Part shown: piece after piece, positions 1 through 64,000 of the stretch
How positions within the stretch are numbered: the first letter of the stretch is position 1
How the letters are laid out: every line of letters starts with the position of its first letter
Source: a virus
Reading direction: 5' to 3' (one strand)
Length of the DNA stretch: 64,000 nucleotides
Virus record (IMG/VR): IMGVR_UViG_3300045988_171772
Coordinates: 190,917 to 254,916 of that record
Position numbers and translations under genes: made by a program
Notes under the pieces: model-generated
The model's input: the letters and a program-made list of their open reading frames with translations, nothing else
Told to the model about the DNA's origin: nothing
Databases searched by the model: none

Positions 1-363
1 ATACTCCTTCTTATCCAGAGTAGGCGCTACCATATCTTCTCTAGCAATTTCTTTCTTGCCAGAGGAAACACGGGAGATTGCACGATTTGCCGTTTCCAGA
101 CAAACGTCCCGCATATCAGAGAGGAACTGTTTCTTTGCAGGATCCTTCTCATTATTCATTGCGTATGTCAGAGTATCAAAGCCTCCGAAGCTCTCAACCA
201 CTTTCAGAGTGTACTCCGCAAGAGTCCGCTCATTTTCTTCACTCATGTCGAGACGATTGAACGGAAGAGCATCCATGAAGGCCTCATTGACAATCGCAGC
301 GAAGGTCGTGTTGAGAAGCTTATAAGAAGCGGAGCTTTGATAGACAGCATTATTGATCTTCAT
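1..363 (-). CDS. hypothetical protein, 3' end lies beyond the window edge
   Basis: Minus-strand frame is open from the window edge up to the ATG at 361-363, with AAAGGAG 10 nt upstream. It begins MKINNAVYQSSASYKLL. It is absent from the ORF track only because no stop lies inside the window. Confidence 0.55.
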   Translation of the reverse strand, partial: MKINNAVYQSSASYKLLNTTFAAIVNEAFMDALPFNRLDMSEENERTLAEYTLKVVESFGGFDTLTYAMNNEKDPAKKQFLSDMRDVCLETANRAISRVSSGKKEIAREDMVAPTLDKKEY

Positions 364-435
364 TGCTATCCGTCTCCTTTATTTGGAATGTGTGGAAATA
401 AAATCGTTATTTACGTGTTTTAAACCTGCTCCACA

Positions 436-684
436 TTAGAGGTACTGAGCTACTTCAGAAGAAGGATCAATCTCGACTCCATACTTATTGGCAGCTTTCT
501 TAATGCGAGAAGCAAGAGCGCGTTTCTTACCAGGAGGTGCTTTATGGAAATATGAGATAGCAGATCTCACATGGGCAGCATCCGTAAGAGGATACTTTCT
601 CAATTCAGGAATCCCAAACTGAGAATCCTTCAATTGATTTCTCTCTTTGGTAGAGAGCTCTGCTTCCATGATATCGTAATTCAT
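436..684 (-). CDS. hypothetical small protein (82 aa)
   Basis: ORF-track ORF with GAGGTGA 9 nt upstream of the ATG. It is packed tightly behind the 699..4343 gene. Confidence 0.7.
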   Translation of the reverse strand: MNYDIMEAELSTKERNQLKDSQFGIPELRKYPLTDAAHVRSAISYFHKAPPGKKRALASRIKKAANKYGVEIDPSSEVAQYL

Positions 685-698
685 AAAGAAGCTTCACC

Positions 699-3600
699 TC
701 ACTCTTCCAACATGGTGATCTCAATAGAGGTCACCAATTCGTAATTCTCATTCGAAGTATCGATGTTGATAAACTCAGGCACATACTCGTTATAACCCAG
801 ATCACGAATCTTAGTCGTGAAGTTCGATACGATCTTCTGTGCAGAGCTATCATAGTCATTGAATCCATAATACTCCATATAGAGAATTTCATCAAAGTTG
901 GCTTTGCAATCTGCAATGAGGTTCATCATGTAGATCGAGCGACCCTCATTCTCAATCTCATTGACAGACTCAATGTAATTCTTGACCCAAGCAGAGAATC
1001 GCTTTCTAAAGTCAGCCTCAGAAGACAGAGTATCTAGCTTGATACCAAACTTGAGAGTGCAGTTGACATGATCGAGATCTTTCCTCTGCTCAAGATCATT
1101 GCCAGATCCAACCTGATAGAATCTAGACCTACCATAGGTATTGAAGAATTTCATATCGATAGAGAAATTCTCTTCCAGATAGGTATAGACATCACGGATC
1201 TCTTTGTAATTGGAGAGGATGCAACTTACAAGGAATTGTGAGTTTTCGATATTCTTAACCCACTGAGCCTTGATCAGAGGAACTCCATTCAGAGTATAGG
1301 TAGTCTTACCATAACTCTTCTGAGTTTCATTGATCGGGTCATCACTGAAAGGATCATATTCTGCAATAGCAGTAGACCGGATGAATTCAATGGGTTCAAT
1401 GAAGGAGAAGGATTCGGTTTCAGCCATGGTATATTGGTTGGTAAACGTATAGTTTCCAAGAATATACCGGTTGCTTCCATACTCTCCAGGGTTGTTATTG
1501 TCTGCATACTTGATAAAGGTTACGATATCAAATGTGCAGTTATTCATTGTGATATTGGCAGATTTGGTATCGACCTCATTGCCATTTGCATCATAGACAC
1601 CATGAGACAGAATGGTAGTATTCTCCGTAGAGATCATATCAGAAGCCTGCACATAACCACGGAATGTATAATAGTTATTTTCCTGATCGTACTCTTCCAA
1701 TACCATCGGGATGAATCTACCGTTATTCTCAGTAAATTCTTCTCCATTGACGATCAGCATCATACGCATGAGCTGCTTATCCTTCAACTTACGAATGGCA
1801 AGAATGTCATTCTTATTGAAGGTATCGGCAACTTCATACTGCATGGTATATCCGGCATCAAACTGATAGTTGGAAGTGCCAAGAGACCAGTTCTGAGAAG
1901 ATACACGAATCTTTTCAGAAGTACCATCATCATAGACGACCGTAGCATAGACACCGGATCGATAATCCACACGATTATCACCGGTACCAATGGTAAAGGG
2001 TTCCTCGTACCGAATGATGGAGACATAGCCACTATTCTTAGCACGAATCAGGATGGTACCATCTGCATCATTCTCTTTTGTGATATCCAAATCATTGTAA
2101 TCACAAGCAAGATCCAGGAAATCCGTCTCTTCTGTAGAGGGAGTGATCACAGCCTCGAATGCATAGAAGTTCTCACCTACAATAGCATTCCGAGTTACCT
2201 TCATACTATTGAGGAGGAACTGGATGTAGCTGACTGCGCCATCGGCAATCGTCTTGTAGTCGAAGGTCAGTCTGGTATTGACAGAGTTGAGATAATACAT
2301 CACCGCATTGGGTTTACGCATGATGGAGATAATAAACGGATTGGTATAGAGGAAATAGGAGATATCTGCATAGATAATTCCATCTTCCTCCTCAATCTGA
2401 GTATAGTCTTCCATATGCTTAATTGTGATCTTATTATTCAACTGCACATACTCGATGATGTCCGCAATGAATTTGTCCAAAGCGACGCCAGTGACTTCGA
2501 AATGGTCACCATCAATCTCGGATACGATGATGTCTTCGGAATACATATAGAGTCTTCTGATGGCAGTACGAATCGCATCCGAGATTTTCTCGTAGTTATT
2601 CATATCCGTCGCCAGAGAGAAGTTATGATCTCTAAGACCCATATACTTGTATCCTTCTTCACCATATCGGAAGATTGCACCAGGCTTCAGAATCAGACGA
2701 TCTGAAGTCTCATAGTAATCATCGAAGTCAGAGTATCCCGTATGCTTCACAGTCATGGATACGGATCCTTGGCCAGATCCAGCAATCGAGATGATATCAA
2801 CATAATCCTCATAGCAATCTCTGATACGATAGTATCTCGTAATACTATTGAGGAAGATTTCGATGAAGTCTGTAGTAGATACTCCACTAAAGAGGAAAGT
2901 ATCTTTATTTTGAGTCACACTGGTGATTCGATTATCAAAGTTAGGAAGATCAAGAGCACATTTCTCAATCTGAGTAATGACATCTTCATACGTTGAAGTA
3001 CGAGTGTCTACCAGATTGGGATTGACAATGGTGCTATTGGTCTGATCCACACCTTGATTCAATTCGATATTCAGAGTATTGGAAGGAATCACCATACCAG
3101 CAGTATCCTTCATAAGCATGAAGGCACCATACAGACGCTGGAATACGTCATCTCTCTTCTTAAAGAATACGATCTTATTCGTATCATTCAGCATCTTCTT
3201 GTCGAAATATCTCTGAAGGTCAGCATCCGTACAGATGGTTTCGTTGGTAGCATAGGCATACTCAACCTCAGTACGGAATTGCTCAATCTCTTCGATATCG
3301 ACACCGCCAGTAGAAGCACCAATGGTCTGACCATCAATAATGACAGTAGACTGTCTGGGTGTGTTGGTACTGGGGAAGGTACAGGTAAGATTCCCTTTAT
3401 ATTCATCAAAGTTGCCATCTGCACCCAAGGTAGTGTAGAGTCTCACTCTGATGGTAGAGTTCCACTTCGGGTTGAAGTAGATATTGGCAGGGAAGTGAAT
3501 CCGAAGAGTGTTGTTATCCCTAAGCATATACTGCACAAAGGGAGTCCTCGGTGTATCCGAACCCAAGAGAATCTTTTCCAACTGAACTTCTGCACTATTG

Positions 3601-4343
3601 GCATTCTCCTGATAGAAGACTTCGAAGGATGCTAATTTACCAGAAATAGCAATATCATTGGTAACGACATCGACCAAAGAGTTCTTGGTAATCGCAATAC
3701 TCTTCTCTGTCATAGTAACCTGACGGAGGAAGCATGTGATCAGAATCAGTCTTTCTCCATTCAGAGTCACAATCTTATTCTGGAGATAGACAGTATTGTC
3801 TGTATCCAGAGAATTCTTGGTAGAGATATCATAGCGAATCGTATAGACGTAATTGTCTCTACGAGCAATGGCATTGGTACCGGTATTAACAGTATCCTGA
3901 ATCAATCCGTTATATTTCGATCCAGTAACCACAATAGGATGATCCAGCATAAAGGGAATCTTATTTGCCATAAACTTGATATCATCCCGGATGGTGTAGG
4001 ATTGAGAATTCTTAATCAGATTGATGATGTCATTCTCTTTAATAACAAGAACGGATCTGACACGAGCTGGTACACTCATAGGAGCATCCAGTCTCTGCAG
4101 AGCTGCCATACGATAAATCGATTCATCATACAGAGCATGAGTCGGATAGAACTCTCTACGAGCTACAGAAACCGCATTGAAGACATCTTCCGTTACGGTA
4201 CCCATAACTTCGTTGATATATCCGAAGATACCTGTACGATAATTCGCTACTTGATCAAAGTTAAAGTATTTAGGAGCAATGTCATCTATCCAGTCTTTGA
4301 CCGCAGTCGTAAGATCTGTATAGTCTCTCAAAGATCCAGCCAT
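699..4343 (-). CDS. large virion structural protein (1214 aa), probably a baseplate or tail component; function unresolved
   Basis: It is the longest ORF in the region, has no recognisable enzymatic motifs, and sits in the same minus-strand block as the gp25-like gene. Confidence 0.75.
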   Translation of the reverse strand: MAGSLRDYTDLTTAVKDWIDDIAPKYFNFDQVANYRTGIFGYINEVMGTVTEDVFNAVSVARREFYPTHALYDESIYRMAALQRLDAPMSVPARVRSVLVIKENDIINLIKNSQSYTIRDDIKFMANKIPFMLDHPIVVTGSKYNGLIQDTVNTGTNAIARRDNYVYTIRYDISTKNSLDTDNTVYLQNKIVTLNGERLILITCFLRQVTMTEKSIAITKNSLVDVVTNDIAISGKLASFEVFYQENANSAEVQLEKILLGSDTPRTPFVQYMLRDNNTLRIHFPANIYFNPKWNSTIRVRLYTTLGADGNFDEYKGNLTCTFPSTNTPRQSTVIIDGQTIGASTGGVDIEEIEQFRTEVEYAYATNETICTDADLQRYFDKKMLNDTNKIVFFKKRDDVFQRLYGAFMLMKDTAGMVIPSNTLNIELNQGVDQTNSTIVNPNLVDTRTSTYEDVITQIEKCALDLPNFDNRITSVTQNKDTFLFSGVSTTDFIEIFLNSITRYYRIRDCYEDYVDIISIAGSGQGSVSMTVKHTGYSDFDDYYETSDRLILKPGAIFRYGEEGYKYMGLRDHNFSLATDMNNYEKISDAIRTAIRRLYMYSEDIIVSEIDGDHFEVTGVALDKFIADIIEYVQLNNKITIKHMEDYTQIEEEDGIIYADISYFLYTNPFIISIMRKPNAVMYYLNSVNTRLTFDYKTIADGAVSYIQFLLNSMKVTRNAIVGENFYAFEAVITPSTEETDFLDLACDYNDLDITKENDADGTILIRAKNSGYVSIIRYEEPFTIGTGDNRVDYRSGVYATVVYDDGTSEKIRVSSQNWSLGTSNYQFDAGYTMQYEVADTFNKNDILAIRKLKDKQLMRMMLIVNGEEFTENNGRFIPMVLEEYDQENNYYTFRGYVQASDMISTENTTILSHGVYDANGNEVDTKSANITMNNCTFDIVTFIKYADNNNPGEYGSNRYILGNYTFTNQYTMAETESFSFIEPIEFIRSTAIAEYDPFSDDPINETQKSYGKTTYTLNGVPLIKAQWVKNIENSQFLVSCILSNYKEIRDVYTYLEENFSIDMKFFNTYGRSRFYQVGSGNDLEQRKDLDHVNCTLKFGIKLDTLSSEADFRKRFSAWVKNYIESVNEIENEGRSIYMMNLIADCKANFDEILYMEYYGFNDYDSSAQKIVSNFTTKIRDLGYNEYVPEFINIDTSNENYELVTSIEITMLEE

Positions 4344-4368
4344 ATCTCAGGTAAGCTCCTTTCTTTCC

Positions 4369-5493
4369 TTATTGCTCATGATCATACTTGATCCATTGCA
4401 GATAGTAGCGACCCTCACTATTGGCGACTATCATAGGAGATCCTGTGATAATTCTGCCACTATTGAGTTTATTATCGTGATGAGGTTCGAAATATTCTCT
4501 CATCTGGGCTGGAGTCGAAGGTTTACCAACCGAGGCACCAAAATAGATATTCTGATTATTGGAACCAAGATCAGCAGCCGCACCGGTACCAGCTCGTGTC
4601 TGAATATTCTTCATCACATGGGCATTGTAATTGAATTCTCTCACAATGATAGGATTCCAATGCTCAATACTAGCTGCAACGAACGAGATGGAACGATCCG
4701 TATCCGGAGCTCCACCTCGGTTAAAAGAAAAATCACTGAGAGGTACCCCAGTGGGAACCGCTGCGGTGATTTTTGAGAAGTATTTGATTTCCTGACCATC
4801 AGCAGCACACATGATGACATAGATGCTGGTGAAATAATCAGCAATTTTATTTCTTCTATAGACATCATTCGCATAGATCTGTCCATCCATCACCTGATGA
4901 ATATAGTATTCCCAGAGATAGAAGAACTTCGCTACACTGAGATCTTTGTCATCTCTGAAGTCCATAGAAAAACTAATTCCCGAAGTAGATTCATCTGCTT
5001 TTCCGAGAATGTAGTATTTGTAGTTACTGAAGAGCTGTCCCACAGCATCGTTTCTGATTTCGAAATCCTGAATGGGCATAGACTTGGTTCTACCTACCAG
5101 GAAAGGAACGAAATCGTGATACGAGGAATAATCAGCTGACAGCATCTCTAATAATTCTCTATTTTCAGCAGTTTGGAAGAAATAATTGAAAACGGGATCC
5201 GCCTGAGCAGATTCCGATAACATAGCAGTTCGGGTAGAAGATGCGCCACCATTGAAATGCACGATATTGAGATCTGGCCTGACCATAAATACATAGGTGA
5301 TAAAATTATCAATCTCATCATCTGGATAGATTAGACCATATCGGTTAAAGCCGTCAAATCGAGCATTCTGATTTTTCTCGTAAATGCCGTGAAGATCGTG
5401 AAAATCGTCGCTCGACATGGTACTGTAAGTGTTAGAGATAGCACCCAATGCAGAATCCTGCAGGATCTCAATATCAACAGGACTAACAGCCAT
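4369..5493 (-). CDS. hypothetical structural protein (~374 aa)
   Basis: ORF 4369..5505 in the track starts at a GTG. The ATG at 5493 with AGGTGA 8 nt upstream is the more likely start. The gene is separated by 25 nt from the downstream 1214-aa gene. Confidence 0.75.
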   Translation of the reverse strand: MAVSPVDIEILQDSALGAISNTYSTMSSDDFHDLHGIYEKNQNARFDGFNRYGLIYPDDEIDNFITYVFMVRPDLNIVHFNGGASSTRTAMLSESAQADPVFNYFFQTAENRELLEMLSADYSSYHDFVPFLVGRTKSMPIQDFEIRNDAVGQLFSNYKYYILGKADESTSGISFSMDFRDDKDLSVAKFFYLWEYYIHQVMDGQIYANDVYRRNKIADYFTSIYVIMCAADGQEIKYFSKITAAVPTGVPLSDFSFNRGGAPDTDRSISFVAASIEHWNPIIVREFNYNAHVMKNIQTRAGTGAAADLGSNNQNIYFGASVGKPSTPAQMREYFEPHHDNKLNSGRIITGSPMIVANSEGRYYLQWIKYDHEQ

Positions 5494-5562
5494 TACAAGT
5501 GTCACCTGCCTTCACATAGCTTAGATTTTAAAGGGGTGTTTTGTCACTGGATTTCATGCACT

Positions 5563-5595
5563 TTGAAAGAATCAAAAATTTCTGTATATTATTTA
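5563..5595 (+). promoter_or_regulatory. class I promoter-like motif (plus strand), variant spacing
   Basis: TTGAAAG-N15-TATATTATTTAC. The TGTATATTATTTAC part is identical to minus-strand copies. It lies ~90 nt upstream of 5688. Confidence 0.45.
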
Positions 5596-5687
5596 CTTGC
5601 AGTAGAAGGATGTAGGGACTCAACATCACCGATGTGATATCTCTTTTAAAGTATTTGAAAGTGCTTTGAGAAAGGAGGTAGATCATC

Positions 5688-6272
5688 ATGTCCGCAACAA
5701 TTGGCTCTATTATCGGTGCCGGTCTCAAGGGGATCATTACGACTATTGGTTCGCTGACCGTTCCCCAGGCATTTGCTGTTGGTGCTCTGATTGGTGGCAT
5801 TGCATATACTTTCTGGGTAAAGTATAAGGCTGCTAAGAAGATGACTAAGAAGGCGAAGAAAGCTGAGACTGTGACCCAGAAGATCAATATGGATAAACTC
5901 GATCGGGATATGGAAGAAATCCGTACTCGTGATGAGCGGGAAACCGATCGGATCTATAAAGATATTCTGGACGAGATCGATGAGGGTTCGAATATCCGCA
6001 ATCGTGGTAAGAATCATCAGTATACCAAGAAGAATGCGAAGAGAGACTTTGCGGCCGTTGACCGTATGAAGAAACGGAAGAAGAATGGCAGCAACTTTGC
6101 TCGGACCATCGACGAGGAAATCGAGAAATTCTATCGGGATTGTGAAGATATCTATCGGGCTGAGGAAGAGAAGAAGTTCGGACGGTTTGTCGGGGAAGAC
6201 GATGACTTCCATCGGCAGGCTGTAGAGACCTATAAAAGGGATCAACAGAAATTCAATCCTTCCTTCGTCTGA
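5688..6272 (+). CDS. membrane protein with glycine-zipper N-terminal TM segments and a long Lys/Glu/Arg-rich C-terminal domain
   Basis: GAAAGGAGGT lies 7 nt upstream of the ATG. The N-terminus is MSATIGSIIGAGLKGIITTIGSL...VGALIGGIAYTFWV. A plus-strand promoter motif lies upstream and the hairpin terminator 6311-6370 downstream. Confidence 0.75.
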   Translation: MSATIGSIIGAGLKGIITTIGSLTVPQAFAVGALIGGIAYTFWVKYKAAKKMTKKAKKAETVTQKINMDKLDRDMEEIRTRDERETDRIYKDILDEIDEGSNIRNRGKNHQYTKKNAKRDFAAVDRMKKRKKNGSNFARTIDEEIEKFYRDCEDIYRAEEEKKFGRFVGEDDDFHRQAVETYKRDQQKFNPSFV

Positions 6273-6310
6273 TATGACGAATCTCGTATATAATTTCTAA
6301 AGCGTACGTA

Positions 6311-6370
6311 ATGGGTTAATGTAAGGAGAACGATCCAAGGTCTCCTCAACATTAACCCATTATTTTTATT
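6311..6370 (+). terminator. rho-independent terminator
   Basis: 12-bp stem ATGGGTTAATGT/ACATTAACCCAT followed by TATTTTTATTT. Confidence 0.7.
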
Positions 6371-6374
6371 TGAA

Positions 6375-6408
6375 TCAAAAAGTTAGATGAAAAAGTATGT
6401 ATATTATC
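6375..6408 (+). promoter_or_regulatory. class I promoter-like motif (plus strand)
   Basis: TCAAAAA-N18-TATATTATC, ~30 nt upstream of the 6436 ATG. Confidence 0.45.
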
Positions 6409-6435
6409 TAACTAGAAAGGAGGTGAAAATACCTT

Positions 6436-6843
6436 ATGGATAGACTGATGTATGCGGATCACATTCTTGTCAGTATGGATGGTTATGTCCGTGCTTATCA
6501 ACATGATGAATTCGTATGTGGCGGGGAGATTATGAGAGTGGAGAATATCTTCCCCTATTACGAAAATTCTCAGGATCTCATTCTTCGAATCACCACAGGA
6601 AGAGAGTATTCTCGTCCTATGGTGATCAAGCTTATTGTGGAAGCTGATGAGGATGGGATGCTTCATGCGGATTATACGAAGGCAAGACCTTCTGTGATCA
6701 CTGATGAGAATTCGATAATCCAAAACAGAAATGCATCGAGTTACATCTCTCTGGCATCTATTTGGAGAATGGATCTCGGGCAGTCCGTGAATGGCCAGCT
6801 GATGCAGATGTATCAGCGATTAAAGTCCGTTGATCACTATTAA
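6436..6843 (+). CDS. hypothetical protein (135 aa)
   Basis: GAAAGGAGGTG SD upstream of the ATG, and a class I promoter-like motif at 6375-6408. Confidence 0.7.
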   Translation: MDRLMYADHILVSMDGYVRAYQHDEFVCGGEIMRVENIFPYYENSQDLILRITTGREYSRPMVIKLIVEADEDGMLHADYTKARPSVITDENSIIQNRNASSYISLASIWRMDLGQSVNGQLMQMYQRLKSVDHY

Positions 6844-6892
6844 TTTTCTGCAGGTGGTCAACGCAACCAAGAAAAACAAAGGAAGATTAGCT

Positions 6893-7846
6893 ATGAAATA
6901 CTTAAACTATGAAACCAAAAGAGGACGCCAGAATAAAGAGGATTCTGAACTTCTCTCTGACCTCAAGATCCGGGCTCTGTCCGATTATCAGATCTTTGAG
7001 TACATGACCAACATGATCAAAGAAAATCCTGAGATTACAGAGCCCGATTTCTCTCTTAAATTCGAGTCTCATCCTTATTCCATTCGCGGTATTCTTAGCG
7101 GATACACGGATGGTCATTGGTATCATGCCGGTAATAAATTATACGAGAAATTCTGTAAAGTCATCGGACAAGAACCGTATCTCTATATGAAGAAGATACG
7201 GTATTCTAATAATCCAGAGATACTTCAATCCTATTCCAGTGTCTTCGATAATTTCGTGGATGACTGCTGCGAGAAGAAAGATCCTCATGATCCATACTGC
7301 GATATGAGTATGCTCGATCTGTATCGGGCATATCTTATCTACGCCGGCACTCATGGATCGGATACGGTCTATGGGTCTCTCGACAGCTTTAAACATGCTT
7401 TTAGAGAGTCTTTCCCGAATATAACGACTGAAGGCAATGCCGGTTACATGATCATCATCCGGAATTTTGGTCTGAAGGGAGAAGCCAAGAAGAAGTTCGG
7501 ATTGTGCTCTGAGGATGGATCGGTCATCCCGAATGGATTGGCTCCGTGGGTTCTGGTTCTCGACTTCATCGATAAATATTGCGATATTGATCCATCTACT
7601 AACGTTCTTGCGGAGGATCTCTATGAAGCATATCGGAAGTATGCTATCGATAGAATCAAGAGTGGAACGATCTCTACGGCATATACCAGAACTGGATTCA
7701 ACATGTATCTCACCAATGCGTTTAGCTTCCCCTTCCTGTTCTTGAAGAATAAAGGAATGCACTCTCAGAAGAAGATCATCTGCGGTATAGGGTTCAAAAC
7801 TGGACCCTTCATTGGACCTGTTGTGGTTCCCTTTAACCGCATCTAA
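6893..7846 (+). CDS. hypothetical protein with an internal duplication (~317 aa)
   Basis: The ORF 6830..7846 more likely starts at ATG 6893 (AGGAAG upstream). Two copies of a F[VI]D..C...L..LY.AY..YA...F...[IF]G[LF]K module are present (DPYCDMSMLDLYRAYLIYAG and DKYCDIDPSTNVLAEDLYEAYRKYAI). Confidence 0.7.
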   Translation: MKYLNYETKRGRQNKEDSELLSDLKIRALSDYQIFEYMTNMIKENPEITEPDFSLKFESHPYSIRGILSGYTDGHWYHAGNKLYEKFCKVIGQEPYLYMKKIRYSNNPEILQSYSSVFDNFVDDCCEKKDPHDPYCDMSMLDLYRAYLIYAGTHGSDTVYGSLDSFKHAFRESFPNITTEGNAGYMIIIRNFGLKGEAKKKFGLCSEDGSVIPNGLAPWVLVLDFIDKYCDIDPSTNVLAEDLYEAYRKYAIDRIKSGTISTAYTRTGFNMYLTNAFSFPFLFLKNKGMHSQKKIICGIGFKTGPFIGPVVVPFNRI

Positions 7847-7851
7847 GACAT

Positions 7852-7918
7852 AAAAAGAATGGGTACCATCCTTGGAGTGTATTGTAACTCCTTGTGATGG
7901 TACCCATTCTTTTTTATT
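7852..7918. terminator. bidirectional hairpin terminator between convergent genes
   Basis: 16-bp stem AAGAATGGGTACCATC/GATGGTACCCATTCTT flanked by an A-run and a T-run. Confidence 0.75.
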
Positions 7919-8333
7919 TATTTTGTGACCTACGAGATCTCTTGGCAGCTTTCAGTGAAATTGCTTCAGCTTCCAATCTTTCTTTTTCATTCTCTCTGTC
8001 TTCGATCTCTTGAATGGTTGGAAAACTTCCTCTCCTATAGACGATCTTTCCTTCACCCTTATTCACGATTTTGGAAGGATCATCAAAGTGAATCGTTTTG
8101 GTATCTCCTGTATCAAGAGAAACAGAGAATTCTGCACCTGTATCGTCAATCGAGCAAGACAACCCCTCGATGTGATGTTCCAAATCAGGACTATCTACAC
8201 ACTGATCTTGAATAAAATTACAGAAATCAGTGAATTGTCCATAGTAATCTCCTAAGATGGTAGAATACTTATCCCCATCAACACTCCGGAGATCATTGAC
8301 AGATAGATCCTTAAAGATATCGATTTTATTCAA
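7914..8333 (-). CDS. hypothetical acidic protein (139 aa), TTG start
   Basis: ORF-track ORF with GAGGTGA upstream of the TTG. The terminator hairpin 7852-7918 lies just downstream. Confidence 0.7.
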   Translation of the reverse strand: MNKIDIFKDLSVNDLRSVDGDKYSTILGDYYGQFTDFCNFIQDQCVDSPDLEHHIEGLSCSIDDTGAEFSVSLDTGDTKTIHFDDPSKIVNKGEGKIVYRRGSFPTIQEIEDRENEKERLEAEAISLKAAKRSRRSQNK

Positions 8334-8573
8334 TGGTCTTTTATCACCTCGAGTCTGCTGTCAGACGGAAGATTGTATTTTATTATCGCTTCATTGCCCT
8401 CATCTGTTTATTGAGAGCTCTGGATTCTTTCGAGTTATTTTGTCTCTGGATACGAGCTTCTCTTCTTCTCTTAAGAACTTCCAATTCTCCAAAGGAGAGA
8501 TTCTTGATATCCTCGACACTCAGTTGCCCGGCAAATAGGTCCAGGAGTTCCTCAACATACGAGAAGTACCCGT

Positions 8574-10139
8574 TTATTGGATCCTGAATTCCTCCCGGGC
8601 ATATAGAAAAAGCAACTGATCCGCAGTGGGAGTGAACTCAATCTCATGCTTGCAGTTCGGGCAGGTAATCTGCCCAGAAGAGAAAGCAGGACTGTAGTAA
8701 TAGTTGAGTGAGAACTGATTGATCATACGGAAATCTTCATTGGGGAGAGAAGGAAGGAATCTCAGGACATCTTCAATCTCATCCGGTCCAAAGTAGATAT
8801 ATCCTTTATCTTTGTCACTGTAGATGTAGAGGCTATTGAGCATCATAGCACATGCAATGACAGTGGTATTCAGATCAGCTTCATCCGATCCTTCATCCAC
8901 ATCATACAAATGCAGATTATCAGCAGCCTGCATCACCTGTTTGGCTCTGGAGATAGAAGGAGTCTGTACAACAAAGCGGTTCTTAGAGATAGGAGACTCC
9001 ATAATGGTAGCCTGCATCTTCTCATTAGAATGCTTGGTCAGCCATTCGACATCATTGAAATGAGCATGAATGGCATCAAACTCCTTACGAGAATTCTCAT
9101 CAAAGTCCTTGATGCTCAGCATCTTATCTGGGTGCATATCCCATTTGAAGGGCTTACGGCAACGATTGCAAGACAGATCAATGGTGAGATATTCCGGAGA
9201 AGAAGCAGAGTAGATTGCATACTCAGCCATGGGAATCTCGAAGAAGGGGAATTTGTCACAGAAATCCTGATAGCTCAGTGTGACAGCATTCTTGTCATCA
9301 TACTTCGAGAAGGTATGGCATTGCATGAAATGGTCATATAAGAACGTAGAAAGTTTGTCGATACTCTCAAGAGGAGATTTGGTCTCCAGAGAGATACCGG
9401 AACGAATGATCTCAGCAGAGGTAGCACTTCTAAAGGTAACAGTGTCACCCAGAGCAGGCATGGCAACCGTACGAGCAGCCATAGAGTTCAGAGTCCGGAT
9501 ATAATCCAGCTTGGAGCCTGACTCAGGTACCGAAGCCAGCTTGGTATGCTTGAGATCTTCAGATGTAACCAGATGCAGTTCAATGACATTGGTAGAGACC
9601 AGTTTCTGATGCTCTTCCTCTGTCAGCTGCAGCTGATCTTCTTTTCCTTTTTCGATGGTAATGACACCCGTATGAGGATGATCATCCAGCCACTTATCAT
9701 TGAGAGCCTTGGTTTCTCTCTTGGTACGAGACTGGACAGCTTTGGTAGCTTCCTCAGGAGTCATACCTTCTTCGGTAATGAGGCGATTCCGATATTCCTG
9801 CATTCTCTTCAGGATAGCATCTGCTTGACGGGTTCTCACAGAAGCTTCCATATCAGGCATCAAAGAAGCAATATCATCTTTGGTGATCATACGGATAGAT
9901 TCATCCTTCTTAGCAACATCAGGATTTGCCTGACTCTGCTCAGCTTGCTGGATGATGGTCTGTGCTTCTTCGACATCCAAATCGTCATCAGTAATAACAG
10001 TCCCTGCTTCCTTCGAAGTTTCTTCTGAAGAAGCAGGTTCATTGGTAGGAGTATTGTCATTGGTTTTCGCTTGATTGAGCTCATTCATATGCTTGGCATG
10101 AGCCTCTCTTGCGATTTCTTCCAAAGATTTATTCGCCAT
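8574..10139 (-). CDS. hypothetical protein (521 aa) with two CxxC pairs (CNRC...CPNC), next to the gp25-like gene
   Basis: Long ORF that starts 21 nt after the stop of the gp25-like gene. CNRCRKPF and CPNCKHEIEF suggest a zinc ribbon. Confidence 0.8.
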   Translation of the reverse strand: MANKSLEEIAREAHAKHMNELNQAKTNDNTPTNEPASSEETSKEAGTVITDDDLDVEEAQTIIQQAEQSQANPDVAKKDESIRMITKDDIASLMPDMEASVRTRQADAILKRMQEYRNRLITEEGMTPEEATKAVQSRTKRETKALNDKWLDDHPHTGVITIEKGKEDQLQLTEEEHQKLVSTNVIELHLVTSEDLKHTKLASVPESGSKLDYIRTLNSMAARTVAMPALGDTVTFRSATSAEIIRSGISLETKSPLESIDKLSTFLYDHFMQCHTFSKYDDKNAVTLSYQDFCDKFPFFEIPMAEYAIYSASSPEYLTIDLSCNRCRKPFKWDMHPDKMLSIKDFDENSRKEFDAIHAHFNDVEWLTKHSNEKMQATIMESPISKNRFVVQTPSISRAKQVMQAADNLHLYDVDEGSDEADLNTTVIACAMMLNSLYIYSDKDKGYIYFGPDEIEDVLRFLPSLPNEDFRMINQFSLNYYYSPAFSSGQITCPNCKHEIEFTPTADQLLFLYAREEFRIQ

Positions 10140-10160
10140 TTAGAGTTTCTCTCCTTTTCT

Positions 10161-10568
10161 TTACAGAATAGAATAGTCAATATAGTCAGCGACTTCCTTA
10201 GCGACAACCGTCACACATTCAATGGTATCGGCATCGGTACGGAAGTTAATATGGTAAATAGCGACATCGGGATATTCGGAGGGCAATTCTACATCCACAC
10301 TATCAAATGGGATATCTTCGCAGTATTTCTGCACAGCATCGTTGATATTAGGCACCACCGTATGCTGGATATACTCTTCATTCTGAAAAGTCTGGGCAGT
10401 CAAGTGACAACCGATTCCTTCATCCGAGGGGAATGTACCGGGTTCATAAAACATGAGTTCGAGGATATATCGAGCCCATGCATCTTTCCCAGAATATTCC
10501 AATGGTCTTCCAAAGGAATCTAGATTGAAGCTCAAACCAGCCTTCTGATAGTTTTGATAGTTCGGCAT
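10161..10568 (-). CDS. baseplate wedge protein, T4 gp25-like (GPW/gp25 family)
   Basis: EPGTFPSDEGIGCHLTAQTFQN matches the gp25 core pattern G..P.D...GC.L..Q.F.N (T4: GSRPFDPEFGCDLSDQLFEN). The size of 135 aa is typical for the family. Confidence 0.65.
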   Translation of the reverse strand: MPNYQNYQKAGLSFNLDSFGRPLEYSGKDAWARYILELMFYEPGTFPSDEGIGCHLTAQTFQNEEYIQHTVVPNINDAVQKYCEDIPFDSVDVELPSEYPDVAIYHINFRTDADTIECVTVVAKEVADYIDYSIL

Positions 10569-10739
10569 TCAATCACCTCTCATACAAAGATGATATTAAC
10601 CCTGTGTAATCATGCTTAAAAATAAGGCTATTTTATAGTCAAACGAATTAGTAAGGCTTTTCTTCGGTCATCACGCTCTTTATACTTATCAAAACCAAAG
10701 TGATCAAAAAATCTTATTTGAGAGGTATTCATAAGAGAT

Positions 10740-10976
10740 ATGGATAGACTAGAAAGCGGAATCTGTGTATCAGTAGTCCATAAGACAGGATCTTCGATTA
10801 TGATGGAGATCTACGGAGTTGCAAAAGATTCCGACATTGACGCAATCAAAGAGAATGTCTATAAGATTGCGAAGGACCTGACAGGGAGCAAGACTCCTAA
10901 TGTCGCCATCACCACAAGACAGCATGGCAAAGATAGTATTCCCTTGAGAGAATTGACCATGAATGATCTTCTGTGA
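10740..10976 (+). CDS. hypothetical protein (78 aa)
   Basis: Isolated plus-strand ORF with a GAGGT SD, followed by the plus-strand terminator hairpin 10986-11034. Confidence 0.55.
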   Translation: MDRLESGICVSVVHKTGSSIMMEIYGVAKDSDIDAIKENVYKIAKDLTGSKTPNVAITTRQHGKDSIPLRELTMNDLL

Positions 10977-10985
10977 TGAACCCAT

Positions 10986-11040
10986 AAACGAGTATCCATC
11001 CTTCTTTGTATAAAAAAGAAATGGATACTCGTTTCTTTAA
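10986..11040 (+). terminator. hairpin terminator after 10740..10976
   Basis: 14-bp stem AAACGAGTATCCAT/ATGGATACTCGTTT followed by a T-rich tail. Confidence 0.55.
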
Positions 11041-11106
11041 ATAAAAAATATGCCCGGGTATCCATAGATGTAGGAAGGACGGAATCAACCTACATGGATA
11101 CCCGGG
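11041..11106 (-). terminator. rho-independent terminator after 11224..12696
   Basis: About 18-bp stem CCCGGGTATCCAT(A)GATGTAGG/CCTACATGGATACCCGGG, followed on the minus strand by CATATTTTTTATTT. Confidence 0.75.
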
Positions 11107-11223
11107 ATTTGTACCTCTCACCAGCAAAGCCGACCGAGTTTTACTGGATAGGATGGTAGGATTATGGCAGACGCGTGTGAGTCATAATCCTTACCTAATT
11201 ATTCCCTGATTTAGAAAATTTAA

Positions 11224-12696
11224 TTAGGCATCGTCCTTTTCTTCTGAATCAGAGAGGTCGATGAAGTTGTAGAGGGAGGTGTTATAGGGCTCTTTGTACA
11301 TCCGGAAGAGAATGGTCGGCTCTCCTTTATCATCCTCTCGGATATTTCTGGTCTGGATATTTGCGTTGATGCAGATACCCAGCTTGGTTCGAATGTCATA
11401 TCCAGTGAAATACCCGGTGCATCCCAATCTCGGGAATTGAACCCGGTAGTAGTCATGGAGGTCTCCTCTATAGATCCCCATATACTCGGAAGTTCGAGGA
11501 GCATCTACCAAGGTGGCATTCAGATTCAAACCAGGGAATACCTGGAATCTATCCAGAGGAAAATACATCACAGAGCCATGATCCGGAACTCGATAGTATG
11601 CATATTGGGCTCTTTCCATGATATACTGGAAGATGGTGTCCTCTTCAGGAATATTCACGAAGATTCCAAAAGAGGGATTGAGAGTGAGATACCCACGACT
11701 CTCTCCTCTATCCACATACCCAACTTTGAGATTCGAGAAGTCTACCTTTTTCAAGATATCCTCGAACTCATCCTCATAGGTAGCCGGGAATTTGTAATAG
11801 AGGATGAAGTGATTCGCAGGATCATCCTCGGTGTAATAGACACGGATCCCTTCCTCAAAGTAAGGACGATACTTATCAAGAGCTTCCTTACTATCGATAT
11901 TGACCTTGACGGTATAGTCATCTACCGATATCATCTCAACAAAGGGATGCACATCGAGATTGACGAATGGATACATAGGAACCAGTCTGTCATACCGAGG
12001 ATCAAATTCATCCTCAAAAGCTCCGGTTGTTAGATTATTTCCTCCATGGGCACTGTAATGAGAAATGAGTTTTTCCATAATCTCCAGAAGAGTGACTTCT
12101 TTCGTAGTCAACTTCATATAGAGAATATTGAAGAAAGACCGAGTTGCTTTCTTGGGATGATCATCCCGAGGAACCCATTCGTAGGATTCTTCCAATGCTC
12201 TCATCCAACGATGCATCGTCCGATACACCATAGAGCAGTTGGAATCCACCATCCCTCGATTGTAGAGATAGGATTTAAAAAAAGTAAACTCGGACATGAA
12301 GGATCTCATGAGATAGACAGAGAAATAGGATCTCGAAGTCTCGAAGGAGAGATCAATGGCACTGTCTTCTTTTTTCTCAAACTTTGTCGGATCTAGATAG
12401 ACCTTCTTGAGAATGTCATGGATATACTCCTGATCCAGACTCCTATCTTCCGAGAGACAGACAATAGGTCTTACCAAGCTCATCGTCTTGGTGGGCCTCT
12501 TTGGAATGTTGAAGGTAGTCACATGCTCAAAGAGGTAGAGACCATCATTCATGGTATAGAGATCGGTATCGTTACTGATCAATACCATATCACCCATGAC
12601 CCCAACATAAGAGTCAATTCTCCTATTCTCTTTGCCATCCTCCAATGTCTCTTTCTTGTAATAGCCGATGATGACAGAATTGTAACCCTTATTCAT
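11224..12696 (-). CDS. hypothetical protein (~490 aa)
   Basis: Long ORF. The track starts it at TTG 12702, with an ATG at 12696. A class I promoter motif lies upstream and a strong terminator downstream. Confidence 0.8.
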   Translation of the reverse strand: MNKGYNSVIIGYYKKETLEDGKENRRIDSYVGVMGDMVLISNDTDLYTMNDGLYLFEHVTTFNIPKRPTKTMSLVRPIVCLSEDRSLDQEYIHDILKKVYLDPTKFEKKEDSAIDLSFETSRSYFSVYLMRSFMSEFTFFKSYLYNRGMVDSNCSMVYRTMHRWMRALEESYEWVPRDDHPKKATRSFFNILYMKLTTKEVTLLEIMEKLISHYSAHGGNNLTTGAFEDEFDPRYDRLVPMYPFVNLDVHPFVEMISVDDYTVKVNIDSKEALDKYRPYFEEGIRVYYTEDDPANHFILYYKFPATYEDEFEDILKKVDFSNLKVGYVDRGESRGYLTLNPSFGIFVNIPEEDTIFQYIMERAQYAYYRVPDHGSVMYFPLDRFQVFPGLNLNATLVDAPRTSEYMGIYRGDLHDYYRVQFPRLGCTGYFTGYDIRTKLGICINANIQTRNIREDDKGEPTILFRMYKEPYNTSLYNFIDLSDSEEKDDA

Positions 12697-12780
12697 ACAC
12701 AATCACATACCTTTCTTTTTATTTTTGTGGATTTAATTCTCTTGATAGAGATCGGGTTCATGTATCTCTATCAAGAGAAT

Positions 12781-12811
12781 AATATATGGAAATCTTATGA
12801 GTCTTTTTCGA
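12781..12811 (-). promoter_or_regulatory. class I promoter-like motif
   Basis: On the minus strand, TCGAAAA-N18-TATATTATT, upstream of 11224..12696. It is embedded between two hairpins. Confidence 0.4.
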
Positions 12812-12876
12812 TACCCGTAAGATTTCCATATATTTGATTTTATTTTCCACACTTTATGAGTGAAGATAGTATAGTA

Positions 12877-13461
12877 TTATGATGAGATCAGAAGACGAAG
12901 ATTCCTTCTCATGATCTTCAGATTGGCAATGTTCGTCTGGCACAGAGTAAGAGGATCTTCTTTCTTGATCTTCTTATAGGCTTTATAGATGTCCATATCC
13001 TTTGCATCCATCATCTGATTCTTGGAGATAAAGAATGCATTGTATACAGATCCACCGGCAGCAATGAAGGGAATCTCCAATTGCAAGAGAGAAGAGACAG
13101 CGACAATGATCAAGGTGCCAATCAACTGCATGATCTGCATCCCCTTGACATTCTTCTTGTAACCTGCCAAATCTCCTCTATGCTTAAACTCCTCTTCCAA
13201 GATTTCCAGATTGGAGATGATAGTATCACATTTCTTGATCAGATCCTTACAGAGAGGAACAACTCTCTCCGGTTGGGTATCATAGATCTCAGGAAGTTTC
13301 TGTACCATCTTCTGAAGATATTGAATGTCGCCATTCTCATAAATCATCAGAGCCAATCTGGTAATCTTATCCAATTGAGCATAATCTGCCTTGGTGATCT
13401 TGACATCTGTAAAGGTAGCCTCAAAGACAACTCTGTCAAAGAGTTCTGCATTACAAGACAT
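12877..13461 (-). CDS. hypothetical membrane protein (194 aa)
   Basis: The ORF contains a central hydrophobic stretch, MQLIGTLIIVAVSSLLQLEIPFIAAGGSVYNAFFI. Confidence 0.75.
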   Translation of the reverse strand: MSCNAELFDRVVFEATFTDVKITKADYAQLDKITRLALMIYENGDIQYLQKMVQKLPEIYDTQPERVVPLCKDLIKKCDTIISNLEILEEEFKHRGDLAGYKKNVKGMQIMQLIGTLIIVAVSSLLQLEIPFIAAGGSVYNAFFISKNQMMDAKDMDIYKAYKKIKKEDPLTLCQTNIANLKIMRRNLRLLISS

Positions 13462-13570
13462 TTGGATGAATCACCACCATATCTATACTTAGCATTTTAA
13501 TGATTTTGTTTTTCTGGTATTCTGATACAGAGTTTATAAGTCTTTTCGATAAGGAGATACCAGAATCCTT

Positions 13571-13996
13571 ATGAGGTTACTCAAAGATCTTCATCTATAT
13601 TCTACGATTGGATTCAATGAAATCAAATTTTATGATTCATTTGATTATGTCAGATCATTGATTGTGGATCCTTATTGTATCATGAGATCACAGGAAGATT
13701 CTTCTTTCTATAAGAGAGTCTTCAATGATGGAAATCTCATCCTCTCCTTCCATAGAGAAATGCATCATCTTACCAGGATTCAATACAATCTCAATCATAA
13801 CTCTATGACTAGATTGTATCTGGATGCCGATGCAGTTTCTCCCTATATCTACAATGTCTTGGAATGGGTCATCCTTCATGATCAAGATACTGTCAAGTTA
13901 GGAGAGGAATCTTATCATTCGGATAAACTCCATATGGATCTCTTTCATGTATCCAATCACATCAGACATTTATCTCTCATTGAATTATTTCCCTGA
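13571..13996 (+). CDS. hypothetical protein (141 aa)
   Basis: Plus-strand ORF with AAGGAGA upstream of the ATG. Confidence 0.6.
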   Translation: MRLLKDLHLYSTIGFNEIKFYDSFDYVRSLIVDPYCIMRSQEDSSFYKRVFNDGNLILSFHREMHHLTRIQYNLNHNSMTRLYLDADAVSPYIYNVLEWVILHDQDTVKLGEESYHSDKLHMDLFHVSNHIRHLSLIELFP

Positions 13997-14122
13997 GAGA
14001 GTATACTACAGGCCCATATCGGGTAACCTCAAAACTCCAACTTAAGTAGATATAAATGTGACCCGTCTATGTTTTAGTAAGACGATAGGGGATCGTCATA
14101 CGAAAAGGATCGTTTAGCAATT

Positions 14123-14500
14123 ATGGCTACTTATCTTCGTAAGCTGAAAGACGCCAGTGGTTCCTTCGTCGTTCCTGCAACCGTCGCTGATGGTGTGTAT
14201 ATTGGAGATTCCAAGATTACCGATACCTTCACCGTCGCTTTCACCTATTCTGGGTGGACAGCTCAGAGCAATGGTTCTAAGAAAAAGACCTTCACATGTG
14301 CCAACATGAAGTCTACTTATAAAATCTGGGACTGGAAAGCGGTTGCTACTGGAACTCCCAAAACGGATGACATCATTCGTGAGAACCTGGGGTATATCTC
14401 CACTATCACTCCGGGTAATGGGCAGGTTACCATTGTCTGCAATTCGGATACTCCCACCATCGACTTCACACTGCGTATCAGGATCTACGGCAAAGATTGA
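14123..14500 (+). CDS. small protein (125 aa) carrying the fibre N-terminal adaptor motif
   Basis: The N-terminus MATYLRKLKDASGSFVVPATVADGVYIGD parallels MATYIRQLTDNAGNNILPATRAEGVYFHD of the fibre at 36650..37636. It is followed by the bidirectional terminator 14556-14607. Confidence 0.7.
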   Translation: MATYLRKLKDASGSFVVPATVADGVYIGDSKITDTFTVAFTYSGWTAQSNGSKKKTFTCANMKSTYKIWDWKAVATGTPKTDDIIRENLGYISTITPGNGQVTIVCNSDTPTIDFTLRIRIYGKD

Positions 14501-14555
14501 TTCACATCTCTGCGCAATTATCTTCACATAAAATCTACACAATCAAATATTTGAT

Positions 14556-14607
14556 AAAAAGGAAGGCATACATCCCATTGTGGGTTGATGTATGCCTTCC
14601 TTTTTTA
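14556..14607. terminator. bidirectional terminator
   Basis: 14-bp stem GGAAGGCATACATC/GATGTATGCCTTCC flanked by A5 and T6. Confidence 0.8.
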
Positions 14608-14618
14608 TTGCTTAATCC

Positions 14619-15134
14619 TTAGATGACCTGGAAGATGGTTTTATTCCCATCGGTGTCATCCACAATCCGGAGGAAGGATGTGATATCCTCCTCCATCATT
14701 TCGAGATCCATCTTGGTCTTGTATCCGTATTCGTAGTCGAGGTAGTATCCATTCTGCTCAGGAGCTTCCTCAGATTCGACATAGGTACCAGTGACATGGG
14801 GAGATTCGACATACTCATGGAGAGAATAATCCACTCCATTGGTAGCAAGATACTCCTCATAGGTGACTTCCTCACCACGGGCGATCCGATAATGAGGAAC
14901 GATGTAGTGATTCCGAATCTTATGGAAGGTGGCATAGACTCCAAACTTCAGATACTTACCAGATTCATTGGATTCGGTAGAGGTGAAGAGATACCCATAG
15001 GGTAATTCGGGAAGTTTTCCACCATTGAGAGACTCTGTACCAAAGACAGAGTTCATCCATTCGGTGATCTTATCCTCTGTCATAGAGGCAAAAGAAAAGA
15101 CATCCAGACGAATTTTGTGATCCTGATATTCCAT
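14619..15134 (-). CDS. hypothetical protein (171 aa)
   Basis: ORF-track ORF with AAGGAGGAAA upstream of the ATG. Confidence 0.8.
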   Translation of the reverse strand: MEYQDHKIRLDVFSFASMTEDKITEWMNSVFGTESLNGGKLPELPYGYLFTSTESNESGKYLKFGVYATFHKIRNHYIVPHYRIARGEEVTYEEYLATNGVDYSLHEYVESPHVTGTYVESEEAPEQNGYYLDYEYGYKTKMDLEMMEEDITSFLRIVDDTDGNKTIFQVI

Positions 15135-15149
15135 GGTATGATTTCCTCC

Positions 15150-15635
15150 TTACTCTTTATGAGCGATAAGTTTTCCTTCGATTTCTCGGATTTCCTCGTC
15201 ATCGCAGACATGATCATGATAATGATTACAGAGGAGCATCCAGATGAGTTCCTTTGTATGTTTATGGATCTCCTCCGGATCATATGTATCCAGAAATTTG
15301 CTGCAGAGATCCTCGTAGAACTCGATGAAATCATCCTTCTCCTCTTGGCCGTATCCTATAGGAATACAGATGGGACGAACCCTCTCTTTGGACATAGAAT
15401 CCATATAGGACATACGAATGACATGATCGATCCTGGGTGTATGATCTTTCTCAATCATAACAACCTCAGAGATAGGATACAGATAGCACCGATCTCCATC
15501 TACGATCTGTTGAAGTCCAAAAGACCAATTCGAATACCAATAGACAATTTCTTTGATGTCATTCACGATAGAAGTCTTCTCGAATACATCAAAGCCTATG
15601 ATATCCGGATAATGATACTCTCTTTCCATACTCAT
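15150..15635 (-). CDS. hypothetical protein (~161 aa)
   Basis: The track ORF is 15150..15734. The internal ATG at 15635, preceded by AAAGGGGAAG and lying just after the stop of the small membrane ORF, is the more plausible start. Confidence 0.7.
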   Translation of the reverse strand: MSMEREYHYPDIIGFDVFEKTSIVNDIKEIVYWYSNWSFGLQQIVDGDRCYLYPISEVVMIEKDHTPRIDHVIRMSYMDSMSKERVRPICIPIGYGQEEKDDFIEFYEDLCSKFLDTYDPEEIHKHTKELIWMLLCNHYHDHVCDDEEIREIEGKLIAHKE

Positions 15636-15654
15636 ATCTTCCCCTTTGAATATC

Positions 15655-15786
15655 TTAGAGTAATAATCCTGCGAGATGTGTAAACATGATGGCTGATCCT
15701 TCCAAGAACTCATATCCAAGATACAGAAATCCAAGAACCATCAAACCAATTACAATTCCAAGAAGTAAATATGCTAAGCGCCTCAT
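15655..15786 (-). CDS. small hydrophobic protein (43 aa)
   Basis: MRRLAYLLLGIVIGLMVLGFLYLGY..., with GGAAAGGAGAG upstream. It lies directly after terminator 15813-15866. Confidence 0.45.
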   Translation of the reverse strand: MRRLAYLLLGIVIGLMVLGFLYLGYEFLEGSAIMFTHLAGLLL

Positions 15787-15812
15787 TCTTATAAAACTCT
15801 CCTTTCCATAAT

Positions 15813-15866
15813 AAAAGAAAAATAGGATGGAAGTATCCACTTAGAATAAAGTGGATACTTCCATCC
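15813..15866 (-). terminator. rho-independent terminator after the RNAP beta operon
   Basis: 16-bp stem GGATGGAAGTATCCAC/GTGGATACTTCCATCC followed by a T-run on the minus strand. Confidence 0.8.
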
Positions 15867-15875
15867 ATACTCTTC

Positions 15876-16316
15876 TTAGAAGGAAGAGTTTGGTGTCGAA
15901 ATCTTGATGATCTCCCAAAGTTTCTGGGAATTCAACAAGAATTTCTTTTGATAACTGTCTCGCATAGACAGACAGGTGAAGGTCAGTCCAACCAGATCAG
16001 CGTCATTGAGATAGATTGGTGCTTCCGACATCATTCCGATCTTATAGAAAGCCTCTGAATGAGACCTGTATCGATAGGGTTGTACAGTCCATCTTCCCAT
16101 AGAATCCGGGTCATTGTAGATGATAATCGGATCTTGTGAATTACAGACAAAATGGAATCTCTCTACCAAGAATGCAATTGGGAAATCCTGAAGACAGATC
16201 AGATATCCATATCCCTCTCCAGGGACAGACTGGGAATAGTCAATGAGATCGTATCCATATTGTTTGATATGATTCTTATAGTCTTCTTGAAGATCCTTTA
16301 TGACATGGGTATTCAT
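15876..16316 (-). CDS. hypothetical protein (146 aa)
   Basis: The ORF starts 9 nt downstream of the RNAP beta gene stop and is followed by a strong terminator. Confidence 0.8.
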   Translation of the reverse strand: MNTHVIKDLQEDYKNHIKQYGYDLIDYSQSVPGEGYGYLICLQDFPIAFLVERFHFVCNSQDPIIIYNDPDSMGRWTVQPYRYRSHSEAFYKIGMMSEAPIYLNDADLVGLTFTCLSMRDSYQKKFLLNSQKLWEIIKISTPNSSF

Positions 16317-16325
16317 ATGATGGTC

Positions 16326-18848
16326 TCACTCTTCTTCCGTTACAGATTTCGAGACAGTATCCTCATCTGCCGTTTCATCTCTGGCCTCCTCCGAAGATTC
16401 TTTCAGAGTGTCATCATGCATTTTGGAGGTGATCATAAACATCATCTCCTCGGTGATACTGCCAAGATCAAGTTTCTTTACTTCCTCTTGTTCGAAGACC
16501 CATTTCCAAGCTGCCTTCATCGGAGCTTCCTTGTCCGAGGAGACCACTTCATAGGTATCCATAAACTCATTATAGAGATCAAAGAGCTTGTCATAAATCG
16601 GTTTCCGAGAGAGACGATCCACCACAGTGAATCCATGGGTACGATACTGACGGATCGTATCCCGATAGACATACTCGTATTCTCCCTCTACATCAAAGTC
16701 AAGCTCAATGCCCATACCTTTGAGATAGGCAGCGAGAATGTCCACATTGATATTCGTGAAGTTTTCTTCTACCTTGAGCTTTTGGATGTCGAAGGGATCT
16801 CCCGATGCTTTGAGAATCCGATCCAGGGACTTTCTTGCAATGGGAGAAGAACGAGTGAAGAGGTTGTGCTCTGCAATGGTCAGACCCGACACAGCTGCAA
16901 AGAGGTTGTGCGTCTCACCAATCTTGATTGGAGACCGAGAATAGGGAGACAGATTGGATTTCTTGTCATTGCTCTTTGCAGGGACCTGTTTCTTATCAGT
17001 ACGACCAGTGGACCGAGCACTGAAATTCTTATTGGAAGTCTGCTTCAGAAGATACATATATTTGCTGCCGATGACAACCGGCCTCATGATCTTTTTACCT
17101 TTGATCCCAAAGAGATCAATGTAAGCATCATAGGGTTTGATATCCGGCCATTCATCATAGATCTTCCGAAGACAGTCATACCGCATTTTGGAATCCGGAC
17201 GTTTGACGATATAGAACCCATTCTCCTCGACATCCTGGATGAATTTCTTCTTTGCTTCTTCATCCACGATCTCAACCTGGATTCCATCCACATCAAATTT
17301 CTGATCCCAACTATTCCACATCTGGAGGAAGAAGTCATGCTGCTCCAGATTGAGGAGTTCGAGGAATCTCAAAATAACCTGCATCTTATCCTCGATGTCG
17401 GTCATCTTCTTGATCTTCCTCTGAAGTTGTTCTGCGATGAAGTTGATTTCTACTTCATAGAGCTGGTCTGTATTCAGACGACGAATCGAACCAGAGGAAT
17501 TCAGAAGAATGTCGGCGACAACCTTCTCTCCATCCTCGGTTACATAATAGGGCATATCACAGTCATCGACAATCGAGACCTCTTTGGCATTCTCAGTCAT
17601 GGTTTCCGGATTGGAATCCTCACTGAGCTGATCCACGATATTGTCAACGATGTGATTGAAAGACTCCGCAGGCTTCATGCCAAACTTCTCACCTGCATTG
17701 GTGATCTTGGAGATAATACCTTTATCACCATAACGACCTGTGAGTTTGAATCCTTCTTCCAGATCCACCACAGCAATCGTCTTGAAGATGACAACCAGAT
17801 TGGCGAAAGCTCTGTCTTTGTCTTTCCATTTGTATTCTTTATCGTTGAAGCGCTGATACTTTGCATTCAGATAGGATACCTGAGGAGTATAATGAGATCC
17901 AGAGGATTCAATCATCCTGCACATCTCAGACACTTGGGCAGCATACTGGCATTCCTGATCATAATACTTCTTGAGCTGCCGATAGAAGACATTTTCCGGG
18001 AAGGGATCGTCTCCATTGTAGCAGACATCAATGTCATAGATCAGAGAATTCTTCGGAGCAAAATATTCGGTATCGGTATCCGAGATGGTACGAAGTCTTT
18101 TATCCTGGAAGTCAAAGATGGCATGATTCAGATTCACACGGGCTACTGCACATACGGTGGAATTCTTGACATACTCACCCACTTCCGGGAAGCATTTGTA
18201 CTCACCAGGAGCACCATATACATTCTTGAGGATGTCGTTCGAGTTGACAGAGACCCGAACCTCATCCACTTCCACAGATTGGACATCCTTGGCCCATCCT
18301 CTGCGAAGTTTGATGGCATCTTCGATCGTGGCATTGTCCGTCACATACATGACACGGGCATTTTTGCCAATCCGATACTGCATATGCTCATCATAGGAAG
18401 TTGATTTATAGAGTACCTCATTCTGGACGGTATCTCCCTCTCGGAGAGAATCCATCTTGGAGGTATTGTAAGCGAATCCAAACTTTTCGGTCAGATTCTC
18501 AGCGATTGCCTTCTCGATCACATCCCAAGTATCGGTCTCTGCATTGTAGAGAAACATGGAATAGACATGTTTGCCTTCATACTTGGGGATGATCTTCTTA
18601 ACTTCCCACGTCCCTTCCATCTTCTTATAGGCATGAGAATACTTACCAAAGATATTCTCATAACCAGTCAGAATATGGGGGACATCGGGATTCATCATGG
18701 TAAGGAACTGCTTCTCATTCGAAGAAAACATGTAGAGACGGGATGAGTCAACGCCTTCGGGAAATCCTAACAAAGTAGGACCGAAAACTTTCTCCATTTT
18801 GTCTCCCCATTCTTCGTCCATTTTACGAAATTCGTCTGTGCCTGCCAT
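16326..18848 (-). CDS. rpoB: multisubunit RNA polymerase beta subunit, C-terminal half (split beta, 840 aa)
   Basis: Motifs match bacterial beta. SSRLYMFSSNEKQ ~ ANRALMGSNMQRQ. GRYGDKGIISKI ~ GRHGNKGVISKI. DILLNSSGSIRRLN ~ DIVLNPLGVPSRMN. FSARSTGR ~ HARSTGP. KIGETHNLFAAVSG ~ RFGEMEVWALEAYG. The N-terminal beta regions are absent. Confidence 0.85.
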   Translation of the reverse strand: MAGTDEFRKMDEEWGDKMEKVFGPTLLGFPEGVDSSRLYMFSSNEKQFLTMMNPDVPHILTGYENIFGKYSHAYKKMEGTWEVKKIIPKYEGKHVYSMFLYNAETDTWDVIEKAIAENLTEKFGFAYNTSKMDSLREGDTVQNEVLYKSTSYDEHMQYRIGKNARVMYVTDNATIEDAIKLRRGWAKDVQSVEVDEVRVSVNSNDILKNVYGAPGEYKCFPEVGEYVKNSTVCAVARVNLNHAIFDFQDKRLRTISDTDTEYFAPKNSLIYDIDVCYNGDDPFPENVFYRQLKKYYDQECQYAAQVSEMCRMIESSGSHYTPQVSYLNAKYQRFNDKEYKWKDKDRAFANLVVIFKTIAVVDLEEGFKLTGRYGDKGIISKITNAGEKFGMKPAESFNHIVDNIVDQLSEDSNPETMTENAKEVSIVDDCDMPYYVTEDGEKVVADILLNSSGSIRRLNTDQLYEVEINFIAEQLQRKIKKMTDIEDKMQVILRFLELLNLEQHDFFLQMWNSWDQKFDVDGIQVEIVDEEAKKKFIQDVEENGFYIVKRPDSKMRYDCLRKIYDEWPDIKPYDAYIDLFGIKGKKIMRPVVIGSKYMYLLKQTSNKNFSARSTGRTDKKQVPAKSNDKKSNLSPYSRSPIKIGETHNLFAAVSGLTIAEHNLFTRSSPIARKSLDRILKASGDPFDIQKLKVEENFTNINVDILAAYLKGMGIELDFDVEGEYEYVYRDTIRQYRTHGFTVVDRLSRKPIYDKLFDLYNEFMDTYEVVSSDKEAPMKAAWKWVFEQEEVKKLDLGSITEEMMFMITSKMHDDTLKESSEEARDETADEDTVSKSVTEEE

Positions 18849-18891
18849 ATTGGTTTCCTCCTTTGGTTTTCTATGGAAAAGAGATTGGTAT

Positions 18892-19461
18892 TTAGATGGT
18901 TATCAGTTTCCAGAGACCATACACCAATCCATATTGGCATTTTCTGAAAAAGCTAGATTTCGGCTCCTCTCTTTTTAAGTCGGTATATTCTAATTTATCG
19001 ATAGGATCGAGTCGATCCGATTTCACTCCTAATAATTTCGGGTTGATTTCTTGTAAGTAACGGATATGCGAGAGAAGATTCTGTCTCATGAGATAATAGG
19101 TGGAATACTGTAGAATGAGATTGTCATTCCAACGACACTCAGAGGCTTCCTTTCTACAGACCTTGAGTTTTTCGTTCATTCTCTCCACCTGTACGTTGAA
19201 GAGATTGACATAATATCCCTGTAATAATATACAGAAAGTTTCTGCGGCTCTATCATCTATGTCATACCGAATCTTCCCGTCTCCTACATGAAAGAAAAGT
19301 TCTATCTCATTCCAGAGAAGAAGAGTCCTCTTTAAGAAAGACTTCTCTTCTTCCAAGGAATACGTATCCGAACTGGGTAAATTCGGGATTTGTAAGGTTT
19401 CTACTTCATTCGCTAAAAATTGATCATAGAGTATGGATACAATGATCGAGCCCATAGACAT
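18892..19461 (-). CDS. hypothetical protein (189 aa)
   Basis: ORF directly upstream of, and apparently co-transcribed with, the RNAP beta gene. Confidence 0.75.
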   Translation of the reverse strand: MSMGSIIVSILYDQFLANEVETLQIPNLPSSDTYSLEEEKSFLKRTLLLWNEIELFFHVGDGKIRYDIDDRAAETFCILLQGYYVNLFNVQVERMNEKLKVCRKEASECRWNDNLILQYSTYYLMRQNLLSHIRYLQEINPKLLGVKSDRLDPIDKLEYTDLKREEPKSSFFRKCQYGLVYGLWKLITI

Positions 19462-19580
19462 TGTATCACCAACTTCCTTTCCGCCAGAACGAAATTTATA
19501 CTTCAGAGTTACTCATCAGCATATAATTGAAAGTTGATGGGAATATCATAATCTACCGGTTCGACCGAGTATACGGGTAT

Positions 19581-19626
19581 AAAAAGAAAGTCCCCTTACT
19601 AGATCTTGATATTTCTAGTAAGGGGA
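19581..19626 (-). terminator. rho-independent terminator
   Basis: 13-bp stem TCCCCTTACTAGA/TCTAGTAAGGGGA followed by CTTTCTTTTT on the minus strand. Confidence 0.75.
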
Positions 19627-19630
19627 AATC

Positions 19631-19792
19631 TTATTTTTCATTTTTCAGATTGCAGGATGACTTGTAGCAAGATCCGTTGTTGGTATTGGGACATTTGTTA
19701 CAGAGAGACACACCTGGTTGGTAATTCCCAGGGATTCTCTCATTCCGGTCACAATACATGCAGGCACAACCATTGCATTTACTTGCTTCCAT
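19631..19792 (-). CDS. cysteine-rich small protein (53 aa, 9 Cys)
   Basis: MEASKCNGCACMYCDRNERIPGNYQPGVSLCNKCPNTNNGSCYKSSC. The ATG lies 5 nt after the TGA of the upstream gene. Terminator 19581-19626 follows. Confidence 0.5.
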   Translation of the reverse strand: MEASKCNGCACMYCDRNERIPGNYQPGVSLCNKCPNTNNGSCYKSSCNLKNEK

Positions 19793-19796
19793 GATC

Positions 19797-20081
19797 TCAG
19801 TATGGACCTCCTTCAACAGTAAAGTCTGCAAGGAGTCCGTTTGGATATTCCTCCGGATGATTGGATCTCCGAATCACTTCACGAATGGCTTTCTTCGCTT
19901 CTTTCTCAGTTTTGAAGGCACCAATCGTAGAAGAGATATAGGAATGATTTCCAGTATAGGATCCGGGGTAATAGGCAACGACATACCAAACTTTGTATTC
20001 CTCGTTATAGGAAAGATTAAAGGTCAGGACGTTGTCAAGATTGACAAACTCCTTGTATTGAGTCTGAATAAACTGCGCCAT
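19797..20081 (-). CDS. hypothetical protein (94 aa)
   Basis: ORF-track ORF with GGAGGC upstream. It ends with TGA. Confidence 0.75.
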   Translation of the reverse strand: MAQFIQTQYKEFVNLDNVLTFNLSYNEEYKVWYVVAYYPGSYTGNHSYISSTIGAFKTEKEAKKAIREVIRRSNHPEEYPNGLLADFTVEGGPY

Positions 20082-20107
20082 CAGATATATGCCTCCAATC
20101 TAATCTC

Positions 20108-20356
20108 TTAGTTTTCGACATATTCTTTCCGGAGGTCGAGCAATACCCACTCTTCGTTGACATTGGTGATCCGATCCATGATCTTCTCCGAAGTATCGTG
20201 AGAGACATCATGTTTCAGAATGACTGCGGTCTGAGAAGCTGTGATTCCAGCCATCAGAGTAAACTTGGTGGCTTCATTTTCTACATTCTCAGCGTAGATC
20301 ATCGAGATCTCACTCAGCTTCAAACGGACTCCATTTTCTGTGATAATCCATCTCAT
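20108..20356 (-). CDS. hypothetical protein (~82 aa)
   Basis: The track ORF is 20108..20380. The ATG at 20356, preceded by AAGGAG with a 9-nt spacer, is the better start. Confidence 0.7.
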   Translation of the reverse strand: MRWIITENGVRLKLSEISMIYAENVENEATKFTLMAGITASQTAVILKHDVSHDTSEKIMDRITNVNEEWVLLDLRKEYVEN

Positions 20357-20389
20357 AGTTGTAATCTCCTTTGAAATCATCTGGAATCT

Positions 20390-20411
20390 AAATAAAGTCT
20401 AGACTTTATTT
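20390..20411. repeat. perfect 22-bp palindrome
   Basis: AAATAAAGTCT|AGACTTTATTT, immediately downstream of a TTGTAA-N18-TATAAA promoter-like sequence on the minus strand. Confidence 0.6.
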
Positions 20412-20719
20412 ATACTCAAGTATTCCAAGAGATTACAACCTATATGCTGCATTGTTAGGGGATCAATCGCAGCATATAGGCCAAGCAATCTTACGTCATC
20501 ACATGCATTACCATAAAGGGATTCTGTCATCTAAGAGACTCATAAAGTCACAGGGACTCGTAGGTCCGTCAGGTAGTCGTGCTTATATAATTTGGGATCT
20601 CCCTATGTCTAAAGGGTGTCACATCGTTCTCCATATTTGGTAAAGGAGAAGATGATCGTATTCACACTTCTAGCCAACTTTTCTGTCGCCTGAGCTACTT
20701 ACCTCTCAAGCAAATAACT

Positions 20720-21913
20720 TTATGAATTCATCAGAGATGATAATGAGACATACTCATCAGGATCACGGGAATTCATTTCTTTCGATCCCAGAATCATCTT
20801 CAGGTATGGAGTCAAACATTTCATCACACCTTCCCGGAAATCCGGTTCGTTGATGAATTTCGCACGGAAATCCTTGCGATTGAATTTGAACTCTTCTAGA
20901 CCCTTGATGACGAGATAAGGGTTACGGCCACCGACCAGATTGCATTGCTCTGCAAACTCGTATAATGTGTAAATCGGATCAAAGCCGATGTCTTTGTTGA
21001 AGCAAGCATTGATCGTGGAACCGATAAAAGAAGTTTTAGTCTTACTTACCTGGATTTGACAGCGGAAGCCCTCAAATCCATTATCTTCCATTGTATACAT
21101 GTTTCCTTTCGTAGCAGTGCAGCGGAAGATATTTTGGGCCAGATAGACAGGGGCGTTTCCCCGAGGAAGGCTCTCCCCAGGCTTCAACATCATCAACTGA
21201 GACGGAGATGCCTGATAGGGATTGATGTCCACCTTTGCTTTGATGTGATTCACCGCAATGATGGAAATATTATAGTGACTCATCTTATTGAGACACTTGG
21301 AATAGAACTGAGAGATCTGACCAGCTTCTCTTCCACCCAACATCTGTCCTTCGAGCACGTCTTCCTTACGCTCTTTGCTGTTGAAGGTGGCAAGAGAATC
21401 CAAGATGAATACCGTAGGGACATACATCTTGGTCGGCTTATCAGGATCCACCCAGTATTCTTGAGGGATCTCATACATGGCAGAATCTCCAGCTGCCTCT
21501 TTTGCATCACAGATGGTATCGAGAATATCGAGGACATCCTCAATACTCACACGATCCTTCTGGAGAATGATGCGAGGATCATCTGGTTTTGCACCAGTGA
21601 TCTGGAGAATTCTTGCTTTCATGGCAGTCTTCTCAATATCGAAATGGATCATAATCCCATCCTCAAAGGGTGAGATAATACTCCAGGCGATTTGATCTGC
21701 CAAGGTAGTTTTACCAGATCCAGACAATCCAATGATGGTGGTAAAAGTACCTCCCAGAATTCCAGTGACAGGAACCATCCGGCCATCTCCCATAGGGGCC
21801 ATGTAGCCGTTGGCAAAGTCCAAGGGAATCAGTGAGGTACTGTAAGGTACAAAGGAGTCATTGGATGTGAAGTATTTGTTTTTGTCTTTCTTACGGAGTT
21901 CTTCAATAAGCAT
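20720..21913 (-). CDS. RecA/UvsX-family recombinase
   Basis: Walker A motif GLSGSGKTT. VFILDSLATFNS...GGREAGQISQFYSKCLNKMSHYNISIIAVNHI parallels RecA VIVVDSVAAL...[33 protein letters not shown]. Confidence 0.85.
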   Translation of the reverse strand: MLIEELRKKDKNKYFTSNDSFVPYSTSLIPLDFANGYMAPMGDGRMVPVTGILGGTFTTIIGLSGSGKTTLADQIAWSIISPFEDGIMIHFDIEKTAMKARILQITGAKPDDPRIILQKDRVSIEDVLDILDTICDAKEAAGDSAMYEIPQEYWVDPDKPTKMYVPTVFILDSLATFNSKERKEDVLEGQMLGGREAGQISQFYSKCLNKMSHYNISIIAVNHIKAKVDINPYQASPSQLMMLKPGESLPRGNAPVYLAQNIFRCTATKGNMYTMEDNGFEGFRCQIQVSKTKTSFIGSTINACFNKDIGFDPIYTLYEFAEQCNLVGGRNPYLVIKGLEEFKFNRKDFRAKFINEPDFREGVMKCLTPYLKMILGSKEMNSRDPDEYVSLSSLMNS

Positions 21914-21935
21914 ATTCTATTACCTCCTATCAAGG

Positions 21936-21949
21936 CTATGATATATAGG
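21936..21949 (-). promoter_or_regulatory. class II promoter-like motif (TATATCAT)
   Basis: On the minus strand, CCTATATATCATAG, 22 nt upstream of the recombinase ATG. Confidence 0.35.
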
Positions 21950-21966
21950 TTTAAAATGCTTACTGA

Positions 21967-22332
21967 TTATTTCATATAAGAGGCATTGACAAAAATCTCC
22001 ACATTGGGATCGTGGTAGCGGACTGTCTGAGCAGTCGTGACGTTATTTTTAAGTCCTACCAGTCCGAAAAGATTAACAACGAGCTTCGATGCAATCTCAG
22101 GGAAGCTATGAGGACCATCATGATCGACCATGTAATAGATCCGATCATTAAACATCAATAGGACAGGACCAGACTTACCAACCTCCCTGGATGCAGGAGA
22201 CTGGGCAAAGTCAATCATCGATCCAGAGGAAGAGAAGTAATAGACTTCCAACTGGATGGTATTCTTATTGGTATTGACGGAATTGACCGGAGTCTCAGAG
22301 TTCTTCTGCTCCAAATTGACGATTTCACTCAT
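21967..22332 (-). CDS. hypothetical protein (~121 aa)
   Basis: The track ORF is 21967..22353. The ATG at 22332, preceded by AAGTGAGG, is preferred. Confidence 0.7.
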   Translation of the reverse strand: MSEIVNLEQKNSETPVNSVNTNKNTIQLEVYYFSSSGSMIDFAQSPASREVGKSGPVLLMFNDRIYYMVDHDGPHSFPEIASKLVVNLFGLVGLKNNVTTAQTVRYHDPNVEIFVNASYMK

Positions 22333-22390
22333 AATATAAAACCTCACTTTCATAATGAGAGAAAAGATTACTCATAGGTTTTTCGATGAC

Positions 22391-22449
22391 TAAAAAGATG
22401 GATGAACCAGTCTCTATCGATCTATACAGAGATTGATTCATCCATCTTA
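22391..22449 (-). terminator. rho-independent terminator
   Basis: About 20-bp imperfect stem AAGATGGATGAA.CA.TCTCT followed by TTTTTA on the minus strand. Confidence 0.7.
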
Positions 22450-22468
22450 TCAGATAAAAAGAATGGGC

Positions 22469-23308
22469 TTACTTCCGCTTGGTATTGTTGAAGCGGCCTG
22501 TTCCACGACGATTGTTGTTGCCCTGACGATCGGTACGAGGAGCACCTTCATACTTGCGATCCTCATATCGACGATAGGGACGGTCAGAATCCTTGTTGAA
22601 TTCCTTCTTGGGCTTGTCGAAACGCAGGCAATCCTTATCGGGGAACTGATACAGATTGAAGGGATGCTTGATACGCTCAGGCTCACCTTCGATCACACGG
22701 GGTTCCTCCGGCTTCATGGTGAATTCACCATTCTCATACACAACGGTACGATCGACATAGACGGTCTTACCGGTGGGGAAGCGCTCCGGATTCGAAGTAC
22801 CCTTCTTGCGAGTACGCTCCGGATAGAAGTAGTGAATGGTGAAGGAAGCATCTCCATCGGCAGGGAGTTTGTCCTTGTCGACCATGACGGCCAGCCACAG
22901 CATCTTGCTGTAATTGGCATCGCCAACCTTGATGGTATACTTGGTGGAGATCACGATGCGATTCTTCAGAATCCGGATCCACTCAGGCATGTCATTCTGA
23001 TCCAGATAACCACGGAAGGGAATCGCAAGCATGAACAGATCTTCGTCATCTCCAATGTTCCGATCGCCGGACGAAACACGGAATGTCTTGGCACCAGTTT
23101 TGGTCAGAATGCCACGAATGTTGAGCTTACGGTCACTTTCGTTTTCGCAGGAGAATTCACGCACCTTCAAGAAAGGCTTTTCAGGACGGGGATGTTCCTC
23201 GTCATACTCGATAAAGTCGGGAGGAGTGAAGCACCGATCGGTATAGTTGGTAGCAGGATCAGAGATCAGTTCTTCTTTGAAAAGTTCTTGATTAAGATAT
23301 TTCAGCAT
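22469..23308 (-). CDS. hypothetical protein with an Arg/Gly/Asn-rich basic C-terminal tail (possible nucleic-acid binding)
   Basis: The track ORF is 22469..23386. The ATG at 23308, preceded by GGAAGGG, is preferred. The C-terminus is RRYEDRKYEGAPRTDRQGNNNRRGTGRFNNTKRK. Confidence 0.75.
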   Translation of the reverse strand: MLKYLNQELFKEELISDPATNYTDRCFTPPDFIEYDEEHPRPEKPFLKVREFSCENESDRKLNIRGILTKTGAKTFRVSSGDRNIGDDEDLFMLAIPFRGYLDQNDMPEWIRILKNRIVISTKYTIKVGDANYSKMLWLAVMVDKDKLPADGDASFTIHYFYPERTRKKGTSNPERFPTGKTVYVDRTVVYENGEFTMKPEEPRVIEGEPERIKHPFNLYQFPDKDCLRFDKPKKEFNKDSDRPYRRYEDRKYEGAPRTDRQGNNNRRGTGRFNNTKRK

Positions 23309-23408
23309 AATGATACCCTTCCGTAAAATAGAATTTTGAATGTGTGAAAATAGACGGCGGCGATTGCCTCTCAGAGGCATTAACATAACGTATAGAATTT
23401 ATTAAATT

Positions 23409-23456
23409 AAAAAGAAAGGATACCTCAGGATTTACCGAGAATTATCCTTTCTTTTT
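23409..23456. terminator. bidirectional hairpin terminator
   Basis: AAAAAGAAAGGATA/TATCCTTTCTTTTT, with the A and T runs forming part of the stem. Confidence 0.65.
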
Positions 23457-23461
23457 GAGAA

Positions 23462-24271
23462 TTACTTTTTATTCATCGTCTCATCGGTCATGACCTTGGC
23501 TGTATAGGGGAAGATAGACTTCCTCTTGATGATCTCATGATGAAGGGCGTAATTCTCTCTGAATTCTTCCACTGTGCAGATGGGGAATTCCCATACGATC
23601 ATATCATATGATGATTTGAATCGGACTGGATAATAGTAGCAGCATTGAGAGACCATAGGTTCGTCATTGAGACTGTGCTCCACATCGTAATCAACACGAA
23701 TGGTGTGAATATCCGGAGGGCTGATGAAGGACTTGACGATCATGAAGACGATGGCTCGAGGAAATTCATCCTTTTGCTCCTCTTCATCCAAGATCACCAT
23801 AGATCCTTTCTGAATCTCATACATCCAGGATTTCTGAATGGGTTGCACATACCCAATCGTCTCTCTGGCATAGATGTAATTCTTTCTTGTGATTCCTTTC
23901 AGACTGGAGAGTCCCTCTTTGTCTTCCGGACTAACAGGCAATTCCATATATGCCACATTGGTATTGTATTTCTTCGCCTCTTCATAGGGAAGTTCCATCC
24001 CATAGAAATCAGATTTTGGTCTGTTATTGGGATCGGCACTGAGAATCTCAATGACAGAGACGAAGGAATCCATGATATTGGGGAAATCCTCTCTAGATCC
24101 TATAATGACAAAGAAGGGATTATTGGCCACTACCTTTGCCTTATTGGATCTGGCATAGGCTTCGATGATATAATACTTACTATCATTTTCATCAAGCCGG
24201 ATATTCCACTGAAAGAGATCTGGATTGATGACATGGTAGCATTCAATGAAGGTACTACTCGGCGCTTTCAT
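23462..24271 (-). CDS. hypothetical protein (269 aa)
   Basis: ORF-track ORF with GGAGGTGA upstream. Terminators flank both sides. Confidence 0.8.
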   Translation of the reverse strand: MKAPSSTFIECYHVINPDLFQWNIRLDENDSKYYIIEAYARSNKAKVVANNPFFVIIGSREDFPNIMDSFVSVIEILSADPNNRPKSDFYGMELPYEEAKKYNTNVAYMELPVSPEDKEGLSSLKGITRKNYIYARETIGYVQPIQKSWMYEIQKGSMVILDEEEQKDEFPRAIVFMIVKSFISPPDIHTIRVDYDVEHSLNDEPMVSQCCYYYPVRFKSSYDMIVWEFPICTVEEFRENYALHHEIIKRKSIFPYTAKVMTDETMNKK

Positions 24272-24352
24272 TGGTATGACTCACCTCCATATAAAAAGAA
24301 AGGCAGTTTACAGATCCATCTCCCCAGAGATCCATAAACTACCTTGTTTGGA

Positions 24353-25390
24353 TTAGACTTTATCCTTGGCTTTGTCGGCGGCTTCCTTGATGATCTCATT
24401 GATCTTATCAACATAACCAGACACGACATGAGCCAGATTCGGATATTCCGCCTCATCCAGATTCCGAAGATCGGCACGGAGTTCATAGACATTGTCATTG
24501 AACATCCGGCTGATCCTCTTGGTATACAAATCCAGCATCTGGGTCTGAATCTGCTCGGGCGCATCCTCAAGAACATCCAGAGCGAAGGTAGTCAGAGAAT
24601 TCCAAACCTTCTTCACTTCGGATCCCTTGAAGTCATTGATGCGATTCATACCCTCGAGAAGGATATAGGTCGCAACCTCAACCACATTGGATTCACCCAT
24701 AATCTGAGAGAAGAACCGACCCCACTTGACACGATCCATGTTCACTTCATAGGAATCGACGATCTCATAGATGTCGGTCAGTACCCGATTGGCATAGAAA
24801 CCAACCTGATACTTATTGATATACTTGGGATCCGGAACTCCCAGGAAAGCACTCCGGCAGATCTCCACCGGCATATTGGAGTCATACGAGACTCTCTTGG
24901 CTCTCCTCTTGATAATCTTCATGGCGGTCTTGATCAGATCCTTGAGATTATCATTATACTTATTGATGTGGATCATCTCTTCTCTGGCTTCAGACCGAGA
25001 GATGTTTCCTTTCTCCAGATCACTCCGAGTCCGATCTTCAAACTCTTGAGAGACCTGGATACCAGCCAGAGCAACAGTATGCAGGAAGGTTGCCACAGAC
25101 CGATCGAATTCATCATAGCCATTATAGGCTTCTTCTTCGATCGCATTAACAGTGGTCTTGATGACCTTCCGATGGGCCATCATGACATACATGTCCTTGG
25201 TATCCTTCTGCAACTTAGCACGATCGATCTCTTCCGGAGGATTGAAGAGCATCCTCATAAACTCTTCACTCTCCAGATAATAGACAATCGCTCTTTCTGC
25301 GGTAGACGCAGATACTCGTTTCTGAATGATGTCATCCAATAGGTCATTGAATGAATCAATCGTAAACGAATTTCGTTTGCGCAATCCCAT
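24353..25390 (-). CDS. hypothetical helical protein (345 aa) immediately downstream of the tubulin gene
   Basis: ORF-track ORF with AAGGAGGAA upstream and a class II promoter-like motif at 25423-25436. Confidence 0.8.
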   Translation of the reverse strand: MGLRKRNSFTIDSFNDLLDDIIQKRVSASTAERAIVYYLESEEFMRMLFNPPEEIDRAKLQKDTKDMYVMMAHRKVIKTTVNAIEEEAYNGYDEFDRSVATFLHTVALAGIQVSQEFEDRTRSDLEKGNISRSEAREEMIHINKYNDNLKDLIKTAMKIIKRRAKRVSYDSNMPVEICRSAFLGVPDPKYINKYQVGFYANRVLTDIYEIVDSYEVNMDRVKWGRFFSQIMGESNVVEVATYILLEGMNRINDFKGSEVKKVWNSLTTFALDVLEDAPEQIQTQMLDLYTKRISRMFNDNVYELRADLRNLDEAEYPNLAHVVSGYVDKINEIIKEAADKAKDKV

Positions 25391-25422
25391 AGGTTATTCC
25401 TCCTTTTGTATTTGGATTACTC

Positions 25423-25436
25423 TATAATGATATACG
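25423..25436 (-). promoter_or_regulatory. class II promoter-like motif
   Basis: On the minus strand, CGTATATCATTATA, 33 nt upstream of ATG 25390. Confidence 0.4.
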
Positions 25437-25439
25437 CAA

Positions 25440-26600
25440 TTAGAAAATATCAGGAATGTCAGTCAGCTTTGCCTTGTCATTCCGAACGGAAGAGACACCG
25501 AGAATTCGATTCCGGTTGGCATCATTCCGAGTGGACTTGATGGCAGAGAGATCTGCCAGCTCATCCGACACAGAAGCCGTATCAGTATTGTTGAGGGCTT
25601 CACATTCCTTGGCAATCTCAGTGCATTCCGAGATACGGTTGATAGGCTTGGACATACCAGACATGATGACAGAGAAGTCAGCACGCTGGGCATTCTCCAC
25701 CGTATAGTTGAGGAAGGTAGCCAGAGGACGACCGGTATATCCTTCCAACTCAGAGAAGTTCCCAGACTTGCAGGGGTCATTCGTCTGATCCGGAGTATTC
25801 ATGATGATACCGAGATTCCGAACGACACGATCCTTCTGAGGATCTACAGCCGCAGTATGCTCCAACATATCAATCATGATCGCCTGGGAAGATTTCTCAG
25901 ACAGATCATTCTTGGTGATGTTGGCACGATGGTTGATCATCATGTATCCTTCAGTGGAGAGCATGGTCAGCATGTCAGACTCATCGATCATCCCATAAGG
26001 AGTTTCCTTGAGATAATCACCACGAATGACACTGACACAATCTGCGATATACTCCGCAGTCTTCCGATAGGCTTCCTCCATCGGATCATCCTCAAAGGAA
26101 TGCAGATCAGAGAGCATGTAGGTCATATGCAGCTTGGGATTGGTGACCTCATTCATGCACTCAACGGTGTTGAACTGAGCCTGAGCAGACTCAGAATGCT
26201 TCGGAAGAATCCCGAAGAAGATGATGACCTTATTGGGATAGAAGGTCATCAGACGATTGACGAGAAGCGGACCAGCACCAGAGCCAGTGCCACCAGAAGT
26301 AGATGCTGCCACAATGACAACATCGGCATCCTCGATCACATCGGTAAAAGCAGGAGTCTGATTGAAGAGGCGTTCGAGTTCGATGGTCAGAAACCCTTTG
26401 GCATTCTGACGGTTCTTACCCGCACCACGCTTATTGCCGATGAGGAAGGACGGAATGGTCTTATCCAAGATCTTATCGTCCAGATCCTTCTGGCTCGAGT
26501 TGATGCAGAAGACGGTGTGACCCTTCTTGCGGGCCACTTCGACTGCCTGGCAACCAGCGTTGCCAATACCGATGAGTGAGACTTTCAAATTCGTATCCAT
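25440..26600 (-). CDS. phuZ: tubulin/FtsZ-superfamily GTPase (PhuZ/TubZ-like)
   Basis: G-box IGIGNAGCQAV. Tubulin signature STSGGTGSGAGP. KRGAGKNR is T3-loop-like, as in PhuZ (RGAGGNR). The C-terminus KLTDIPDIF resembles the FtsZ C-terminal peptide. Confidence 0.85.
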   Translation of the reverse strand: MDTNLKVSLIGIGNAGCQAVEVARKKGHTVFCINSSQKDLDDKILDKTIPSFLIGNKRGAGKNRQNAKGFLTIELERLFNQTPAFTDVIEDADVVIVAASTSGGTGSGAGPLLVNRLMTFYPNKVIIFFGILPKHSESAQAQFNTVECMNEVTNPKLHMTYMLSDLHSFEDDPMEEAYRKTAEYIADCVSVIRGDYLKETPYGMIDESDMLTMLSTEGYMMINHRANITKNDLSEKSSQAIMIDMLEHTAAVDPQKDRVVRNLGIIMNTPDQTNDPCKSGNFSELEGYTGRPLATFLNYTVENAQRADFSVIMSGMSKPINRISECTEIAKECEALNNTDTASVSDELADLSAIKSTRNDANRNRILGVSSVRNDKAKLTDIPDIF

Positions 26601-26637
26601 AATATAGATACACTCCTTTCTATTTTAGTATAAAAAT

Positions 26638-26650
26638 AATATATGTAAAA
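26638..26650 (-). promoter_or_regulatory. class I-like -10 element upstream of the tubulin gene
   Basis: On the minus strand, ACATATATTATTTTTA about 35 nt upstream of ATG 26600. The upstream TCGAAAA half is missing. Confidence 0.35.
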
Positions 26651-26875
26651 ATTCCGTTTCCTGAATCGTATAGGAGCCCTGAGATTAACAAGCTCTAAAG
26701 ATATGGTTTTCTTAGAAATACAAAAATGTAAGTACCGAAGAATACGATCTTCTCTGGTGCTTTCGGGCTATTCGGATTGTGTTAAGATCCGGACTAAGAT
26801 GGGCTGTCTTAGTTATTGGCTAATTCCTCCTTAGATGTTTTCTGACATTTCGATTTCCTCCTTTTAGATTTCCAT

Positions 26876-26931
26876 TCGGCAAAACCTCCCATAGGATTCC
26901 AAGCGGGTATACGGAATCCTATGGGAGGTTT
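26876..26931 (-). terminator. rho-independent terminator after 26943..27707
   Basis: 19-bp perfect stem AAACCTCCCATAGGATTCC/GGAATCCTATGGGAGGTTT followed by TTTTG on the minus strand. Confidence 0.75.
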
Positions 26932-26942
26932 TATTTGTTTCG

Positions 26943-27707
26943 TTAGATATAAGGACTATCCTTGTCAGTGAGAGCCTGACTTCTTTCTTCATTCTTGGGT
27001 TTTGGAAGAAGATTTCCACTGCCAATCAGATTGGTCTTAAACCCTTGCATGAGGAAGTAGATATTCAGTGTATTCAGAGAAGTCTTATTGGCCTTGTCAT
27101 TGGTAAGATCCTTCATGGATACATACCCATTCTTCGCAATGGCAGTGGCCATCTCGTTTCTGGCAACTTCATCATCCGCTCTGGGACCTAAGAATTCCTT
27201 CAGAGCATATTCAGCACCAGTGGCAAGAAGAGAGTAAGTCTCCACGTCAGAGTTACGACCATTCTTGTCATCACCAGTAACCTGACCAGTCAGAGGATTT
27301 CTCTGAGTATTGGATGTAGATCCGGAGTTCTTCTTCTCCAATGTCTGCATCATTCTCTTTTCATGGATGTAACCAACAGGAACCTTCTCAGGTGTCACGG
27401 TTACATTCTCAAGATCATGGTTGATATGAGGGAGATAGACAGTCTCATACAGAGGGACTCCCAGATATTTGGCAGCCTTCTCAATATTCTCATATTTGAT
27501 ATCTCTCATATACTCAACGATCTCAAGATAGAATTGCTGAGAATCATCTGCAAAGAATTTACGGATGTATTTGTCAAATTGATCATCGCTCATGGAAGAG
27601 AAAAACTTCTCGTACTTCTTCGCATTATCTCCCGAAGGATCCAAGAGATTAAAAGTATCCAGAAGCATCTTCATGAACTTCTTTCTCTTTTCCGCAATGG
27701 TAGCCAT
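26943..27707 (-). CDS. stand-alone homologue of the extreme C-terminus of RNAP beta (254 aa)
   Basis: VPVGYIHEKRMMQ ~ VGYMYMLKL. GSTSNTQRNPLTGQ ~ RSTGPYSLVTQQPLGG. DVETYSLLATGAEYALKEFLGPRADD ~ [27 protein letters not shown]. It is a second copy of the region already present in 16326..18848. Confidence 0.6.
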   Translation of the reverse strand: MATIAEKRKKFMKMLLDTFNLLDPSGDNAKKYEKFFSSMSDDQFDKYIRKFFADDSQQFYLEIVEYMRDIKYENIEKAAKYLGVPLYETVYLPHINHDLENVTVTPEKVPVGYIHEKRMMQTLEKKNSGSTSNTQRNPLTGQVTGDDKNGRNSDVETYSLLATGAEYALKEFLGPRADDEVARNEMATAIAKNGYVSMKDLTNDKANKTSLNTLNIYFLMQGFKTNLIGSGNLLPKPKNEERSQALTDKDSPYI

Positions 27708-27724
27708 AATGATTTCTTTCCTCC

Positions 27725-29104
27725 TTAGCTCTTCATCGCACTAAACACGAAGTAGAGGAAAATCGCTCTGCGGAATCCGTTTATGGTTCCACTAGAGGTA
27801 GTATTGCGATAGGTTTTGCTTCCTCTCTTCAGCCACTGATGAGAGAGTTCCTTGATCCGAATGACATTGGGTTCTTTGGAGTTACCACTCTTGTAAGCTT
27901 GCTCTGCTATAAGAGCAAATGCCTTCGAGTGAATATCCTCATCCTTAGCATTCGGATTCCGGCTGAAGAAGAGAGTGAAGAGAGCAGAATAGAAATCTGT
28001 AAGCTCATCGATATGTCTCTCTTGTCTCATATTCTCCAGACAGAGAATCAATTCATCTGGAGACACTTTCATTGCTTTACAGATCTTGACAATCTGACCT
28101 CTATTCAGAGAAGTGGAATAGAATTTCGACACATTCAGAGAGACGAGCTTGCTGATTCTACCAGAAAGAAAATCGGTCTCGATGACATTTCCTTCATCAT
28201 CTCGATTGTCTCCCTGAGAAAGAGAGACATTTCCTTCTTTGTAATTCTCCATATACTTCTTTCGAATGGAGGAGAATTGTCCATTCAATCTTGTCTTCAA
28301 CTGGTTGATCATATATTCCATTCCCCAGTCTGATCCATCTTTCCAAAGTTTGTCATAGTCATACTTGGAATTGGAAGACTTAGAAGATTCTGAATTCATC
28401 TTAGGATCAAAGACTCGATTGGCCAATTTCTGCATCATGACTTCGATAGAACCAGCCTTCTTCAGAATCATACCATTCTGGAGATTGTCAATGGTGTAAA
28501 CCATGGTGGCAGGTCTAGCGACTCCATATCTGAAATTGGAAGAGAAGAGAGAATAGTAGAGATTGTATTCATAATAGAGCTTACACATCTCATACTGAGT
28601 CTTCTTTTTCTCATTGAATTTGTAATAGCGAATCACAAACATGAGAAGCACCCTGAAGGGAGTGATATTCTTCTGCTCCTGGACAAAAGGAGGTTTCTCA
28701 AGATCCTTGATCAACTTATCCAATTCATCCTCGTCCACTCCACAACAGGTAAAGAGGATATTCTTATCATTATCCGTAAAGATCATATTCTTCAAAATAT
28801 AAATATCAGAAAGAATATCCACATTCTTATTTCGATAGGATTCAATGTATTTTGTGAGTGTCGCTTCATACTTAGGGAGATTCTCTTTGATCTTGGGATC
28901 CAGAAAGTCTCTCAGTCTGAAGGACTTCATATTTCGATCTGCAAAAAGAGAGCGGATCATTCTCCGCTCTTCTTGTGATTCAGGTGCATCCCAGTCATCT
29001 GGCTTTTCAAATGACTTAGCCTCGGTGACAGGAAGATCCATACTCGAATCATCTAAGAGATCGCCAAAGGTCAACGGAGATACTTGGGTCTCGTTGAATA
29101 CCAT
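27725..29104 (-). CDS. hypothetical protein (459 aa), translationally adjacent to the beta C-terminal fragment
   Basis: ORF-track ORF with TAGGAGGT upstream. Its stop lies 17 nt before the next start. Confidence 0.8.
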   Translation of the reverse strand: MVFNETQVSPLTFGDLLDDSSMDLPVTEAKSFEKPDDWDAPESQEERRMIRSLFADRNMKSFRLRDFLDPKIKENLPKYEATLTKYIESYRNKNVDILSDIYILKNMIFTDNDKNILFTCCGVDEDELDKLIKDLEKPPFVQEQKNITPFRVLLMFVIRYYKFNEKKKTQYEMCKLYYEYNLYYSLFSSNFRYGVARPATMVYTIDNLQNGMILKKAGSIEVMMQKLANRVFDPKMNSESSKSSNSKYDYDKLWKDGSDWGMEYMINQLKTRLNGQFSSIRKKYMENYKEGNVSLSQGDNRDDEGNVIETDFLSGRISKLVSLNVSKFYSTSLNRGQIVKICKAMKVSPDELILCLENMRQERHIDELTDFYSALFTLFFSRNPNAKDEDIHSKAFALIAEQAYKSGNSKEPNVIRIKELSHQWLKRGSKTYRNTTSSGTINGFRRAIFLYFVFSAMKS

Positions 29105-29307
29105 GTCTCTATACCTCCTAGATAGTTGGATTTGATAAGCTTATCGTGGTGTTTTGAGGCTAAGGGATCCAGGGGAAAGAAAAGATTTAACAAATGAGTA
29201 AAGTCGTATTTGTATTCTCCTTCATACGACTGACATTTCTGAAATCATTTGCCCATGTTCAGTTTTTACCTTTCTTTTCCTATCATAGTTGAATCTCCTT
29301 TGTCTGA

Positions 29308-29403
29308 ATCCCCAGATACCTAGCGCCAACTATAGGTATCTGGGGATTTGTTTTCTTGAATAAAAAAGAAAAAAGATGGGGACCCGTAAAAAGGTCCCCA
29401 TCT
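29308..29403 (-). terminator. tandem terminator hairpins after 29431..29667
   Basis: AGATGGGGACC/GGTCCCCATCT followed by TTTTTTCTTTTTT, then AATCCCCAGATACCTA/TAGGTATCTGGGGATT. Confidence 0.8.
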
Positions 29404-29430
29404 TTGTGCTGGCATGGAAGCCATTGAGAT

Positions 29431-29667
29431 TTACTCAACAGCTTCCGTGGCAGCGGTGTCGGGCAGGTCGTCTTCCAGGTCACCCAGATCGACATCCTCG
29501 GCAGCCTCGGTGGTAGCCTCTGCAGCCGCAGTAGCCGCCAGCTTGCTCTTGTCGATGGCATTCTTGATGTCACCGACACCATTGGCGATCATGATACCGC
29601 CGCAACCGACAGCGCCAGCGCCGATAGTGATTTTGCCGATGCCCTTCAAAATTTCAGTGTTGATCAT
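29431..29667 (-). CDS. small glycine-zipper membrane-active protein with an acidic C-terminal tail (78 aa)
   Basis: GIGKITIGAGAVGCGGIMIANGVG is followed by AEATTEAAEDVDLGDLEDDLPD. The gene has its own class I promoter motif and two consecutive terminator hairpins. Confidence 0.7.
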   Translation of the reverse strand: MINTEILKGIGKITIGAGAVGCGGIMIANGVGDIKNAIDKSKLAATAAAEATTEAAEDVDLGDLEDDLPDTAATEAVE

Positions 29668-29755
29668 AATGATATTCCTTTCTGGTTTTAACGACTTTTC
29701 CTTGTCGTAATTTTGGTAGTAATAAAGAGACTTATTCCCTCTATTCTACTTTAAT

Positions 29756-29786
29756 AATATACATGATTTTGTACCCGACTTTTCGA
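29756..29786 (-). promoter_or_regulatory. class I promoter-like motif
   Basis: On the minus strand, TCGAAAA-N18-TATATTATT, ~85 nt upstream of 29667. Confidence 0.5.
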
Positions 29787-29801
29787 TTCGGTGATAGGCT
29801 T

Positions 29802-29891
29802 CTAACTACTGTCATCATCGTCGAATACCTCTTCCGGGGCTTCAAAATCTTCTTCAATTACGGCCCCATAATACCCGTTCAACTCATTCAA
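29802..29891 (-). CDS. possible micro-ORF (29 aa, TTG start, acidic)
   Basis: AGGAGG lies 7 nt upstream of the TTG. The product reads (M)NELNGYYGAVIEEDFEAPEEVFDDDDSS. It sits between two class I promoter motifs and has no other support. Confidence 0.25.
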   Translation of the reverse strand: MNELNGYYGAVIEEDFEAPEEVFDDDDSS

Positions 29892-29916
29892 TAAATTACC
29901 TCCTTTCTACCTATAT

Positions 29917-29947
29917 AATATATAGACTTTAACCCCTCACTTTTCAA
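29917..29947 (-). promoter_or_regulatory. class I promoter-like motif
   Basis: On the minus strand, TTGAAAA-N18-TATATTATA, just after the gyrase operon terminator. Confidence 0.5.
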
Positions 29948-29968
29948 TTCGAGCAGTTTATAAAAAAT

Positions 29969-30020
29969 ATCCCGAATAAGATCACACAAAATTTCGATCT
30001 TATTCGGGATTTTCTTTTTA
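29969..30020. terminator. bidirectional terminator after the gyrase operon
   Basis: 15-bp stem ATCCCGAATAAGATC/GATCTTATTCGGGAT flanked by A-rich and T-rich runs. Confidence 0.8.
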
Positions 30021-30030
30021 TAGTGAGATT

Positions 30031-32577
30031 TTACGGTTCGGTGACTCCGACATAGATGATGTTATCTCCACCCAGAGACAGAAGCTTTCTTCCCTTGGCT
30101 TTACGAGACATAGTAGGAATTTCATCAAAGCTGAGATCCTGAGATCCATTCTTGGTGGCTACCGTAATCACAGACTTGGGATTGATCGGAATGACGGTAT
30201 AGAGAGAAGTCTTATCATCCATCGTGGTAATGTAGGAGGAGACTCTCTTCTTGGTCAGATCTCCGAATTCTTCTACGGCAATCTTCTTGACATAGCCGTT
30301 GTCCATGATACAAGCGACATATTCACATGCCTGAGGAAGAATGCAGAATCCCACACAGGAGTCATCTTCTTCCAGATTGAAGCAGCGATTTCCTTGAGAA
30401 TCTCGAGAGATGACAGGGATATCCTGATTCTTAACGATTGTAAAATGACCCTTCTTGGTATAGACCAGAAGATCAGGAGGTGCCAGACGTACTTTCGGTT
30501 TCTTCTTGGTAGATTCCTCCTCAGGATAGCACATCAATCTGGAGGCAGCTACCAGAGAATCATTCTCCTTCAGAAGCTTGACACATCGCACAGATTTTGG
30601 CTGCTTGATATTCCGATACTCTTCCAGAGAGGTTCTCTTAAGATAGCCAGACTTTGTCAGAGTGACAATGTAACTCACCAGACCAAAGTCGGAGTAAATG
30701 AGCTTGGAATCTGCCTCTGTCTCCTCATGGTCAACCGTGATGATTTCACCCTGAAGTTTGGTTACATCATAGACACGATTCCCTGTATTGGAAGGAATGG
30801 TATTGTCAAACTCATGGACAGGGACAATGCTGAATCGACCTGTGGAATCAAAGAGGATGATATTCTCAAGATTCTTACACCTGGTCGCAAGAATGGGATA
30901 ATCTCCATGTGCCATAGCTCCATATCCTTTGACTCTGGAGTTCATGACAGTGGGAAGTTTCTTATAGAATCCCTTCTTGGTAAAGACCATGATGTGCTCG
31001 GTATCCGAGATAGCCTCTTCTTTTCCTTCCCGGATGATGGTGCAGTATCTCTTAGGAGGAGCATACTTCTTCAGATCATCCAGATCCGAGATGATCAATT
31101 CATCGATTTTCTTCTCTGAATAGATCATTCCCATGATCTTCTTGAGCTCTTTGGCAAGTTCATCTCTCTCCTCAATATACTTCTGATGCATATCACCAGT
31201 GAATGCTCTCAGAGGCATATCGACCACTTTATGGGCAATGAAGGAATTCATCCCATAAAGTTTCATCAATTGATCCTCAGCAGATTCCTGGGAAGATCCC
31301 TTGATGATCTTGATGACCTTCTCGAGATTGGTCTTCTCGGTGAGTTTGATCAAGGTCTCTAGAATGGTGATTCTTGCATTGATCTTGGAGACCTTCTTAT
31401 TGAGAAGACGACGGATGTATTCTCTCCGGTTATCAATCCATGCCAGAAGAAGAGTCCGGATGTTATAGTGGTTGACATTGACACCATCGGTGACTGCCCA
31501 GAATTGGACCGAGATCGTCTTCTGGAGATCGGTAAGCTTATAGAGTTTCGCTTTCTCCTTCAGAGGATCATATGCCTTATGGAGATAGAGGCAGTAGTCA
31601 ATGTCATGCTTCTGGAATTCATCCTTGGATTTCTTAGCAAGAGCTCTGGTCCGATCTGACTTATCATGGAAAGACAGATTCCCAGCTTTGCATTGCTGGA
31701 CGATCTGCTCACCGATATTCTGCATATCCGCCAACCAGGGAATACTCCGAATGTGGAAGACATACTTATTGGTATCTTCCTCAATCTCAATATGGGCTCT
31801 CATGGTTAGAGATCCAGATCCAGTCTCAGCAATCGATTTCAATCCCTCGTTGAAGACAATTTCACATCCGTCAACGGGCGGGTCTGGGAGAATGTCGATT
31901 TCTGGATCCTCTGGGTCAAGGATGAGCTTTTTCGTAACCTCAAGGACATCATTGATGTTGTAAGGCGGTATGGATGAGTTGAATCCATATCCAAGCCCAG
32001 ACACTCCTTCGATGAGAATGTTGGGGAATTTGGATGGTAGATAGACTGGCTCATCGGCAGATCTGGTTGCGTTTGGTTGCATCTCAATGCAATCAGGATC
32101 AAATTCGGAGAAAAAGCACTCGTATCCATAGTCAGAAATCGAAGCCTCCGTGTAACGATCAGCGCCCACCGTATTCGGATCACAGATGGAACCGAAGTTG
32201 CCATAGCCTCTCATGATAGGAGCACCCTTCTTGAAAGGCTGAGCCATATTGACCATGGACATGTAGATGGATGCATTGCCATGCGGATGATAATTCAAAG
32301 TCTGGCCAATGAGAGAGGCAGACTTGACTTTGTTATTCTTATAGGCCTTCATGAGATAAGCGACCCACAAGATTCTTCTCTGCACAGGAATGAGGGAATC
32401 CTCGAGTGCAGGCAACTGTCTTGCACAGTTTACATTGAAGGCAAAGAGACCCATGGTGCCGGTGTTGTAATCACCTACATCCACATCATCGATATTGCCT
32501 TCCTGCTGAAAATCGGAATCTGTGATTTTATCCCAGAGACCGGTTGCTGGTTTTTCTTTCTTTTCTTTCTTTGCCAT
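30031..32577 (-). CDS. gyrA: type IIA DNA topoisomerase subunit A (GyrA/ParC-like)
   Basis: QRRILWVAY...NYHPHGNASIYMSMVNMAQPF...GYGNFGS...GADRYTEA matches GyrA HRRVLYAM...[20 protein letters not shown]...GQGNFGS...AMRYTE, including the catalytic Tyr. Confidence 0.9.
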   Translation of the reverse strand: MAKKEKKEKPATGLWDKITDSDFQQEGNIDDVDVGDYNTGTMGLFAFNVNCARQLPALEDSLIPVQRRILWVAYLMKAYKNNKVKSASLIGQTLNYHPHGNASIYMSMVNMAQPFKKGAPIMRGYGNFGSICDPNTVGADRYTEASISDYGYECFFSEFDPDCIEMQPNATRSADEPVYLPSKFPNILIEGVSGLGYGFNSSIPPYNINDVLEVTKKLILDPEDPEIDILPDPPVDGCEIVFNEGLKSIAETGSGSLTMRAHIEIEEDTNKYVFHIRSIPWLADMQNIGEQIVQQCKAGNLSFHDKSDRTRALAKKSKDEFQKHDIDYCLYLHKAYDPLKEKAKLYKLTDLQKTISVQFWAVTDGVNVNHYNIRTLLLAWIDNRREYIRRLLNKKVSKINARITILETLIKLTEKTNLEKVIKIIKGSSQESAEDQLMKLYGMNSFIAHKVVDMPLRAFTGDMHQKYIEERDELAKELKKIMGMIYSEKKIDELIISDLDDLKKYAPPKRYCTIIREGKEEAISDTEHIMVFTKKGFYKKLPTVMNSRVKGYGAMAHGDYPILATRCKNLENIILFDSTGRFSIVPVHEFDNTIPSNTGNRVYDVTKLQGEIITVDHEETEADSKLIYSDFGLVSYIVTLTKSGYLKRTSLEEYRNIKQPKSVRCVKLLKENDSLVAASRLMCYPEEESTKKKPKVRLAPPDLLVYTKKGHFTIVKNQDIPVISRDSQGNRCFNLEEDDSCVGFCILPQACEYVACIMDNGYVKKIAVEEFGDLTKKRVSSYITTMDDKTSLYTVIPINPKSVITVATKNGSQDLSFDEIPTMSRKAKGRKLLSLGGDNIIYVGVTEP

Positions 32578-32598
32578 AGCAGGAATACTCTCCTTGTA

Positions 32599-35016
32599 TC
32601 AGTTGTCAATATCTTCAATGGTGTATCTGCCTTGATAGACAAGATTCTTCCGGAAGTCTGCATTCTCTTTTCCATGGAGATTGGAGATCTGCTCAATGGC
32701 ACGATCTGCAGAATGCATGGTGATCTTATACAGCTTCCGAATCGCAGGATTCAGAGTGGAGACAAACAGAAGTTCGCCATCCATCTCGCCCAACCCTTTA
32801 AAGCGCTGGTCAATGTCCGGACTATACTTGGAAGAGACAATCGAGAGGAATTGACCGACGGTCACCTTCATAGGATCCGATTCTTTATTGGATCGATTCT
32901 TGAATGACACAATCAACGAGGGATTCTCTCTCATAATCTCAAGAAGTCTCTCGGCATTCTTCAAGAAGATATTGTCCACAATGAGGGTGATGTCTTCTTT
33001 GTTATAGGCACCACGAAGACTGTGCTCAGCAATATCAAACTTGCATTCGGGGAATACCTTCTCGATGAGCTTCTTGAATTTCTTGCTATCTCCTTCTGAG
33101 GCGAGATACTCCCAGCATACAACCTCTACGATATACAGAGGAGCTGCCGATTTCTTCACCATATTCTCGAGATAATAGAGATATTGAAGGTTGGTTCTCA
33201 TCCAGCCATAAGCTTCCTTCTTACTAAGAGGAATCGGTTCTCCCTTATCCGGAAGGAGAGTGATCTCGACATTGTCAGCAACGGCTCTATCATAGATGTC
33301 ATTGTATTGATGCTTGTCGAAGATATATTTATTTCCCTTAATAAAGGAATTCTTCTTGTTATCCTTCAGAAGATAGAGAGGAGGTACCGCTTTATACAGT
33401 CTCTCTTCAATGATAATCTGAGGGAGATGAATTGCAAAGAAAGCACAGAGAAGAGATGTGATGTTATGGCCATCAATATCTTCATCTGAGAGAATGATAA
33501 TCTTGTCAAACCTCAGATTGGAGATATTGAAATCTTTTCCAATACCACATCCGAGAATCTTGACGAGATTCCGAAGGACATCATTCTTCATCGCTTTCTC
33601 GGTAGAGACCCCGAACGCATTCGGAATGACACCACGGAGAAGATAGACAGCCTGATATCTGTGGTCAACCATATTGGCGACATGACGACCTGCAGAATCA
33701 CCCTCACAGATGAAGAGTTCTGTATACCCTTTGGTATTTCTGTCAGAGAGACCGATATAGGTGGGAACTTCTCTTTCGTCTGCCCAAGTCTGTGTCTTCT
33801 TGCCATCCAGTCCTTTCATAGAATGGGAAGCCAGACGAATCTTTGCCATCTTTCTCAGATAGTCGATGATTTTCTTGAGGGTGGCTTGATTGGATACGAA
33901 GTAGGTATCCAACGCTTTCTGCATCTGCTTCCGAGAGTCTGTCTGCATATATTCATTACCGACTCTCTCTTTTACCTGACCAGAGAAATTCGGTCTGGCC
34001 GCTTTGCAGTTGACGACCAGAATGAGCCCCTTCTTACAATCTTCGAAAGTAACAGGATATTTGGATTTGGGGTCTAATCTCTGCGCAGTCTTGACAAAGA
34101 AGCTGCACAGAGCGGATTCACATCCATCGACATGTGTACCATTCTCGATGGTATGGACATAGTTACAGTAGGAATCGATTGTCTCTCCATCCAGAGTCAG
34201 ATCATACGAGAAAGACATCTGAATGGCAAACTCTCTCATGGGATCTTCTTCCGAGATCTGGTCAAATCCCACTGTCATAGGAGCAAACTCCAGATCATTG
34301 CCAAGATACCGGACATCCTCAGCCAATCCCTCTGCCTTATAGGTGCGAGACAGAATGACATCCGATTTCTTTCTCTTGGATACCAGCTTCATGGTAATTC
34401 CTTCCGGGCAGATATAGCTCATGCAACGGAGCCATTCACAGATGTCATCCGCAGTGAGATGAATCTTACCCAGATATTCTTCAGAAGGAATAAACTCGAC
34501 TCTCAATCCAGTCTTTTCCTTCTTATTCTTCATAGGTTTGGACTCGACGATGTCCTTTCCTTTTGTCACCGTCAATGTCTTATATTCCTTCCCACGATAG
34601 GAAGTAACCTGATAGTAGTCGGAGAGAGCAGCAGTCACCTTCAGACCTACACCATTCTCACCGGCGGATTCTACATTGAATTTTCTTCCTTCCTTGGTCG
34701 TGGTATGTTTCTTAGTACATACTTCTCTGAGTTTCTCAAAGGGAATACCACGACCATTGTCTTCAATAATAATGCGGAGTGTGGACTCATCAAAGTAGAT
34801 ATCAATCTGATCTGCCGGAGAATTCTTGCTCACACATTCATCCAAGGCATTATTAAAGATTTCCTTGAAGAGATGAAGTGCGGCTTTGGTTCCACGGTAG
34901 GAGATGTACATACCAATGAACTTTCTGACCTGGTCATACTCATCCTTGTAGTATACATACTCATCATCTTTGATTACATTTTGCTTTACTTCAGATTTCA
35001 CAAAGTATACCTCCAT
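32599..35016 (-). CDS. gyrB: type IIA DNA topoisomerase subunit B (GyrB/ParE-like)
   Basis: GHKL N-box EIFNNALDEC, DNGRGIP, Toprim CEGDSAG, ILSDEDIDGHNITSLL and KGLGEM. A GTG at 35001 with GGAGG 8 nt upstream is an alternative start. Confidence 0.9.
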   Translation of the reverse strand: MEVYFVKSEVKQNVIKDDEYVYYKDEYDQVRKFIGMYISYRGTKAALHLFKEIFNNALDECVSKNSPADQIDIYFDESTLRIIIEDNGRGIPFEKLREVCTKKHTTTKEGRKFNVESAGENGVGLKVTAALSDYYQVTSYRGKEYKTLTVTKGKDIVESKPMKNKKEKTGLRVEFIPSEEYLGKIHLTADDICEWLRCMSYICPEGITMKLVSKRKKSDVILSRTYKAEGLAEDVRYLGNDLEFAPMTVGFDQISEEDPMREFAIQMSFSYDLTLDGETIDSYCNYVHTIENGTHVDGCESALCSFFVKTAQRLDPKSKYPVTFEDCKKGLILVVNCKAARPNFSGQVKERVGNEYMQTDSRKQMQKALDTYFVSNQATLKKIIDYLRKMAKIRLASHSMKGLDGKKTQTWADEREVPTYIGLSDRNTKGYTELFICEGDSAGRHVANMVDHRYQAVYLLRGVIPNAFGVSTEKAMKNDVLRNLVKILGCGIGKDFNISNLRFDKIIILSDEDIDGHNITSLLCAFFAIHLPQIIIEERLYKAVPPLYLLKDNKKNSFIKGNKYIFDKHQYNDIYDRAVADNVEITLLPDKGEPIPLSKKEAYGWMRTNLQYLYYLENMVKKSAAPLYIVEVVCWEYLASEGDSKKFKKLIEKVFPECKFDIAEHSLRGAYNKEDITLIVDNIFLKNAERLLEIMRENPSLIVSFKNRSNKESDPMKVTVGQFLSIVSSKYSPDIDQRFKGLGEMDGELLFVSTLNPAIRKLYKITMHSADRAIEQISNLHGKENADFRKNLVYQGRYTIEDIDN

Positions 35017-35076
35017 ATAGATTTATTTCTTATGGAAACTAATATCTTGTTATATACCCCGTATGAGTGTACGGAC

Positions 35077-35095
35077 ATAAAAATGATATATAAAC
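35077..35095 (-). promoter_or_regulatory. class II promoter-like motif upstream of the gyrB-like gene
   Basis: On the minus strand, GTTTATATATCATTTTTAT, directly after terminator 35118-35156. Confidence 0.4.
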
Positions 35096-35117
35096 TTATT
35101 TTCGATCATTCTAATGA

Positions 35118-35156
35118 GAAGAAAAAATGTGGTATACGCCACAGACGTATACCACA
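35118..35156 (-). terminator. rho-independent terminator
   Basis: 11-bp stem TGTGGTATACG/CGTATACCACA followed by TTTTTTC on the minus strand. Confidence 0.7.
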
Positions 35157-35231
35157 GATTCCTTAGACGTATCGACCTCATGATTTCTCGAGTTAATCAC
35201 GAGATTCAGTATGGATGTATATAAATTGATT

Positions 35232-35696
35232 TTACCAACTAATGGTGACGTTCGAATTGCCCTCACGACGGGGACGATTCTTGGAGTTGTTATTGGCCTG
35301 CATGATCTTCTCCAGGACATTCTTGATCCGGAGAGAATCTTTCTGATACTGGACAATCGCCTGGACAGCTACACTGTCAGGATCACGAGCCAGAATCTTG
35401 GCGCAGTCACACTGTTGATCGATCGTAGCAAATGCCTTGTTGAAGGTATCCTGATCGATTCGAGAGATCGATACGATCTTGTTGCAGAGAGAGCACCGGA
35501 ATTTGGATCCTCCATCACTGCTTCCATCATTCAGAGGAATCAAGGTAGGATGACCGAATGCCCGATGAAGACATTCGCATTGCTGACCTTTCTCAGCTTT
35601 GTCCAGTTTTCCTCTTGTTTCGTGAATGAACTGGATGTTCTTCCGAGTGTTCTTTCCATTGAAGGGTTTTCCCTTCCGTTCATTGAAATCTGCCAT
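35232..35696 (-). CDS. hypothetical Cys-containing (possible zinc-ribbon) protein (154 aa)
   Basis: ORF with AAAGGAGAA upstream. CECLH...CSLCNK...CDC. A class II promoter motif lies about 100 nt upstream. Confidence 0.75.
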   Translation of the reverse strand: MADFNERKGKPFNGKNTRKNIQFIHETRGKLDKAEKGQQCECLHRAFGHPTLIPLNDGSSDGGSKFRCSLCNKIVSISRIDQDTFNKAFATIDQQCDCAKILARDPDSVAVQAIVQYQKDSLRIKNVLEKIMQANNNSKNRPRREGNSNVTISW

Positions 35697-35798
35697 TGCA
35701 GTTTTCTCCTTTCTGTAAATGAAAGCGAAAATTCTTCCATTAAAATAAAGAATTTTACGTCTAAGGTTCCTCTATCTTTAGAAAGTTACTCTCATTTA

Positions 35799-35817
35799 CC
35801 TATAAATGATATACGAA
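35799..35817 (-). promoter_or_regulatory. class II promoter-like motif
   Basis: On the minus strand, TTCGTATATCATTTATAGG, ~100 nt upstream of ATG 35696. Confidence 0.4.
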
Positions 35818-35837
35818 ATAATTTTTATTTTGCCATT

Positions 35838-36527
35838 TTAATGAGGCTTGTCTACATCGATCATTTCGATGATCTGAGTATGGATTTCATTCATGTCTCT
35901 CATGACACAATCTCCTTCTTCTGTCATGATACTACAAGGAACGATATCCCAATTGTATTTATCGGCGACATAGTTGGCAGTAGCATGACAGATCTCCATA
36001 TAGGATTTGTCTCTCTCATGAATGTCCATCTTGGAAGTATCTCCTTGGTATCTTTTCAGGAGATTCTTTTCGGAGATCTGAGGATGAATCTTGAGATAGA
36101 TGACTTTATCAGGTCTGGGTAATCCGCACTTATTGTATTCGAAATCATCCAACCAATCCAGGAAGGTATCCAATTCAGGTTGACTCATGTGGAATTTAGC
36201 CCCCTGGTGGATGAAATTGGAGGTAGAATATCGATCCGAGATTAAGGTACCTCCATTCTCATAGAATTCTCTCCATTCCTTCTTCTTGTATCCATAGTAA
36301 CGATCGGCAGTATAGAAGGAAGAGGCAATATACGGGTTTACCTCATCAGCGGTGCCGAAATCTCCATGGAGATACATCTTGAGAAGAGCAGATGAAGGAG
36401 AATTATAATCTGGGAAGGAAATGATCTTGTGTTGAATTCCGAGGCTATTGAGAAAGTTGTGAAAGAGCATCGTTTGTGTCGCTTTACCAGATCCATCCAA
36501 TCCCTCGAATACGATCAATTTTCCCAT
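35838..36527 (-). CDS. tmk: thymidylate (dTMP) kinase
   Basis: P-loop FEGLDGSGKATQ at the N-terminus, typical size (229 aa), and a DRY motif (LISDRYSTS). Confidence 0.9.
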   Translation of the reverse strand: MGKLIVFEGLDGSGKATQTMLFHNFLNSLGIQHKIISFPDYNSPSSALLKMYLHGDFGTADEVNPYIASSFYTADRYYGYKKKEWREFYENGGTLISDRYSTSNFIHQGAKFHMSQPELDTFLDWLDDFEYNKCGLPRPDKVIYLKIHPQISEKNLLKRYQGDTSKMDIHERDKSYMEICHATANYVADKYNWDIVPCSIMTEEGDCVMRDMNEIHTQIIEMIDVDKPH

Positions 36528-36580
36528 AGTTGATTTCCTCCTTAGTAATAGGATTCTTAGTGGATGGTATCGGAATTGAT

Positions 36581-36628
36581 AAAATAAAAGAGAGATAGAC
36601 TCTCTAGAATGTAGAAAGTCTATCTCTC
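36581..36628 (-). terminator. rho-independent terminator between the fibre module and tmk
   Basis: 12-bp stem GAGAGATAGACT/AGTCTATCTCTC followed by TTTTATTTT on the minus strand. Confidence 0.7.
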
Positions 36629-36649
36629 ATAAAGAATTTGGAATATAGA

Positions 36650-37636
36650 TTAGGCGATAGGACGAGCAGGCAGGTCGTCGGCATCAGCACCCCAATTGGA
36701 AGCATATCCCAGGACAGAAGTCGGGATGTTGTCCAGCTTGGTCTTATCAGCAGCAGACATCAGACCATCAGTGGACTGAGTTGCCTTCTGATAGGTGGTA
36801 TCCTGACCAGGAATTCCCAGAGCAGTGATGTCACTCTTCTCCACAGCAGCAGCCGCAGAGACATGACCAGTGGCATCCACAGTGATTTTATACAGGCCAG
36901 AAGCCTTAGAAGTGTAGCTCGGGTGAGTGTACTTGTTAGCACCAGCCTCGATACCATTCAACTTGGTCTTGTCGGCCGAAGACATCAGGCCGGCAGTAGA
37001 GGTAGTAGCTTCCTCGTAGGTGGTGTTCTCAGGAGTACCCCAAGTACCATCAGCCTTCAGAAACTTAGCCTGATCACCCTTCGCAGGAGCCGGAACCAGA
37101 CCGGTTCCACCAGCAGCAGAAGCAGAAGCACCCTTGAAGGCATTGTAGGTTGTATCCTGAGCAGGAATGCCCAGACCGGTGATGTCAGACTTAGCAACCG
37201 GGGTAGTGGCAGTCACATGGCCCAGCGCATCAACGGTAACCTTATACAGACCCGCTGCGGCAGCAGTATGAGACGGGTGAGTGTAGTTGTTAGCATTAGG
37301 AGCAATGCCGTCCAACTTCGCCTTATCCTCCGCACTCATCAGGCCAGCTTTAGAGCCAGTAGCTTCCTCGTAGGTGGTATCCTGAGTATTGAAGGTACCC
37401 TTAGAACCATCACCCTTGGTGAAGGTAACCACAGTTCCCTTAGAGGTCAGGTTGGTGACATAGCCGGTGATATCTTTACCGTTCTTGTCACCAAGAGCCT
37501 TGGCGACAACGCCAGCCTGAGAAGACATGATGGAATCAAGAGTGGTATTATCATGGAAATAAACGCCTTCAGCACGAGTTGCGGGCAGAATATTATTGCC
37601 TGCATTATCCGTCAACTGACGAATATAAGTTGCCAT
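36650..37636 (-). CDS. tail fibre protein paralogue (328 aa)
   Basis: N-terminal adaptor MATYIRQLTDNAGNNILPATRAEGVYFHDN. Repeats T[TY]EEATxSxAGLMSAxDKxKLDGI occur three times. It also carries GLVPAPAKGDQAKFLKADGTWGTP and the C-terminal SNWGADADDLP. Confidence 0.85.
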   Translation of the reverse strand: MATYIRQLTDNAGNNILPATRAEGVYFHDNTTLDSIMSSQAGVVAKALGDKNGKDITGYVTNLTSKGTVVTFTKGDGSKGTFNTQDTTYEEATGSKAGLMSAEDKAKLDGIAPNANNYTHPSHTAAAAGLYKVTVDALGHVTATTPVAKSDITGLGIPAQDTTYNAFKGASASAAGGTGLVPAPAKGDQAKFLKADGTWGTPENTTYEEATTSTAGLMSSADKTKLNGIEAGANKYTHPSYTSKASGLYKITVDATGHVSAAAAVEKSDITALGIPGQDTTYQKATQSTDGLMSAADKTKLDNIPTSVLGYASNWGADADDLPARPIA

Positions 37637-37734
37637 AACAATCGATTCCTTTCATTTTATTTATTGAAGATCTAAATGGGGATTATCAGTGGAGAAGACA
37701 GTACCCATTTGGGCCCTCACTTATTCAAAAGCTC

Positions 37735-37778
37735 TAGAAAAAGACTGACATGGAATTTGTGGCTTCCATGTCAGTCTT
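37735..37778 (-). terminator. rho-independent terminator between fibre paralogues
   Basis: 15-bp stem AAGACTGACATGGAA/TTCCATGTCAGTCTT followed by TTTCT on the minus strand. Confidence 0.7.
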
Positions 37779-37837
37779 TATTAGTTAGAGATTATAGGGT
37801 ACTTCGATGAATGATGAATGAATGAGGTGGATTCCTC

Positions 37838-38608
37838 TTATTCATTGAAATCAGGCAGTGCAGTGGACTCGCCACCCCAAGACTCGTCGACAGTCAGCAT
37901 GACAGTCGGGATCGCAGTCTTGTCAACCTTCGCATCCAGAGCAGTCTGCAGACCATTGACATTGGCGATCTCGTGGGTGTGATCAGCAGCCGCCTTAGCA
38001 TCCAACTGAGCCTGCACGCCAGAGGTAACTCCGGTCATGTAGTTCAGCTCAGTAGCAGAGGCAGTGACACCGAAGGTAGCCGGGGTGACAGAAGACCAGG
38101 TACCAGCACCGGTCAGGAACTTGTCCTGATCGCCCAGAGCGGGAGCCGGAACCAGACCAGTAGCACCTTCAGCCTCGGCAGAAGCGCCGGTCATGGCCTT
38201 CAGGTCAGTGATGTCAGCCATCACATGCTGGTGGGTCTTGTCAGCCTTATTGGCCAGAGCAGCATCCAGACCATCCAGCTTGGTCTTGTCCGCAGCGGAC
38301 ATCAAACCAGCAGTAGAGGTAGTAGCTTCCTCGTAGGTGGTATCCTGATCGGGGATGTTGATCTCCACAGGAGTGCCATCACCCTTGGTCAGAGTCAGCT
38401 TGTGATCATCAATAGAGGCATCGGCCAGATAAGTAGCAATATCCTTGCCATTCTTATCACCCATAGCCTTATTGACGACACCGCTGGTGGCAGACATAAT
38501 CGAGCTCAACTTGGTGTTATCGGAGAAGAAGATACCTTCCGCACGAGAAGCAGGAAGGATAATGTTGCCCTGATTGTCTTTCAGTTGGCGAATATAGTAA
38601 GCCGTGAT
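37838..38608 (-). CDS. tail fibre protein paralogue; the conserved N-terminus extends upstream of the first canonical start
   Basis: The ORF track starts at TTG 38509. The same frame is open back to 38608 and encodes (I)TAYYIRQLKDNQGNIILPASRAEGIFFSDN, homologous to the paralogue N-termini. It contains no ATG, GTG or TTG. An ACG at 38603-38605 aligns with the paralogue ATG. Confidence 0.7.
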   Translation of the reverse strand: MTAYYIRQLKDNQGNIILPASRAEGIFFSDNTKLSSIMSATSGVVNKAMGDKNGKDIATYLADASIDDHKLTLTKGDGTPVEINIPDQDTTYEEATTSTAGLMSAADKTKLDGLDAALANKADKTHQHVMADITDLKAMTGASAEAEGATGLVPAPALGDQDKFLTGAGTWSSVTPATFGVTASATELNYMTGVTSGVQAQLDAKAAADHTHEIANVNGLQTALDAKVDKTAIPTVMLTVDESWGGESTALPDFNE

Positions 38609-38647
38609 TCATATCCCCCAATATATTTGGATTTTATAAACTGAGAC

Positions 38648-39160
38648 TTATTCGAAACTCGGAAGAGCGGTAGTTTCCCCACCCCATGTACGATCCACAT
38701 CCACTTTGTCAGTTGACAGAGAGTTGATCTGAGTCTGTACAGAGGAGGTGACCCCACTCATATAATTCAATTCCTCAGAAGTAGCAGTGATACCGAGATC
38801 TTCGAGAGATCCGATTCCACCACCTTCGACGGTGGGCATAGCCCAAGTACCGTCACCACGGAGGAACATATTCACATTTTCTTTCTTCGGTGCAGGAACG
38901 AGACCTGCAACACCATCTTTTTCAGATGTAGCGCCCTGCATAAGGTCTCCAGCGCCTACGACAGTCCAAGATGCTCCATTGTAGAGATAGAGCTTCTTGG
39001 TTTCCTTGACATAGACACGAAGGCCCTCAGGGCAAATGCCTGAAGTAACCAGTTCATCCCGGTCAGAAAGTGTGTCGAGAATTTCTCGAGCATCGAGAGG
39101 TTTTGTACCTTTGAGGGCAAACCCTGCCGCGACCGAGATGCCTGACAGTTGCAGTGCCAT
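38648..39160 (-). CDS. fibre-associated protein (170 aa)
   Basis: GLVPAPKKENVNMFLRGDGTWAMP motif and the C-terminal tag RTWGGETTALPSFE. Confidence 0.8.
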   Translation of the reverse strand: MALQLSGISVAAGFALKGTKPLDAREILDTLSDRDELVTSGICPEGLRVYVKETKKLYLYNGASWTVVGAGDLMQGATSEKDGVAGLVPAPKKENVNMFLRGDGTWAMPTVEGGGIGSLEDLGITATSEELNYMSGVTSSVQTQINSLSTDKVDVDRTWGGETTALPSFE

Positions 39161-39192
39161 GGCGAAGTTCCCTCACTTTCCCTTATAATTGA

Positions 39193-42100
39193 TTAATAAG
39201 AGAAGGTAAACGTCATTTCGCCCATGAAGGGATCATTATGGTAGACATAATAGTCACGACCATTGATCGTAACCTCTGTCTTATTCTTTGTAAATTCGGA
39301 GGTGTTATCGAGCTGGTTCTGGTCCTTCACGGATTTGATTTCACCGTAGGACTTGGGAGCGCAGAAGTAGACGAACTGCGTGGTTGGATTGTTGACAGAA
39401 ACAACCTTGGTTCCCTTAGCGGAAGCCTGCGTTGTCTTGTCATCATCACCATTCACAAAGGTTTCGTCAATCACTGTCTCACCAGGAGCGGTGCCCCAGT
39501 AATAAGTCTCTACGAAGTTGAAGGAAGCAGTCTTGACAATAGACTCATTACCATCCAGATCCATGGCTCTAACGGTCAGATACTTATGGTTACTGGCCTG
39601 AGTCATCCGATACGGAGAATTTAGAGTCACTGTCTGCGCACCTTCCGCAAATCCATTCTCATAATCCTCACTATACAGCTCACCCAGCGCCGTATGGCTG
39701 TCAAAGTCAGAATCAACATCATAGACCTGATAGGACATGATCTTGTTTCCATGAGCATTCGACAGATTCACGCGAACGCCGGTAATATTCTGCGTAGTAG
39801 CAATACCGACAGTACCACCATTACGCGGAAGCATAGTAGCGGTCAGTTCGGGAGCTACATACGGATGCAGCAGCTTATAGATCAGATCGAGAATATCAAT
39901 GCCGCTAGAAGGCGGAACGTATCCTTCATTAATTCCTCCCACCGCAGCGGTAGTCGGAACCTGAGACGTATACTTGATGGAGACCTCTCCACCAGCACCC
40001 TGAATGATTTTCCAGGTACCATCCGAGGCCAGGAACTTGTTGGCATCTGCAGCAGCAGGAGCCGGAACCAGACCAACTTTACCAGGATTAGATCCATCGG
40101 TGCCAGTAAACGGATCGCTCACACCCGTTCCACCAGAAGGCAGATCGAGTTCATCCGAAGTTTCGTCACCCTTGGTCACAGTCAGCTTAGAACCAGACAC
40201 CGAGAGGCTCTTGACATAAGATGTCAAAGCGTTTCCACTGGTATCCTGAGTCGCAGCCTTCACTGTGGCTTCGGAAAGATCAGAAATGTCACTTGCGGTG
40301 TGACTATGTGTTGCGTTCGCCTTTCCACTCAGAGCGTCAGTCAGCCCTTCCACCTTACTCTGAGCCAGCGAACTTACCGTCATGATTCCTTCACCATCCA
40401 CCGTAATTTCGGTAGATGCTCTGACGATACCAGCTACCTCTGTTGTAGCAGGAGCATACGTAGTGTTGGTATCCACCGGCACAGCCCATGTACCATCGGC
40501 TTTCAGGAACTTGTCCTGATCACCAATAGCGGGTCCCGGAACCAGACCATCACTACCAGCACCCTCCGCAGAAGCGCCAGTAAATGCACTATAGGTAGCA
40601 GCTTCCGGCAGTTCGATCTCTGTCGAAGAGCTATCACCTTTAGTGATGACAATCTTCTTGTTATCTTCGGACTTTTTGACATCGGCCACATACGTGGTGA
40701 TGTCCTTTTCATTCTTATCTGTCGTAGCTTTAGCAGCTTCCGCCACAGAAGCAGCAGACAGATTCAGATCGGTAATATCAGAGACTGTGTGGGTATGCTC
40801 AGTATCAGCCTTAGCACCAAGAGCGGCAGTCAGTCCATTGACCTTCGCCTGCTCAATGGTACCAATACCCAGAGCACCATCCACACCAACAGTGACTTCG
40901 GTAGACGCTTTCACCAGACCCGGAGTGGAATCAGTGGCAACCACCAGATCGGAGGCTTCCAGCTTGTTATCCAGTGTAGTCTGGAGATCGGTAACGTCAC
41001 TAATGGCATGGGTATGCACACTAGCAGCTTTACCGCCCAGAGCGTCGGTCAAACCAGTCACTTTATCCTGCGACACAGCAGTGATGCTCATCGCACCATC
41101 GCCAGCCACAGCGATTTCAGAAGAAGCTTTAACGATACCAGCTGTTTCTTCAGTCGCAACCGCAACATCAGATCCAGCTTTGACAACCGCCCATGTACCG
41201 TCGGCCTTCAGGAATTTATCCTGATCACCCTGAGCAGGAGCGGGAACCAGACCAGCACCACCAGCAGCATCCGAAGACGCCCCAGTGAAGTTTGAATACA
41301 CGGTACCCTTAGGCAGCTCAATCTCAGAAGAAGAGTCATCACCCTTCTTCACAGTGATCTTATTCTCAGCGAAGGTCACATCAGCAACATAGGTCGTGAT
41401 GTCTTTGTCATTCTTGTCATTGGTAGCCTTACCAGCAGCAGCGACAGTCGCACTCGCAATGTCGGTGATCTGAGATACCGTATGAGTATGCTCAGAATCA
41501 GCCTTCGCTTCGAGAGCAGCGCTCAAGCCAGTAACACTAGCCATTTCATGAGTATGGACACTATTGGCTTTACCAGCCAGGGCAGTATCCAAACCAGTCA
41601 CATCGGCAGTTTCATGAGTGTGCTCAGCAGCAGCGGCACCAATCTTCGCCAGAGTGATGTCCAGAGTCTGGGCAGCCGAACCATCGAATGTCACGTTATT
41701 CTCAGCCTGCGTACCGCCGTTGAAAGTAACGCTCAAAGCGTTGGTGGTCTTACCAGCCTCTGCAACCACAGCAGAGTTCAGATCAGTGATATCCGCAGCC
41801 TTATGAGTATGCTCAGTGGCTGCCTTACCTGCCAGAGTAGTCTCCAGATCGGCGACTTTGCTCTGAGCAATGCTATCAACTGTCATGGTACCATCGACAC
41901 CAACCGAGATCTCGGCAGATGCCTTCACGACACCAGTATTGTCAGTCGTAGCAATCGGGAGAGTAGAGGCTGTCAGTTTCGCATCGAGCGCATCCTGCAG
42001 ACCATTGACATTAGCGATCTCATGGGTATGAGTAACATCAGCCTTCGCACCCAGAGCATCAACGAGGCCAGTGACCTTAGACTGCTCGATACTAGCAATG

Positions 42101-45100
42101 CTCATGGCACCATCTTCCGGAGCAACCGTGAATTCGGCACCAGGCTTCACAATGCCAGCCTTATCAGAAGTAGCGATGTCAACCGAGGTATCATCCAAGG
42201 TAACAGTAGCCCAGGTCCCATCCGACTTCAGGAACTTGTCCACATCGGCACTCACAGGAGCGGGAACCAGACCAGCTTTTCCATCGCCAGTACCGGTAGT
42301 ACCGGTAAAGTTGGAATACACGGTTTCCTTAGGCAGATCGATCTCACTAGAAGATCCATCACCCTTGGTAATCGTGATCTTCGAATTCGCCTGGGTAACA
42401 TCAGAGACATACTGAGTGATATCCTTACCATTCTTATCCTGAGTAGCCTTGGTGGCATTGCCAACCGTAGCATCAGCCAAAGAATCAGAATCCACCTTAG
42501 AAGCCAGAACTTCCGTCAGTCCACTGACCTTATCCTGAGCGATCGAAGCAACAGTGAGCGCTCCGTCTTCACCAACACTGATCTCAGAAGATCCTTTGAC
42601 AATACCAGTGGTGTCACCAGTGGCAATACCAGGCAGATCATCAGATTCCAGTTTGATATCCAGAGCATCCTGCAAACCAGTCACATCAGCGATCTCGTGA
42701 GTATGCTCACTAGCAGCCTTCCCATCAAGAGTCGTCTGCAGATCGGTGACATCACTAATTGCATGACTATGAATAGTGCTCGCCTTTCCACTCAGAGCAT
42801 CAGACAGCCCGTTTACGGAATCCATCTCATGAGTATGAGTAGCGGCAGCGGCTCCCACTTTGGCCAGGGTGATATCCAAGGTCGCAGCAGCAGAGCCATC
42901 GAAAGTGGTAACATTCTCTGGAGTGTTATCACCATTGAAGGTGACAGTCATAGCATTCGTGACCTTAGCAGCCTCAGCAACCTTTGCGGTGTTGAGATCA
43001 GTAATGTCAGCAATGTCATGGGTATGATCAACATCAGCCTTAGCAGCAATAGCAGCAGGCAGACCGTTGATCTGCTCAGCATCCAGAGTGATTTCAGGGA
43101 TGTCTTTCAAAGTATGGGTATGCGCAGCGTCAGCCTTGCCAGAAAGAGCCGCTGTGAGACCAGTGACTTTCTCCTGAGCAATCCCGGCGACAGTCATCAC
43201 ACCTTCACCATCCACCGCGATCTCAGAAGAGGATTTCACGAGACCAGCAGTTTCAGAAGTGGCGACATCGTAGGTGGTATTGGTATCGACCGGAGTGCCC
43301 CAAGTGCCATCGGCTTTCAGGAACTTGTCCTGATCACCCTGCGCAGGAGCAGGAACCAGTCCAGCTTCACCAGCTCCCTCAGCAGAAGCACCAGTGAAGT
43401 CTTTATAGACGGTACCAGCAGGCAGCTCCACATCGGAAGTGCTAGAGTCACCCTTCGCAATCTTCAGAGTATTACCCTGCAGAGTCACACCAGCAACATA
43501 CTCGGTGATGGGTTTACCATTGGTATCCTGAGAAGCAGCCTTAACGGTAGCTTCCGTCAGATCCTCGGTATCGACCTTACCAGCCAGAGTAGTTTCCAGA
43601 TCAGTGACATCCGCAATTGCGTGAGTATGGACACTAGCGGCTTTACCCGCAAGAGCAGTATCCAGACCGGTCACATCAGAAGTAGCATGAGTATGAGTGA
43701 CATTCGCCTTAGCATCCAGGAGACCCTGCAGATCAGTGATGTCGACAGCTTCATGCGTATGCTCAGTATCTGCCTTACCATCAAGGGCTGTGGTCACATC
43801 CGAGCTCTTGGCATAGTCACTCATATAACCGGGGATATTGGAATTGAAGGTGCTCTCAGTGGCAAGATTCACACGAATCGTTTCCGATCCGATGATCTTA
43901 TTTCCAGCATTGTACCATTCCACGGTCACATACCAACCGACATACTTGCCAGCGGTAGAAGAAGAACCGAGATAGGTCCAAGCAGAGTCACCAGCATCGT
44001 AGGTGGCAACCGGCAGTCTGGTCTCAACATAGTTGCGTCCCAGAGAATCCGGATCACCAAACGCAGTCACTTCGCCTTCCGTGATCTCATCTTTCAGGGC
44101 GATACGGTAATCCGTAGCATCCGCAGGAGCATAAGCACGAAGAGCCATGGTCACAGTATTCGGATCCTCTGCCCCATCCTGGGGAGCCCAGGGAGTCAGG
44201 GTAGAATACATGACACGAATCTCTTCATCACGATAAGAGACGCGAGTGTCTTCGAACAGGCCATCGGTAATCTCAAACTTGTTAGAAGCCTGAGACATGG
44301 TGGCAAAGGTATTCTCCAGGTTGGTAACCTTCGACTGCGGGATAGACGAAACCGTCATCACGCCTTCTCCGTCAACCTGGATCTCAGACGAAGCTTTCAC
44401 AAGACCAGCGATCTCGCTAGTCGCCACGTCGTAAGTCGTGTCATTGTCGACAGGAACCGCCCAAGTGCCATCGGCTTTCAGGAACTTGTCCTGATCGCCC
44501 TGCGCAGGAGCAGGAACCAGTCCTTCTTCACCAGCACCTTCCGCAGAAGCACCAGTAAAGGCATCATACACAGTTCCCTGAGGGAACTGAATCTCACTAG
44601 AAGATCCATCACCCTTGGTCACAGTGATCTTGGTATTGTCCGAGGTGACATCCGCCACATAGGTCGTGATGTCTTTGCCGTTTTTGTCAGAAGTGGCCTT
44701 ACCAGCTTCACCGACCACAGCAGAAGACAGAGTATCGGTCAGATCGGTAATGTCAGCAGCCTTATGGGTATGCTCGGCATCCGCCTTAGCACCCAGGGCA
44801 TCTGTCAAACCGGTGACATCATCCATCTCATGCGTGTGCTTAGTATTGGCTTTACCAGCCAGATCATCAGCAACAGCACTCTGGACAGCAGCATCGAAAT
44901 CAGTGATTTCAGACGCTTCATGTGTATGAACAGCAGCAGCCTTAGCATCCAACTGAGCCTGCACACCAGAGGTAACTCCAGTCATGTAGTTCAGTTCTTC
45001 CGCAGTGGCTGTAATGCCGGCAGCTTCCAGGTCAGCAGGAGGTGCATCAACCCAGGTGCCAGCACCAGACAGAACCTTATTCTGATCACCAGCCTTGGGA

Positions 45101-46635
45101 GCCGGAACCAGACCAAAGGTACCATTTTCGCTGTCAGTCGCACCTTCGAATTCAGAATAAGTACCTTCCGCACTGATGGGGACATTGATAGAAGTACCAT
45201 TGCCCTTGGTCACAGTGAGGGTAGTACCATCCGCAGAGATGCGATAGACATAATTAGAAATATTTTTGCCAGTGGAGTCCTTCACGGCAACATCCGCTTT
45301 GGCCACATTGGCATTCGCAATGTCAGAGATCTGATCAATGGTGTGATCATGGTCAGCCAACGCCTTCTCATCAAGAGCATCCTGAAGACCAGTGACATCG
45401 GCGATTTCATGGGTGTGAACGGCTTCGGCTTTACCCGCAACCGTAGTCTCCAATTCTTCGATCGATGCTTTGATCTCCTGATCAGACATGACGAGATTAT
45501 CGGTCATTTGCTTCAGACCAGTGACGTCATCGAAGCCATGAGTATGCTCGGCATTCGCCTTACCCTCAAGCTTCGTATTCAGATCTTTGACAGCAGTATC
45601 GACTTTTGTAGAGAGATCGCCCATAGCGGTATGCATTTCGGATCCCTGAGCATCGATCTTCCCCTCCAGATCCGTTTTCGCGGTCTCGAGATTCTGATCA
45701 GCTTCATCGACCCGGGCATCCACAGCGGCGATATCCTCGGGAATTCCGTTGATTTCCTCAGCAGTCAGAGTAACTCCGGCATCAGCAAGAGAAACAGCAG
45801 GCTTCTCCCAAGTGCCAGTAGCACTCAGGAACTTACCTGCATCTGCGCGACAAGGAGCCGGAACCAGACCAGCTTTACCATCCTCAGTGTCCGTTGCCGG
45901 AACCAGATTGTGAATATACTCTGTGGTCACAATATTACCGTTACCCTTGGTAACCGTAATCTTGTTATCCGAGATAGTCACATTGCGGACGTACTTGCCG
46001 ATCGGGGTGCCATTGGCATCCGTCTTCGCAGAGTCAGCTTCCTCAGCGTGTTCGGCGTTGCGGACACTCAGGGTATCCAGACCACTGATATCGTCGACGG
46101 TATGAGTATGCTCGGAGAGAGCTTTAGAATCCAAAGCATCCTGCAAACCTTCGACATCAGCAATCAGGTGAGAGTGATCCACATCGGCCTTTTTCTCCAG
46201 CTCAGCATTGGTGTCATCAGGAACATTGGGCAGTTTCAGAAGCTGGGCTCTAGCAACAGCGCTAGTGGTCACCTGAGCATTCTCATCGGTGATCACAACA
46301 CGGTTTTTCTGAAGCCCAACAATCCGGTCAGCCGTGATGTTGTTGACACCCAGGGTACCACTTTCGTCATTGTAATGAACCATGTTGTTTTCATCAGACG
46401 AAGTGATCTTGTCCTGCTGGCTTTCAATCCGAGTCAGCTGATTCTCCAAGTAATTCATGGTTACTGCAGAATCTGCGTCGGTGCCCTGTGCTACATGCAA
46501 TGATGCAGTGGATCCATCCTTGTTAAGAACGCGGAAAGAATCTGCATCAAACTTGATAGTAGCATGGACATTTTTATTTTTGGTACCAAAAGACATTTCC
46601 GTCTTCGTGGTACCGTCCAGATTGTTCATGACCAT
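39193..46635 (-). CDS. giant modular tail fibre protein (2480 aa)
   Basis: A single uninterrupted ORF. It holds 8 copies of GLVP[AG]P...KFL...GTW, 8 copies of AT.E.AG[IL]VK.S.E..V...G....., 24 copies of H.H...D[IV][TS][GD]L, and a non-repetitive ~300-aa C-terminal domain. Confidence 0.9.
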   Translation of the reverse strand: MVMNNLDGTTKTEMSFGTKNKNVHATIKFDADSFRVLNKDGSTASLHVAQGTDADSAVTMNYLENQLTRIESQQDKITSSDENNMVHYNDESGTLGVNNITADRIVGLQKNRVVITDENAQVTTSAVARAQLLKLPNVPDDTNAELEKKADVDHSHLIADVEGLQDALDSKALSEHTHTVDDISGLDTLSVRNAEHAEEADSAKTDANGTPIGKYVRNVTISDNKITVTKGNGNIVTTEYIHNLVPATDTEDGKAGLVPAPCRADAGKFLSATGTWEKPAVSLADAGVTLTAEEINGIPEDIAAVDARVDEADQNLETAKTDLEGKIDAQGSEMHTAMGDLSTKVDTAVKDLNTKLEGKANAEHTHGFDDVTGLKQMTDNLVMSDQEIKASIEELETTVAGKAEAVHTHEIADVTGLQDALDEKALADHDHTIDQISDIANANVAKADVAVKDSTGKNISNYVYRISADGTTLTVTKGNGTSINVPISAEGTYSEFEGATDSENGTFGLVPAPKAGDQNKVLSGAGTWVDAPPADLEAAGITATAEELNYMTGVTSGVQAQLDAKAAAVHTHEASEITDFDAAVQSAVADDLAGKANTKHTHEMDDVTGLTDALGAKADAEHTHKAADITDLTDTLSSAVVGEAGKATSDKNGKDITTYVADVTSDNTKITVTKGDGSSSEIQFPQGTVYDAFTGASAEGAGEEGLVPAPAQGDQDKFLKADGTWAVPVDNDTTYDVATSEIAGLVKASSEIQVDGEGVMTVSSIPQSKVTNLENTFATMSQASNKFEITDGLFEDTRVSYRDEEIRVMYSTLTPWAPQDGAEDPNTVTMALRAYAPADATDYRIALKDEITEGEVTAFGDPDSLGRNYVETRLPVATYDAGDSAWTYLGSSSTAGKYVGWYVTVEWYNAGNKIIGSETIRVNLATESTFNSNIPGYMSDYAKSSDVTTALDGKADTEHTHEAVDITDLQGLLDAKANVTHTHATSDVTGLDTALAGKAASVHTHAIADVTDLETTLAGKVDTEDLTEATVKAASQDTNGKPITEYVAGVTLQGNTLKIAKGDSSTSDVELPAGTVYKDFTGASAEGAGEAGLVPAPAQGDQDKFLKADGTWGTPVDTNTTYDVATSETAGLVKSSSEIAVDGEGVMTVAGIAQEKVTGLTAALSGKADAAHTHTLKDIPEITLDAEQINGLPAAIAAKADVDHTHDIADITDLNTAKVAEAAKVTNAMTVTFNGDNTPENVTTFDGSAAATLDITLAKVGAAAATHTHEMDSVNGLSDALSGKASTIHSHAISDVTDLQTTLDGKAASEHTHEIADVTGLQDALDIKLESDDLPGIATGDTTGIVKGSSEISVGEDGALTVASIAQDKVSGLTEVLASKVDSDSLADATVGNATKATQDKNGKDITQYVSDVTQANSKITITKGDGSSSEIDLPKETVYSNFTGTTGTGDGKAGLVPAPVSADVDKFLKSDGTWATVTLDDTSVDIATSDKAGIVKPGAEFTVAPEDGAMSIASIEQSKVTGLVDALGAKADVTHTHEIANVNGLQDALDAKLTASTLPIATTDNTGVVKASAEISVGVDGTMTVDSIAQSKVADLETTLAGKAATEHTHKAADITDLNSAVVAEAGKTTNALSVTFNGGTQAENNVTFDGSAAQTLDITLAKIGAAAAEHTHETADVTGLDTALAGKANSVHTHEMASVTGLSAALEAKADSEHTHTVSQITDIASATVAAAGKATNDKNDKDITTYVADVTFAENKITVKKGDDSSSEIELPKGTVYSNFTGASSDAAGGAGLVPAPAQGDQDKFLKADGTWAVVKAGSDVAVATEETAGIVKASSEIAVAGDGAMSITAVSQDKVTGLTDALGGKAASVHTHAISDVTDLQTTLDNKLEASDLVVATDSTPGLVKASTEVTVGVDGALGIGTIEQAKVNGLTAALGAKADTEHTHTVSDITDLNLSAASVAEAAKATTDKNEKDITTYVADVKKSEDNKKIVITKGDSSSTEIELPEAATYSAFTGASAEGAGSDGLVPGPAIGDQDKFLKADGTWAVPVDTNTTYAPATTEVAGIVRASTEITVDGEGIMTVSSLAQSKVEGLTDALSGKANATHSHTASDISDLSEATVKAATQDTSGNALTSYVKSLSVSGSKLTVTKGDETSDELDLPSGGTGVSDPFTGTDGSNPGKVGLVPAPAAADANKFLASDGTWKIIQGAGGEVSIKYTSQVPTTAAVGGINEGYVPPSSGIDILDLIYKLLHPYVAPELTATMLPRNGGTVGIATTQNITGVRVNLSNAHGNKIMSYQVYDVDSDFDSHTALGELYSEDYENGFAEGAQTVTLNSPYRMTQASNHKYLTVRAMDLDGNESIVKTASFNFVETYYWGTAPGETVIDETFVNGDDDKTTQASAKGTKVVSVNNPTTQFVYFCAPKSYGEIKSVKDQNQLDNTSEFTKNKTEVTINGRDYYVYHNDPFMGEMTFTFSY

Positions 46636-46798
46636 ACTGAATTAGTCCTCCATTAGCTAGATAATGTAGCTATTGCTATGTGGAAATCTTATTACAGACA
46701 TCCACATAGCATCGGAAAAGCTCTTTATCAACATGTTTTTGCCTAAAAAATACGGGCCATTCATGCTTGATAAAGAGCTTTAAAGTGTGATTTTTATA

Positions 46799-49402
46799 TC
46801 ATACCGTCATGGAATTAAGGACCTCATTCAGTCGATCACTATCCTGATTCAGCTGAGAAGCAGTTGCATTCAGGTTGGATACGACAGAGGTGGTGGTCAC
46901 TTCATCCGCATACTCCAGATAGACTTTAGCAGATCCCTCTGTGTATCCACTCAATTCCATAGTGAGATCCACGGGAGATTCTGAAGTCGCTGTAATGGGA
47001 TAATAGAAATCCAATTGCAGAGGAGTATCCTTGGTGAGAGTAACCTCTTGGTTATACATGATATATTCTCCAGCCTTGAGAGTCAGAGTAATACCAGTAT
47101 TGTATGTGACCGTAGGATTGATCGTAATGGTACGAATGAATCCATTGGCCAAGAAGGAATGAAGAATCATAGACTCGTTATAGAGATTCTTAGAGATCAT
47201 GAAGAGATCAGACTCTCCAGTCTCCAGATTCTGATAAGAATCGTATGCATACTCGAGGTATACAGTGGCTTCTCCACCTTCGTAATCATTAAAGTTGATA
47301 TGCAGAGGATCAACAGGAGCATCCAGATGCAGATAAGCAGGATGCTCAAAGATACTACCACTCATCATATTGCTATTGGTTTCGGTATAGATGGTAGTAT
47401 CTCCTCTGGTAATGGTAAACCCAGATGCAGTAATGTCACTTGTCACTCTGACAGTGATTTTCTTAATGGTAACTCCATGAGTGAAGATCATCATGTCTCC
47501 ACCAGAAGTGACACTATAAGAAGCCATTGTCACAGCGTTCTTTCTCGCATACTGAGAGAGAAGAGATTCGACATAGGCAGCAATACCAGATTCTGTCAGG
47601 ATCACATTGGAAGAAGGCTCACTACTCATAGATGTAGCAATCGTCTTACCAGAATCCTTATACTTTCCAGTATTGTCACTGAAGACCAAGAGATGGTCCT
47701 TAGTGGCAGATCCATCCAGGTTATTCCCAGTCTCAGGAGCCCACTGAGGAGTTCCATTGACTACCTTATAGACTTGACCATTATTGGCATCACTATAGGA
47801 AGCAACATGGTTACCATGAGATGTGGGTGCAGCACCAATGGCTTCAGGTGTCACAATGACATTCTGAGCAGAAGATCCATCAAAGGATGTAAGTTGACCA
47901 TTGGACCCGAGCTTGATACCCAAGGAATTTACAAGCTTCTCCGCAGCAATGGCATTGCCACCTGCTGTAGAAGAAGCAGCGTAGTTGTGAGTATGAGATG
48001 TAGGAGCTTTTCCATCCAGCTGAGTCTGAATAGAAGAAGTGACTCCCTTGACGTAATTCAATTCGTCTGTGGATGCGGTAACTCCCATATCACTAAGAGA
48101 AGCATTTACCTTCTCCCAGGTACCAGAAGCACAAAGGAATTTACCAGCATCCGATCTCATAGGACCAGGAACCAGACCAACCGATCCATCTCCTGATCCA
48201 TCTGTGCCGGTAAAGACAGAATACTGCACAGGATCATCCTCAGATGTACCACCAGCTCCCCATGCCAGCTGTCCACCAACTACCATGAGAACCTGATTGT
48301 CATTTGCAGAGGAATAATTCGGAACGTGATTACCATGCTGAGTAGGAGCAGCTCCAATTCCTGCAGGAGTGATGTCCACTGTAGCAGCTGCAGATCCATC
48401 AAACAGAACTTCATTCTTACCATTGGTAAGAATATGAAGAATATGATTGACTTTCTCTGCAGAAGAAGCAGGGCCACCCACCGATGCAGAAGCAGCATAC
48501 TGATGTGTATGAGAAACATTGGCTTTGAGCTCCAGATTGTCATAGAGATCATTGATCTGATTCTGGATATTACCAGTCAATCCAGTGCTGTAATTCAATT
48601 CAGCAGCGGTTGCAGTAACACCCAAATCTCCCAGAGCTGTATTGACATCTGGATAGGCCCAAGTACCATCACCACGAAGGAATTTATTCTGATCTCCAGC
48701 CAAAGGTCTAGGAGTCATACCAATGGTACCAGGAACTGAAGCCGATGCACCTGTCATAGGAGTCCTGAAAGATTCCTCAAAGGTAGAGAGCTCATTATTC
48801 AGGACTTCATTGAAATCTGTAAGATCAGCGACTCGGTGTGTATGGGTCGAGTTCGCCTTACCACTCAAGATTTCATCCAATCCAGTAATGGTCGCAGTCG
48901 TGTGATTGTGACTGTCATCAACAACCTGGACATGGCCATCTGAATTGACAAGAATGTCTTCCCCAGCCAAAATACCACCGAGGGTAGTATTTGTAGCTAC
49001 CGGGATATTTGCCATACTTCCACCTCCTCCCGATCTAGAGAAATGAAACCATAGTTTTTCATATCGTTCGTCTCTGCTCTCTTCTGTATCAGACAGAGCG
49101 AGCATCATATCACCCTGCTCTACTTCATAGGTACCAAACATACCAGGAGCTGTGATGACATAGGTATATCCTCCATGTGCTTGAGGGAATGGAGGATTAT
49201 TCGTACAATCCATCGTACCAGCGATCTGCATCTTGATCTGATCCCAGATGATGGTCTCATCCAAGGTCGTCTCAACATGTATCCCGTCATGGTTCAATGT
49301 GATAATATCCGAATCAGTATGCTCTAGGTCAGAGACGCGCATTCTTCGCTTTCGATTCTTTTCTTTCTGGTCTCTCATATGAGCCAGACTGTACAGAGGC
49401 AT
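46799..49402 (-). CDS. tail fibre protein (867 aa)
   Basis: PVATNTTLGGILAGE, THTHRVADLTDF, GMTPRPLAGDQNKFLRGDGTWAYP, GLVPGPMRSDAGKFLCASGTWEKV. AAAGGAGGTGA lies upstream of the ATG. Confidence 0.85.
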   Translation of the reverse strand: MPLYSLAHMRDQKEKNRKRRMRVSDLEHTDSDIITLNHDGIHVETTLDETIIWDQIKMQIAGTMDCTNNPPFPQAHGGYTYVITAPGMFGTYEVEQGDMMLALSDTEESRDERYEKLWFHFSRSGGGGSMANIPVATNTTLGGILAGEDILVNSDGHVQVVDDSHNHTTATITGLDEILSGKANSTHTHRVADLTDFNEVLNNELSTFEESFRTPMTGASASVPGTIGMTPRPLAGDQNKFLRGDGTWAYPDVNTALGDLGVTATAAELNYSTGLTGNIQNQINDLYDNLELKANVSHTHQYAASASVGGPASSAEKVNHILHILTNGKNEVLFDGSAAATVDITPAGIGAAPTQHGNHVPNYSSANDNQVLMVVGGQLAWGAGGTSEDDPVQYSVFTGTDGSGDGSVGLVPGPMRSDAGKFLCASGTWEKVNASLSDMGVTASTDELNYVKGVTSSIQTQLDGKAPTSHTHNYAASSTAGGNAIAAEKLVNSLGIKLGSNGQLTSFDGSSAQNVIVTPEAIGAAPTSHGNHVASYSDANNGQVYKVVNGTPQWAPETGNNLDGSATKDHLLVFSDNTGKYKDSGKTIATSMSSEPSSNVILTESGIAAYVESLLSQYARKNAVTMASYSVTSGGDMMIFTHGVTIKKITVRVTSDITASGFTITRGDTTIYTETNSNMMSGSIFEHPAYLHLDAPVDPLHINFNDYEGGEATVYLEYAYDSYQNLETGESDLFMISKNLYNESMILHSFLANGFIRTITINPTVTYNTGITLTLKAGEYIMYNQEVTLTKDTPLQLDFYYPITATSESPVDLTMELSGYTEGSAKVYLEYADEVTTTSVVSNLNATASQLNQDSDRLNEVLNSMTV

Positions 49403-49424
49403 CGTTTCACCTCCTTTACCAGTT

Positions 49425-49466
49425 AAAATTAAAGCTGAGAACGGCTTTTATTTGACCGTTCTCAGC
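49425..49466 (-). terminator. hairpin terminator
   Basis: 11-bp stem GCTGAGAACGG/CCGTTCTCAGC followed by TTTAATTTT on the minus strand. Confidence 0.6.
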
Positions 49467-49482
49467 CATAAGATTGTCAGAA

Positions 49483-50883
49483 TTAAGAAAGCTTAGGAAG
49501 ATCCGTTACCAGAACTCTCTCACCCTCATCACACATGATCATCAGAGCCAACTGAGCAGAGGTGATGGTTGAAGTAGAAGCATTACCAGATCCATTAGTC
49601 ACCATGACCTTGGAATAGGCAGAAGATTTACCATGCAGAGAGGTAAGAGCTGTGATCGCAACAGAAGAACCACCAGCAGTCAGCTTACCGTTTCCATTTG
49701 TGATGATCGCCACATTGGGATCCAGAGAGGCAGTCTGACCAACATCAGAGGGAGACAGACCAGTGTCATAGAGGTTGCCATTGCTGTCAACACCCAGCAT
49801 AGTAGGTCCAGTCTTAATGTTGGCAAGAGGAGCCAATTTGGAGGCATCCACACCCGTGGAGACAATGGTACCATCACTGGAAGAAGAGGCCAGAATCTTA
49901 CCCATATTCTGGGCACTATTCAGGGCACTCAGAGCAGTGATGTATTTGGAAGCAACACCATTGGCAGTGGTCAGAAGTCCACCACTATCAGTGAGAACTG
50001 CCATGTTGGGATTCAGAGCTGCCAGAGCATTACCCTGAGAGATGGTCGCATTGATCGCAACCATTCGTCTCGGAGTAGCTGCAGTAGTTGAGTAGTTGCG
50101 TGTGGCAACCAGACGATCTCCATCAATCGACGGAGAGTCCAGATCATGCCAGATGGTTCCTTCACCAGTGTGGTCATAGTTGTCTGAAGGATTGAAGTGG
50201 TCTTTGATATCTTCAAAGTCCTCTCGATCCGTAGAAGACATACCACCTCCACCAATGGCAAAGAACTTACCAACGTCATCACCAGAAGGCTGACCACTGA
50301 AATACAGATCGATATACGAACCTGCAATGTAGTCACCTTTTGAGATAGGATTGCCCATGCTATTGACAATGTCATAGCCTTGAGATCCATTGACAGACAG
50401 TTTGGCCTTATCACCAGAGGGAGCATGAAGCTTCAGAGTAAACTGAGCTTTGTCGGCTACCACAGCTGAGGAAGAAGTAATTTTATACAGAAGGCAGACA
50501 CCCTCTGTCAAATCACCGGTAGTTTCCAAAAAAGCAGGCTCTGTTGCGATCACCCAGTCAGTCCAGTTAGAACCACCATCCTTCGAAGTACGAGTGGCAG
50601 TAGAGCTGGAGAGCTTGACGACCTGCGTCAGAACCACATTGGATCCAGAAGATGATTTGTAGACATCGAAGTTGATCGGAGAAATATCTCCAATACCAAC
50701 AGGACCATTCGTGATGTAATCGGCCTGATAAGATCCGGGTTCGACACAGGTGTTGATATCATACGGAGAGTTGACGACACTCTCCAGTTTGATACAACCA
50801 ATGCTATCCGGATTAAAAGCGAGTGCTTTACCGATCGCTTCATCGATTTCGGGTCCGCTATATTGAGTGCGATAGTTAGCCAT
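49483..50883 (-). CDS. tail fibre or baseplate-associated structural protein (~466 aa)
   Basis: The track ORF is 49483..50895 (GTG). The ATG at 50883, preceded by AAGGGGTGA, is preferred. It begins MANYRTQYSGPEIDEAIGKA and has a Gly/Ser/Thr-rich repetitive C-terminal half. Confidence 0.8.
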   Translation of the reverse strand: MANYRTQYSGPEIDEAIGKALAFNPDSIGCIKLESVVNSPYDINTCVEPGSYQADYITNGPVGIGDISPINFDVYKSSSGSNVVLTQVVKLSSSTATRTSKDGGSNWTDWVIATEPAFLETTGDLTEGVCLLYKITSSSAVVADKAQFTLKLHAPSGDKAKLSVNGSQGYDIVNSMGNPISKGDYIAGSYIDLYFSGQPSGDDVGKFFAIGGGGMSSTDREDFEDIKDHFNPSDNYDHTGEGTIWHDLDSPSIDGDRLVATRNYSTTAATPRRMVAINATISQGNALAALNPNMAVLTDSGGLLTTANGVASKYITALSALNSAQNMGKILASSSSDGTIVSTGVDASKLAPLANIKTGPTMLGVDSNGNLYDTGLSPSDVGQTASLDPNVAIITNGNGKLTAGGSSVAITALTSLHGKSSAYSKVMVTNGSGNASTSTITSAQLALMIMCDEGERVLVTDLPKLS

Positions 50884-50905
50884 CTTTATAGTCACCCCTT
50901 ATACA

Positions 50906-51334
50906 TCAATGATTCAATGAATGACGATTCGGAAGAATTCTCTTACCGTCTTCTGTCTTTGTGGGACATACGACGAAAGATTGAATCTGATCCAGAGGAA
51001 TAAAGGAGATCAGTTCATACTCACGAACTCCCTGGTCAGCCTGGTGATAGTAATGCACTTCGAGGAAGTCTTCTCCTCCCTTAGTGGTGACAGTGATGTC
51101 ATCCATCGTGATCGGAGAAGTGGGATTCTCATCCACCAGCTCTTCCAAGGCAGTACCATCGTTATCCGTCTTGATATCTTCCATGTCATAAGTCCGACGA
51201 ATCTTGCCGGTCTTAATATTTTTCACAAGATACTCGCCATACCCAACGAAGAGGGCACGACCATTATCCAAACCGATCAAGCAGCACTGATCGGCGTATT
51301 CGCCTTTCAATGCTTCAAAGCCAGCTTTGGTCAT
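50906..51334 (-). CDS. hypothetical protein (142 aa), first gene of the fibre block
   Basis: AAGGAGGAAA upstream of the ATG. The gene is 10 nt from the next gene. Confidence 0.75.
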   Translation of the reverse strand: MTKAGFEALKGEYADQCCLIGLDNGRALFVGYGEYLVKNIKTGKIRRTYDMEDIKTDNDGTALEELVDENPTSPITMDDITVTTKGGEDFLEVHYYHQADQGVREYELISFIPLDQIQSFVVCPTKTEDGKRILPNRHSLNH

Positions 51335-51413
51335 TTAGGTATTTCCTCCTTCTTATGGAGTATAAATAGCGCTATAAGGAAATCATAGCTATCTTAGTCG
51401 TCTGTTTTTAAAC

Positions 51414-51460
51414 AAAAAAGAGTGGGCCTACGTATGAAGTTACGCTTCACACTCACTCTA
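51414..51460 (-). terminator. bulged hairpin plus T6 terminator ending the 51414-51700 non-coding unit
   Basis: On the minus strand, AGAGTG-A-GTGTGAAG-cgtaa-CTTCATAC-gtaggcc-CACTCT followed by TTTTTT. Confidence 0.55.
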
Positions 51461-51703
51461 GGTCATCCAGGAGATGGACTCATGAGAATCGAATTTTCGG
51501 TATCCGATCTTTTCTCCAGTGGATGACTTCGTAGTCTTAGACCCACAGAAAGTGACGACCAACATATCTTATCAGTGCCTCATCTCATAGTGAGATGGGT
51601 CTTACCCTATCCATTCGGTATCTCGTCTGAACCCATAGTTGGTGATGGTGACGACCGATAAGCCTAGCGTCTGGAAGACATTCTATCACTTTCATACTAT
51701 AAT

Positions 51704-51734
51704 AATATACATAAATTTTTGAAGTAGTTTTCGA
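51704..51734 (-). promoter_or_regulatory. class I promoter-like motif
   Basis: On the minus strand, TCGAAAA-N18-TATATTATT, at the head of the 51414-51700 non-coding unit. Confidence 0.5.
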
Positions 51735-51779
51735 TTCGAATATACCCGTCTTCTTTCTTAGGTATATTCGAATCGATGA

Positions 51780-52181
51780 TTAAGATTTTGGTGATAAACA
51801 GATCTTGTAGATATTGAGACCTTTATTCCAATAGATATAGATGTCTCTGGTATCTCTATAGGCGATGTGATGATCCAATAGAAATTTGAAGATAGAAGGA
51901 GCTGCAATAGGCTCTAAGAATCTACCAAAGAATTTGTATTGGATGGTACGATCTTTATCAAGATAGATCGCAGGATAGACAGAATGATTCCTTAGAAATA
52001 GTTTGAAATTATAATTATCGGAATTTCTGTCATAGTCTCTTACATATTTATCTGCATCCCGAATCTCTTTGACAGAGAATACTCGTAGAATATGATTCCG
52101 ATCTTTTCCATCTATGAGTAATATTCTCTTCTCTGGATTGGTAGACTTCTCATACTGGATATGATACTGCTCAATGATCAT
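51780..52181 (-). CDS. hypothetical protein (133 aa)
   Basis: ATGA start/stop overlap with the upstream ORF indicates translational coupling. Confidence 0.75.
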   Translation of the reverse strand: MIIEQYHIQYEKSTNPEKRILLIDGKDRNHILRVFSVKEIRDADKYVRDYDRNSDNYNFKLFLRNHSVYPAIYLDKDRTIQYKFFGRFLEPIAAPSIFKFLLDHHIAYRDTRDIYIYWNKGLNIYKICLSPKS

Positions 52182-52558
52182 CGTTTTCTCACACCTACCT
52201 TGTAGATTGCGTTTCTTCTCTTGACGGAAGAGGAAGATACCATTGTAGGTACATTGGTAGTCTTTAAAATAAACTTGGGAGTCCCATACTTCTGTATACT
52301 GGGATCCAATTGAGTAGGAAATTCTATATACAGGATTCTGTCATCCAATATGGTAAAAATGGCATCTTCATCCAATTGGGAGAATTTCCCAAATTGATGT
52401 CGGAGAGTTCTTCTCTCATAGATTCTCTCTACGATGAGAGGAAGTTCCAGAGGATTGATCTTTTTACCATTGAGATAGAAGTAAGAGGTATTTCCTTCAT
52501 ATCCTCTGGTAAATCTCAGATAATCTATCTTCTTTCTATGAATATCTGTCGTTCTCAC
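52178..52558 (-). CDS. hypothetical protein (126 aa from the GTG); the frame stays open for a further 73 codons upstream
   Basis: GTG at 52558 with GAGGAGA about 10 nt upstream. The same frame is open to 52777 with no canonical start (see findings). Confidence 0.6.
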   Translation of the reverse strand: MRTTDIHRKKIDYLRFTRGYEGNTSYFYLNGKKINPLELPLIVERIYERRTLRHQFGKFSQLDEDAIFTILDDRILYIEFPTQLDPSIQKYGTPKFILKTTNVPTMVSSSSVKRRNAIYKVGVRKR

Positions 52559-52846
52559 TACCTTGAGTCTCCTCAGTCTCTCTTTGGATTCTTTGATAGA
52601 CTCAGCAGAGATTGCCTGAATACTTTTCCAATAGTCTCGATAGACTCCATCTCTGGTAATTCCTCTTGAGTAGACGCAGAGTATATAGGAAGGATCTTTG
52701 GAATTGATCTTTCGTATATAGATTGGCCTATGCTTAGTACCGGTATTGTGTCTAATTAGTTCCGTATGTGACCCTCCTCAACGAATTTCTTATTCACATA
52801 TGAATATCCTTTCTCCATATACCTCATGGTATGCTTCCATGTAAAT

Positions 52847-52877
52847 AATATACAGAGAAATCCCTAGAATATTTCAT
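52847..52877 (-). promoter_or_regulatory. class I promoter-like motif
   Basis: On the minus strand, ATGAAAT-N18-TATATTATTTAC. The upstream half overlaps the loop and 3' arm of hairpin 52860-52903. Confidence 0.45.
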
Positions 52878-52903
52878 TAATCGAATTGAAATATTCTAGG
52901 GAT
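52860..52903 (-). terminator. 17-bp-stem hairpin after 52916..54223
   Basis: ATCCCTAGAATATTTCA/TGAAATATTCTAGGGAT. The T tail is weak and the hairpin overlaps the next promoter motif. Confidence 0.5.
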
Positions 52904-52915
52904 AATAAGGATCTT

Positions 52916-54223
52916 TTAATTCACAGAGTCTTTCTTCTTAAAGAGATCCGCATAGGATTTCTCAGAAGATTCCATATTCTGGATGTCCACCATTTCGTCA
53001 TTGAGTTTATCCATATTGGCATAGACGATAATGCGATAGGTAAGCTCAGGATCAGAGTTGTGCACTGTCAATCTCATGAGACTCCAATCGACAGTAAAGT
53101 CTTTACCTTCTTCCAGTTTATCCTGACCTGCAAATACCAATACTCGGAAAAGAATATCGCTGGGGATATCCGAGGTATCATACTTACGAATGACTTGGAT
53201 ATACTGGGGATGAATGACACAATGAAGATCCAGTGTATCATCTAGATGATAATTCTCCGCTTCTGTCTGGAAGATGGTTGTGGTATACATCTTATATCCA
53301 TTCAGAAGCATGTTATTATCTTCGAAGAGTCTATCCATAGTATAGATCGGAATATAGGAGGTTGTATTCTCACTGACATCCGATCGAATCTGGATATTAA
53401 ACTTATGTGGAGTCATCTCATTTCCATACATGAGAAATACACCAGGCAGATTGAATTCACACCGGATACTGAAAGAGATTTCATAGGTATCATCGACCAT
53501 TCCTTTCTTACTACCCTGGTCAATATTGAGATCTTCTAGGGTAATCATGGCAGGGACTCGATAATACATAAAGAATTCCGGTTGAGAGGTGGAATTCCGA
53601 ATCTTATAGGTGATTGGATAGGAAGAATGACTCTGAAGATAATGCATCATAAGGGGAATATGCTCAGGTTTTGTAAGATCAAAACCATTCATACTCGCCA
53701 TATAGTGAATCAACTCATAGGGTATGACCGATTCCAAGGCAAAGGATCTCTGGTAAGGACCTCCCCATTGCATATTATTCTGCATCATCTTATAGACATC
53801 CAACTGATCCACCAATGTCTGAGTTCGAATGTTACACTCAAATGGAATGGCATCTCGATTCATTCTGAATCCAATGATGATCCGATTCTTCTGATCTTTA
53901 ATCAGAGGATAGACAGACTTGACTGAGATGGCATTGCTATTGGCATAGACATTCGAAGTCAACATGGTATCCGTAAACGGAATATCCTTATTATTCTCAA
54001 ACGAAGGTCTGAGTAAGAAGAGAGGTTTTTCTCTTTTCTTTAACTCTGCATCCGTGAAGAATGCCTGATGCGCTTCCTCTCGGAATACCAACTGAGAAGA
54101 AACGTGAATATAGTTAAAGTAATCCTTAGGAAAGTATCGGAGCAATTCCTGCTCCAACGCTTTGATGACATTACCATAGGTGCATGATGAGGATGTAGAC
54201 CCCATCGAATACAAAATGGGCAT
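52916..54223 (-). CDS. hypothetical protein (435 aa)
   Basis: Long ORF followed by the 17-bp-stem hairpin 52860-52903. Confidence 0.8.
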   Translation of the reverse strand: MPILYSMGSTSSSCTYGNVIKALEQELLRYFPKDYFNYIHVSSQLVFREEAHQAFFTDAELKKREKPLFLLRPSFENNKDIPFTDTMLTSNVYANSNAISVKSVYPLIKDQKNRIIIGFRMNRDAIPFECNIRTQTLVDQLDVYKMMQNNMQWGGPYQRSFALESVIPYELIHYMASMNGFDLTKPEHIPLMMHYLQSHSSYPITYKIRNSTSQPEFFMYYRVPAMITLEDLNIDQGSKKGMVDDTYEISFSIRCEFNLPGVFLMYGNEMTPHKFNIQIRSDVSENTTSYIPIYTMDRLFEDNNMLLNGYKMYTTTIFQTEAENYHLDDTLDLHCVIHPQYIQVIRKYDTSDIPSDILFRVLVFAGQDKLEEGKDFTVDWSLMRLTVHNSDPELTYRIIVYANMDKLNDEMVDIQNMESSEKSYADLFKKKDSVN

Positions 54224-54419
54224 AAGAAATATGCACCTCTTTCTATAGTGAGAGTGTCAAATTCTTATACCCGTGTTTTTGAGCCTTATCCCTTTAAGTC
54301 ACTCTCTTCCAGATGTTCACGACATAGTAAGGTGGCATGAAATATAAATAATTATAGTGCATTAGTTTATAAAAAGAGAGGACCCATATAAATCCCCAAT
54401 AGGATCCTCTCCATATTTT

Positions 54420-54431
54420 TATCCTAGGATA
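54420..54431. repeat. 12-bp palindrome TATCCTAGGATA (copy 1)
   Basis: Exact copy of 54853-54864. I found CCTAGG nowhere else in the window by eye. Confidence 0.6.
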
Positions 54432-54458
54432 GAAACTTAAAGATTAAACGATTTAGTC

Positions 54459-54743
54459 TTAGTTTGTCAAAGGGTTATCCAATGACTGGATGAAGCTGTA
54501 ATACAGATCTCGTAACCCTGGATGCCAGAGCATGAGTTCTCTAAACCACGGCTTATTCTTCCACGAGCAGATAATATATTCTTGGTGGGTGCCAATCATA
54601 TAATTCTGATCGGGAGAATTTGGTATGAGATATCTTGCGGCATTCCATACCTTATAGGCCTCTGTGTTATTACGATGCTCCTTCTGAATATCTACATCAT
54701 GTAGAAACATGACTACATCGTATGGAGTTCGAAGTGACTTCAT
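54459..54743 (-). CDS. hypothetical protein (~94 aa) flanked by identical 12-bp palindromes
   Basis: The track ORF is 54459..54785. The ATG at 54743, preceded by GAAGGAGG with a 7-nt spacer, is preferred. Confidence 0.7.
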   Translation of the reverse strand: MKSLRTPYDVVMFLHDVDIQKEHRNNTEAYKVWNAARYLIPNSPDQNYMIGTHQEYIICSWKNKPWFRELMLWHPGLRDLYYSFIQSLDNPLTN

Positions 54744-54852
54744 AATGAGTCCTCCTTCGATCATTCCCCTAAAAGCACCATTCATCCATTCCTTGTGTCA
54801 GAAGGATAGATGAATGGTGCTAATGCTTTTAATCAAGTCTGTATTGATTTAT

Positions 54853-54864
54853 TATCCTAGGATA
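54853..54864. repeat. 12-bp palindrome TATCCTAGGATA (copy 2), abutting a promoter -10 element
   Basis: Exact copy of 54420-54431. It starts 8 nt downstream (minus sense) of the TATATT core. Confidence 0.6.
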
Positions 54865-54871
54865 CCTAAAT

Positions 54872-54903
54872 AATATATAGACTTTATACAAAGACATTTC
54901 GAA
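54872..54903 (-). promoter_or_regulatory. class I promoter-like motif
   Basis: On the minus strand, TTCGAAAT-N18-TATATTATT. It lies directly after terminator 54909-54966 and directly before palindrome 54853-54864. Confidence 0.5.
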
Positions 54904-54908
54904 TCGAT

Positions 54909-54966
54909 AAAAGAAATAAAGCATAGAATATCAGAGATTGAATGTAATCTCTGATATTCTATGCTT
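54909..54966 (-). terminator. rho-independent terminator after the tail-collar gene
   Basis: 21-bp stem AAGCATAGAATATCAGAGATT/AATCTCTGATATTCTATGCTT followed by TATTTCTTTT on the minus strand. Confidence 0.8.
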
Positions 54967-54973
54967 ATGATTT

Positions 54974-55438
54974 TCACTCAATTCGTTTCCACATATTAAC
55001 CGATAGATAGGGAGGCATATTATTATGTGGAGATGAGGATCCAACAGAACCAGTCTGTGTGGTCTCGGAATTGAGTCTATCACCGAGAAGGCTAGTGGCA
55101 TCGCCTCCTCCATAACTTCCAATTTTAAGATGAGTGTATTCATGACTATGAGAGGGAATCTCCTCTAAAGATAATGTGTGAGTTGCTTCTCCTCCAATAG
55201 ATCCATTGGTATAGGATGAGCTACTACCAAGAAGAAATACTCCCTCTATCTTTTCCCATACTCCCCCGAATAATTGGGATGGAGATGCATCTTGTGTGGA
55301 GATGTAGATAGCTCCCACTGGAAAGAAGCTAAGTTTATCAAAAGTGGTATTGTCTTTGAAGTAGATTCCTTCTGCTCTAGTGATGGGGAATACAGTAGTT
55401 CCATCGTTCTGTTGAAGGATACGAAACTTACTAGACAT
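54974..55438 (-). CDS. phage tail collar domain protein with the fibre N-terminal adaptor motif
   Basis: N-terminus MSSKFRILQQNDGTTVFPITRAEGIYFKDN. HTLSLEEIPSHSHEY and the C-terminal PHNNMPPYLSVNMWKRI match the tail-collar (Collar/MdpB-like) pattern ...lt..emP.H.H... hnN.qPyl.vn..i. Confidence 0.8.
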   Translation of the reverse strand: MSSKFRILQQNDGTTVFPITRAEGIYFKDNTTFDKLSFFPVGAIYISTQDASPSQLFGGVWEKIEGVFLLGSSSSYTNGSIGGEATHTLSLEEIPSHSHEYTHLKIGSYGGGDATSLLGDRLNSETTQTGSVGSSSPHNNMPPYLSVNMWKRIE

Positions 55439-55616
55439 TCTCTAGTCACTCTTTCTTGTATAAAGTATATAGTCTCATAGGAAGGATCTGTATAACAAAG
55501 TAAGGCTATGAAATTGTTTTTTTTTCATTTGGATGAAGTTTTTGATAGGAAGAGAAATAAAAAAGATAGGCTATATTGCAAGCCTATCTTTTTATCTGTT
55601 ATAGAGAGATTCTGGA

Positions 55617-56048
55617 TTACCAGCAGAAGGTGAGAGATTCGGGATACAAAGAGTCAACCTTGACGACATTGACCTGGATGTCGTTACTGTCTCCCCATTT
55701 CTGGAGGTTGTCAAAGAAATACTTCCGGAACTCATCCGAAAGTTTCACATCGTTACCGTCCAATCCATAAGAGATGACGGTCTCGGTATCAATCACGACG
55801 CTGAAGGCACCAGTGGAAGCATAATACTCCAGTTTCTCAGTGAGTTTCTTGATGATCTTGTCCATGATGAGATCATAGTTCTCATAGATACTGGTCTTCT
55901 CTTTGGCGATCTTGTGGAGTTTCTCTCCGAGGGTTTCATTCGAACGTACTACATCGGAAGTAGAAGCGCTTCCTTCCATCTTTCGATTCGGACTGGTTGC
56001 GATAAGTCCATTGGCAAGTCCGTCAATGGTATGACCAAAGATACTCAT
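55617..56048 (-). CDS. hypothetical protein (143 aa), last gene of the PPK-like operon
   Basis: ORF with GGAGGAATAA upstream, 4 nt after the previous stop. Confidence 0.75.
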   Translation of the reverse strand: MSIFGHTIDGLANGLIATSPNRKMEGSASTSDVVRSNETLGEKLHKIAKEKTSIYENYDLIMDKIIKKLTEKLEYYASTGAFSVVIDTETVISYGLDGNDVKLSDEFRKYFFDNLQKWGDSNDIQVNVVKVDSLYPESLTFCW

Positions 56049-56052
56049 AGGG

Positions 56053-56403
56053 TTATTCCTCCGGATTTCTGAGTGTGATTAAGAATATTCCATGAAAGAC
56101 CTGAGTCTCCAAATCCTTCATGGATGCATCCTGAATCTTAAATGTGACATCAAAAGAAGATTTTGGAATTACCTGATGAATCCGAGTGCGGATAACAGGG
56201 ATTGCTGTTTCGATCATCTTCTTCTGAATATTAAGAGCTCTTCTTTCACTTCCAATCTCTACAGAGTTGAATCCTATTTCCAATCCTTTGATGATACATT
56301 GAAGATCATTGAGAATTTTACCCATATCGGAGAAGTCAGGACTCAGAGTGCTATTGGAAGTGAATCCATTGAATCCTATATGAAATTGCACTTCATACTT
56401 CAT
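56053..56403 (-). CDS. hypothetical protein (116 aa)
   Basis: Its start overlaps the stop of the PPK-like gene, indicating coupling. Confidence 0.75.
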   Translation of the reverse strand: MKYEVQFHIGFNGFTSNSTLSPDFSDMGKILNDLQCIIKGLEIGFNSVEIGSERRALNIQKKMIETAIPVIRTRIHQVIPKSSFDVTFKIQDASMKDLETQVFHGIFLITLRNPEE

Positions 56404-58586
56404 TATCTACGAACCCTCCATTTCAGAGACAGTTTATCCAACTGATAGTTGCAGCTATCCCAAATCTTGTTGATATATTCATCAATGGGAACACCTTCTC
56501 CGATATCCACCATATTATCAAAGATATTGAATCTCTGATATACATTGGTGTGCTTCCCGAGAGGAAGCTTCAGGAGAATCTCCAATCTCCTCTTCATGTT
56601 TCTCTTCATGAGATCTGCAGAGGAGATAAAGACTTCATCTCCGATCATATAGAGACGACTATGCTCAAGATATTTGGATACCTTGGATCTTGCCTCCATA
56701 TTCTTGGATACAGGAGAGAAGACAATGGAAGTACGAATCATGAATCGAGCATTTCCAGAATAGTTTGGAATCACAAAGCTATCCAGGAAAGAAGGATCTG
56801 TGAAGTTATTGCACTTCAGGAAGATATCCTTATCGTCACTAACGGCAACTCTCATGGATTCTTTGAGTTTTCCTTTGGCAGAGATGGGAGTGATGAAGAG
56901 ACTCCGATTGTTGAAATCCATCCACCAGTCATATCCAGATTTGAAATCTCCTCCACTAAAGAGAATTTTAAAGAGATATAGAAGCTCCAGATTGATCTTT
57001 TCTTCCGTGGTGATATAATGAAGATCCACATACTGACCCATCGTCTTGGTATTGAAGTTCCCTGTGGAGATCATCGAAAGAAGAGAATTGTCATCATAGA
57101 TGATCTGCCAAGCTTTCATGTGAACTTTCAATCCATGGCAGGAGTGCTTGACATGAACACCAGCTTCTTTCAATTCCTTGATAATCTTCTGATTTGCCTT
57201 CTCATCTCCACGAGCAGTGGGTTCGATATAAGCATATACGAAGACTCCCTTTCGGACAAGATCTTCGAGTCTTTCAACGAGATACCGATTCTCTCCAAGA
57301 CGATAGAGAGAAATGAAGACAGTCCGGATCTTTTTCTTCTGAAGATTCTCCAGAGGATGGAAGAGAAATCTCCAAGGAACTCCGGGAGTCTCAAAGAGTC
57401 TGGATTTATTCGGATAACTGCTGATCAGACTATCATACCAATTTGTATATGTCAGATTGGTATTGACCTTATTCTCCACAGACTTTTCCTTCATCTTGTC
57501 AATGAGATTCTTGAAGATGGAATCATCCGGAAGGGTGGATCCATCATTCTTACTGATGAAGAGAATCGTGTTGGGAATGTTATGGACAAACTCATCCACA
57601 GCAAGAATCTCCGGATAAGGTACCTGAAAGAATGTAGCATTCCCAAAGGAAGGACGTTTCTTCAGAGTATATTTGGAGATCTCCTCCGAATAAGAAAACT
57701 GACTGGGACGAGGATAGGAAATAACTGCAGAATATCTCATGATCTGATTGCTGGTATTGACGACCAGATCATAGTCAGCATCCTGACCAACTTCATCCAC
57801 TCGTGCATTGGGAATGCATCTTGCAAAGGTTGGAAGAGTGAAATAATTCGGATTCTCAAAAGACTGAGATTTCTTCAGATAGTCTTCCTTCCATTCCGAT
57901 ACATGGCTCCGGAAGTATTCCGATAGATCAAAGTCTTCTTCCACCAGAGGAAGATCGATGCAATCCTCAATAGGAGCACCATCTTTGATCATACCAGCAC
58001 CAGGGAAGAACTTCTTCACTTCGTAGAAATACCGAAGATCTACACCAGGCTCGTTATGGTGAGCGACGCTATCATAATAGAGCTTCGGATACTTGTTAAA
58101 TCCTTCTCTATTCTTGTCGGTAGAGGGATCCATTCTCTTTGTATTCCAATCATAGGATGTATGAATGGGATAGAATGCAAAGAGACCTTTCTCATGAACC
58201 TTGGCGAAGTTTCTAAAGACGTAGGGATACGTCTTTTGCCAGGTATCATAATACTTCTTGATGAAGCTGTGGAGTTCGATCGCCATATAGGTAAGAAACT
58301 TCTGGACATGGATATCGATCTCCGATTTATATTTCGGATTTGTGATCTTGGGATAATTGACAGAGAGGAATTCCATCAGATTATCCATGGCGATTTTCGT
58401 ATAATTCAGATAGGATGCAGGATCATCACTGACATGCATCCTTCCATACTCATAGACTCTGACAGCAAAGTCTATGGTGCCTGTGTAACGATCAATAGCA
58501 AGAGCTCCCTCTTCCGATACATGACGTTGCGTTTCATTATCGAAATACTCCTGAATATCCATGATCGTTTTGCTCATTTCATCCAT
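56403..58586 (-). CDS. ppk: polyphosphate kinase 1 (PPK1)-like protein: canonical C1/C2 catalytic domains with a divergent ~370-aa N-terminus
   Basis: FLFHPLENL ~ LLHHPYESF (phospho-His motif). ISLYRLGENRYLVERLEDLVRKGVFVYAYIEPTARGDEKANQKIIKELKEAGVHVKHSCHGLKVHMKA ~ TLYR..DSPIV.AL..AA..GK.V.V.VELKARFDEEANI.WA..LEEAGVHV.YG..GLKTHAK. STGNFNTKTMGQYVDL ~ GTGNYN.KTA..YTD. KYLEHSRLYMIGDEVFISSADLMKRNMKRRLE ~ RFLEHSRIY.F....YIGSADWM.RNL.RRVE. Confidence 0.8.
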   Translation of the reverse strand: MDEMSKTIMDIQEYFDNETQRHVSEEGALAIDRYTGTIDFAVRVYEYGRMHVSDDPASYLNYTKIAMDNLMEFLSVNYPKITNPKYKSEIDIHVQKFLTYMAIELHSFIKKYYDTWQKTYPYVFRNFAKVHEKGLFAFYPIHTSYDWNTKRMDPSTDKNREGFNKYPKLYYDSVAHHNEPGVDLRYFYEVKKFFPGAGMIKDGAPIEDCIDLPLVEEDFDLSEYFRSHVSEWKEDYLKKSQSFENPNYFTLPTFARCIPNARVDEVGQDADYDLVVNTSNQIMRYSAVISYPRPSQFSYSEEISKYTLKKRPSFGNATFFQVPYPEILAVDEFVHNIPNTILFISKNDGSTLPDDSIFKNLIDKMKEKSVENKVNTNLTYTNWYDSLISSYPNKSRLFETPGVPWRFLFHPLENLQKKKIRTVFISLYRLGENRYLVERLEDLVRKGVFVYAYIEPTARGDEKANQKIIKELKEAGVHVKHSCHGLKVHMKAWQIIYDDNSLLSMISTGNFNTKTMGQYVDLHYITTEEKINLELLYLFKILFSGGDFKSGYDWWMDFNNRSLFITPISAKGKLKESMRVAVSDDKDIFLKCNNFTDPSFLDSFVIPNYSGNARFMIRTSIVFSPVSKNMEARSKVSKYLEHSRLYMIGDEVFISSADLMKRNMKRRLEILLKLPLGKHTNVYQRFNIFDNMVDIGEGVPIDEYINKIWDSCNYQLDKLSLKWRVRR

Positions 58587-58632
58587 ATAATGACCTCCTT
58601 AAGATGTGTGAATGAATATCTCATATCAAAAT

Positions 58633-58663
58633 AATATATAAAGAAATACCCATTCAATTTCAA
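58633..58663 (-). promoter_or_regulatory. class I promoter-like motif upstream of the PPK-like operon
   Basis: On the minus strand, TTGAAAT-N18-TATATTATT, ~45 nt upstream of ATG 58586. Confidence 0.5.
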
Positions 58664-58684
58664 TTTACAAAGGAGTGTGTACCA

Positions 58685-59236
58685 ATGGTAGAATGTATTA
58701 AGAAGGAATTTCTGAAAGAGACCGTTGAGAATGCCTGGAAGAATTACAAGTTCGAAGATGTGATCATTCAGAGTGTCAACTCAATCTTTACAAAAGCTTA
58801 TACCAACATGATCATGAAGATCAATCGACTCGGAGAGACACCGACCTTTGATTATTCCAGAATTGGATGTGCTGGTATCACCGGTAGTGTAGAGATTGCC
58901 AATAAAGCTATCTATAATAAGGAGAATGAACTCAAAGGACCGGAAGATCTTGCTAAGAGTATCTCGATTGCGATTGAGAAACTTAAAGAGGCTGGATATG
59001 AGGTTCGCATTATTACCGACAGAATCAGCTTTGATCTCAAAGATGGTGGTAAGCTTCCGGAGTTCTTCTTTTCTCTCTATGTGGCTCCCTTCAATGTGGA
59101 GGAATATGCAGACGAAGCTGCTACCTTTAGTAGAGCCGAAAAATGTCCTGTGGTGACAGAAACCACACAGGAAGAAATTCTGAATGCTCTGCTGTCTGAT
59201 AAATATCAGATGGAAAAAGAAGAGGAAGACGATTAA
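58685..59236 (+). CDS. hypothetical protein (183 aa) with an acidic C-terminus
   Basis: Plus-strand ORF with AAAGGAGTG upstream, divergent from the PPK-like operon. Confidence 0.75.
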   Translation: MVECIKKEFLKETVENAWKNYKFEDVIIQSVNSIFTKAYTNMIMKINRLGETPTFDYSRIGCAGITGSVEIANKAIYNKENELKGPEDLAKSISIAIEKLKEAGYEVRIITDRISFDLKDGGKLPEFFFSLYVAPFNVEEYADEAATFSRAEKCPVVTETTQEEILNALLSDKYQMEKEEEDD

Positions 59237-59296
59237 AGAAATAAAATACCCAGGAAGATTCAAGTAGTATCATTGAATCTTCCTGGGTATATTTTC

Positions 59297-60991
59297 TCAT
59301 TTTATTTCCTTTCGTTTTCTTTGGATTTCAACCTCTGTATCTTTAGAGGATTTCTTCTTAGAATTCGATACATTTGTATGATCTTTCTGGTGTCTCTTGA
59401 CTGCAGGATCCTTTTTGGTTGCACTCATAGGAGCTTCTATATGCATCTCCTTCAAGAGAGATTTGGCAAAGTCGATCTGACCGCTATCTCCACAAGAAAG
59501 ATTGGCAATCTCCTTGATAGCTGCAATACAATCCTCTTTGTCTGTATAGGCATCCATGATGGCATAACACATAGACCGACTTGTCTCATACATAGCACAC
59601 CGAATGGGGAAATTATCATCGGTGGAGGGATCTACATTTTTGCAGAGCCAATTCAAGAGAATCATATTGTGTTGCTCAATGGCTACCATATAATAGATGG
59701 AAGCATTCTCAATGACCATTCCTTTAGACATCAGATAGTCCATGAGATCTGCTTTGGTCTTATATCCAAGAATAGCAGGTCCTGGATTTCTACAGGCAAG
59801 TCTACCAAAGATAGATCCTTCTTTATTGAAGCTGACCTCATGCTCAATGTTAAATTTGATGAGCTCTTCATAGCATCCATTGAGATTGAAGAGAGGAGAC
59901 CATGGTTCTCTCACATAGGTATTGATATCAAAGCAGTCATTGAAGGCATCCATTAGATTGGTAGATCTACTACTGGAGCATTCAGAGACACAAGTTTGAT
60001 AGAGAAGCTGAATATAGGAAGGAATCTTTGCAGTATTCCCATCAATGGTTTTCATATTATTCTTAAGCTCAAGAAGAATACCACGAATGTAATCTCCTAC
60101 ATATCCATCTTTTCCTTTTGATTTCAATACCATAAAGAGCATGGTAACTCGATCTTCTACCTTATTCCTTCTCATAAAGATCTCCATAGGATGATCCTTA
60201 TGGGAAGGACCATGATACTCTGTATCCAGATAGGGATATTGCTTATCCACCACAGTCAAGAATAGATCAGCATAGCTATTCTTTAACTTCTTAGGATAGA
60301 GATTATCTGGAATCAATTCAGAGAGTCTGACCATCTTGGTCTTCCATTCAGAATCAAACATCTCCCAGATAGGCTCATGATAGAATTTGATGTAATACAT
60401 GATCTTGTGATTCAGATTCTCATCTTCATGAGTCTCAAATGCATCGAATAACTTTGATACAGATATTGCTATGCTGATATTGGAAGAATGACCCTTACGA
60501 AAATAAAAGAATCCATAGATCCTGGAAGATAATGGATCTACGGATTCCACCTTTGTTGGATTTGTAGAATATTTCTCAGGATATCTAGCCGCCATCAGCA
60601 TAGCAGAAAGGAAGGTAAAAATATAATACTCCAGACAGATATTGACGATCTCTGCCTGGTATTTCTTAACAGCTCTCTGTTTATCGAGAGTGGTAGAATT
60701 GTCACTCTGAAGAAGTGTGATGAGATTCTTATAGGATTCCTCATGCTTGTATCGTTGCGCATTGAGATACTCGATATGATCAGAAGATTCTTCAATGAGT
60801 CTCTTCATCTTACGGATATCAGTAAGAAGGAATTGATTCTGCAAAAACTCCTTCTTTTTATCGGCAGACTCAAATTTCTGAGCCCATTTTCCGAGGCTAT
60901 AGAATCTTGTAAAGAAGTTCTTATTTGTGTTATGCTCGACTTTATCATTGACTTCTTGGTAGATTCTTTCTCTCCATTCATATAGAGTCAT
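59297..60991 (-). CDS. hypothetical protein (564 aa) with a Lys-rich C-terminal tail
   Basis: Long ORF with GAAAGGATGAAA upstream, divergent from the beta-prime gene. Confidence 0.8.
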   Translation of the reverse strand: MTLYEWRERIYQEVNDKVEHNTNKNFFTRFYSLGKWAQKFESADKKKEFLQNQFLLTDIRKMKRLIEESSDHIEYLNAQRYKHEESYKNLITLLQSDNSTTLDKQRAVKKYQAEIVNICLEYYIFTFLSAMLMAARYPEKYSTNPTKVESVDPLSSRIYGFFYFRKGHSSNISIAISVSKLFDAFETHEDENLNHKIMYYIKFYHEPIWEMFDSEWKTKMVRLSELIPDNLYPKKLKNSYADLFLTVVDKQYPYLDTEYHGPSHKDHPMEIFMRRNKVEDRVTMLFMVLKSKGKDGYVGDYIRGILLELKNNMKTIDGNTAKIPSYIQLLYQTCVSECSSSRSTNLMDAFNDCFDINTYVREPWSPLFNLNGCYEELIKFNIEHEVSFNKEGSIFGRLACRNPGPAILGYKTKADLMDYLMSKGMVIENASIYYMVAIEQHNMILLNWLCKNVDPSTDDNFPIRCAMYETSRSMCYAIMDAYTDKEDCIAAIKEIANLSCGDSGQIDFAKSLLKEMHIEAPMSATKKDPAVKRHQKDHTNVSNSKKKSSKDTEVEIQRKRKEIK

Positions 60992-61146
60992 TCGGATTTC
61001 ATCCTTTCTCCTTTTGGCGGAAGTTTTGGTTGTAACGGATGTTAATTGGAATGTGTGGGTGTTAATTCCTAAATATAAATTCGAAGTCTCTATGATACAT
61101 TACAACTAATTCATGGCTTCTTCTTTGCATTGTAATCTTTTATTTT

Positions 61147-61159
61147 GTATATCATTATG
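61147..61159 (+). promoter_or_regulatory. class II promoter-like motif upstream of beta-prime exon 1
   Basis: On the plus strand, GTATATCATTATG, 60 nt upstream of ATG 61220. Confidence 0.4.
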
Positions 61160-61219
61160 CTTGTCTAAGGCTATAATGCAAAACTTAATACGGAAGCCTG
61201 GATAAAGGAGGAAACGTTT

Positions 61220-62135
61220 ATGTCCTATAATGGTACCAAAATCAAAAATGCCAGAGTTGTGAAATTGGACCTGGACAATGAATGCGACTATGATCTCGCC
61301 ATAGGTCGAGGTATTCGCCTTCAATCGACAGAGTCCTTTCACAAATCCGAAAAGGTAGAAGACGGTCTCCAGTCTCCATTCTTCGGAACGGATTTCTCGG
61401 ATGAATTGTCTTTTGCTGAGAGGTATCGATGTCAATGTGGTTACATGATCGGGATGATGTATGAAGGAGAGATCTGTCCTAAGTGTGGAACTCCAGTCAC
61501 CTATGTCCCTGTGGACATGAAGAAGACTGGATGGATTATCCTGAATTGCTTCAAGGTCATGTCTCCCATCTATGCCATGAAACTCTCGGAAGCACTCGGA
61601 ACCGCTGATGGTGAGAAAGTGCTTACGAGAATTCTGTCGAGAGATTTTGACCAGGATGAATCGGACGAACATGCTGTCATTCTCAGAGAGAAAGAAGCCG
61701 AGCTGAGAAAGAAACATCCTTTCGTCTATAAGGGCACTCAATGGTTTGTCGATCACTTTGAAGAGGTGATCAAATTCTACATGGCCAAGAAACCCGGAAA
61801 GAGAAAGCTGTTTGAAGAGCTCCTTCATGATAAGGATAAGGTATTCACCTCTTGTATCCCTGTCATTACAGCAACCCTTCGTTCTGAGACTCCTGGTGAA
61901 AAAGATCGGAAGTTAATTAAATTCCGTATCAATACCATCTATTCTGCCATCATTCGTCTTACCAATGAGATCAACGAGATGGGAGATATCAAAAATCTCG
62001 ATGATGTCAAATTGGTGACAGTAGACAGATACCTCTGTAGCATTCACAAAGAAATTCTTCAGCTCTTTGATGAGCTTTTTAATATCCTCAATGGTAAGAA
62101 AGGAACCATTGCCTCCAGGATTATTGCCGGTCGGT
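61220..62135 (+). CDS. rpoC: RNAP beta-prime N-terminal half, exon 1
   Basis: AAAGGAGGAAA SD. Zinc-binding CQCGYMIGMMYEGEICPKCGTPV. GKKGTIASRIIAGR ~ GKQGRFRQNLLGKR. The exon ends at the U of GUCGGU, which pairs with GCCGAC at 62151-62156 (P1). Confidence 0.8.
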
Positions 62136-62584
62136 GGACAAAAATGTTATGCCGACATTAAACTCCTTGAACTGCCTGGAAAATCAATAAGATCTATATT
62201 TGTCCCATACATACACAAATTTCTTGTCGGATCTTATTTGACAATCAGCAGCTAAGGGTCAAAATATAAGCTTCATTATGATAGAAAGAATATGAAGTTT
62301 GACCAAAGTTCAACGACTATCGAAAGGGTATCCTATAAGAGCAATCTTTAGGAGAGTAACTGAGTAGAGTACCGCCATGATTCATAAAGATGGACGTGGT
62401 TAGTATCTTGGTGAGATGTAACCAAGTGTAATTCTATTAAAGGGAAGCGGGGAGTACGAGGTTGAAAGGCATCAACCGTTTATGTCCCTATGGGATATAT
62501 GAAGTAATGATATAGTCTAAGCACAAAACTACGAAGAGATTTTAGTCTTCTTATTAAGAAAGACTAAAAAATGACGTAGCATCG
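62136..62584 (+). ncRNA. group I intron 1 (449 nt, ORF-less, IA-like)
   Basis: P1 pairing with a U.G at the 5' splice site. P7 halves are GACTAT (62315-62320) and ATGATATAGTC (62509-62517), matching the Tetrahymena and T4 td J8/7-P7 consensus. The terminal G is at 62584. Splicing restores RYNFSTRNIV ~ [10 protein letters not shown] in frame. The intron is homologous to intron 2. Confidence 0.7.
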
Positions 62585-62853
62585 ATAATTTTTCGACAAG
62601 GAACATCGTCAGTGCTTCATCTGGCGAGCTTCGGAGCAATGAAGTTGACATTTGCTATCTCGATGCGATGGAGCTTTTCCGTTATGAGCTGACAAATCTC
62701 TATGCAAAATTGAAATCTTGCACTGTTGAGGAAGCTCAGCAAGCTTGGTATAGAGCAACTCGTTTCTTCGATCCTGTCTTTTATGGGATCATGAAGTATA
62801 TCATAGCTCATAATAAGGATGATATTGGAATCATCATCAACCGTAACCCGAGT
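62585..62853 (+). CDS. rpoC: RNAP beta-prime N-terminal half, exon 2
   Basis: It encodes (Y)NFSTRNIVSASSGELRSNEVDICYLDAMELFRYEL...IIINRNPS, matching [33 protein letters not shown]...NRAPT. Confidence 0.7.
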
Positions 62854-63192
62854 GGACTGAAAGTTATGCTCGGCTTGGATAGTAATATCCTTGTGCCTCT
62901 CATTGGCGTTCTTTGAGAGGAATCCCTCGTGAATTGCTGGAATACTCAGACGGTTATAATATCTGAAGGAATCAGCAGCCAAGGTCTTTCTTGTATTTTA
63001 TATAAAAGAAAGATAAGGTTCATCGACTATCGAAAGCTATATAGAAGATCTGTAATCTTCTTGAAGATAAGTCTCTTATAAAAGAGATGAAGCGAGTAAA
63101 GTAGGGAGTAATGCTTCCGAAGTGCGAGGGCACCTATAGTGAGATCAGGTGTATGATATAGTCAGCTAATTAAAAGATTCGAATGTTAAGCG
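62854..63192 (+). ncRNA. group I intron 2 (339 nt, ORF-less, IA-like)
   Basis: The exon end CCGAGU pairs with GCUCGG at 62868-62873 (6 bp, U.G at the splice site). P7 halves are GACTAT (63025-63030) and ATGATATAGTC (63155-63163). The terminal G is at 63192. The intron shares GGAC..AAAGTTATGC, AATCAGCAGC.AAGGTC and CGACTATCGAAAG blocks with intron 1. Confidence 0.75.
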
Positions 63193-63483
63193 ATTAACTT
63201 CGGTTCCTTTATGTATGTCAAAGTGCATGATGTGATTCCCAATATCAATAACAAGACGATGCGTTTGAATACCCGCGTGATTCGGACAATGGCCGCAGAC
63301 TTTGATGGCGACCAGCTCAACATGTTCAGAGTCATCGGGAAAGATCTCAATAAGAGATTTGCTCGTACCATGGATCCTCGATACAATCTCTACATTGACC
63401 GCATCAATGGTAGAGTGAATGAAGACATGTTACCTCTGAAGGATGAGGTGGTAGGATTCTGGTTCTTTAATTCCTGTGATTAA
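63193..63483 (+). CDS. rpoC: RNAP beta-prime N-terminal half, exon 3 (catalytic DFDGD loop); the protein ends about 50 aa later
   Basis: INFGSFMYVKVHDVIP...MAADFDGDQLNMF...PLKDEVVGFWFFN matches LGIQAFEPVLIEG...YNADFDGDQMAVH...PSQDVVLGLYYMT. The three exons sum to 1476 nt, giving 491 aa plus a stop. Confidence 0.8.
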   Translation: MNFGSFMYVKVHDVIPNINNKTMRLNTRVIRTMAADFDGDQLNMFRVIGKDLNKRFARTMDPRYNLYIDRINGRVNEDMLPLKDEVVGFWFFNSCD

Positions 63484-63604
63484 TAAATACGCAGAAAAGA
63501 AATTAATCAAATAAGAGAAATAAATGGGTATATCCAAGATCTAGAGAAAGGATAGATTCTTGGATATACCCATCTTTTTTATTTTATATAGGAAAGAAGC
63601 TTAC

Positions 63605-64000
63605 TTAGGGAATATCAGGGACAGAAGATCCCCAAGATGTGTCTACGACGACAGAATTGCTGAGGCTATTCAGCAAAGTCTTGTCAGCGCCAGACATGAA
63701 ACCAGCCGTAGAAGTTGTAGCATAGTTGTGAGTGTGAGAAACCGAAGCTTTTCCATTCAGAGCGTTGGTAACGACAGAGTTACGGACAGGGTTCTTGCTG
63801 GAAGTAGACAGAGAAATATCCACTGTAGTCTTATTGGCTCCAGTCTCGATACCATTCAACTTGGTCTTGTCCGCAGTGGACATCAGGCCGGGAGTAGAGG
63901 TAGTAGCTTCCTCGTAGGTGGTATTCTCAGGAGTACCCCAGGTACCATCAGCCTTCAGGAACTTAGCCTGATCACCCTTCGCAGGAGCCGGAACCAGACC
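63605..64000 (-). CDS. tail fibre paralogue, 5' end lies beyond the window edge
   Basis: The frame is open to the window edge and encodes GLVPAPAKGDQAKFLKADGTWGTPENTTYEEATTSTPGLMSTADKTKLNGIE...SHTHNYATTSTAG...DTSWGSSVPDIP. Confidence 0.8.
   Translation of the reverse strand, partial: GLVPAPAKGDQAKFLKADGTWGTPENTTYEEATTSTPGLMSTADKTKLNGIETGANKTTVDISLSTSSKNPVRNSVVTNALNGKASVSHTHNYATTSTAGFMSGADKTLLNSLSNSVVVDTSWGSSVPDIP

Follow-up and report, generated by a model that had tools for sequence, protein, structure and literature searches.

The tail tip of a gut jumbo-phage tubulin resembles the FtsZ C-terminal peptide and aligns with the tail tip of c-st TubZ

Phage tubulins such as PhuZ, which centers the phage nucleus, and TubZ, which partitions prophage plasmids, organize infection within the cell. 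To our knowledge, the anchoring and regulation of phage tubulin filaments are only partly known. A tubulin gene on a 64,000-nt stretch of DNA from an uncultivated gut jumbo phage of ~266 kb (IMG/VR record IMGVR_UViG_3300045988_171772, positions 190,917 to 254,916; the whole stretch is hereafter called the window) brings this question to a point: Its product ends in DIPDIF, a hexapeptide that looks like FtsZ's C-terminal peptide, and an original prediction made from the sequence had read it as a possible device for engaging the division machinery of the host. Where does this tail come from, and what would it bind? The gene and the elements of its folded part are the following, in coordinates of the window:

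25440..26600, minus strand: tubulin/FtsZ-superfamily gene, an ATG-started open reading frame of 386 aa plus stop, with the C-terminus ...KAKLTDIPDIF*
25590..26600, minus strand: globular core, residues 1-337, with GTPase domain, H7, activation domain, and H11 (AF2 and DSSP)
25590-25643, minus strand: C-terminal helix H11, residues 320-337 (AF2 model)
26268..26294, minus strand: T4 tubulin signature GGTGSGAGP, residues 103-111 (conservation in homologs)
26409..26429, minus strand: RGAGKNR loop, residues 58-64 (alignment blocks)
25974..25994, minus strand: T7 catalytic loop GMIDESD, residues 203-209 (conservation and alignment)

The reading frame at 25440-26600 encodes a GTPase of the tubulin/FtsZ superfamily, and specifically a phage tubulin like TubZ and PhuZ, as had been predicted. 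It matches Pfam Tubulin (PF00091) at 54.1 bits, where the cut-off is 33, and searches of PHROG, PDB, and Foldseek returned matches as well. The G-box GGTGSG lies at residues 103-108, and the two-domain fold, the core helix H7, and an acidic T7 loop are apparent from the AF2 model and the alignment. The AF2 monomer reached a pLDDT of 85.9 and a pTM of 0.86, with core residues mostly above a pLDDT of 90, and Foldseek matched this model to TubZ, CetZ, and FtsZ at E values of 1e-23 to 1e-17. The catalytic elements are strongly conserved across 38 homologs: G103, G104, S107, and P111 of the T4 signature are invariant, with T105, G106, and G108 at 90% or more; D206 of the T7 loop is invariant and D209 is at least 90% conserved; and G59 and R64 of the RGAGKNR loop are invariant. 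T105 is aligned to T100 of c-st TubZ, and D209 to its E200, a residue that was mutated as E200A in earlier work (PMC5322520). The RGAGKNR loop had been taken as a pointer to PhuZ, a reading that did not hold up: Counterparts occur in c-st TubZ (EGCGKERK) and phage G (EGAGRNR) as well as in phiKZ (IGMGKDR), and the loop is thus not specific to PhuZ.

The nearest known relative of the window tubulin is the TubZ of Clostridium phage c-st (CST189; PDB 3v3t and 4xcq), a type III partition tubulin from a Clostridium botulinum phage, and sequence and structure agree on this placement. The best PHROG was phrog_17961 (2e-15), the family to which c-st TubZ itself belongs with 4e-249, followed by the PhuZ family phrog_4733 (2e-11). 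A sequence search of the PDB ranked 4xcq and 3v3t first (~1e-14, as compared to 3e-7 for PhuZ), and the same two structures topped the Foldseek results (E 1e-23, TM 0.84 on target). With phmmer against the tubulin family, the scores were 5e-33 for phage G gp138, 4e-24 for c-st TubZ, and only 5e-6 for the PhuZ of phiKZ (gp39). While the identity to c-st TubZ is only ~20%, the two proteins share a layout of core, H11, and a long flexible tail of ~50 to 60 aa with a conserved tip, as seen in the AF2 model and the alignment.

Two neighboring assignments fit less well. FtsZ proper is excluded by a TIGR00065 score of 44.2 bits against the FtsZ equivalog cut-off of 295.2, and PhuZ proper appears improbable from the lower rank of phrog_4733 and from the layout of the tail. 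The tail of PhuZ is short (~20 aa) and carries an "acidic knuckle" (LDVDD...GLVFD), whereas the window tubulin extends 49 aa past H11 in an arrangement unlike that of phiKZ (LDVDDQATSSGLVFD). PhuZ (201phi2-1 gp59, phiKZ gp39) nonetheless resembles the window protein in being a jumbo-phage tubulin that comes with split RNAP genes and an acidic-plus-hydrophobic tail, although it belongs to a more distant sequence family.

Relatives among named phages are few. Searches of GenBank phages with tblastn and megablast at 1e-5 gave no match; with tblastn at E <= 10, Bacillus phage G gp138, an FtsZ/tubulin-like GTPase, was the sole phage protein matched over most of the query (22% identity, 83% of the query, E 8e-3), alongside short matches to c-st-like phages. 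Phage G is, like the phage of the window, very large, but its uncharacterized gp138 has a different tail (…SLSDRLTRFTK) and different neighbors. A genome scan with the single tubulin protein yielded no match, and a scan with a closer alignment yielded a single relative (57%), which sits on a 69-kb contig that had been assigned to an "Akkermansia" MAG from rabbit gut, a kind of binning that is unreliable for phage contigs. The tubulin family, large and c-st-TubZ-like, comprises 351 clusters at 50% identity (E <= 1e-30), and the gut jumbo phages of this uncultivated, widespread lineage are now placed in it.

Beyond H11, the protein consists of three elements:

25461..25589, minus strand: disordered, poorly conserved linker, residues 338-380, ~43 aa (pLDDT, alignment)
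25497..25508, minus strand: second short motif R-I-L-G within the linker, residues 365-368 (conservation)
25443..25460, minus strand: C-terminal tail tip DIPDIF, residues 381-386 (conservation; aligned to DINDFF of c-st TubZ)

The linker is predicted to be disordered because its pLDDT stays below 50 across residues 337-370 in the AF2 monomer. Past this stretch the pLDDT climbs to ~68 at residues 371-380, which hints that the tail region may prefer a docking site on the tubulin body. Counted from the column of R322, the C-terminal regions of the family range from 43 to 92 aa, with a median of 61 and with 64 aa in the window protein. Within the linker, I366 and G368 of the R-I-L-G motif reach 93% conservation in the close clade, and more distant members contain the similar motifs K-I-L-G and I-I-M-G.

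The tip is far better conserved than the linker that carries it. DIPDIF is kept in the homologs P0001-P0019, down to 52% identity, with P0006 and P0007 as exceptions, and D384 and F386 are invariant in all 14 sequences of 52-76% identity. Over these relatives, the fraction of sequences bearing the majority residue amounts to 0.90 in the tail, 0.72 in the core, and 0.50 in the linker, and only 9.4% of the 6-mers of the core match the conservation of the tail. The same contrast appears over 38 sequences reaching down to 28% identity, where the information per column is 2.67 bits in the final six residues and 1.3-1.6 in the linker. Among 15 variants of the cluster at >=90% identity, variable positions number 0 of 6 in the tail, 4 of 43 in the linker, and 11 of 337 in the core, a comparison that agrees with this contrast but has little statistical power. 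This pattern of conservation indicates that the tip, rather than the linker, is the selected element, and that the selection is strong.

The architecture that had been described, a linker with a short peptide at its end, is thus borne out, with the linker predicted to be disordered and the peptide conserved. A tail that is not conserved among related phage tubulins had been named as an observation that would speak against the original prediction; this is not what we found, because the tail is strongly conserved among them. The same data bear on a plainer explanation, namely that the final six residues do nothing specific and resemble other tails by chance. Short motifs do arise randomly, and searches with the peptide gave no significant match, but a hexapeptide more conserved than 90% of the core hexamers next to a variable linker, and a related C-terminal motif in the majority of inspected family members, make this exceedingly improbable. 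DIPDIF occurs only once among the 393 stop-to-stop segments of the window, and none of the other proteins carries the same motif, which could have acted as a shared docking signal.

The descent of the tip can be followed in the alignment with c-st TubZ. DIPDIF aligns column by column with the c-st tip DINDFFSKYM, and the C-terminus of c-st TubZ, EIDINDFFSKYM, shares its columns with EINLDDIFSKYLK (P0038) and with LTDIPDIF of the window. A regex classification assigned 81 of 174 full-length family members to a c-st-like class, D-L-D-D-I-F-x-K-Y. All tails with the proline fall within one clade of 61 sequences (bootstrap 92/100), with c-st TubZ and phage G outside it, and even there the proline is missing from 29 members. 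These include two close relatives, P0006 and P0007, which are 62-64% identical to the window protein and end in DFSDIF and DFEDLF. Judged from this alignment, DIPDIF is a local variant of the tip found on c-st TubZ. The original prediction had set the tail apart from those of phage tubulins as an FtsZ-type peptide, and this separation is not supported.

The FtsZ-like look of the tail appears, from the same comparison, to be mostly inherited from the TubZ family, with one proline added in one clade: The ancestral TubZ tip, D-phi-x-D-phi-phi, already has the acidic and hydrophobic register of FtsZ, so the proline alone is new. Because the likeness is mostly family inheritance plus one proline, it is weak evidence for a hijacking of host division. 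Relative to c-st TubZ, the tip has also lost the S-K-Y extension and contains a near-invariant Asp besides the proline, and most tails end at the free carboxylate. Accordingly, the binding mode or the partner may have changed.

How far the likeness to FtsZ goes can be read position by position. Documented FtsZ peptides are DIPAFLR followed by KQAD in E. coli, DIPTFLR followed by NRNKRG in B. subtilis, and DDLDVPSFLQ in C. glutamicum. Both they and the window tail follow a disordered linker and share the register D-phi-P-x-phi-phi, and the predicted match, in which an acidic and a hydrophobic residue come before Pro, and x and two hydrophobic residues after it, is real. Counted from the proline, the 32 Pro-type tails have D or E at P-2 in 27 cases and, without exception, I, V, L, or M at P-1 and F or L at P+3. 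F or Y at P+2 is found in only nine of them (e.g., EVPDFLKSSL and DDIPDFL), which fit [DE]-phi-P-x-[FY] and so match the strictly conserved D-x-P-x-F contacts of FtsZ; basic extensions, such as KKVPDFLKSRTKR, are seen in a few tails.

These features raise the possibility that the Pro-type tip mimics the FtsZ peptide and docks on host FtsA, SepF, ZipA, ZapD, EzrA, MinC, or SlmA. In addition to the register, the shared architecture of core, disordered linker, and short terminal peptide agrees with such docking, as does the finding that the binders of the FtsZ peptide accept several peptide conformations (PMC7118173). Yet every matching position except the proline is inherited from the TubZ-type tip, and the proline is dispensable within the clade of the window protein, whereas the substitution P372A in B. 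subtilis FtsZ abolishes SepF binding. Further differences concern the remaining positions: P+1 is Asp in 31 of the 32 tails, where documented FtsZs have a small residue (A, T, or S), and the subtype of the window has Ile at the position of the strictly conserved Phe, so that D-I-P-D-I-F offers the D and the P of the D-x-P-x-F contacts with Ile in place of Phe. The variable extension of FtsZ is usually absent in the clade, with 18 of the 32 tails stopping directly after the motif.

All PDB chain sequences were searched with two queries, the 23-aa tail and a profile built from 25 Pro-type tails, and neither gave a match at E <= 10; no FtsZ chain was retrieved, and the result is uninformative either way because such short queries lack statistical power. 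Among 30 window proteins scanned, none contains an FtsA, SepF, ZipA, ZapD, EzrA, or MinC domain, and none is a homolog of SlmA. We consider mimicry of the FtsZ peptide quite improbable, and equally so its conceivable outcomes, in which phage filaments would be anchored to the membrane or divisome, or the binders titrated and division blocked. The evolutionary form of the idea, that a TubZ tip was remodeled in one clade of gut jumbo phages into [DE]-phi-P-D-[FI]-[LF] and could thereby mimic FtsZ, deserves the same low credence. In a weaker variant, the TubZ tip and the FtsZ peptide could both stem from one ancestral docking motif, D-phi-x-x-phi-phi. An engagement of host FtsZ partners by the Pro-type tip would be a new viral route to the bacterial divisome; we regard it as unlikely, and a tail for self-assembly and partner docking as the ordinary reading.

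A functional difference separates the two kinds of tail: The FtsZ peptide serves as a docking site for division proteins, and the tail of TubZ and PhuZ additionally builds the filament. Truncations of the c-st TubZ C-tail left no significant GTPase activity and lost the helical filament form, and removal of the last eight residues (NDFFSKYM) dramatically changed filament morphology; the same tip contacts upper subunits and binds both TubRC, the TubR-centromere complex, and TubY (PMC5322520). In PhuZ, polymerization depends on tails that bury ~1000 square angstroms against the neighboring subunit (PMC3678025).

By analogy with these proteins, the tail tip of the window tubulin most likely docks on neighboring subunits and/or a phage partner. 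The protein would be a GTP-dependent, filament-forming, c-st-TubZ-like tubulin. DIPDIF, together with the upstream R-I-L-G, would reach along the protofilament and dock on the neighboring subunit, as suggested by homology with c-st TubZ and PhuZ, and this docking would set the helical, GTPase-competent form of the filament. On the same grounds, partners encoded by the phage would land on the tip as well. We hold it to be moderately probable that the DIPDIF tail is in this way a c-st-TubZ-like tip for both self-assembly and partner docking, with its FtsZ look due to TubZ ancestry plus the proline. The cellular role is probably analogous to that of PhuZ, i.e., the tubulin would position the DNA of the phage, its replication compartment, or its capsids.

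Which partner might the tip receive? The partitioning of the plasmid-like c-st prophage by TubZ involves TubR, a centromere, and TubY, and none of these three was found here. Searches of all window reading frames with phmmer gave no match to c-st TubR, a weak test, and none to c-st TubY; no centromere iterons were detected within 25200-27100. These searches accordingly showed no adjacent tubR, no iterated centromere (tubC/tubS), and no TubY with its MerR-type HTH and coiled coil. What lies beside the tubulin instead is the following gene:

24353..25390, minus strand: conserved orphan all-alpha gene of 345 aa, directly downstream of the tubulin (synteny, AF2)

Homologs of this neighbor occupy the same position in L007-L010 (BLASTP E 2e-12 to 2e-62), and it is conserved even at tubulin identities of only 31-33%. 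Its AF2 model has a pLDDT of 88.5 and 16 helices. The protein sequence gave no match in Pfam, PHROG, NCBIfam, or PDB sequences, the model no real match among PDB folds (best TM 0.32), and the only matches are two uncharacterized gut "Myoviridae sp." proteins. An identity as TubY was rejected, with an hhalign probability of 0.2% for the neighbor profile against TubY. Because TubR and TubY were not found, the orphan is the best candidate for a partner of the tubulin, and the tip would be the place where it binds.

The neighbor also lends itself to a narrower explanation, in which the tail is purely a docking site for a phage partner or cargo (the neighbor protein, the replication compartment, or capsids) and plays no part in polymerization. 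The neighbor keeps its syntenic position in each of the five lineages examined and has a confidently predicted all-alpha fold, and tails recruit the TubR-centromere complex and TubY in plasmid and phage TubZ systems. Against this stands the retention of the neighbor with differing tails, namely Pro-type, DDGIF, DLSFL, and c-st-like (P0040), so that no co-variation of tail type and neighbor is visible; moreover, the tail also affects assembly in every characterized TubZ or PhuZ. We judge a tail that acts in docking alone to be possible but doubtful. As the selected element, the conserved tip offers a precise target for deletion and peptide-binding work. The gut jumbo phages of this lineage, in which the known TubZ partners were not found, present the orphan all-alpha gene beside the tubulin in every case examined.

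As to the infection context, a phmmer search with phiKZ chimallin (gp54) gave no match among window reading frames of >= 60 aa (the window covering 64 kb of ~266 kb), and the nuclear-shell family phrog_4795 gave none in the ~23 larger window reading frames scanned. The tubulin gene lies within a block of replication and transcription genes of a jumbo phage that carries its own multisubunit RNAP, and the gene upstream of it encodes an RNAP beta fragment. Three putative expression signals precede the tubulin:

26620-26613, minus strand: SD site GAAAGGAG, 12 nt before the tubulin ATG (consensus match only)
26649-26622, minus strand: sigma-70-like promoter match TTTACA-16-TAAAAT (consensus match only)
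26881..26932, minus strand: perfect 20-nt inverted repeat just past the upstream RNAP-beta-fragment gene (repeat scan)

The inverted repeat is likely a terminator that parts the RNAP-beta-fragment gene from the transcription unit of the tubulin.

The open reading frame at 25440..26600 on the minus strand begins with ATG and encodes a 386-aa protein ending in ...KAKLTDIPDIF, which scores 54.1 bits against the Pfam Tubulin model PF00091 (cut-off 33) and carries two recognizable segments:

Tubulin residues 103-111: GGTGSGAGP
Tubulin residues 58-64: RGAGKNR loop

An AlphaFold2 model built with 38 homologs as input (pLDDT 85.9, pTM 0.86) displayed a well-folded core with the C-terminal helix H11 at residues 320-337, followed by a stretch with pLDDT below 50 (337-370), a recovery to ~68 (371-380), and low values at the last three residues. 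The tubulin-superfamily core of the original prediction is thus present, as are its disordered linker (~43 aa) and terminal hexapeptide. The protein is not an FtsZ: it reached 44 bits with the curated FtsZ model TIGR00065, whose cut-off is 295. The top PHROG was phrog_17961 (2e-15), to which TubZ of Clostridium phage c-st belongs (itself 4e-249 against it), with the PhuZ PHROG 4733 second (2e-11). The top PDB sequence matches were the c-st TubZ structures 4xcq and 3v3t (~1e-14), with CetZ, PhuZ (3e-7), and FtsZ below them, and a Foldseek search with the model returned the same order, 4xcq and 3v3t coming first (E 1e-23, TM 0.84 on target). Phmmer against the tubulin family gave 5e-33 for phage G gp138, 4e-24 for c-st TubZ, and only 5e-6 for phiKZ PhuZ. 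The RGAGKNR loop, which had been taken as PhuZ-like, turned out to be common to c-st TubZ and phage G. Because the T7 loop is conserved and D209 aligns with E200 of c-st TubZ, a residue previously mutated to alanine (E200A; PMC5322520), the protein would be expected to polymerize and hydrolyze GTP, judging from its sequence. Searching 1.84 billion representatives with a profile yielded 351 clusters at E <= 1e-30, and the family is therefore large. The cluster at >=90% identity to the window tubulin holds 154 member sequences, seen on numerous independent contigs between about 265 and 276 kb long, and the phage lineage is therefore widespread in public metagenomes.

The terminal hexapeptide DIPDIF (residues 381-386) is conserved beyond chance. 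We collected 45 homologs with identities from 99% to 29%, many of them from contigs of 190-300 kb. DIPDIF was found in all of the relatives at >=52% identity (P0001-P0019) save two, P0006 and P0007, and D384 and F386 were invariant in 14 sequences at 52-76% identity. The majority residue made up, on average, a fraction of 0.90 in the tail, 0.72 in the core, and 0.50 in the linker, and only 9.4% of core hexamers matched the tail's conservation. In an alignment of 38 sequences with identities as low as 28%, the final hexapeptide carried 2.67 bits per column and the linker 1.3-1.6. Within the >=90%-identity cluster, 15 variants showed changes at 0/6 tail, 4/43 linker, and 11/337 core positions, a consistent result of low power. 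Conservation among related phage tubulins had been set beforehand as a test of the tail, and the tail is indeed conserved; that it has no function at all is hardly conceivable. The motif did not recur on other window proteins. A second, weaker conserved motif lies in the otherwise variable linker:

25497-25508, minus strand: R/K-I-L/I-G linker motif (R-I-L-G at tubulin residues 365-368), ~15 residues ahead of the tail tip

It reads KILG, KLLG, or IIMG in distant clade members, and might give the tail another point of contact.

The tip has a recognizable counterpart in c-st TubZ, whose C-terminus reads ...EKEIDINDFFSKYM. In a joint alignment, the c-st tip, EINLDDIFSKYLK (homolog P0038), DFDLEDIFNRYK (homolog P0039), and the window's LTDIPDIF occupy the same columns, pairing D with D, I with I, N with P, D with D, and FF with IF. 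We surveyed 174 full-length family members by regex classification and found the c-st-like tip D-L-D-D-I-F-x-K-Y in 81 and a tip with proline as in DIPDIF (Pro-type) in 32, while the remaining tails were mostly other acidic-plus-hydrophobic endings (e.g., DLSFLD, DDDGIF, DIDDDIFG). A bootstrapped neighbor-joining tree of the core (residues 1-336) placed every one of the 32 Pro-type tails in a single 61-sequence clade (support 92/100), with c-st TubZ and phage G outside. The proline is missing in 29 of the 61, among them P0006 and P0007, which share 62-64% identity with the window protein and end in DFSDIF and DFEDLF; what stays constant throughout is the pattern acidic-hydrophobic-x-acidic-hydrophobic-hydrophobic. 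This distribution argues that the Pro-type tip is a derived, clade-restricted TubZ tip from which proline was lost repeatedly, and the window tubulin would thus carry a truncated, proline-containing version of the TubZ tip.

The tail had been proposed to be an FtsZ-type peptide directed at host division proteins. The FtsZ peptide reads KEPDYLDIPAFLR followed by KQAD in E. coli (PMC5125937; PMC6657595), DIPTFLR followed by NRNKRG in B. subtilis (PMC6657595), and DDLDVPSFLQ in C. glutamicum, where D436, P438, and F440 are strictly conserved at the SepF interface (PMC7118173); the B. subtilis P372A substitution abolished SepF binding (PMC3418248).

Residues of the 32 Pro-type tails, by position relative to the proline
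P-2: D or E in 27/32
P-1: I/V/L/M in 32/32
P+1: Asp in 31/32 (FtsZ: A/T/S)
P+2: I 18, F 11, Y 1, D 2
P+3: F 20, L 12

The likeness in register is real, and some cousins (KKVPDFLKSRTKR, EVPDFLKSSL, DDIPDFL) are more FtsZ-like than the window protein, which keeps mimicry of FtsZ partners alive, albeit as a rather improbable reading. Apart from the proline, which is dispensable within the clade, the whole likeness was inherited with the TubZ tip, and Asp at P+1, the residue most conserved in the phage tails, does not resemble FtsZ. Only 9/32 Pro-type tails match [DE]-phi-P-x-[FY], the window's subtype has Ile where FtsZ has an invariant Phe, and 18/32 stop exactly at P+3. Searching PDB sequences with the tail, as a single peptide and as a profile, gave no matches but had no statistical power, and no FtsA, SepF, ZipA, ZapD, EzrA, or MinC domains were found in 30 window proteins. 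The proposed protein class and architecture held, as did the register and the conservation of the tail, while the peptide's FtsZ-type, host-directed character found no support.

The C-tail of c-st TubZ is unstructured and roughly 50 aa long; its truncation left no significant GTPase activity and lost the helical filament form, and removal of just the last eight residues NDFFSKYM (CbTubZ350) dramatically altered filament morphology (PMC5322520). Within the filament, the c-st tip was suggested to touch upper subunits; it also binds TubY and the TubR-centromere complex (PMC5322520). PhuZ of phiKZ and 201phi2-1 requires its tail to polymerize, and the tail buries ~1000 square angstroms on the neighboring subunit (PMC3678025). 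In Bacillus plasmid TubZ, assembly depends critically on the tail, which also recruits TubR-tubC (PMC7762940). Judged by homology, DIPDIF most likely serves subunit-to-subunit docking in the filament as well as partner recruitment. If the tail has a preferred place to dock on the tubulin body, the partial return of model confidence at 371-380 would fit it, albeit weakly. We consider it reasonably probable that the protein forms a c-st-TubZ-like cytomotive filament, where the tail tip would dock subunit to subunit in filament assembly and would also dock a phage partner. A tail acting solely as an adaptor seems unlikely.

The tubulin gene has a Shine-Dalgarno site, GAAAGGAG, 12 nt ahead of its ATG and a sigma-70-like promoter match of its own, and lies among the following features:

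24353-25390, minus strand: 345-aa all-alpha neighbor, directly downstream of the tubulin
26881-26932: perfect 20-nt inverted repeat with a 12-nt loop, upstream of the tubulin, immediately after the RNA polymerase beta fragment gene
16326-18848 and 26943-27707, minus strand: split RNA polymerase beta genes (PHROGs 3295 and 3233)

The hairpin is likely a minus-strand terminator, which our simple terminator scan skipped because its loop exceeds 8 nt. No iterons were found around the tubulin gene, and the window ORFs tested contained no homologs of TubR, TubY, or the nuclear-shell protein chimallin. Gene order (topoisomerase II, RNA polymerase beta fragment, tubulin, a gene for ~290-360 aa ... RecA-like gene, RNA polymerase beta) is kept in four distant lineages, across which the neighbor is homologous (BLASTP E-values 2e-12 to 2e-62). 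These lineages include that of homolog P0040, whose tubulin tail is c-st-type. The neighbor's AlphaFold2 model (pLDDT 88.5, 16 helices) matched no fold in the PDB (best TM 0.32), and its only structural relatives were two uncharacterized gut "Myoviridae sp." proteins. The neighbor has no family annotation, and no relation to TubY was found. On synteny, it is a reasonable candidate partner and may be a new tubulin-associated protein. These gut jumbo phages of lytic type combine a TubZ-like tubulin with a conserved orphan neighbor, and neither TubR nor TubY turned up among the window ORFs tested.

The window is part of a jumbo phage, with topoisomerase II subunits, a UvsX-like recombinase, baseplate and head-fiber domains, and a multisubunit RNA polymerase with separate beta genes like those of phiKZ-like and AR9-like jumbo phages. 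Two further genes stand out, one of them with an ORF opposite it:

56403-58586, minus strand: 727-aa PPK1-like enzyme (Pfam)
39193-46635, minus strand: 2480-aa tail-fiber-like protein with many repeated tail-fiber PHROG stretches
41482-46503, plus strand: 1673-aa antisense ORF opposite the tail-fiber-like gene

The first joins both C-terminal polyphosphate kinase domains (1 and 2) to a PLD-like domain, with Pfam E-values of 3e-24 and 6e-15. No GenBank phage was similar in DNA, nor in protein at E <= 1e-5. A 265,718-bp metagenomic scaffold carries essentially the same locus, and relatives came from gut metagenomes, one from a human gut sample of the Hadza and one on a contig of a rabbit-gut MAG. 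The jumbo-phage contig L011 (CANQJI010000002.1, 69 kb) encodes a 57% identical tubulin also ending in DIPDIF and was binned into a rabbit-gut "Akkermansia sp." MAG; the bin either points to the host or results from a binning artefact. The tail-fiber region has a GC content of 0.49-0.52, compared to ~0.42 elsewhere, and the antisense ORF is probably a by-product of repeat composition.

Follow-up and report, generated by a model that had tools for sequence, protein, structure and literature searches.

The window, a 64,000-nt stretch of DNA from a giant uncultured bacteriophage, carries on its minus strand an open reading frame at 56403..58586(-), stop codon included, whose 727-aa product is marked as polyphosphate kinase 1 (PPK1)-like by Pfam matches to the C1 and C2 domains, by matches to PPK1 structures in the PDB and by its relatives. 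The frame is confirmed, with an ATG start at 58586 and a Shine-Dalgarno sequence (AAGGAGG, 58594-58600(-)) 7 nt 5′ of the ATG. Its stop codon overlaps the start of a 116-aa gene (56053..56403(-)) in the sequence TAATG, and a 143-aa gene (55617..56048(-)) starts 4 nt after the stop of the latter, behind GGAGGAA. A bidirectional hairpin terminator with a 13-bp stem (55560..55593) closes this three-gene unit. On the other side of the PPK-like gene lie a divergently transcribed 183-aa gene (58685..59236(+)) that is syntenic in the relatives L001, L003, L006 and L007, and, as upstream syntenic neighbour, a 564-aa gene (59297..60991(-)) with homologues in the same four relatives; those in L001, L006 and L007 are 27-30% identical and occupy the same position. 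Across relatives the PPK-like gene sits at a constant position beside baseplate, virion and tail-fibre genes. The 116-aa and 143-aa genes have no significant family match in Pfam, PHROG, PADLOC or NCBIfam, the 564-aa and 183-aa neighbours have neither a PDB sequence match nor a family match, PHROGs has no family for the PPK-like protein, nor for the four genes around it, and Rfam returned nothing in 55300-59400.

An earlier note on this DNA had described the PPK-like gene as heading a three-gene operon, and the TAATG overlap, the 4-nt gap and the terminator agree with that description; as a unit conserved among relatives it does not stand. The 116-aa gene is present in L003 and missing from L001, L006 and L007, and the 143-aa gene has a counterpart, of 138 aa, in L003 only. 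Both small genes occur only in a ~92%-identical relative and are absent or replaced in relatives that are 40-46% identical. Comparative gene contexts thus rule out the three-gene unit as a conserved functional operon, and the genes coupled to it downstream are accessory ones confined to this lineage.

The catalytic half of the protein is characterized by a C1 domain at aa ~396-545 (56952..57401(-)), delimited by PF17941, the alignment to E. coli PPK1 (1xdo) and residue mapping, and a C2 domain at aa ~546-676 (56559..56951(-)), delimited by PF13090, alignment and residue mapping. In Pfam, PP_kinase_C_1 (PF17941) matches aa 416-542 with E = 2.6e-24 (86.1 bits, cut-off 25.7) and PP_kinase_C (PF13090) matches aa 584-675 with E = 6.3e-15 (55.5 bits, cut-off 25.8), in support of the PPK1 C1+C2 core proposed previously from motifs, all of which are found in the translation. 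The E. coli enzyme aligns to aa 408-673 (E = 4.5e-24), the family profile aligns to the cellular PPK1 profile over 249 columns in hhalign (E = 2.3e-38), and PPK1 structures are the top match both by fold (Foldseek) and by sequence (PDB). The score against the NCBIfam PPK1 equivalog TIGR03705, 131.4 bits, lies below the threshold of 465.85. The fold is the duplicated PLD fold, parent fold of PPK1 C1/C2, with one catalytic His per half (H489 and H642). On sequence grounds, the C-terminal ~330 aa form a genuine PPK1 catalytic core of C1 and C2. It is followed by a conserved C-terminal tail (aa 677-727, 56403..56558(-)) with the motif WDSCNY..LD..L..KW, in which Y704, W709, S711, C712, N713, Y714, D717 and W723 are invariant in the family alignment; the tail motif recurs in the relatives P0114 and P0117.

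Residue mapping onto the E. coli enzyme (Ec numbering) places the phospho-His at H489 in GLKVHMK (codon 57120-57122), aligned to EcH435. The assignment of this role to FHPLENL in the earlier note was mistaken, as relatives have K, A or Y in place of its His and the segment aligns to FEHVLELL of the E. coli enzyme (aa ~350). Besides H489, the key residues of C1 are R429, R459, K487, K491, N510, N512, Y519 and D521, and those of C2 are R618, H642 (codon 56661-56663, EcH592), R644, the segment SSADLMKRN, R667 and E669. EcR375, R405, K433, H435, K437, N459, N461, Y468, D470, R564, H592, R594, R621 and E623 are invariant in 13 family members, and the same 14 positions are unchanged in 12 more distant relatives, except for R405 and N461 in a few. 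H489, H642, E669 and D521 are invariant in both sets, and the phosphate-positioning residues EcR375, R405, N459, Y468, R564, R594 and R621 are all invariant within the family. The roles of H435, H592, E623 and D470 in PPK1 are described in PMC3163519, and the H435A/H592A double mutant serves as a dead enzyme in PMC6537752. Mutagenesis of M. tuberculosis PPK1 targeted eight residues, all of them within the invariant set, and five of these affect only the synthesis of NTP from polyphosphate (polyP) (PMC3215733). Two positions depart from the pattern. EcH454 is Met in the window protein; at the equivalent H510 of M. tuberculosis PPK1, H510A is inactive and H510Q works (PMC3215733), and Q or N stands at this position in two cellular PPK1s. 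EcF406 is replaced by Gly across the whole family and in 10 of 12 wider-clade proteins, with Asp in P0112 and P0113. The C1C2 region is basic (net charge +5 to +18). Measured against the L003 orthologue, dN/dS is 0.19 for the whole gene, 0.08 for C1C2, 0.10 for the tail and 0.27-0.31 for the N-terminal and middle regions. These traits are those of a strongly diverged, predicted catalytically competent, PPK1-type histidine phosphotransferase.

The N-terminal ~370 aa had been reported to bear no resemblance to PPK1; this holds for the middle ~270 aa and fails for aa ~28-125 (58212..58505(-)), a segment of long helices (pLDDT 70-90 in the AF2 model) in which N69 corresponds to EcN45. Of nine N-halves from the family, seven match PP_kinase_N (PF13089), with a best E of 3e-4 and scores under the gathering threshold; the window protein itself does not match this domain. 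Searched against 1.84 billion proteins, the N-half profile recovered, outside the family, PPK1-type proteins only, via their N-termini (E = 2e-7 to 3e-4), and hhalign singles out in the N-half the PPK1 segment NRELSWL...NLDEFF. Within the family EcF17, R20, N45 and E48 are invariant, V21 and F49 show one conservative substitution each, and changes are found at EcW14, N18, R35 and D47. We judge aa ~28-125 to be a highly diverged homologue of the PPK1 N (ATP-binding) domain.

The middle region, aa ~126-395 (57402..58211(-)), stands in the place that the head (H) domain has in PPK1 and is family-specific. The head-domain family PF02503 had no match at E ≤ 10 in any family member, and comparison with PPK1 head domains by hhalign and by a custom H-domain HMM was negative; the same HMM gave 2.4e-57 and 2.5e-47 on orthodox PPK1s from phage records. 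AF2 confidence is low in the middle region, which returned no fold matches, and the model of aa 1-398 (pLDDT 52, poor) returned nothing in Foldseek at E ≤ 0.001. The alignment over ~720 columns that Foldseek gave between the full model and PPK1 (TM 0.36) is not evidence for a head domain because the N-half is poorly modelled, and a collinear 'FP' micro-match of the middle region to LFPGY is non-significant and was discounted. The charge of the region (-3 to -13) is not distinctive, cellular head regions being equally acidic (mean -9). The region holds invariant residues, including PYPEIL, and its dN/dS of 0.31 against L003 indicates purifying selection. The PPK1 head domain thus appears to have been replaced in the window protein by a family-specific module of ~270 aa. 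As the head domain forms the active dimer in E. coli PPK1 (PMC3215733), the lack of a recognisable one leaves oligomeric state and activity uncertain.

Compared with the reference PPK1 architecture (PF13089+PF02503+PF17941+PF13090; TIGR03705), as in the bacterial enzymes of E. coli (1XDO/1XDP) and P. gingivalis (2O8R), the window protein retains C1 and C2, preceded by what we judge to be a diverged N domain, together with the full set of catalytic and phosphate-binding residues, whereas the PF02503 head/middle domain is not recognisable. Identity to bacterial PPK1 is ~25-30% and confined to the C-terminal ~35%; NRELSWLxFN has become DRxxGxIxFA and NLDEFF has become NIMEFL in the window family, and EcH454 and F406 have become Met and Gly in the window protein. 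The Vibrio jumbo phages vB_VcorM_GR11A and GR7B (~200 kb) also carry a PPK1-type gene, annotated 'polyphosphate kinase', but its product has all four Pfam domains (N 1.7e-28, middle 4.4e-45, C1 2.2e-67, C2 3.3e-56), is ~27% identical to the window protein in the C half only, and looks like an orthodox, host-type gene. Other uncultured jumbo phages have the head-less PPK1-like proteins P0114 and P0117-P0124 (522-693 aa), which share the N+C1+C2 core, with its diverged N domain, and the derived F406G and are encoded on phage contigs of 110-237 kb, adjoining a w435 homologue and baseplate genes; P0114 and P0117 further share Met at EcH454 and a C-terminal WxxCN(F/Y) tail. Their middle regions are shorter (spacer 180-275 aa, compared with 360 in the window protein) and not alignable to that of the window protein, and most keep His at EcH454. 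Across the phage clade, the spacer from N45 to R375 varies from 180 to 360 aa.

Full-length relatives form 23 clusters at 40-96% identity. The view that PPK1 is unusual in phages is borne out, with a match in just 16 of 50,697 phage records, most of them unverified contigs. A near-identity DNA search of the 54-62 kb segment against the same records gave no match, a pattern scan of IMG/VR found no relatives, and no cultured phage was found with a member of this clade of PPK1-like proteins, which is small and metagenome-only and in which the head is either missing or replaced. The six distinct contigs that were examined all resemble jumbo-phage DNA, and in two distant relatives a thymidylate kinase gene lies near the PPK-like gene. 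At least six jumbo-phage contigs carry an intact copy in syntenic position, which makes the gene an old one in this lineage and no recent capture; its divergence, its conserved gene order and the derived residues found throughout the clade likewise rule out a recently acquired, host-derived auxiliary gene.

The promoter claimed for the gene has gained support from its enrichment in the window and its conservation in five phages. The sequence TATATTAT occurs 14 times in the window, compared with 3.1 expected, and its bipartite form TYGAAA-N19-TATATTAT has six perfect copies, of which that of the PPK-like gene (TTGAAA-N19-TATATTAT, 58631..58663(-), followed by 6 nt and a purine) stands 45 nt 5′ of the ATG. 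TTTATATATTAT lies 45-53 nt upstream of the orthologue in five phages whose PPK-like proteins are only 40-46% identical, and was not found upstream of the L008 and L009 homologues. Early promoters of phage AR9, used by its virion RNA polymerase (RNAP), have the consensus AAATATATATTAT-(6N)-G+1 (PMC5312081), and TTTATATATTAT-(6N)-A at 58631-58642(-) fits this consensus in its ATATATTAT core and in the purine 6 nt downstream. The AR9 promoters resemble the window motif in the TATATTAT core (ATATATTAT at the PPK-like site), in the 6 nt and purine that follow, and in being AT-rich and highly conserved; the window motif differs in adding TYGAAA 19 nt upstream and in having no AAA prefix, such that the match is one of the core only. 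The multisubunit RNAP subunits of this phage are AR9-like, its beta-like subunit being closest to PBS1/AR9, in a phage that is only distantly related to AR9. The same promoter core is found 5′ of a tubulin-like gene. Promoters of the sigma-70 type show no enrichment (7 found, 9.8 expected) and none lies upstream of the PPK-like gene. The promoter of the PPK-like gene therefore looks like an early-infection type, and the match of its core to mapped AR9 virion-RNAP early promoters implies that the gene product is probably synthesised within minutes of infection.

Taken together, the gene most likely encodes an early-expressed polyP:nucleotide phosphotransferase. The predicted reaction is of the ping-pong type, in which phospho-H489 would carry the gamma-phosphate of an NTP onto the end of a polyP chain or back from it, with H642 as putative general acid, E669 and D521 as partners, and R429, R459, R618, R644 and R667 positioning the phosphates. 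With expression in the first minutes of infection from the AR9-like promoter, the enzyme could convert host polyP into ATP, GTP and (d)NTPs for the phage RNA polymerases and for replication, PPK1 being able to make nearly all NTPs and dNTPs from polyP (PMC3215733). A net direction that is mainly polyP-consuming and NDP-kinase-like is our preferred, weakly held, reading. The explanation as a whole, namely a competent PPK1-type enzyme with a replaced head, early expression, a role in the conversion of polyP to NTP and accessory downstream genes, is put forward tentatively and may well prove wrong in one or other of its parts.

The same chemistry may run in the opposite direction, with early synthesis of polyP from ATP or GTP, which we regard as possible and somewhat less probable. 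Such synthesis could supply the phage with polyP (e.g. where the host has hardly any PPK1 or lacks it), store phosphate from host nucleic acids, set off host responses that depend on polyP, Lon-mediated proteolysis among them, or lower host NTP pools. An intact PPK1 active site serves both directions, and PPK1 enzymes are described in PMC8776046 as generally favouring the synthesis of polyP. However, ATP spent on polyP would compete with the nucleotide demand of a ~270-kb phage, the residues required only for polyP-to-NTP synthesis in M. tuberculosis PPK1 are all invariant, and nothing within the window suggests a polyP-using partner. Alternatively, the PPK1 scaffold may have been neofunctionalised, such that the phospho-His chemistry is kept and the middle module redirects acceptor or donor, or tethers the enzyme to a phage structure; candidate substrates are a protein, a modified nucleotide precursor, linear nucleoside tetra-/pentaphosphates or a phage-specific substrate. 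Replacement of the head by a constrained, family-specific module, the variable N-to-C1 spacer, the derived F406G in most of the clade (D in P0112 and P0113), the N-domain changes at EcW14, N18, R35 and D47, an equivalog score far under threshold and the constant location by baseplate and virion genes are all consistent with this. It is nonetheless unlikely, given that no residue that positions the His or the nucleotide phosphates has changed, that a basic C1C2 suits a polyanion substrate, and that positive evidence for an alternative substrate is lacking.

A nuclease or phosphodiesterase of the PLD superfamily (NucT-, DrmC- or PLD3-like) in place of a kinase is very improbable. Weak matches to PLDc_2 (E = 1.6e-7), DrmC (E = 1.2e-5, PADLOC) and NucT (E = 2.4e-4), and Foldseek matches to PLD3, PLD4 and F13 (E ~1e-11, 340-445 columns), point that way, but such weak PLD matches arise because PPK1 shares the PLD fold; profiles specific to PPK1 do better by 10-17 orders of magnitude, and the non-HKD PPK1 residues R375, R405, Y468, R564 and R621 are conserved together with the diverged PPK1 N domain. 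We give equally little credence to an idle, structural or virion-associated protein, or a decaying recent host capture. The adjoining baseplate and tail-fibre genes and the strong divergence of the protein could be read in this manner, yet the catalytic half is under tight constraint (dN/dS 0.08), its active-site residues are all invariant across proteins that are 22-46% identical, the gene persists intact and syntenic in the jumbo-phage contigs noted above, and the promoter is early-type and not late-type. A broader account, in which an old gene of uncultured jumbo phages with multisubunit RNAP encodes a PPK1 whose head was deleted or swapped, with an early promoter in the sub-lineage of the window, and which serves either as a phosphagen system or as a retargeted scaffold, is conceivable and, taken in all its parts, rather doubtful.

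PolyP is a large bacterial store of phosphate and energy, and is reportedly required for lytic growth of some phages. Two comprehensive reviews of jumbo phages do not mention polyphosphate or PPK, and phage-encoded manipulation of polyP is so far essentially undescribed. As the PPK copy is predicted to be intact and to lie behind an early-like promoter, this phage lineage probably manipulates the phosphate and energy store of its host. The work defines a phage-only PPK1-like clade with an intact active site and without the canonical head domain, which offers a natural experiment on the purpose of that domain, be it dimerisation, tunnel formation or processivity; the compact variants of 522-574 aa may be of interest as minimal ATP-regeneration enzymes. 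For the jumbo phages themselves, the enzyme is a concrete candidate for an early takeover of energy and nucleotides. If the phosphagen reading is true, polyP-driven regeneration of NTPs and dNTPs would feed phage transcription and replication from the first minutes of infection, and polyphosphate would be a substrate of phage host-takeover.

The C-terminal half of the 727-aa PPK-like protein, encoded at 56403..58586(-) behind a strong Shine-Dalgarno sequence, is that of a polyphosphate kinase 1 (PPK1). The PPK1 motifs that the earlier note had read there can all be found, and chance does not explain them, as the Pfam families PP_kinase_C_1 (E=2.6e-24) and PP_kinase_C (E=6.3e-15), which it proposed as a check, both score above their gathering scores, PDB sequence matches are exclusively PPK1s (E=4.5e-24 to 1.9e-20), and the family profile aligns with a cellular PPK1 profile over 249 columns (E=2.3e-38). 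In a Foldseek search, the AlphaFold model (pLDDT 72 for the whole protein, 80-93 over the C half) matched six PPK1 structures best (E~1e-22 to 1e-19), ahead of generic PLD-fold proteins (E~1e-11).

The active site was mapped with PPK1 residues that are essential according to the literature and checked across the 13 family members. In PPK1, H435 is the phospho-histidine and H592 the general acid, with E623 and D470 as hydrogen-bond partners (PMC3163519), the H435A/H592A enzyme is dead (PMC6537752), and eight residues have been mutated in the M. tuberculosis enzyme (PMC3215733). The phospho-histidine had been assigned to FHPLENL; in the HMMER alignment to 1xdo, however, this motif pairs with E. 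coli FEHVLELL (about residue 350) and its His gives way to K, A or Y in related proteins; H435 (GLKIHAK) instead aligns with the invariant H489 in GLKVHMK. All 13 members retain H489, H642, E669, D521, R429, R459, N510, Y519, R618, R644, S655/S656 and R667. The two deviations are Met at EcH454 (E. coli numbering) and Gly at EcF406. EcH454 lies inside the hydrophobic core of C1 (PMC3163519), the equivalent position in M. tuberculosis PPK1 tolerates Gln but not Ala (PMC3215733), and two cellular PPK1s of the sample carry Q or N there. As the essential residues are invariant, the enzyme is predicted to be catalytically competent for PPK1 chemistry.

The earlier description of a novel N-terminal half holds for the middle ~270 aa but not for the N domain, which appears to carry a highly diverged PPK1 N-type signature. 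With hhalign, the N-half gave a single, individually non-significant match that falls on this signature (DRxxGTIDFAxRVYENGR...YIxFTKIAFDNIMEFLSVRYP against NRELSWLxFNxRVLEEA...RLxFLSIxxSNLDEFFMVRV), and Pfam PP_kinase_N, the sole recurrent family there, is matched by 7/9 family N-halves. An N-half-only profile searched against 1.84 billion representative proteins returned, besides five family clusters and one fragment, another six proteins; each of these is PPK1-type or a PP_kinase_N fragment, and each aligned collinearly through its N-terminus. EcF17, R20, N45 and E48 are invariant, and V21 and F49 each show one conservative substitution. The corresponding domain of EcPPK1 binds ATP (PMC3215733). 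The unrecognisable part is residues ~126-395, where PPK1 carries its head domain. Here no member matched PF02503 at E<=10, profile-profile comparison with PPK1 head domains gave no match, and a custom head-domain HMM that scores orthodox phage-record PPK1s at 2.4e-57 and 2.5e-47 found nothing. AlphaFold confidence is low over this region, and a fold search with the unconfident N-half model was without match. The region is a real domain, with invariant residues such as PYPEIL and purifying selection (dN/dS 0.31, versus 0.08 in C1-C2), and may be either a scrambled head domain or a replacement for it.

Following the weak N-domain matches led to nine head-less PPK1-like proteins of 522-693 aa (P0114, P0117-P0124), all of which retain the catalytic set and the derived F406G; P0114 and P0117 also share Met at EcH454 and a C-terminal WxxCN(F/Y) tail with the window protein. 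The EcN45-EcR375 spacer ranges from 180 to 360 aa across the clade (330 in E. coli), and its shortest versions cannot hold a full head domain. Three of the genes were placed on contigs of 110-237 kb that bear phage hallmarks: L008 (RNAP beta'-like gene and DNA ligase), L010 (gp25-like and T4-baseplate-like genes) and L009. Thymidylate-kinase-family genes 3-4 kb upstream of the head-less genes (L009 6325-7050; L010 6555-7226) may mark a nucleotide-metabolism neighbourhood. The clade is absent from PHROGs, from IMG/VR (pattern scan) and from cultured phages, where Vibrio phages GR11A and GR7B alone yielded PPK1s, both of the orthodox four-domain type. Most 'phage' database records matching PPK1 come either from gut contigs that are unverified or from 115-144-kb 'Acinetobacter phage MD-2021a' contigs with orthodox ppk genes (MT835512.1, L005 5290-7491; CAKLQF020000010.1 and others), and may be mislabelled bacterial DNA. 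A recent host-derived auxiliary gene was rejected on the divergence, the conserved synteny and the derived residues found across the clade.

The window itself is part of a jumbo phage. Its beta-like subunit of a multisubunit RNAP (16326..18848) shares ~29% identity with the PBS1/AR9 counterparts and is a more remote relative of those in Staphylococcus S6, Listeria LPJP1 and Yersinia phiR1-37. The GyrA-like (848 aa) and GyrB-like (805 aa) genes are both full-length and adjoin each other (30031-35016(-)), making a complete type II topoisomerase pair, and giant PTR-repeat tail fibres, including a 2480-aa protein with 15 Phage-tail-repeat units (39193-46635(-)), and a gp10-like baseplate protein are encoded. 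GC content is 0.49-0.52 across 38000-46000, markedly above the ~0.42 elsewhere, and long antisense ORFs over the PTR region, such as 41482-46503(+) (1673 aa), are probably artefacts of the repeats or of the composition. This AR9/PBS1-related phage also carries a tubulin/FtsZ-family gene (25440-26600(-), Pfam Tubulin E=3e-14) that may be PhuZ-like. No INPHARED phage shows DNA-level similarity to the window; close relatives of the PPK-like gene occur on 250-272-kb metagenomic contigs.

The proposed three-gene operon fits the local layout, in that the first two genes overlap at TAATG, 4 nt separate the second from the third and a strong terminator closes the unit (55560-55593), but is not conserved. 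Its 116-aa (56053..56403(-)) and 143-aa (55617..56048(-)) genes have no detectable homologue in Pfam, PHROG, PADLOC or NCBIfam and recur only in the ~92%-identical relative L003; the genes downstream are on the opposite strand in L001, a different 185-aa gene follows in L006, and a gp10-like gene follows directly in L007. What is conserved is the 564-aa gene (59297..60991(-)), the divergent 183-aa gene (58685..59236(+)), the PPK-like gene and then the baseplate region. A 435-aa protein (phrog_21946, function unassigned; 52916-54223(-)) is 85% identical to its L001 counterpart (10308-11609), whereas the PPK-like and 564-aa proteins are 46% and 30% identical, indicating either very uneven divergence or recent exchange; in L009 and L010, a homologue of the 435-aa protein (32-33% identity) is encoded immediately upstream of the PPK-like gene.

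The 'class I promoter motif' noted earlier is a genuine recurrent element, as TATATTAT occurs 14 times in the window against 3.1 expected. The bipartite form TYGAAA-N19-TATATTAT has six perfect copies, all intergenic and gene-oriented (12779-12811, 29754-29786, 29915-29947, 51702-51734, 54870-54902 and 58631-58663, all (-)), the last 45 nt ahead of the PPK-like ATG; a further copy at 52845 has one mismatch in the upstream element, and 5585, 6400 and 26636 carry the core only. A core lies 36 nt upstream of the tubulin-like gene start. A spacing of 19 nt does not resemble that of sigma-70 promoters, and scanning for the latter found no site upstream of the PPK-like gene. In AR9, the injected virion RNAP uses the experimentally mapped early promoter AAATATATATTAT-(6N)-G+1 (PMC5312081); the window core, likewise followed by 6 nt and a purine, matches this promoter, whose published consensus does not include the upstream TYGAAA. 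Five phages keep TTTATATATTAT 45-53 nt upstream of the orthologue, with PPK-like proteins only 40-46% identical and diverged flanking intergenic sequence. The motif probably represents the early promoter class of this phage, and we infer early expression of the PPK-like gene. Two bipartite motifs lie in 29105-30030, ~900 bp without long ORFs. The motifs there precede nothing but small ORFs (a Gly/Ala-rich, hydrophobic 78-aa ORF, 29431-29667(-); a 29-aa ORF, 29802-29891(-)), and the products may be small early proteins or non-coding transcripts.

In the proposed mechanism, NTP would bind between the N domain and C1/C2, H489 would accept the gamma-phosphate with H642 as the acid, and the phosphate would pass to a polyP end; the transfer could also run backwards. 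As a reversible enzyme, PPK1 uses polyP to phosphorylate nearly all NDPs and dNDPs (PMC3215733). Mobilisation of polyP into NTPs is tentatively favoured over synthesis, as the gene is probably expressed early and a phage equipped with RNA polymerases of its own has ~270 kb to replicate. Synthesis as the main direction is held somewhat less probable; in its favour, PPK1s generally prefer it (PMC8776046) and phages P1 and fd reportedly need polyP (cited in PMC2435150). A retargeted acceptor, to which the swapped middle module and clade-specific substitutions would point, is unlikely. Since H-C1 contacts form the active EcPPK1 dimer (PMC3215733), the phage enzymes would have to dimerise in another way, function as monomers or rely on a partner.

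Neither the chemistry nor the fold is new, and phage-borne PPK1 has precedent; jumbo-phage reviews do not discuss such a clade, and a literature search found no paper tying polyphosphate kinase to jumbo phages. The novelty lies in a PPK1 clade that is specific to phages, lacks the head domain or has it replaced, and in the window's sub-lineage and L010 has an early-type promoter. Given the wider-clade distribution and the common derived residues, the gene is old and lineage-wide in a group of uncultured multisubunit-RNAP jumbo phages.
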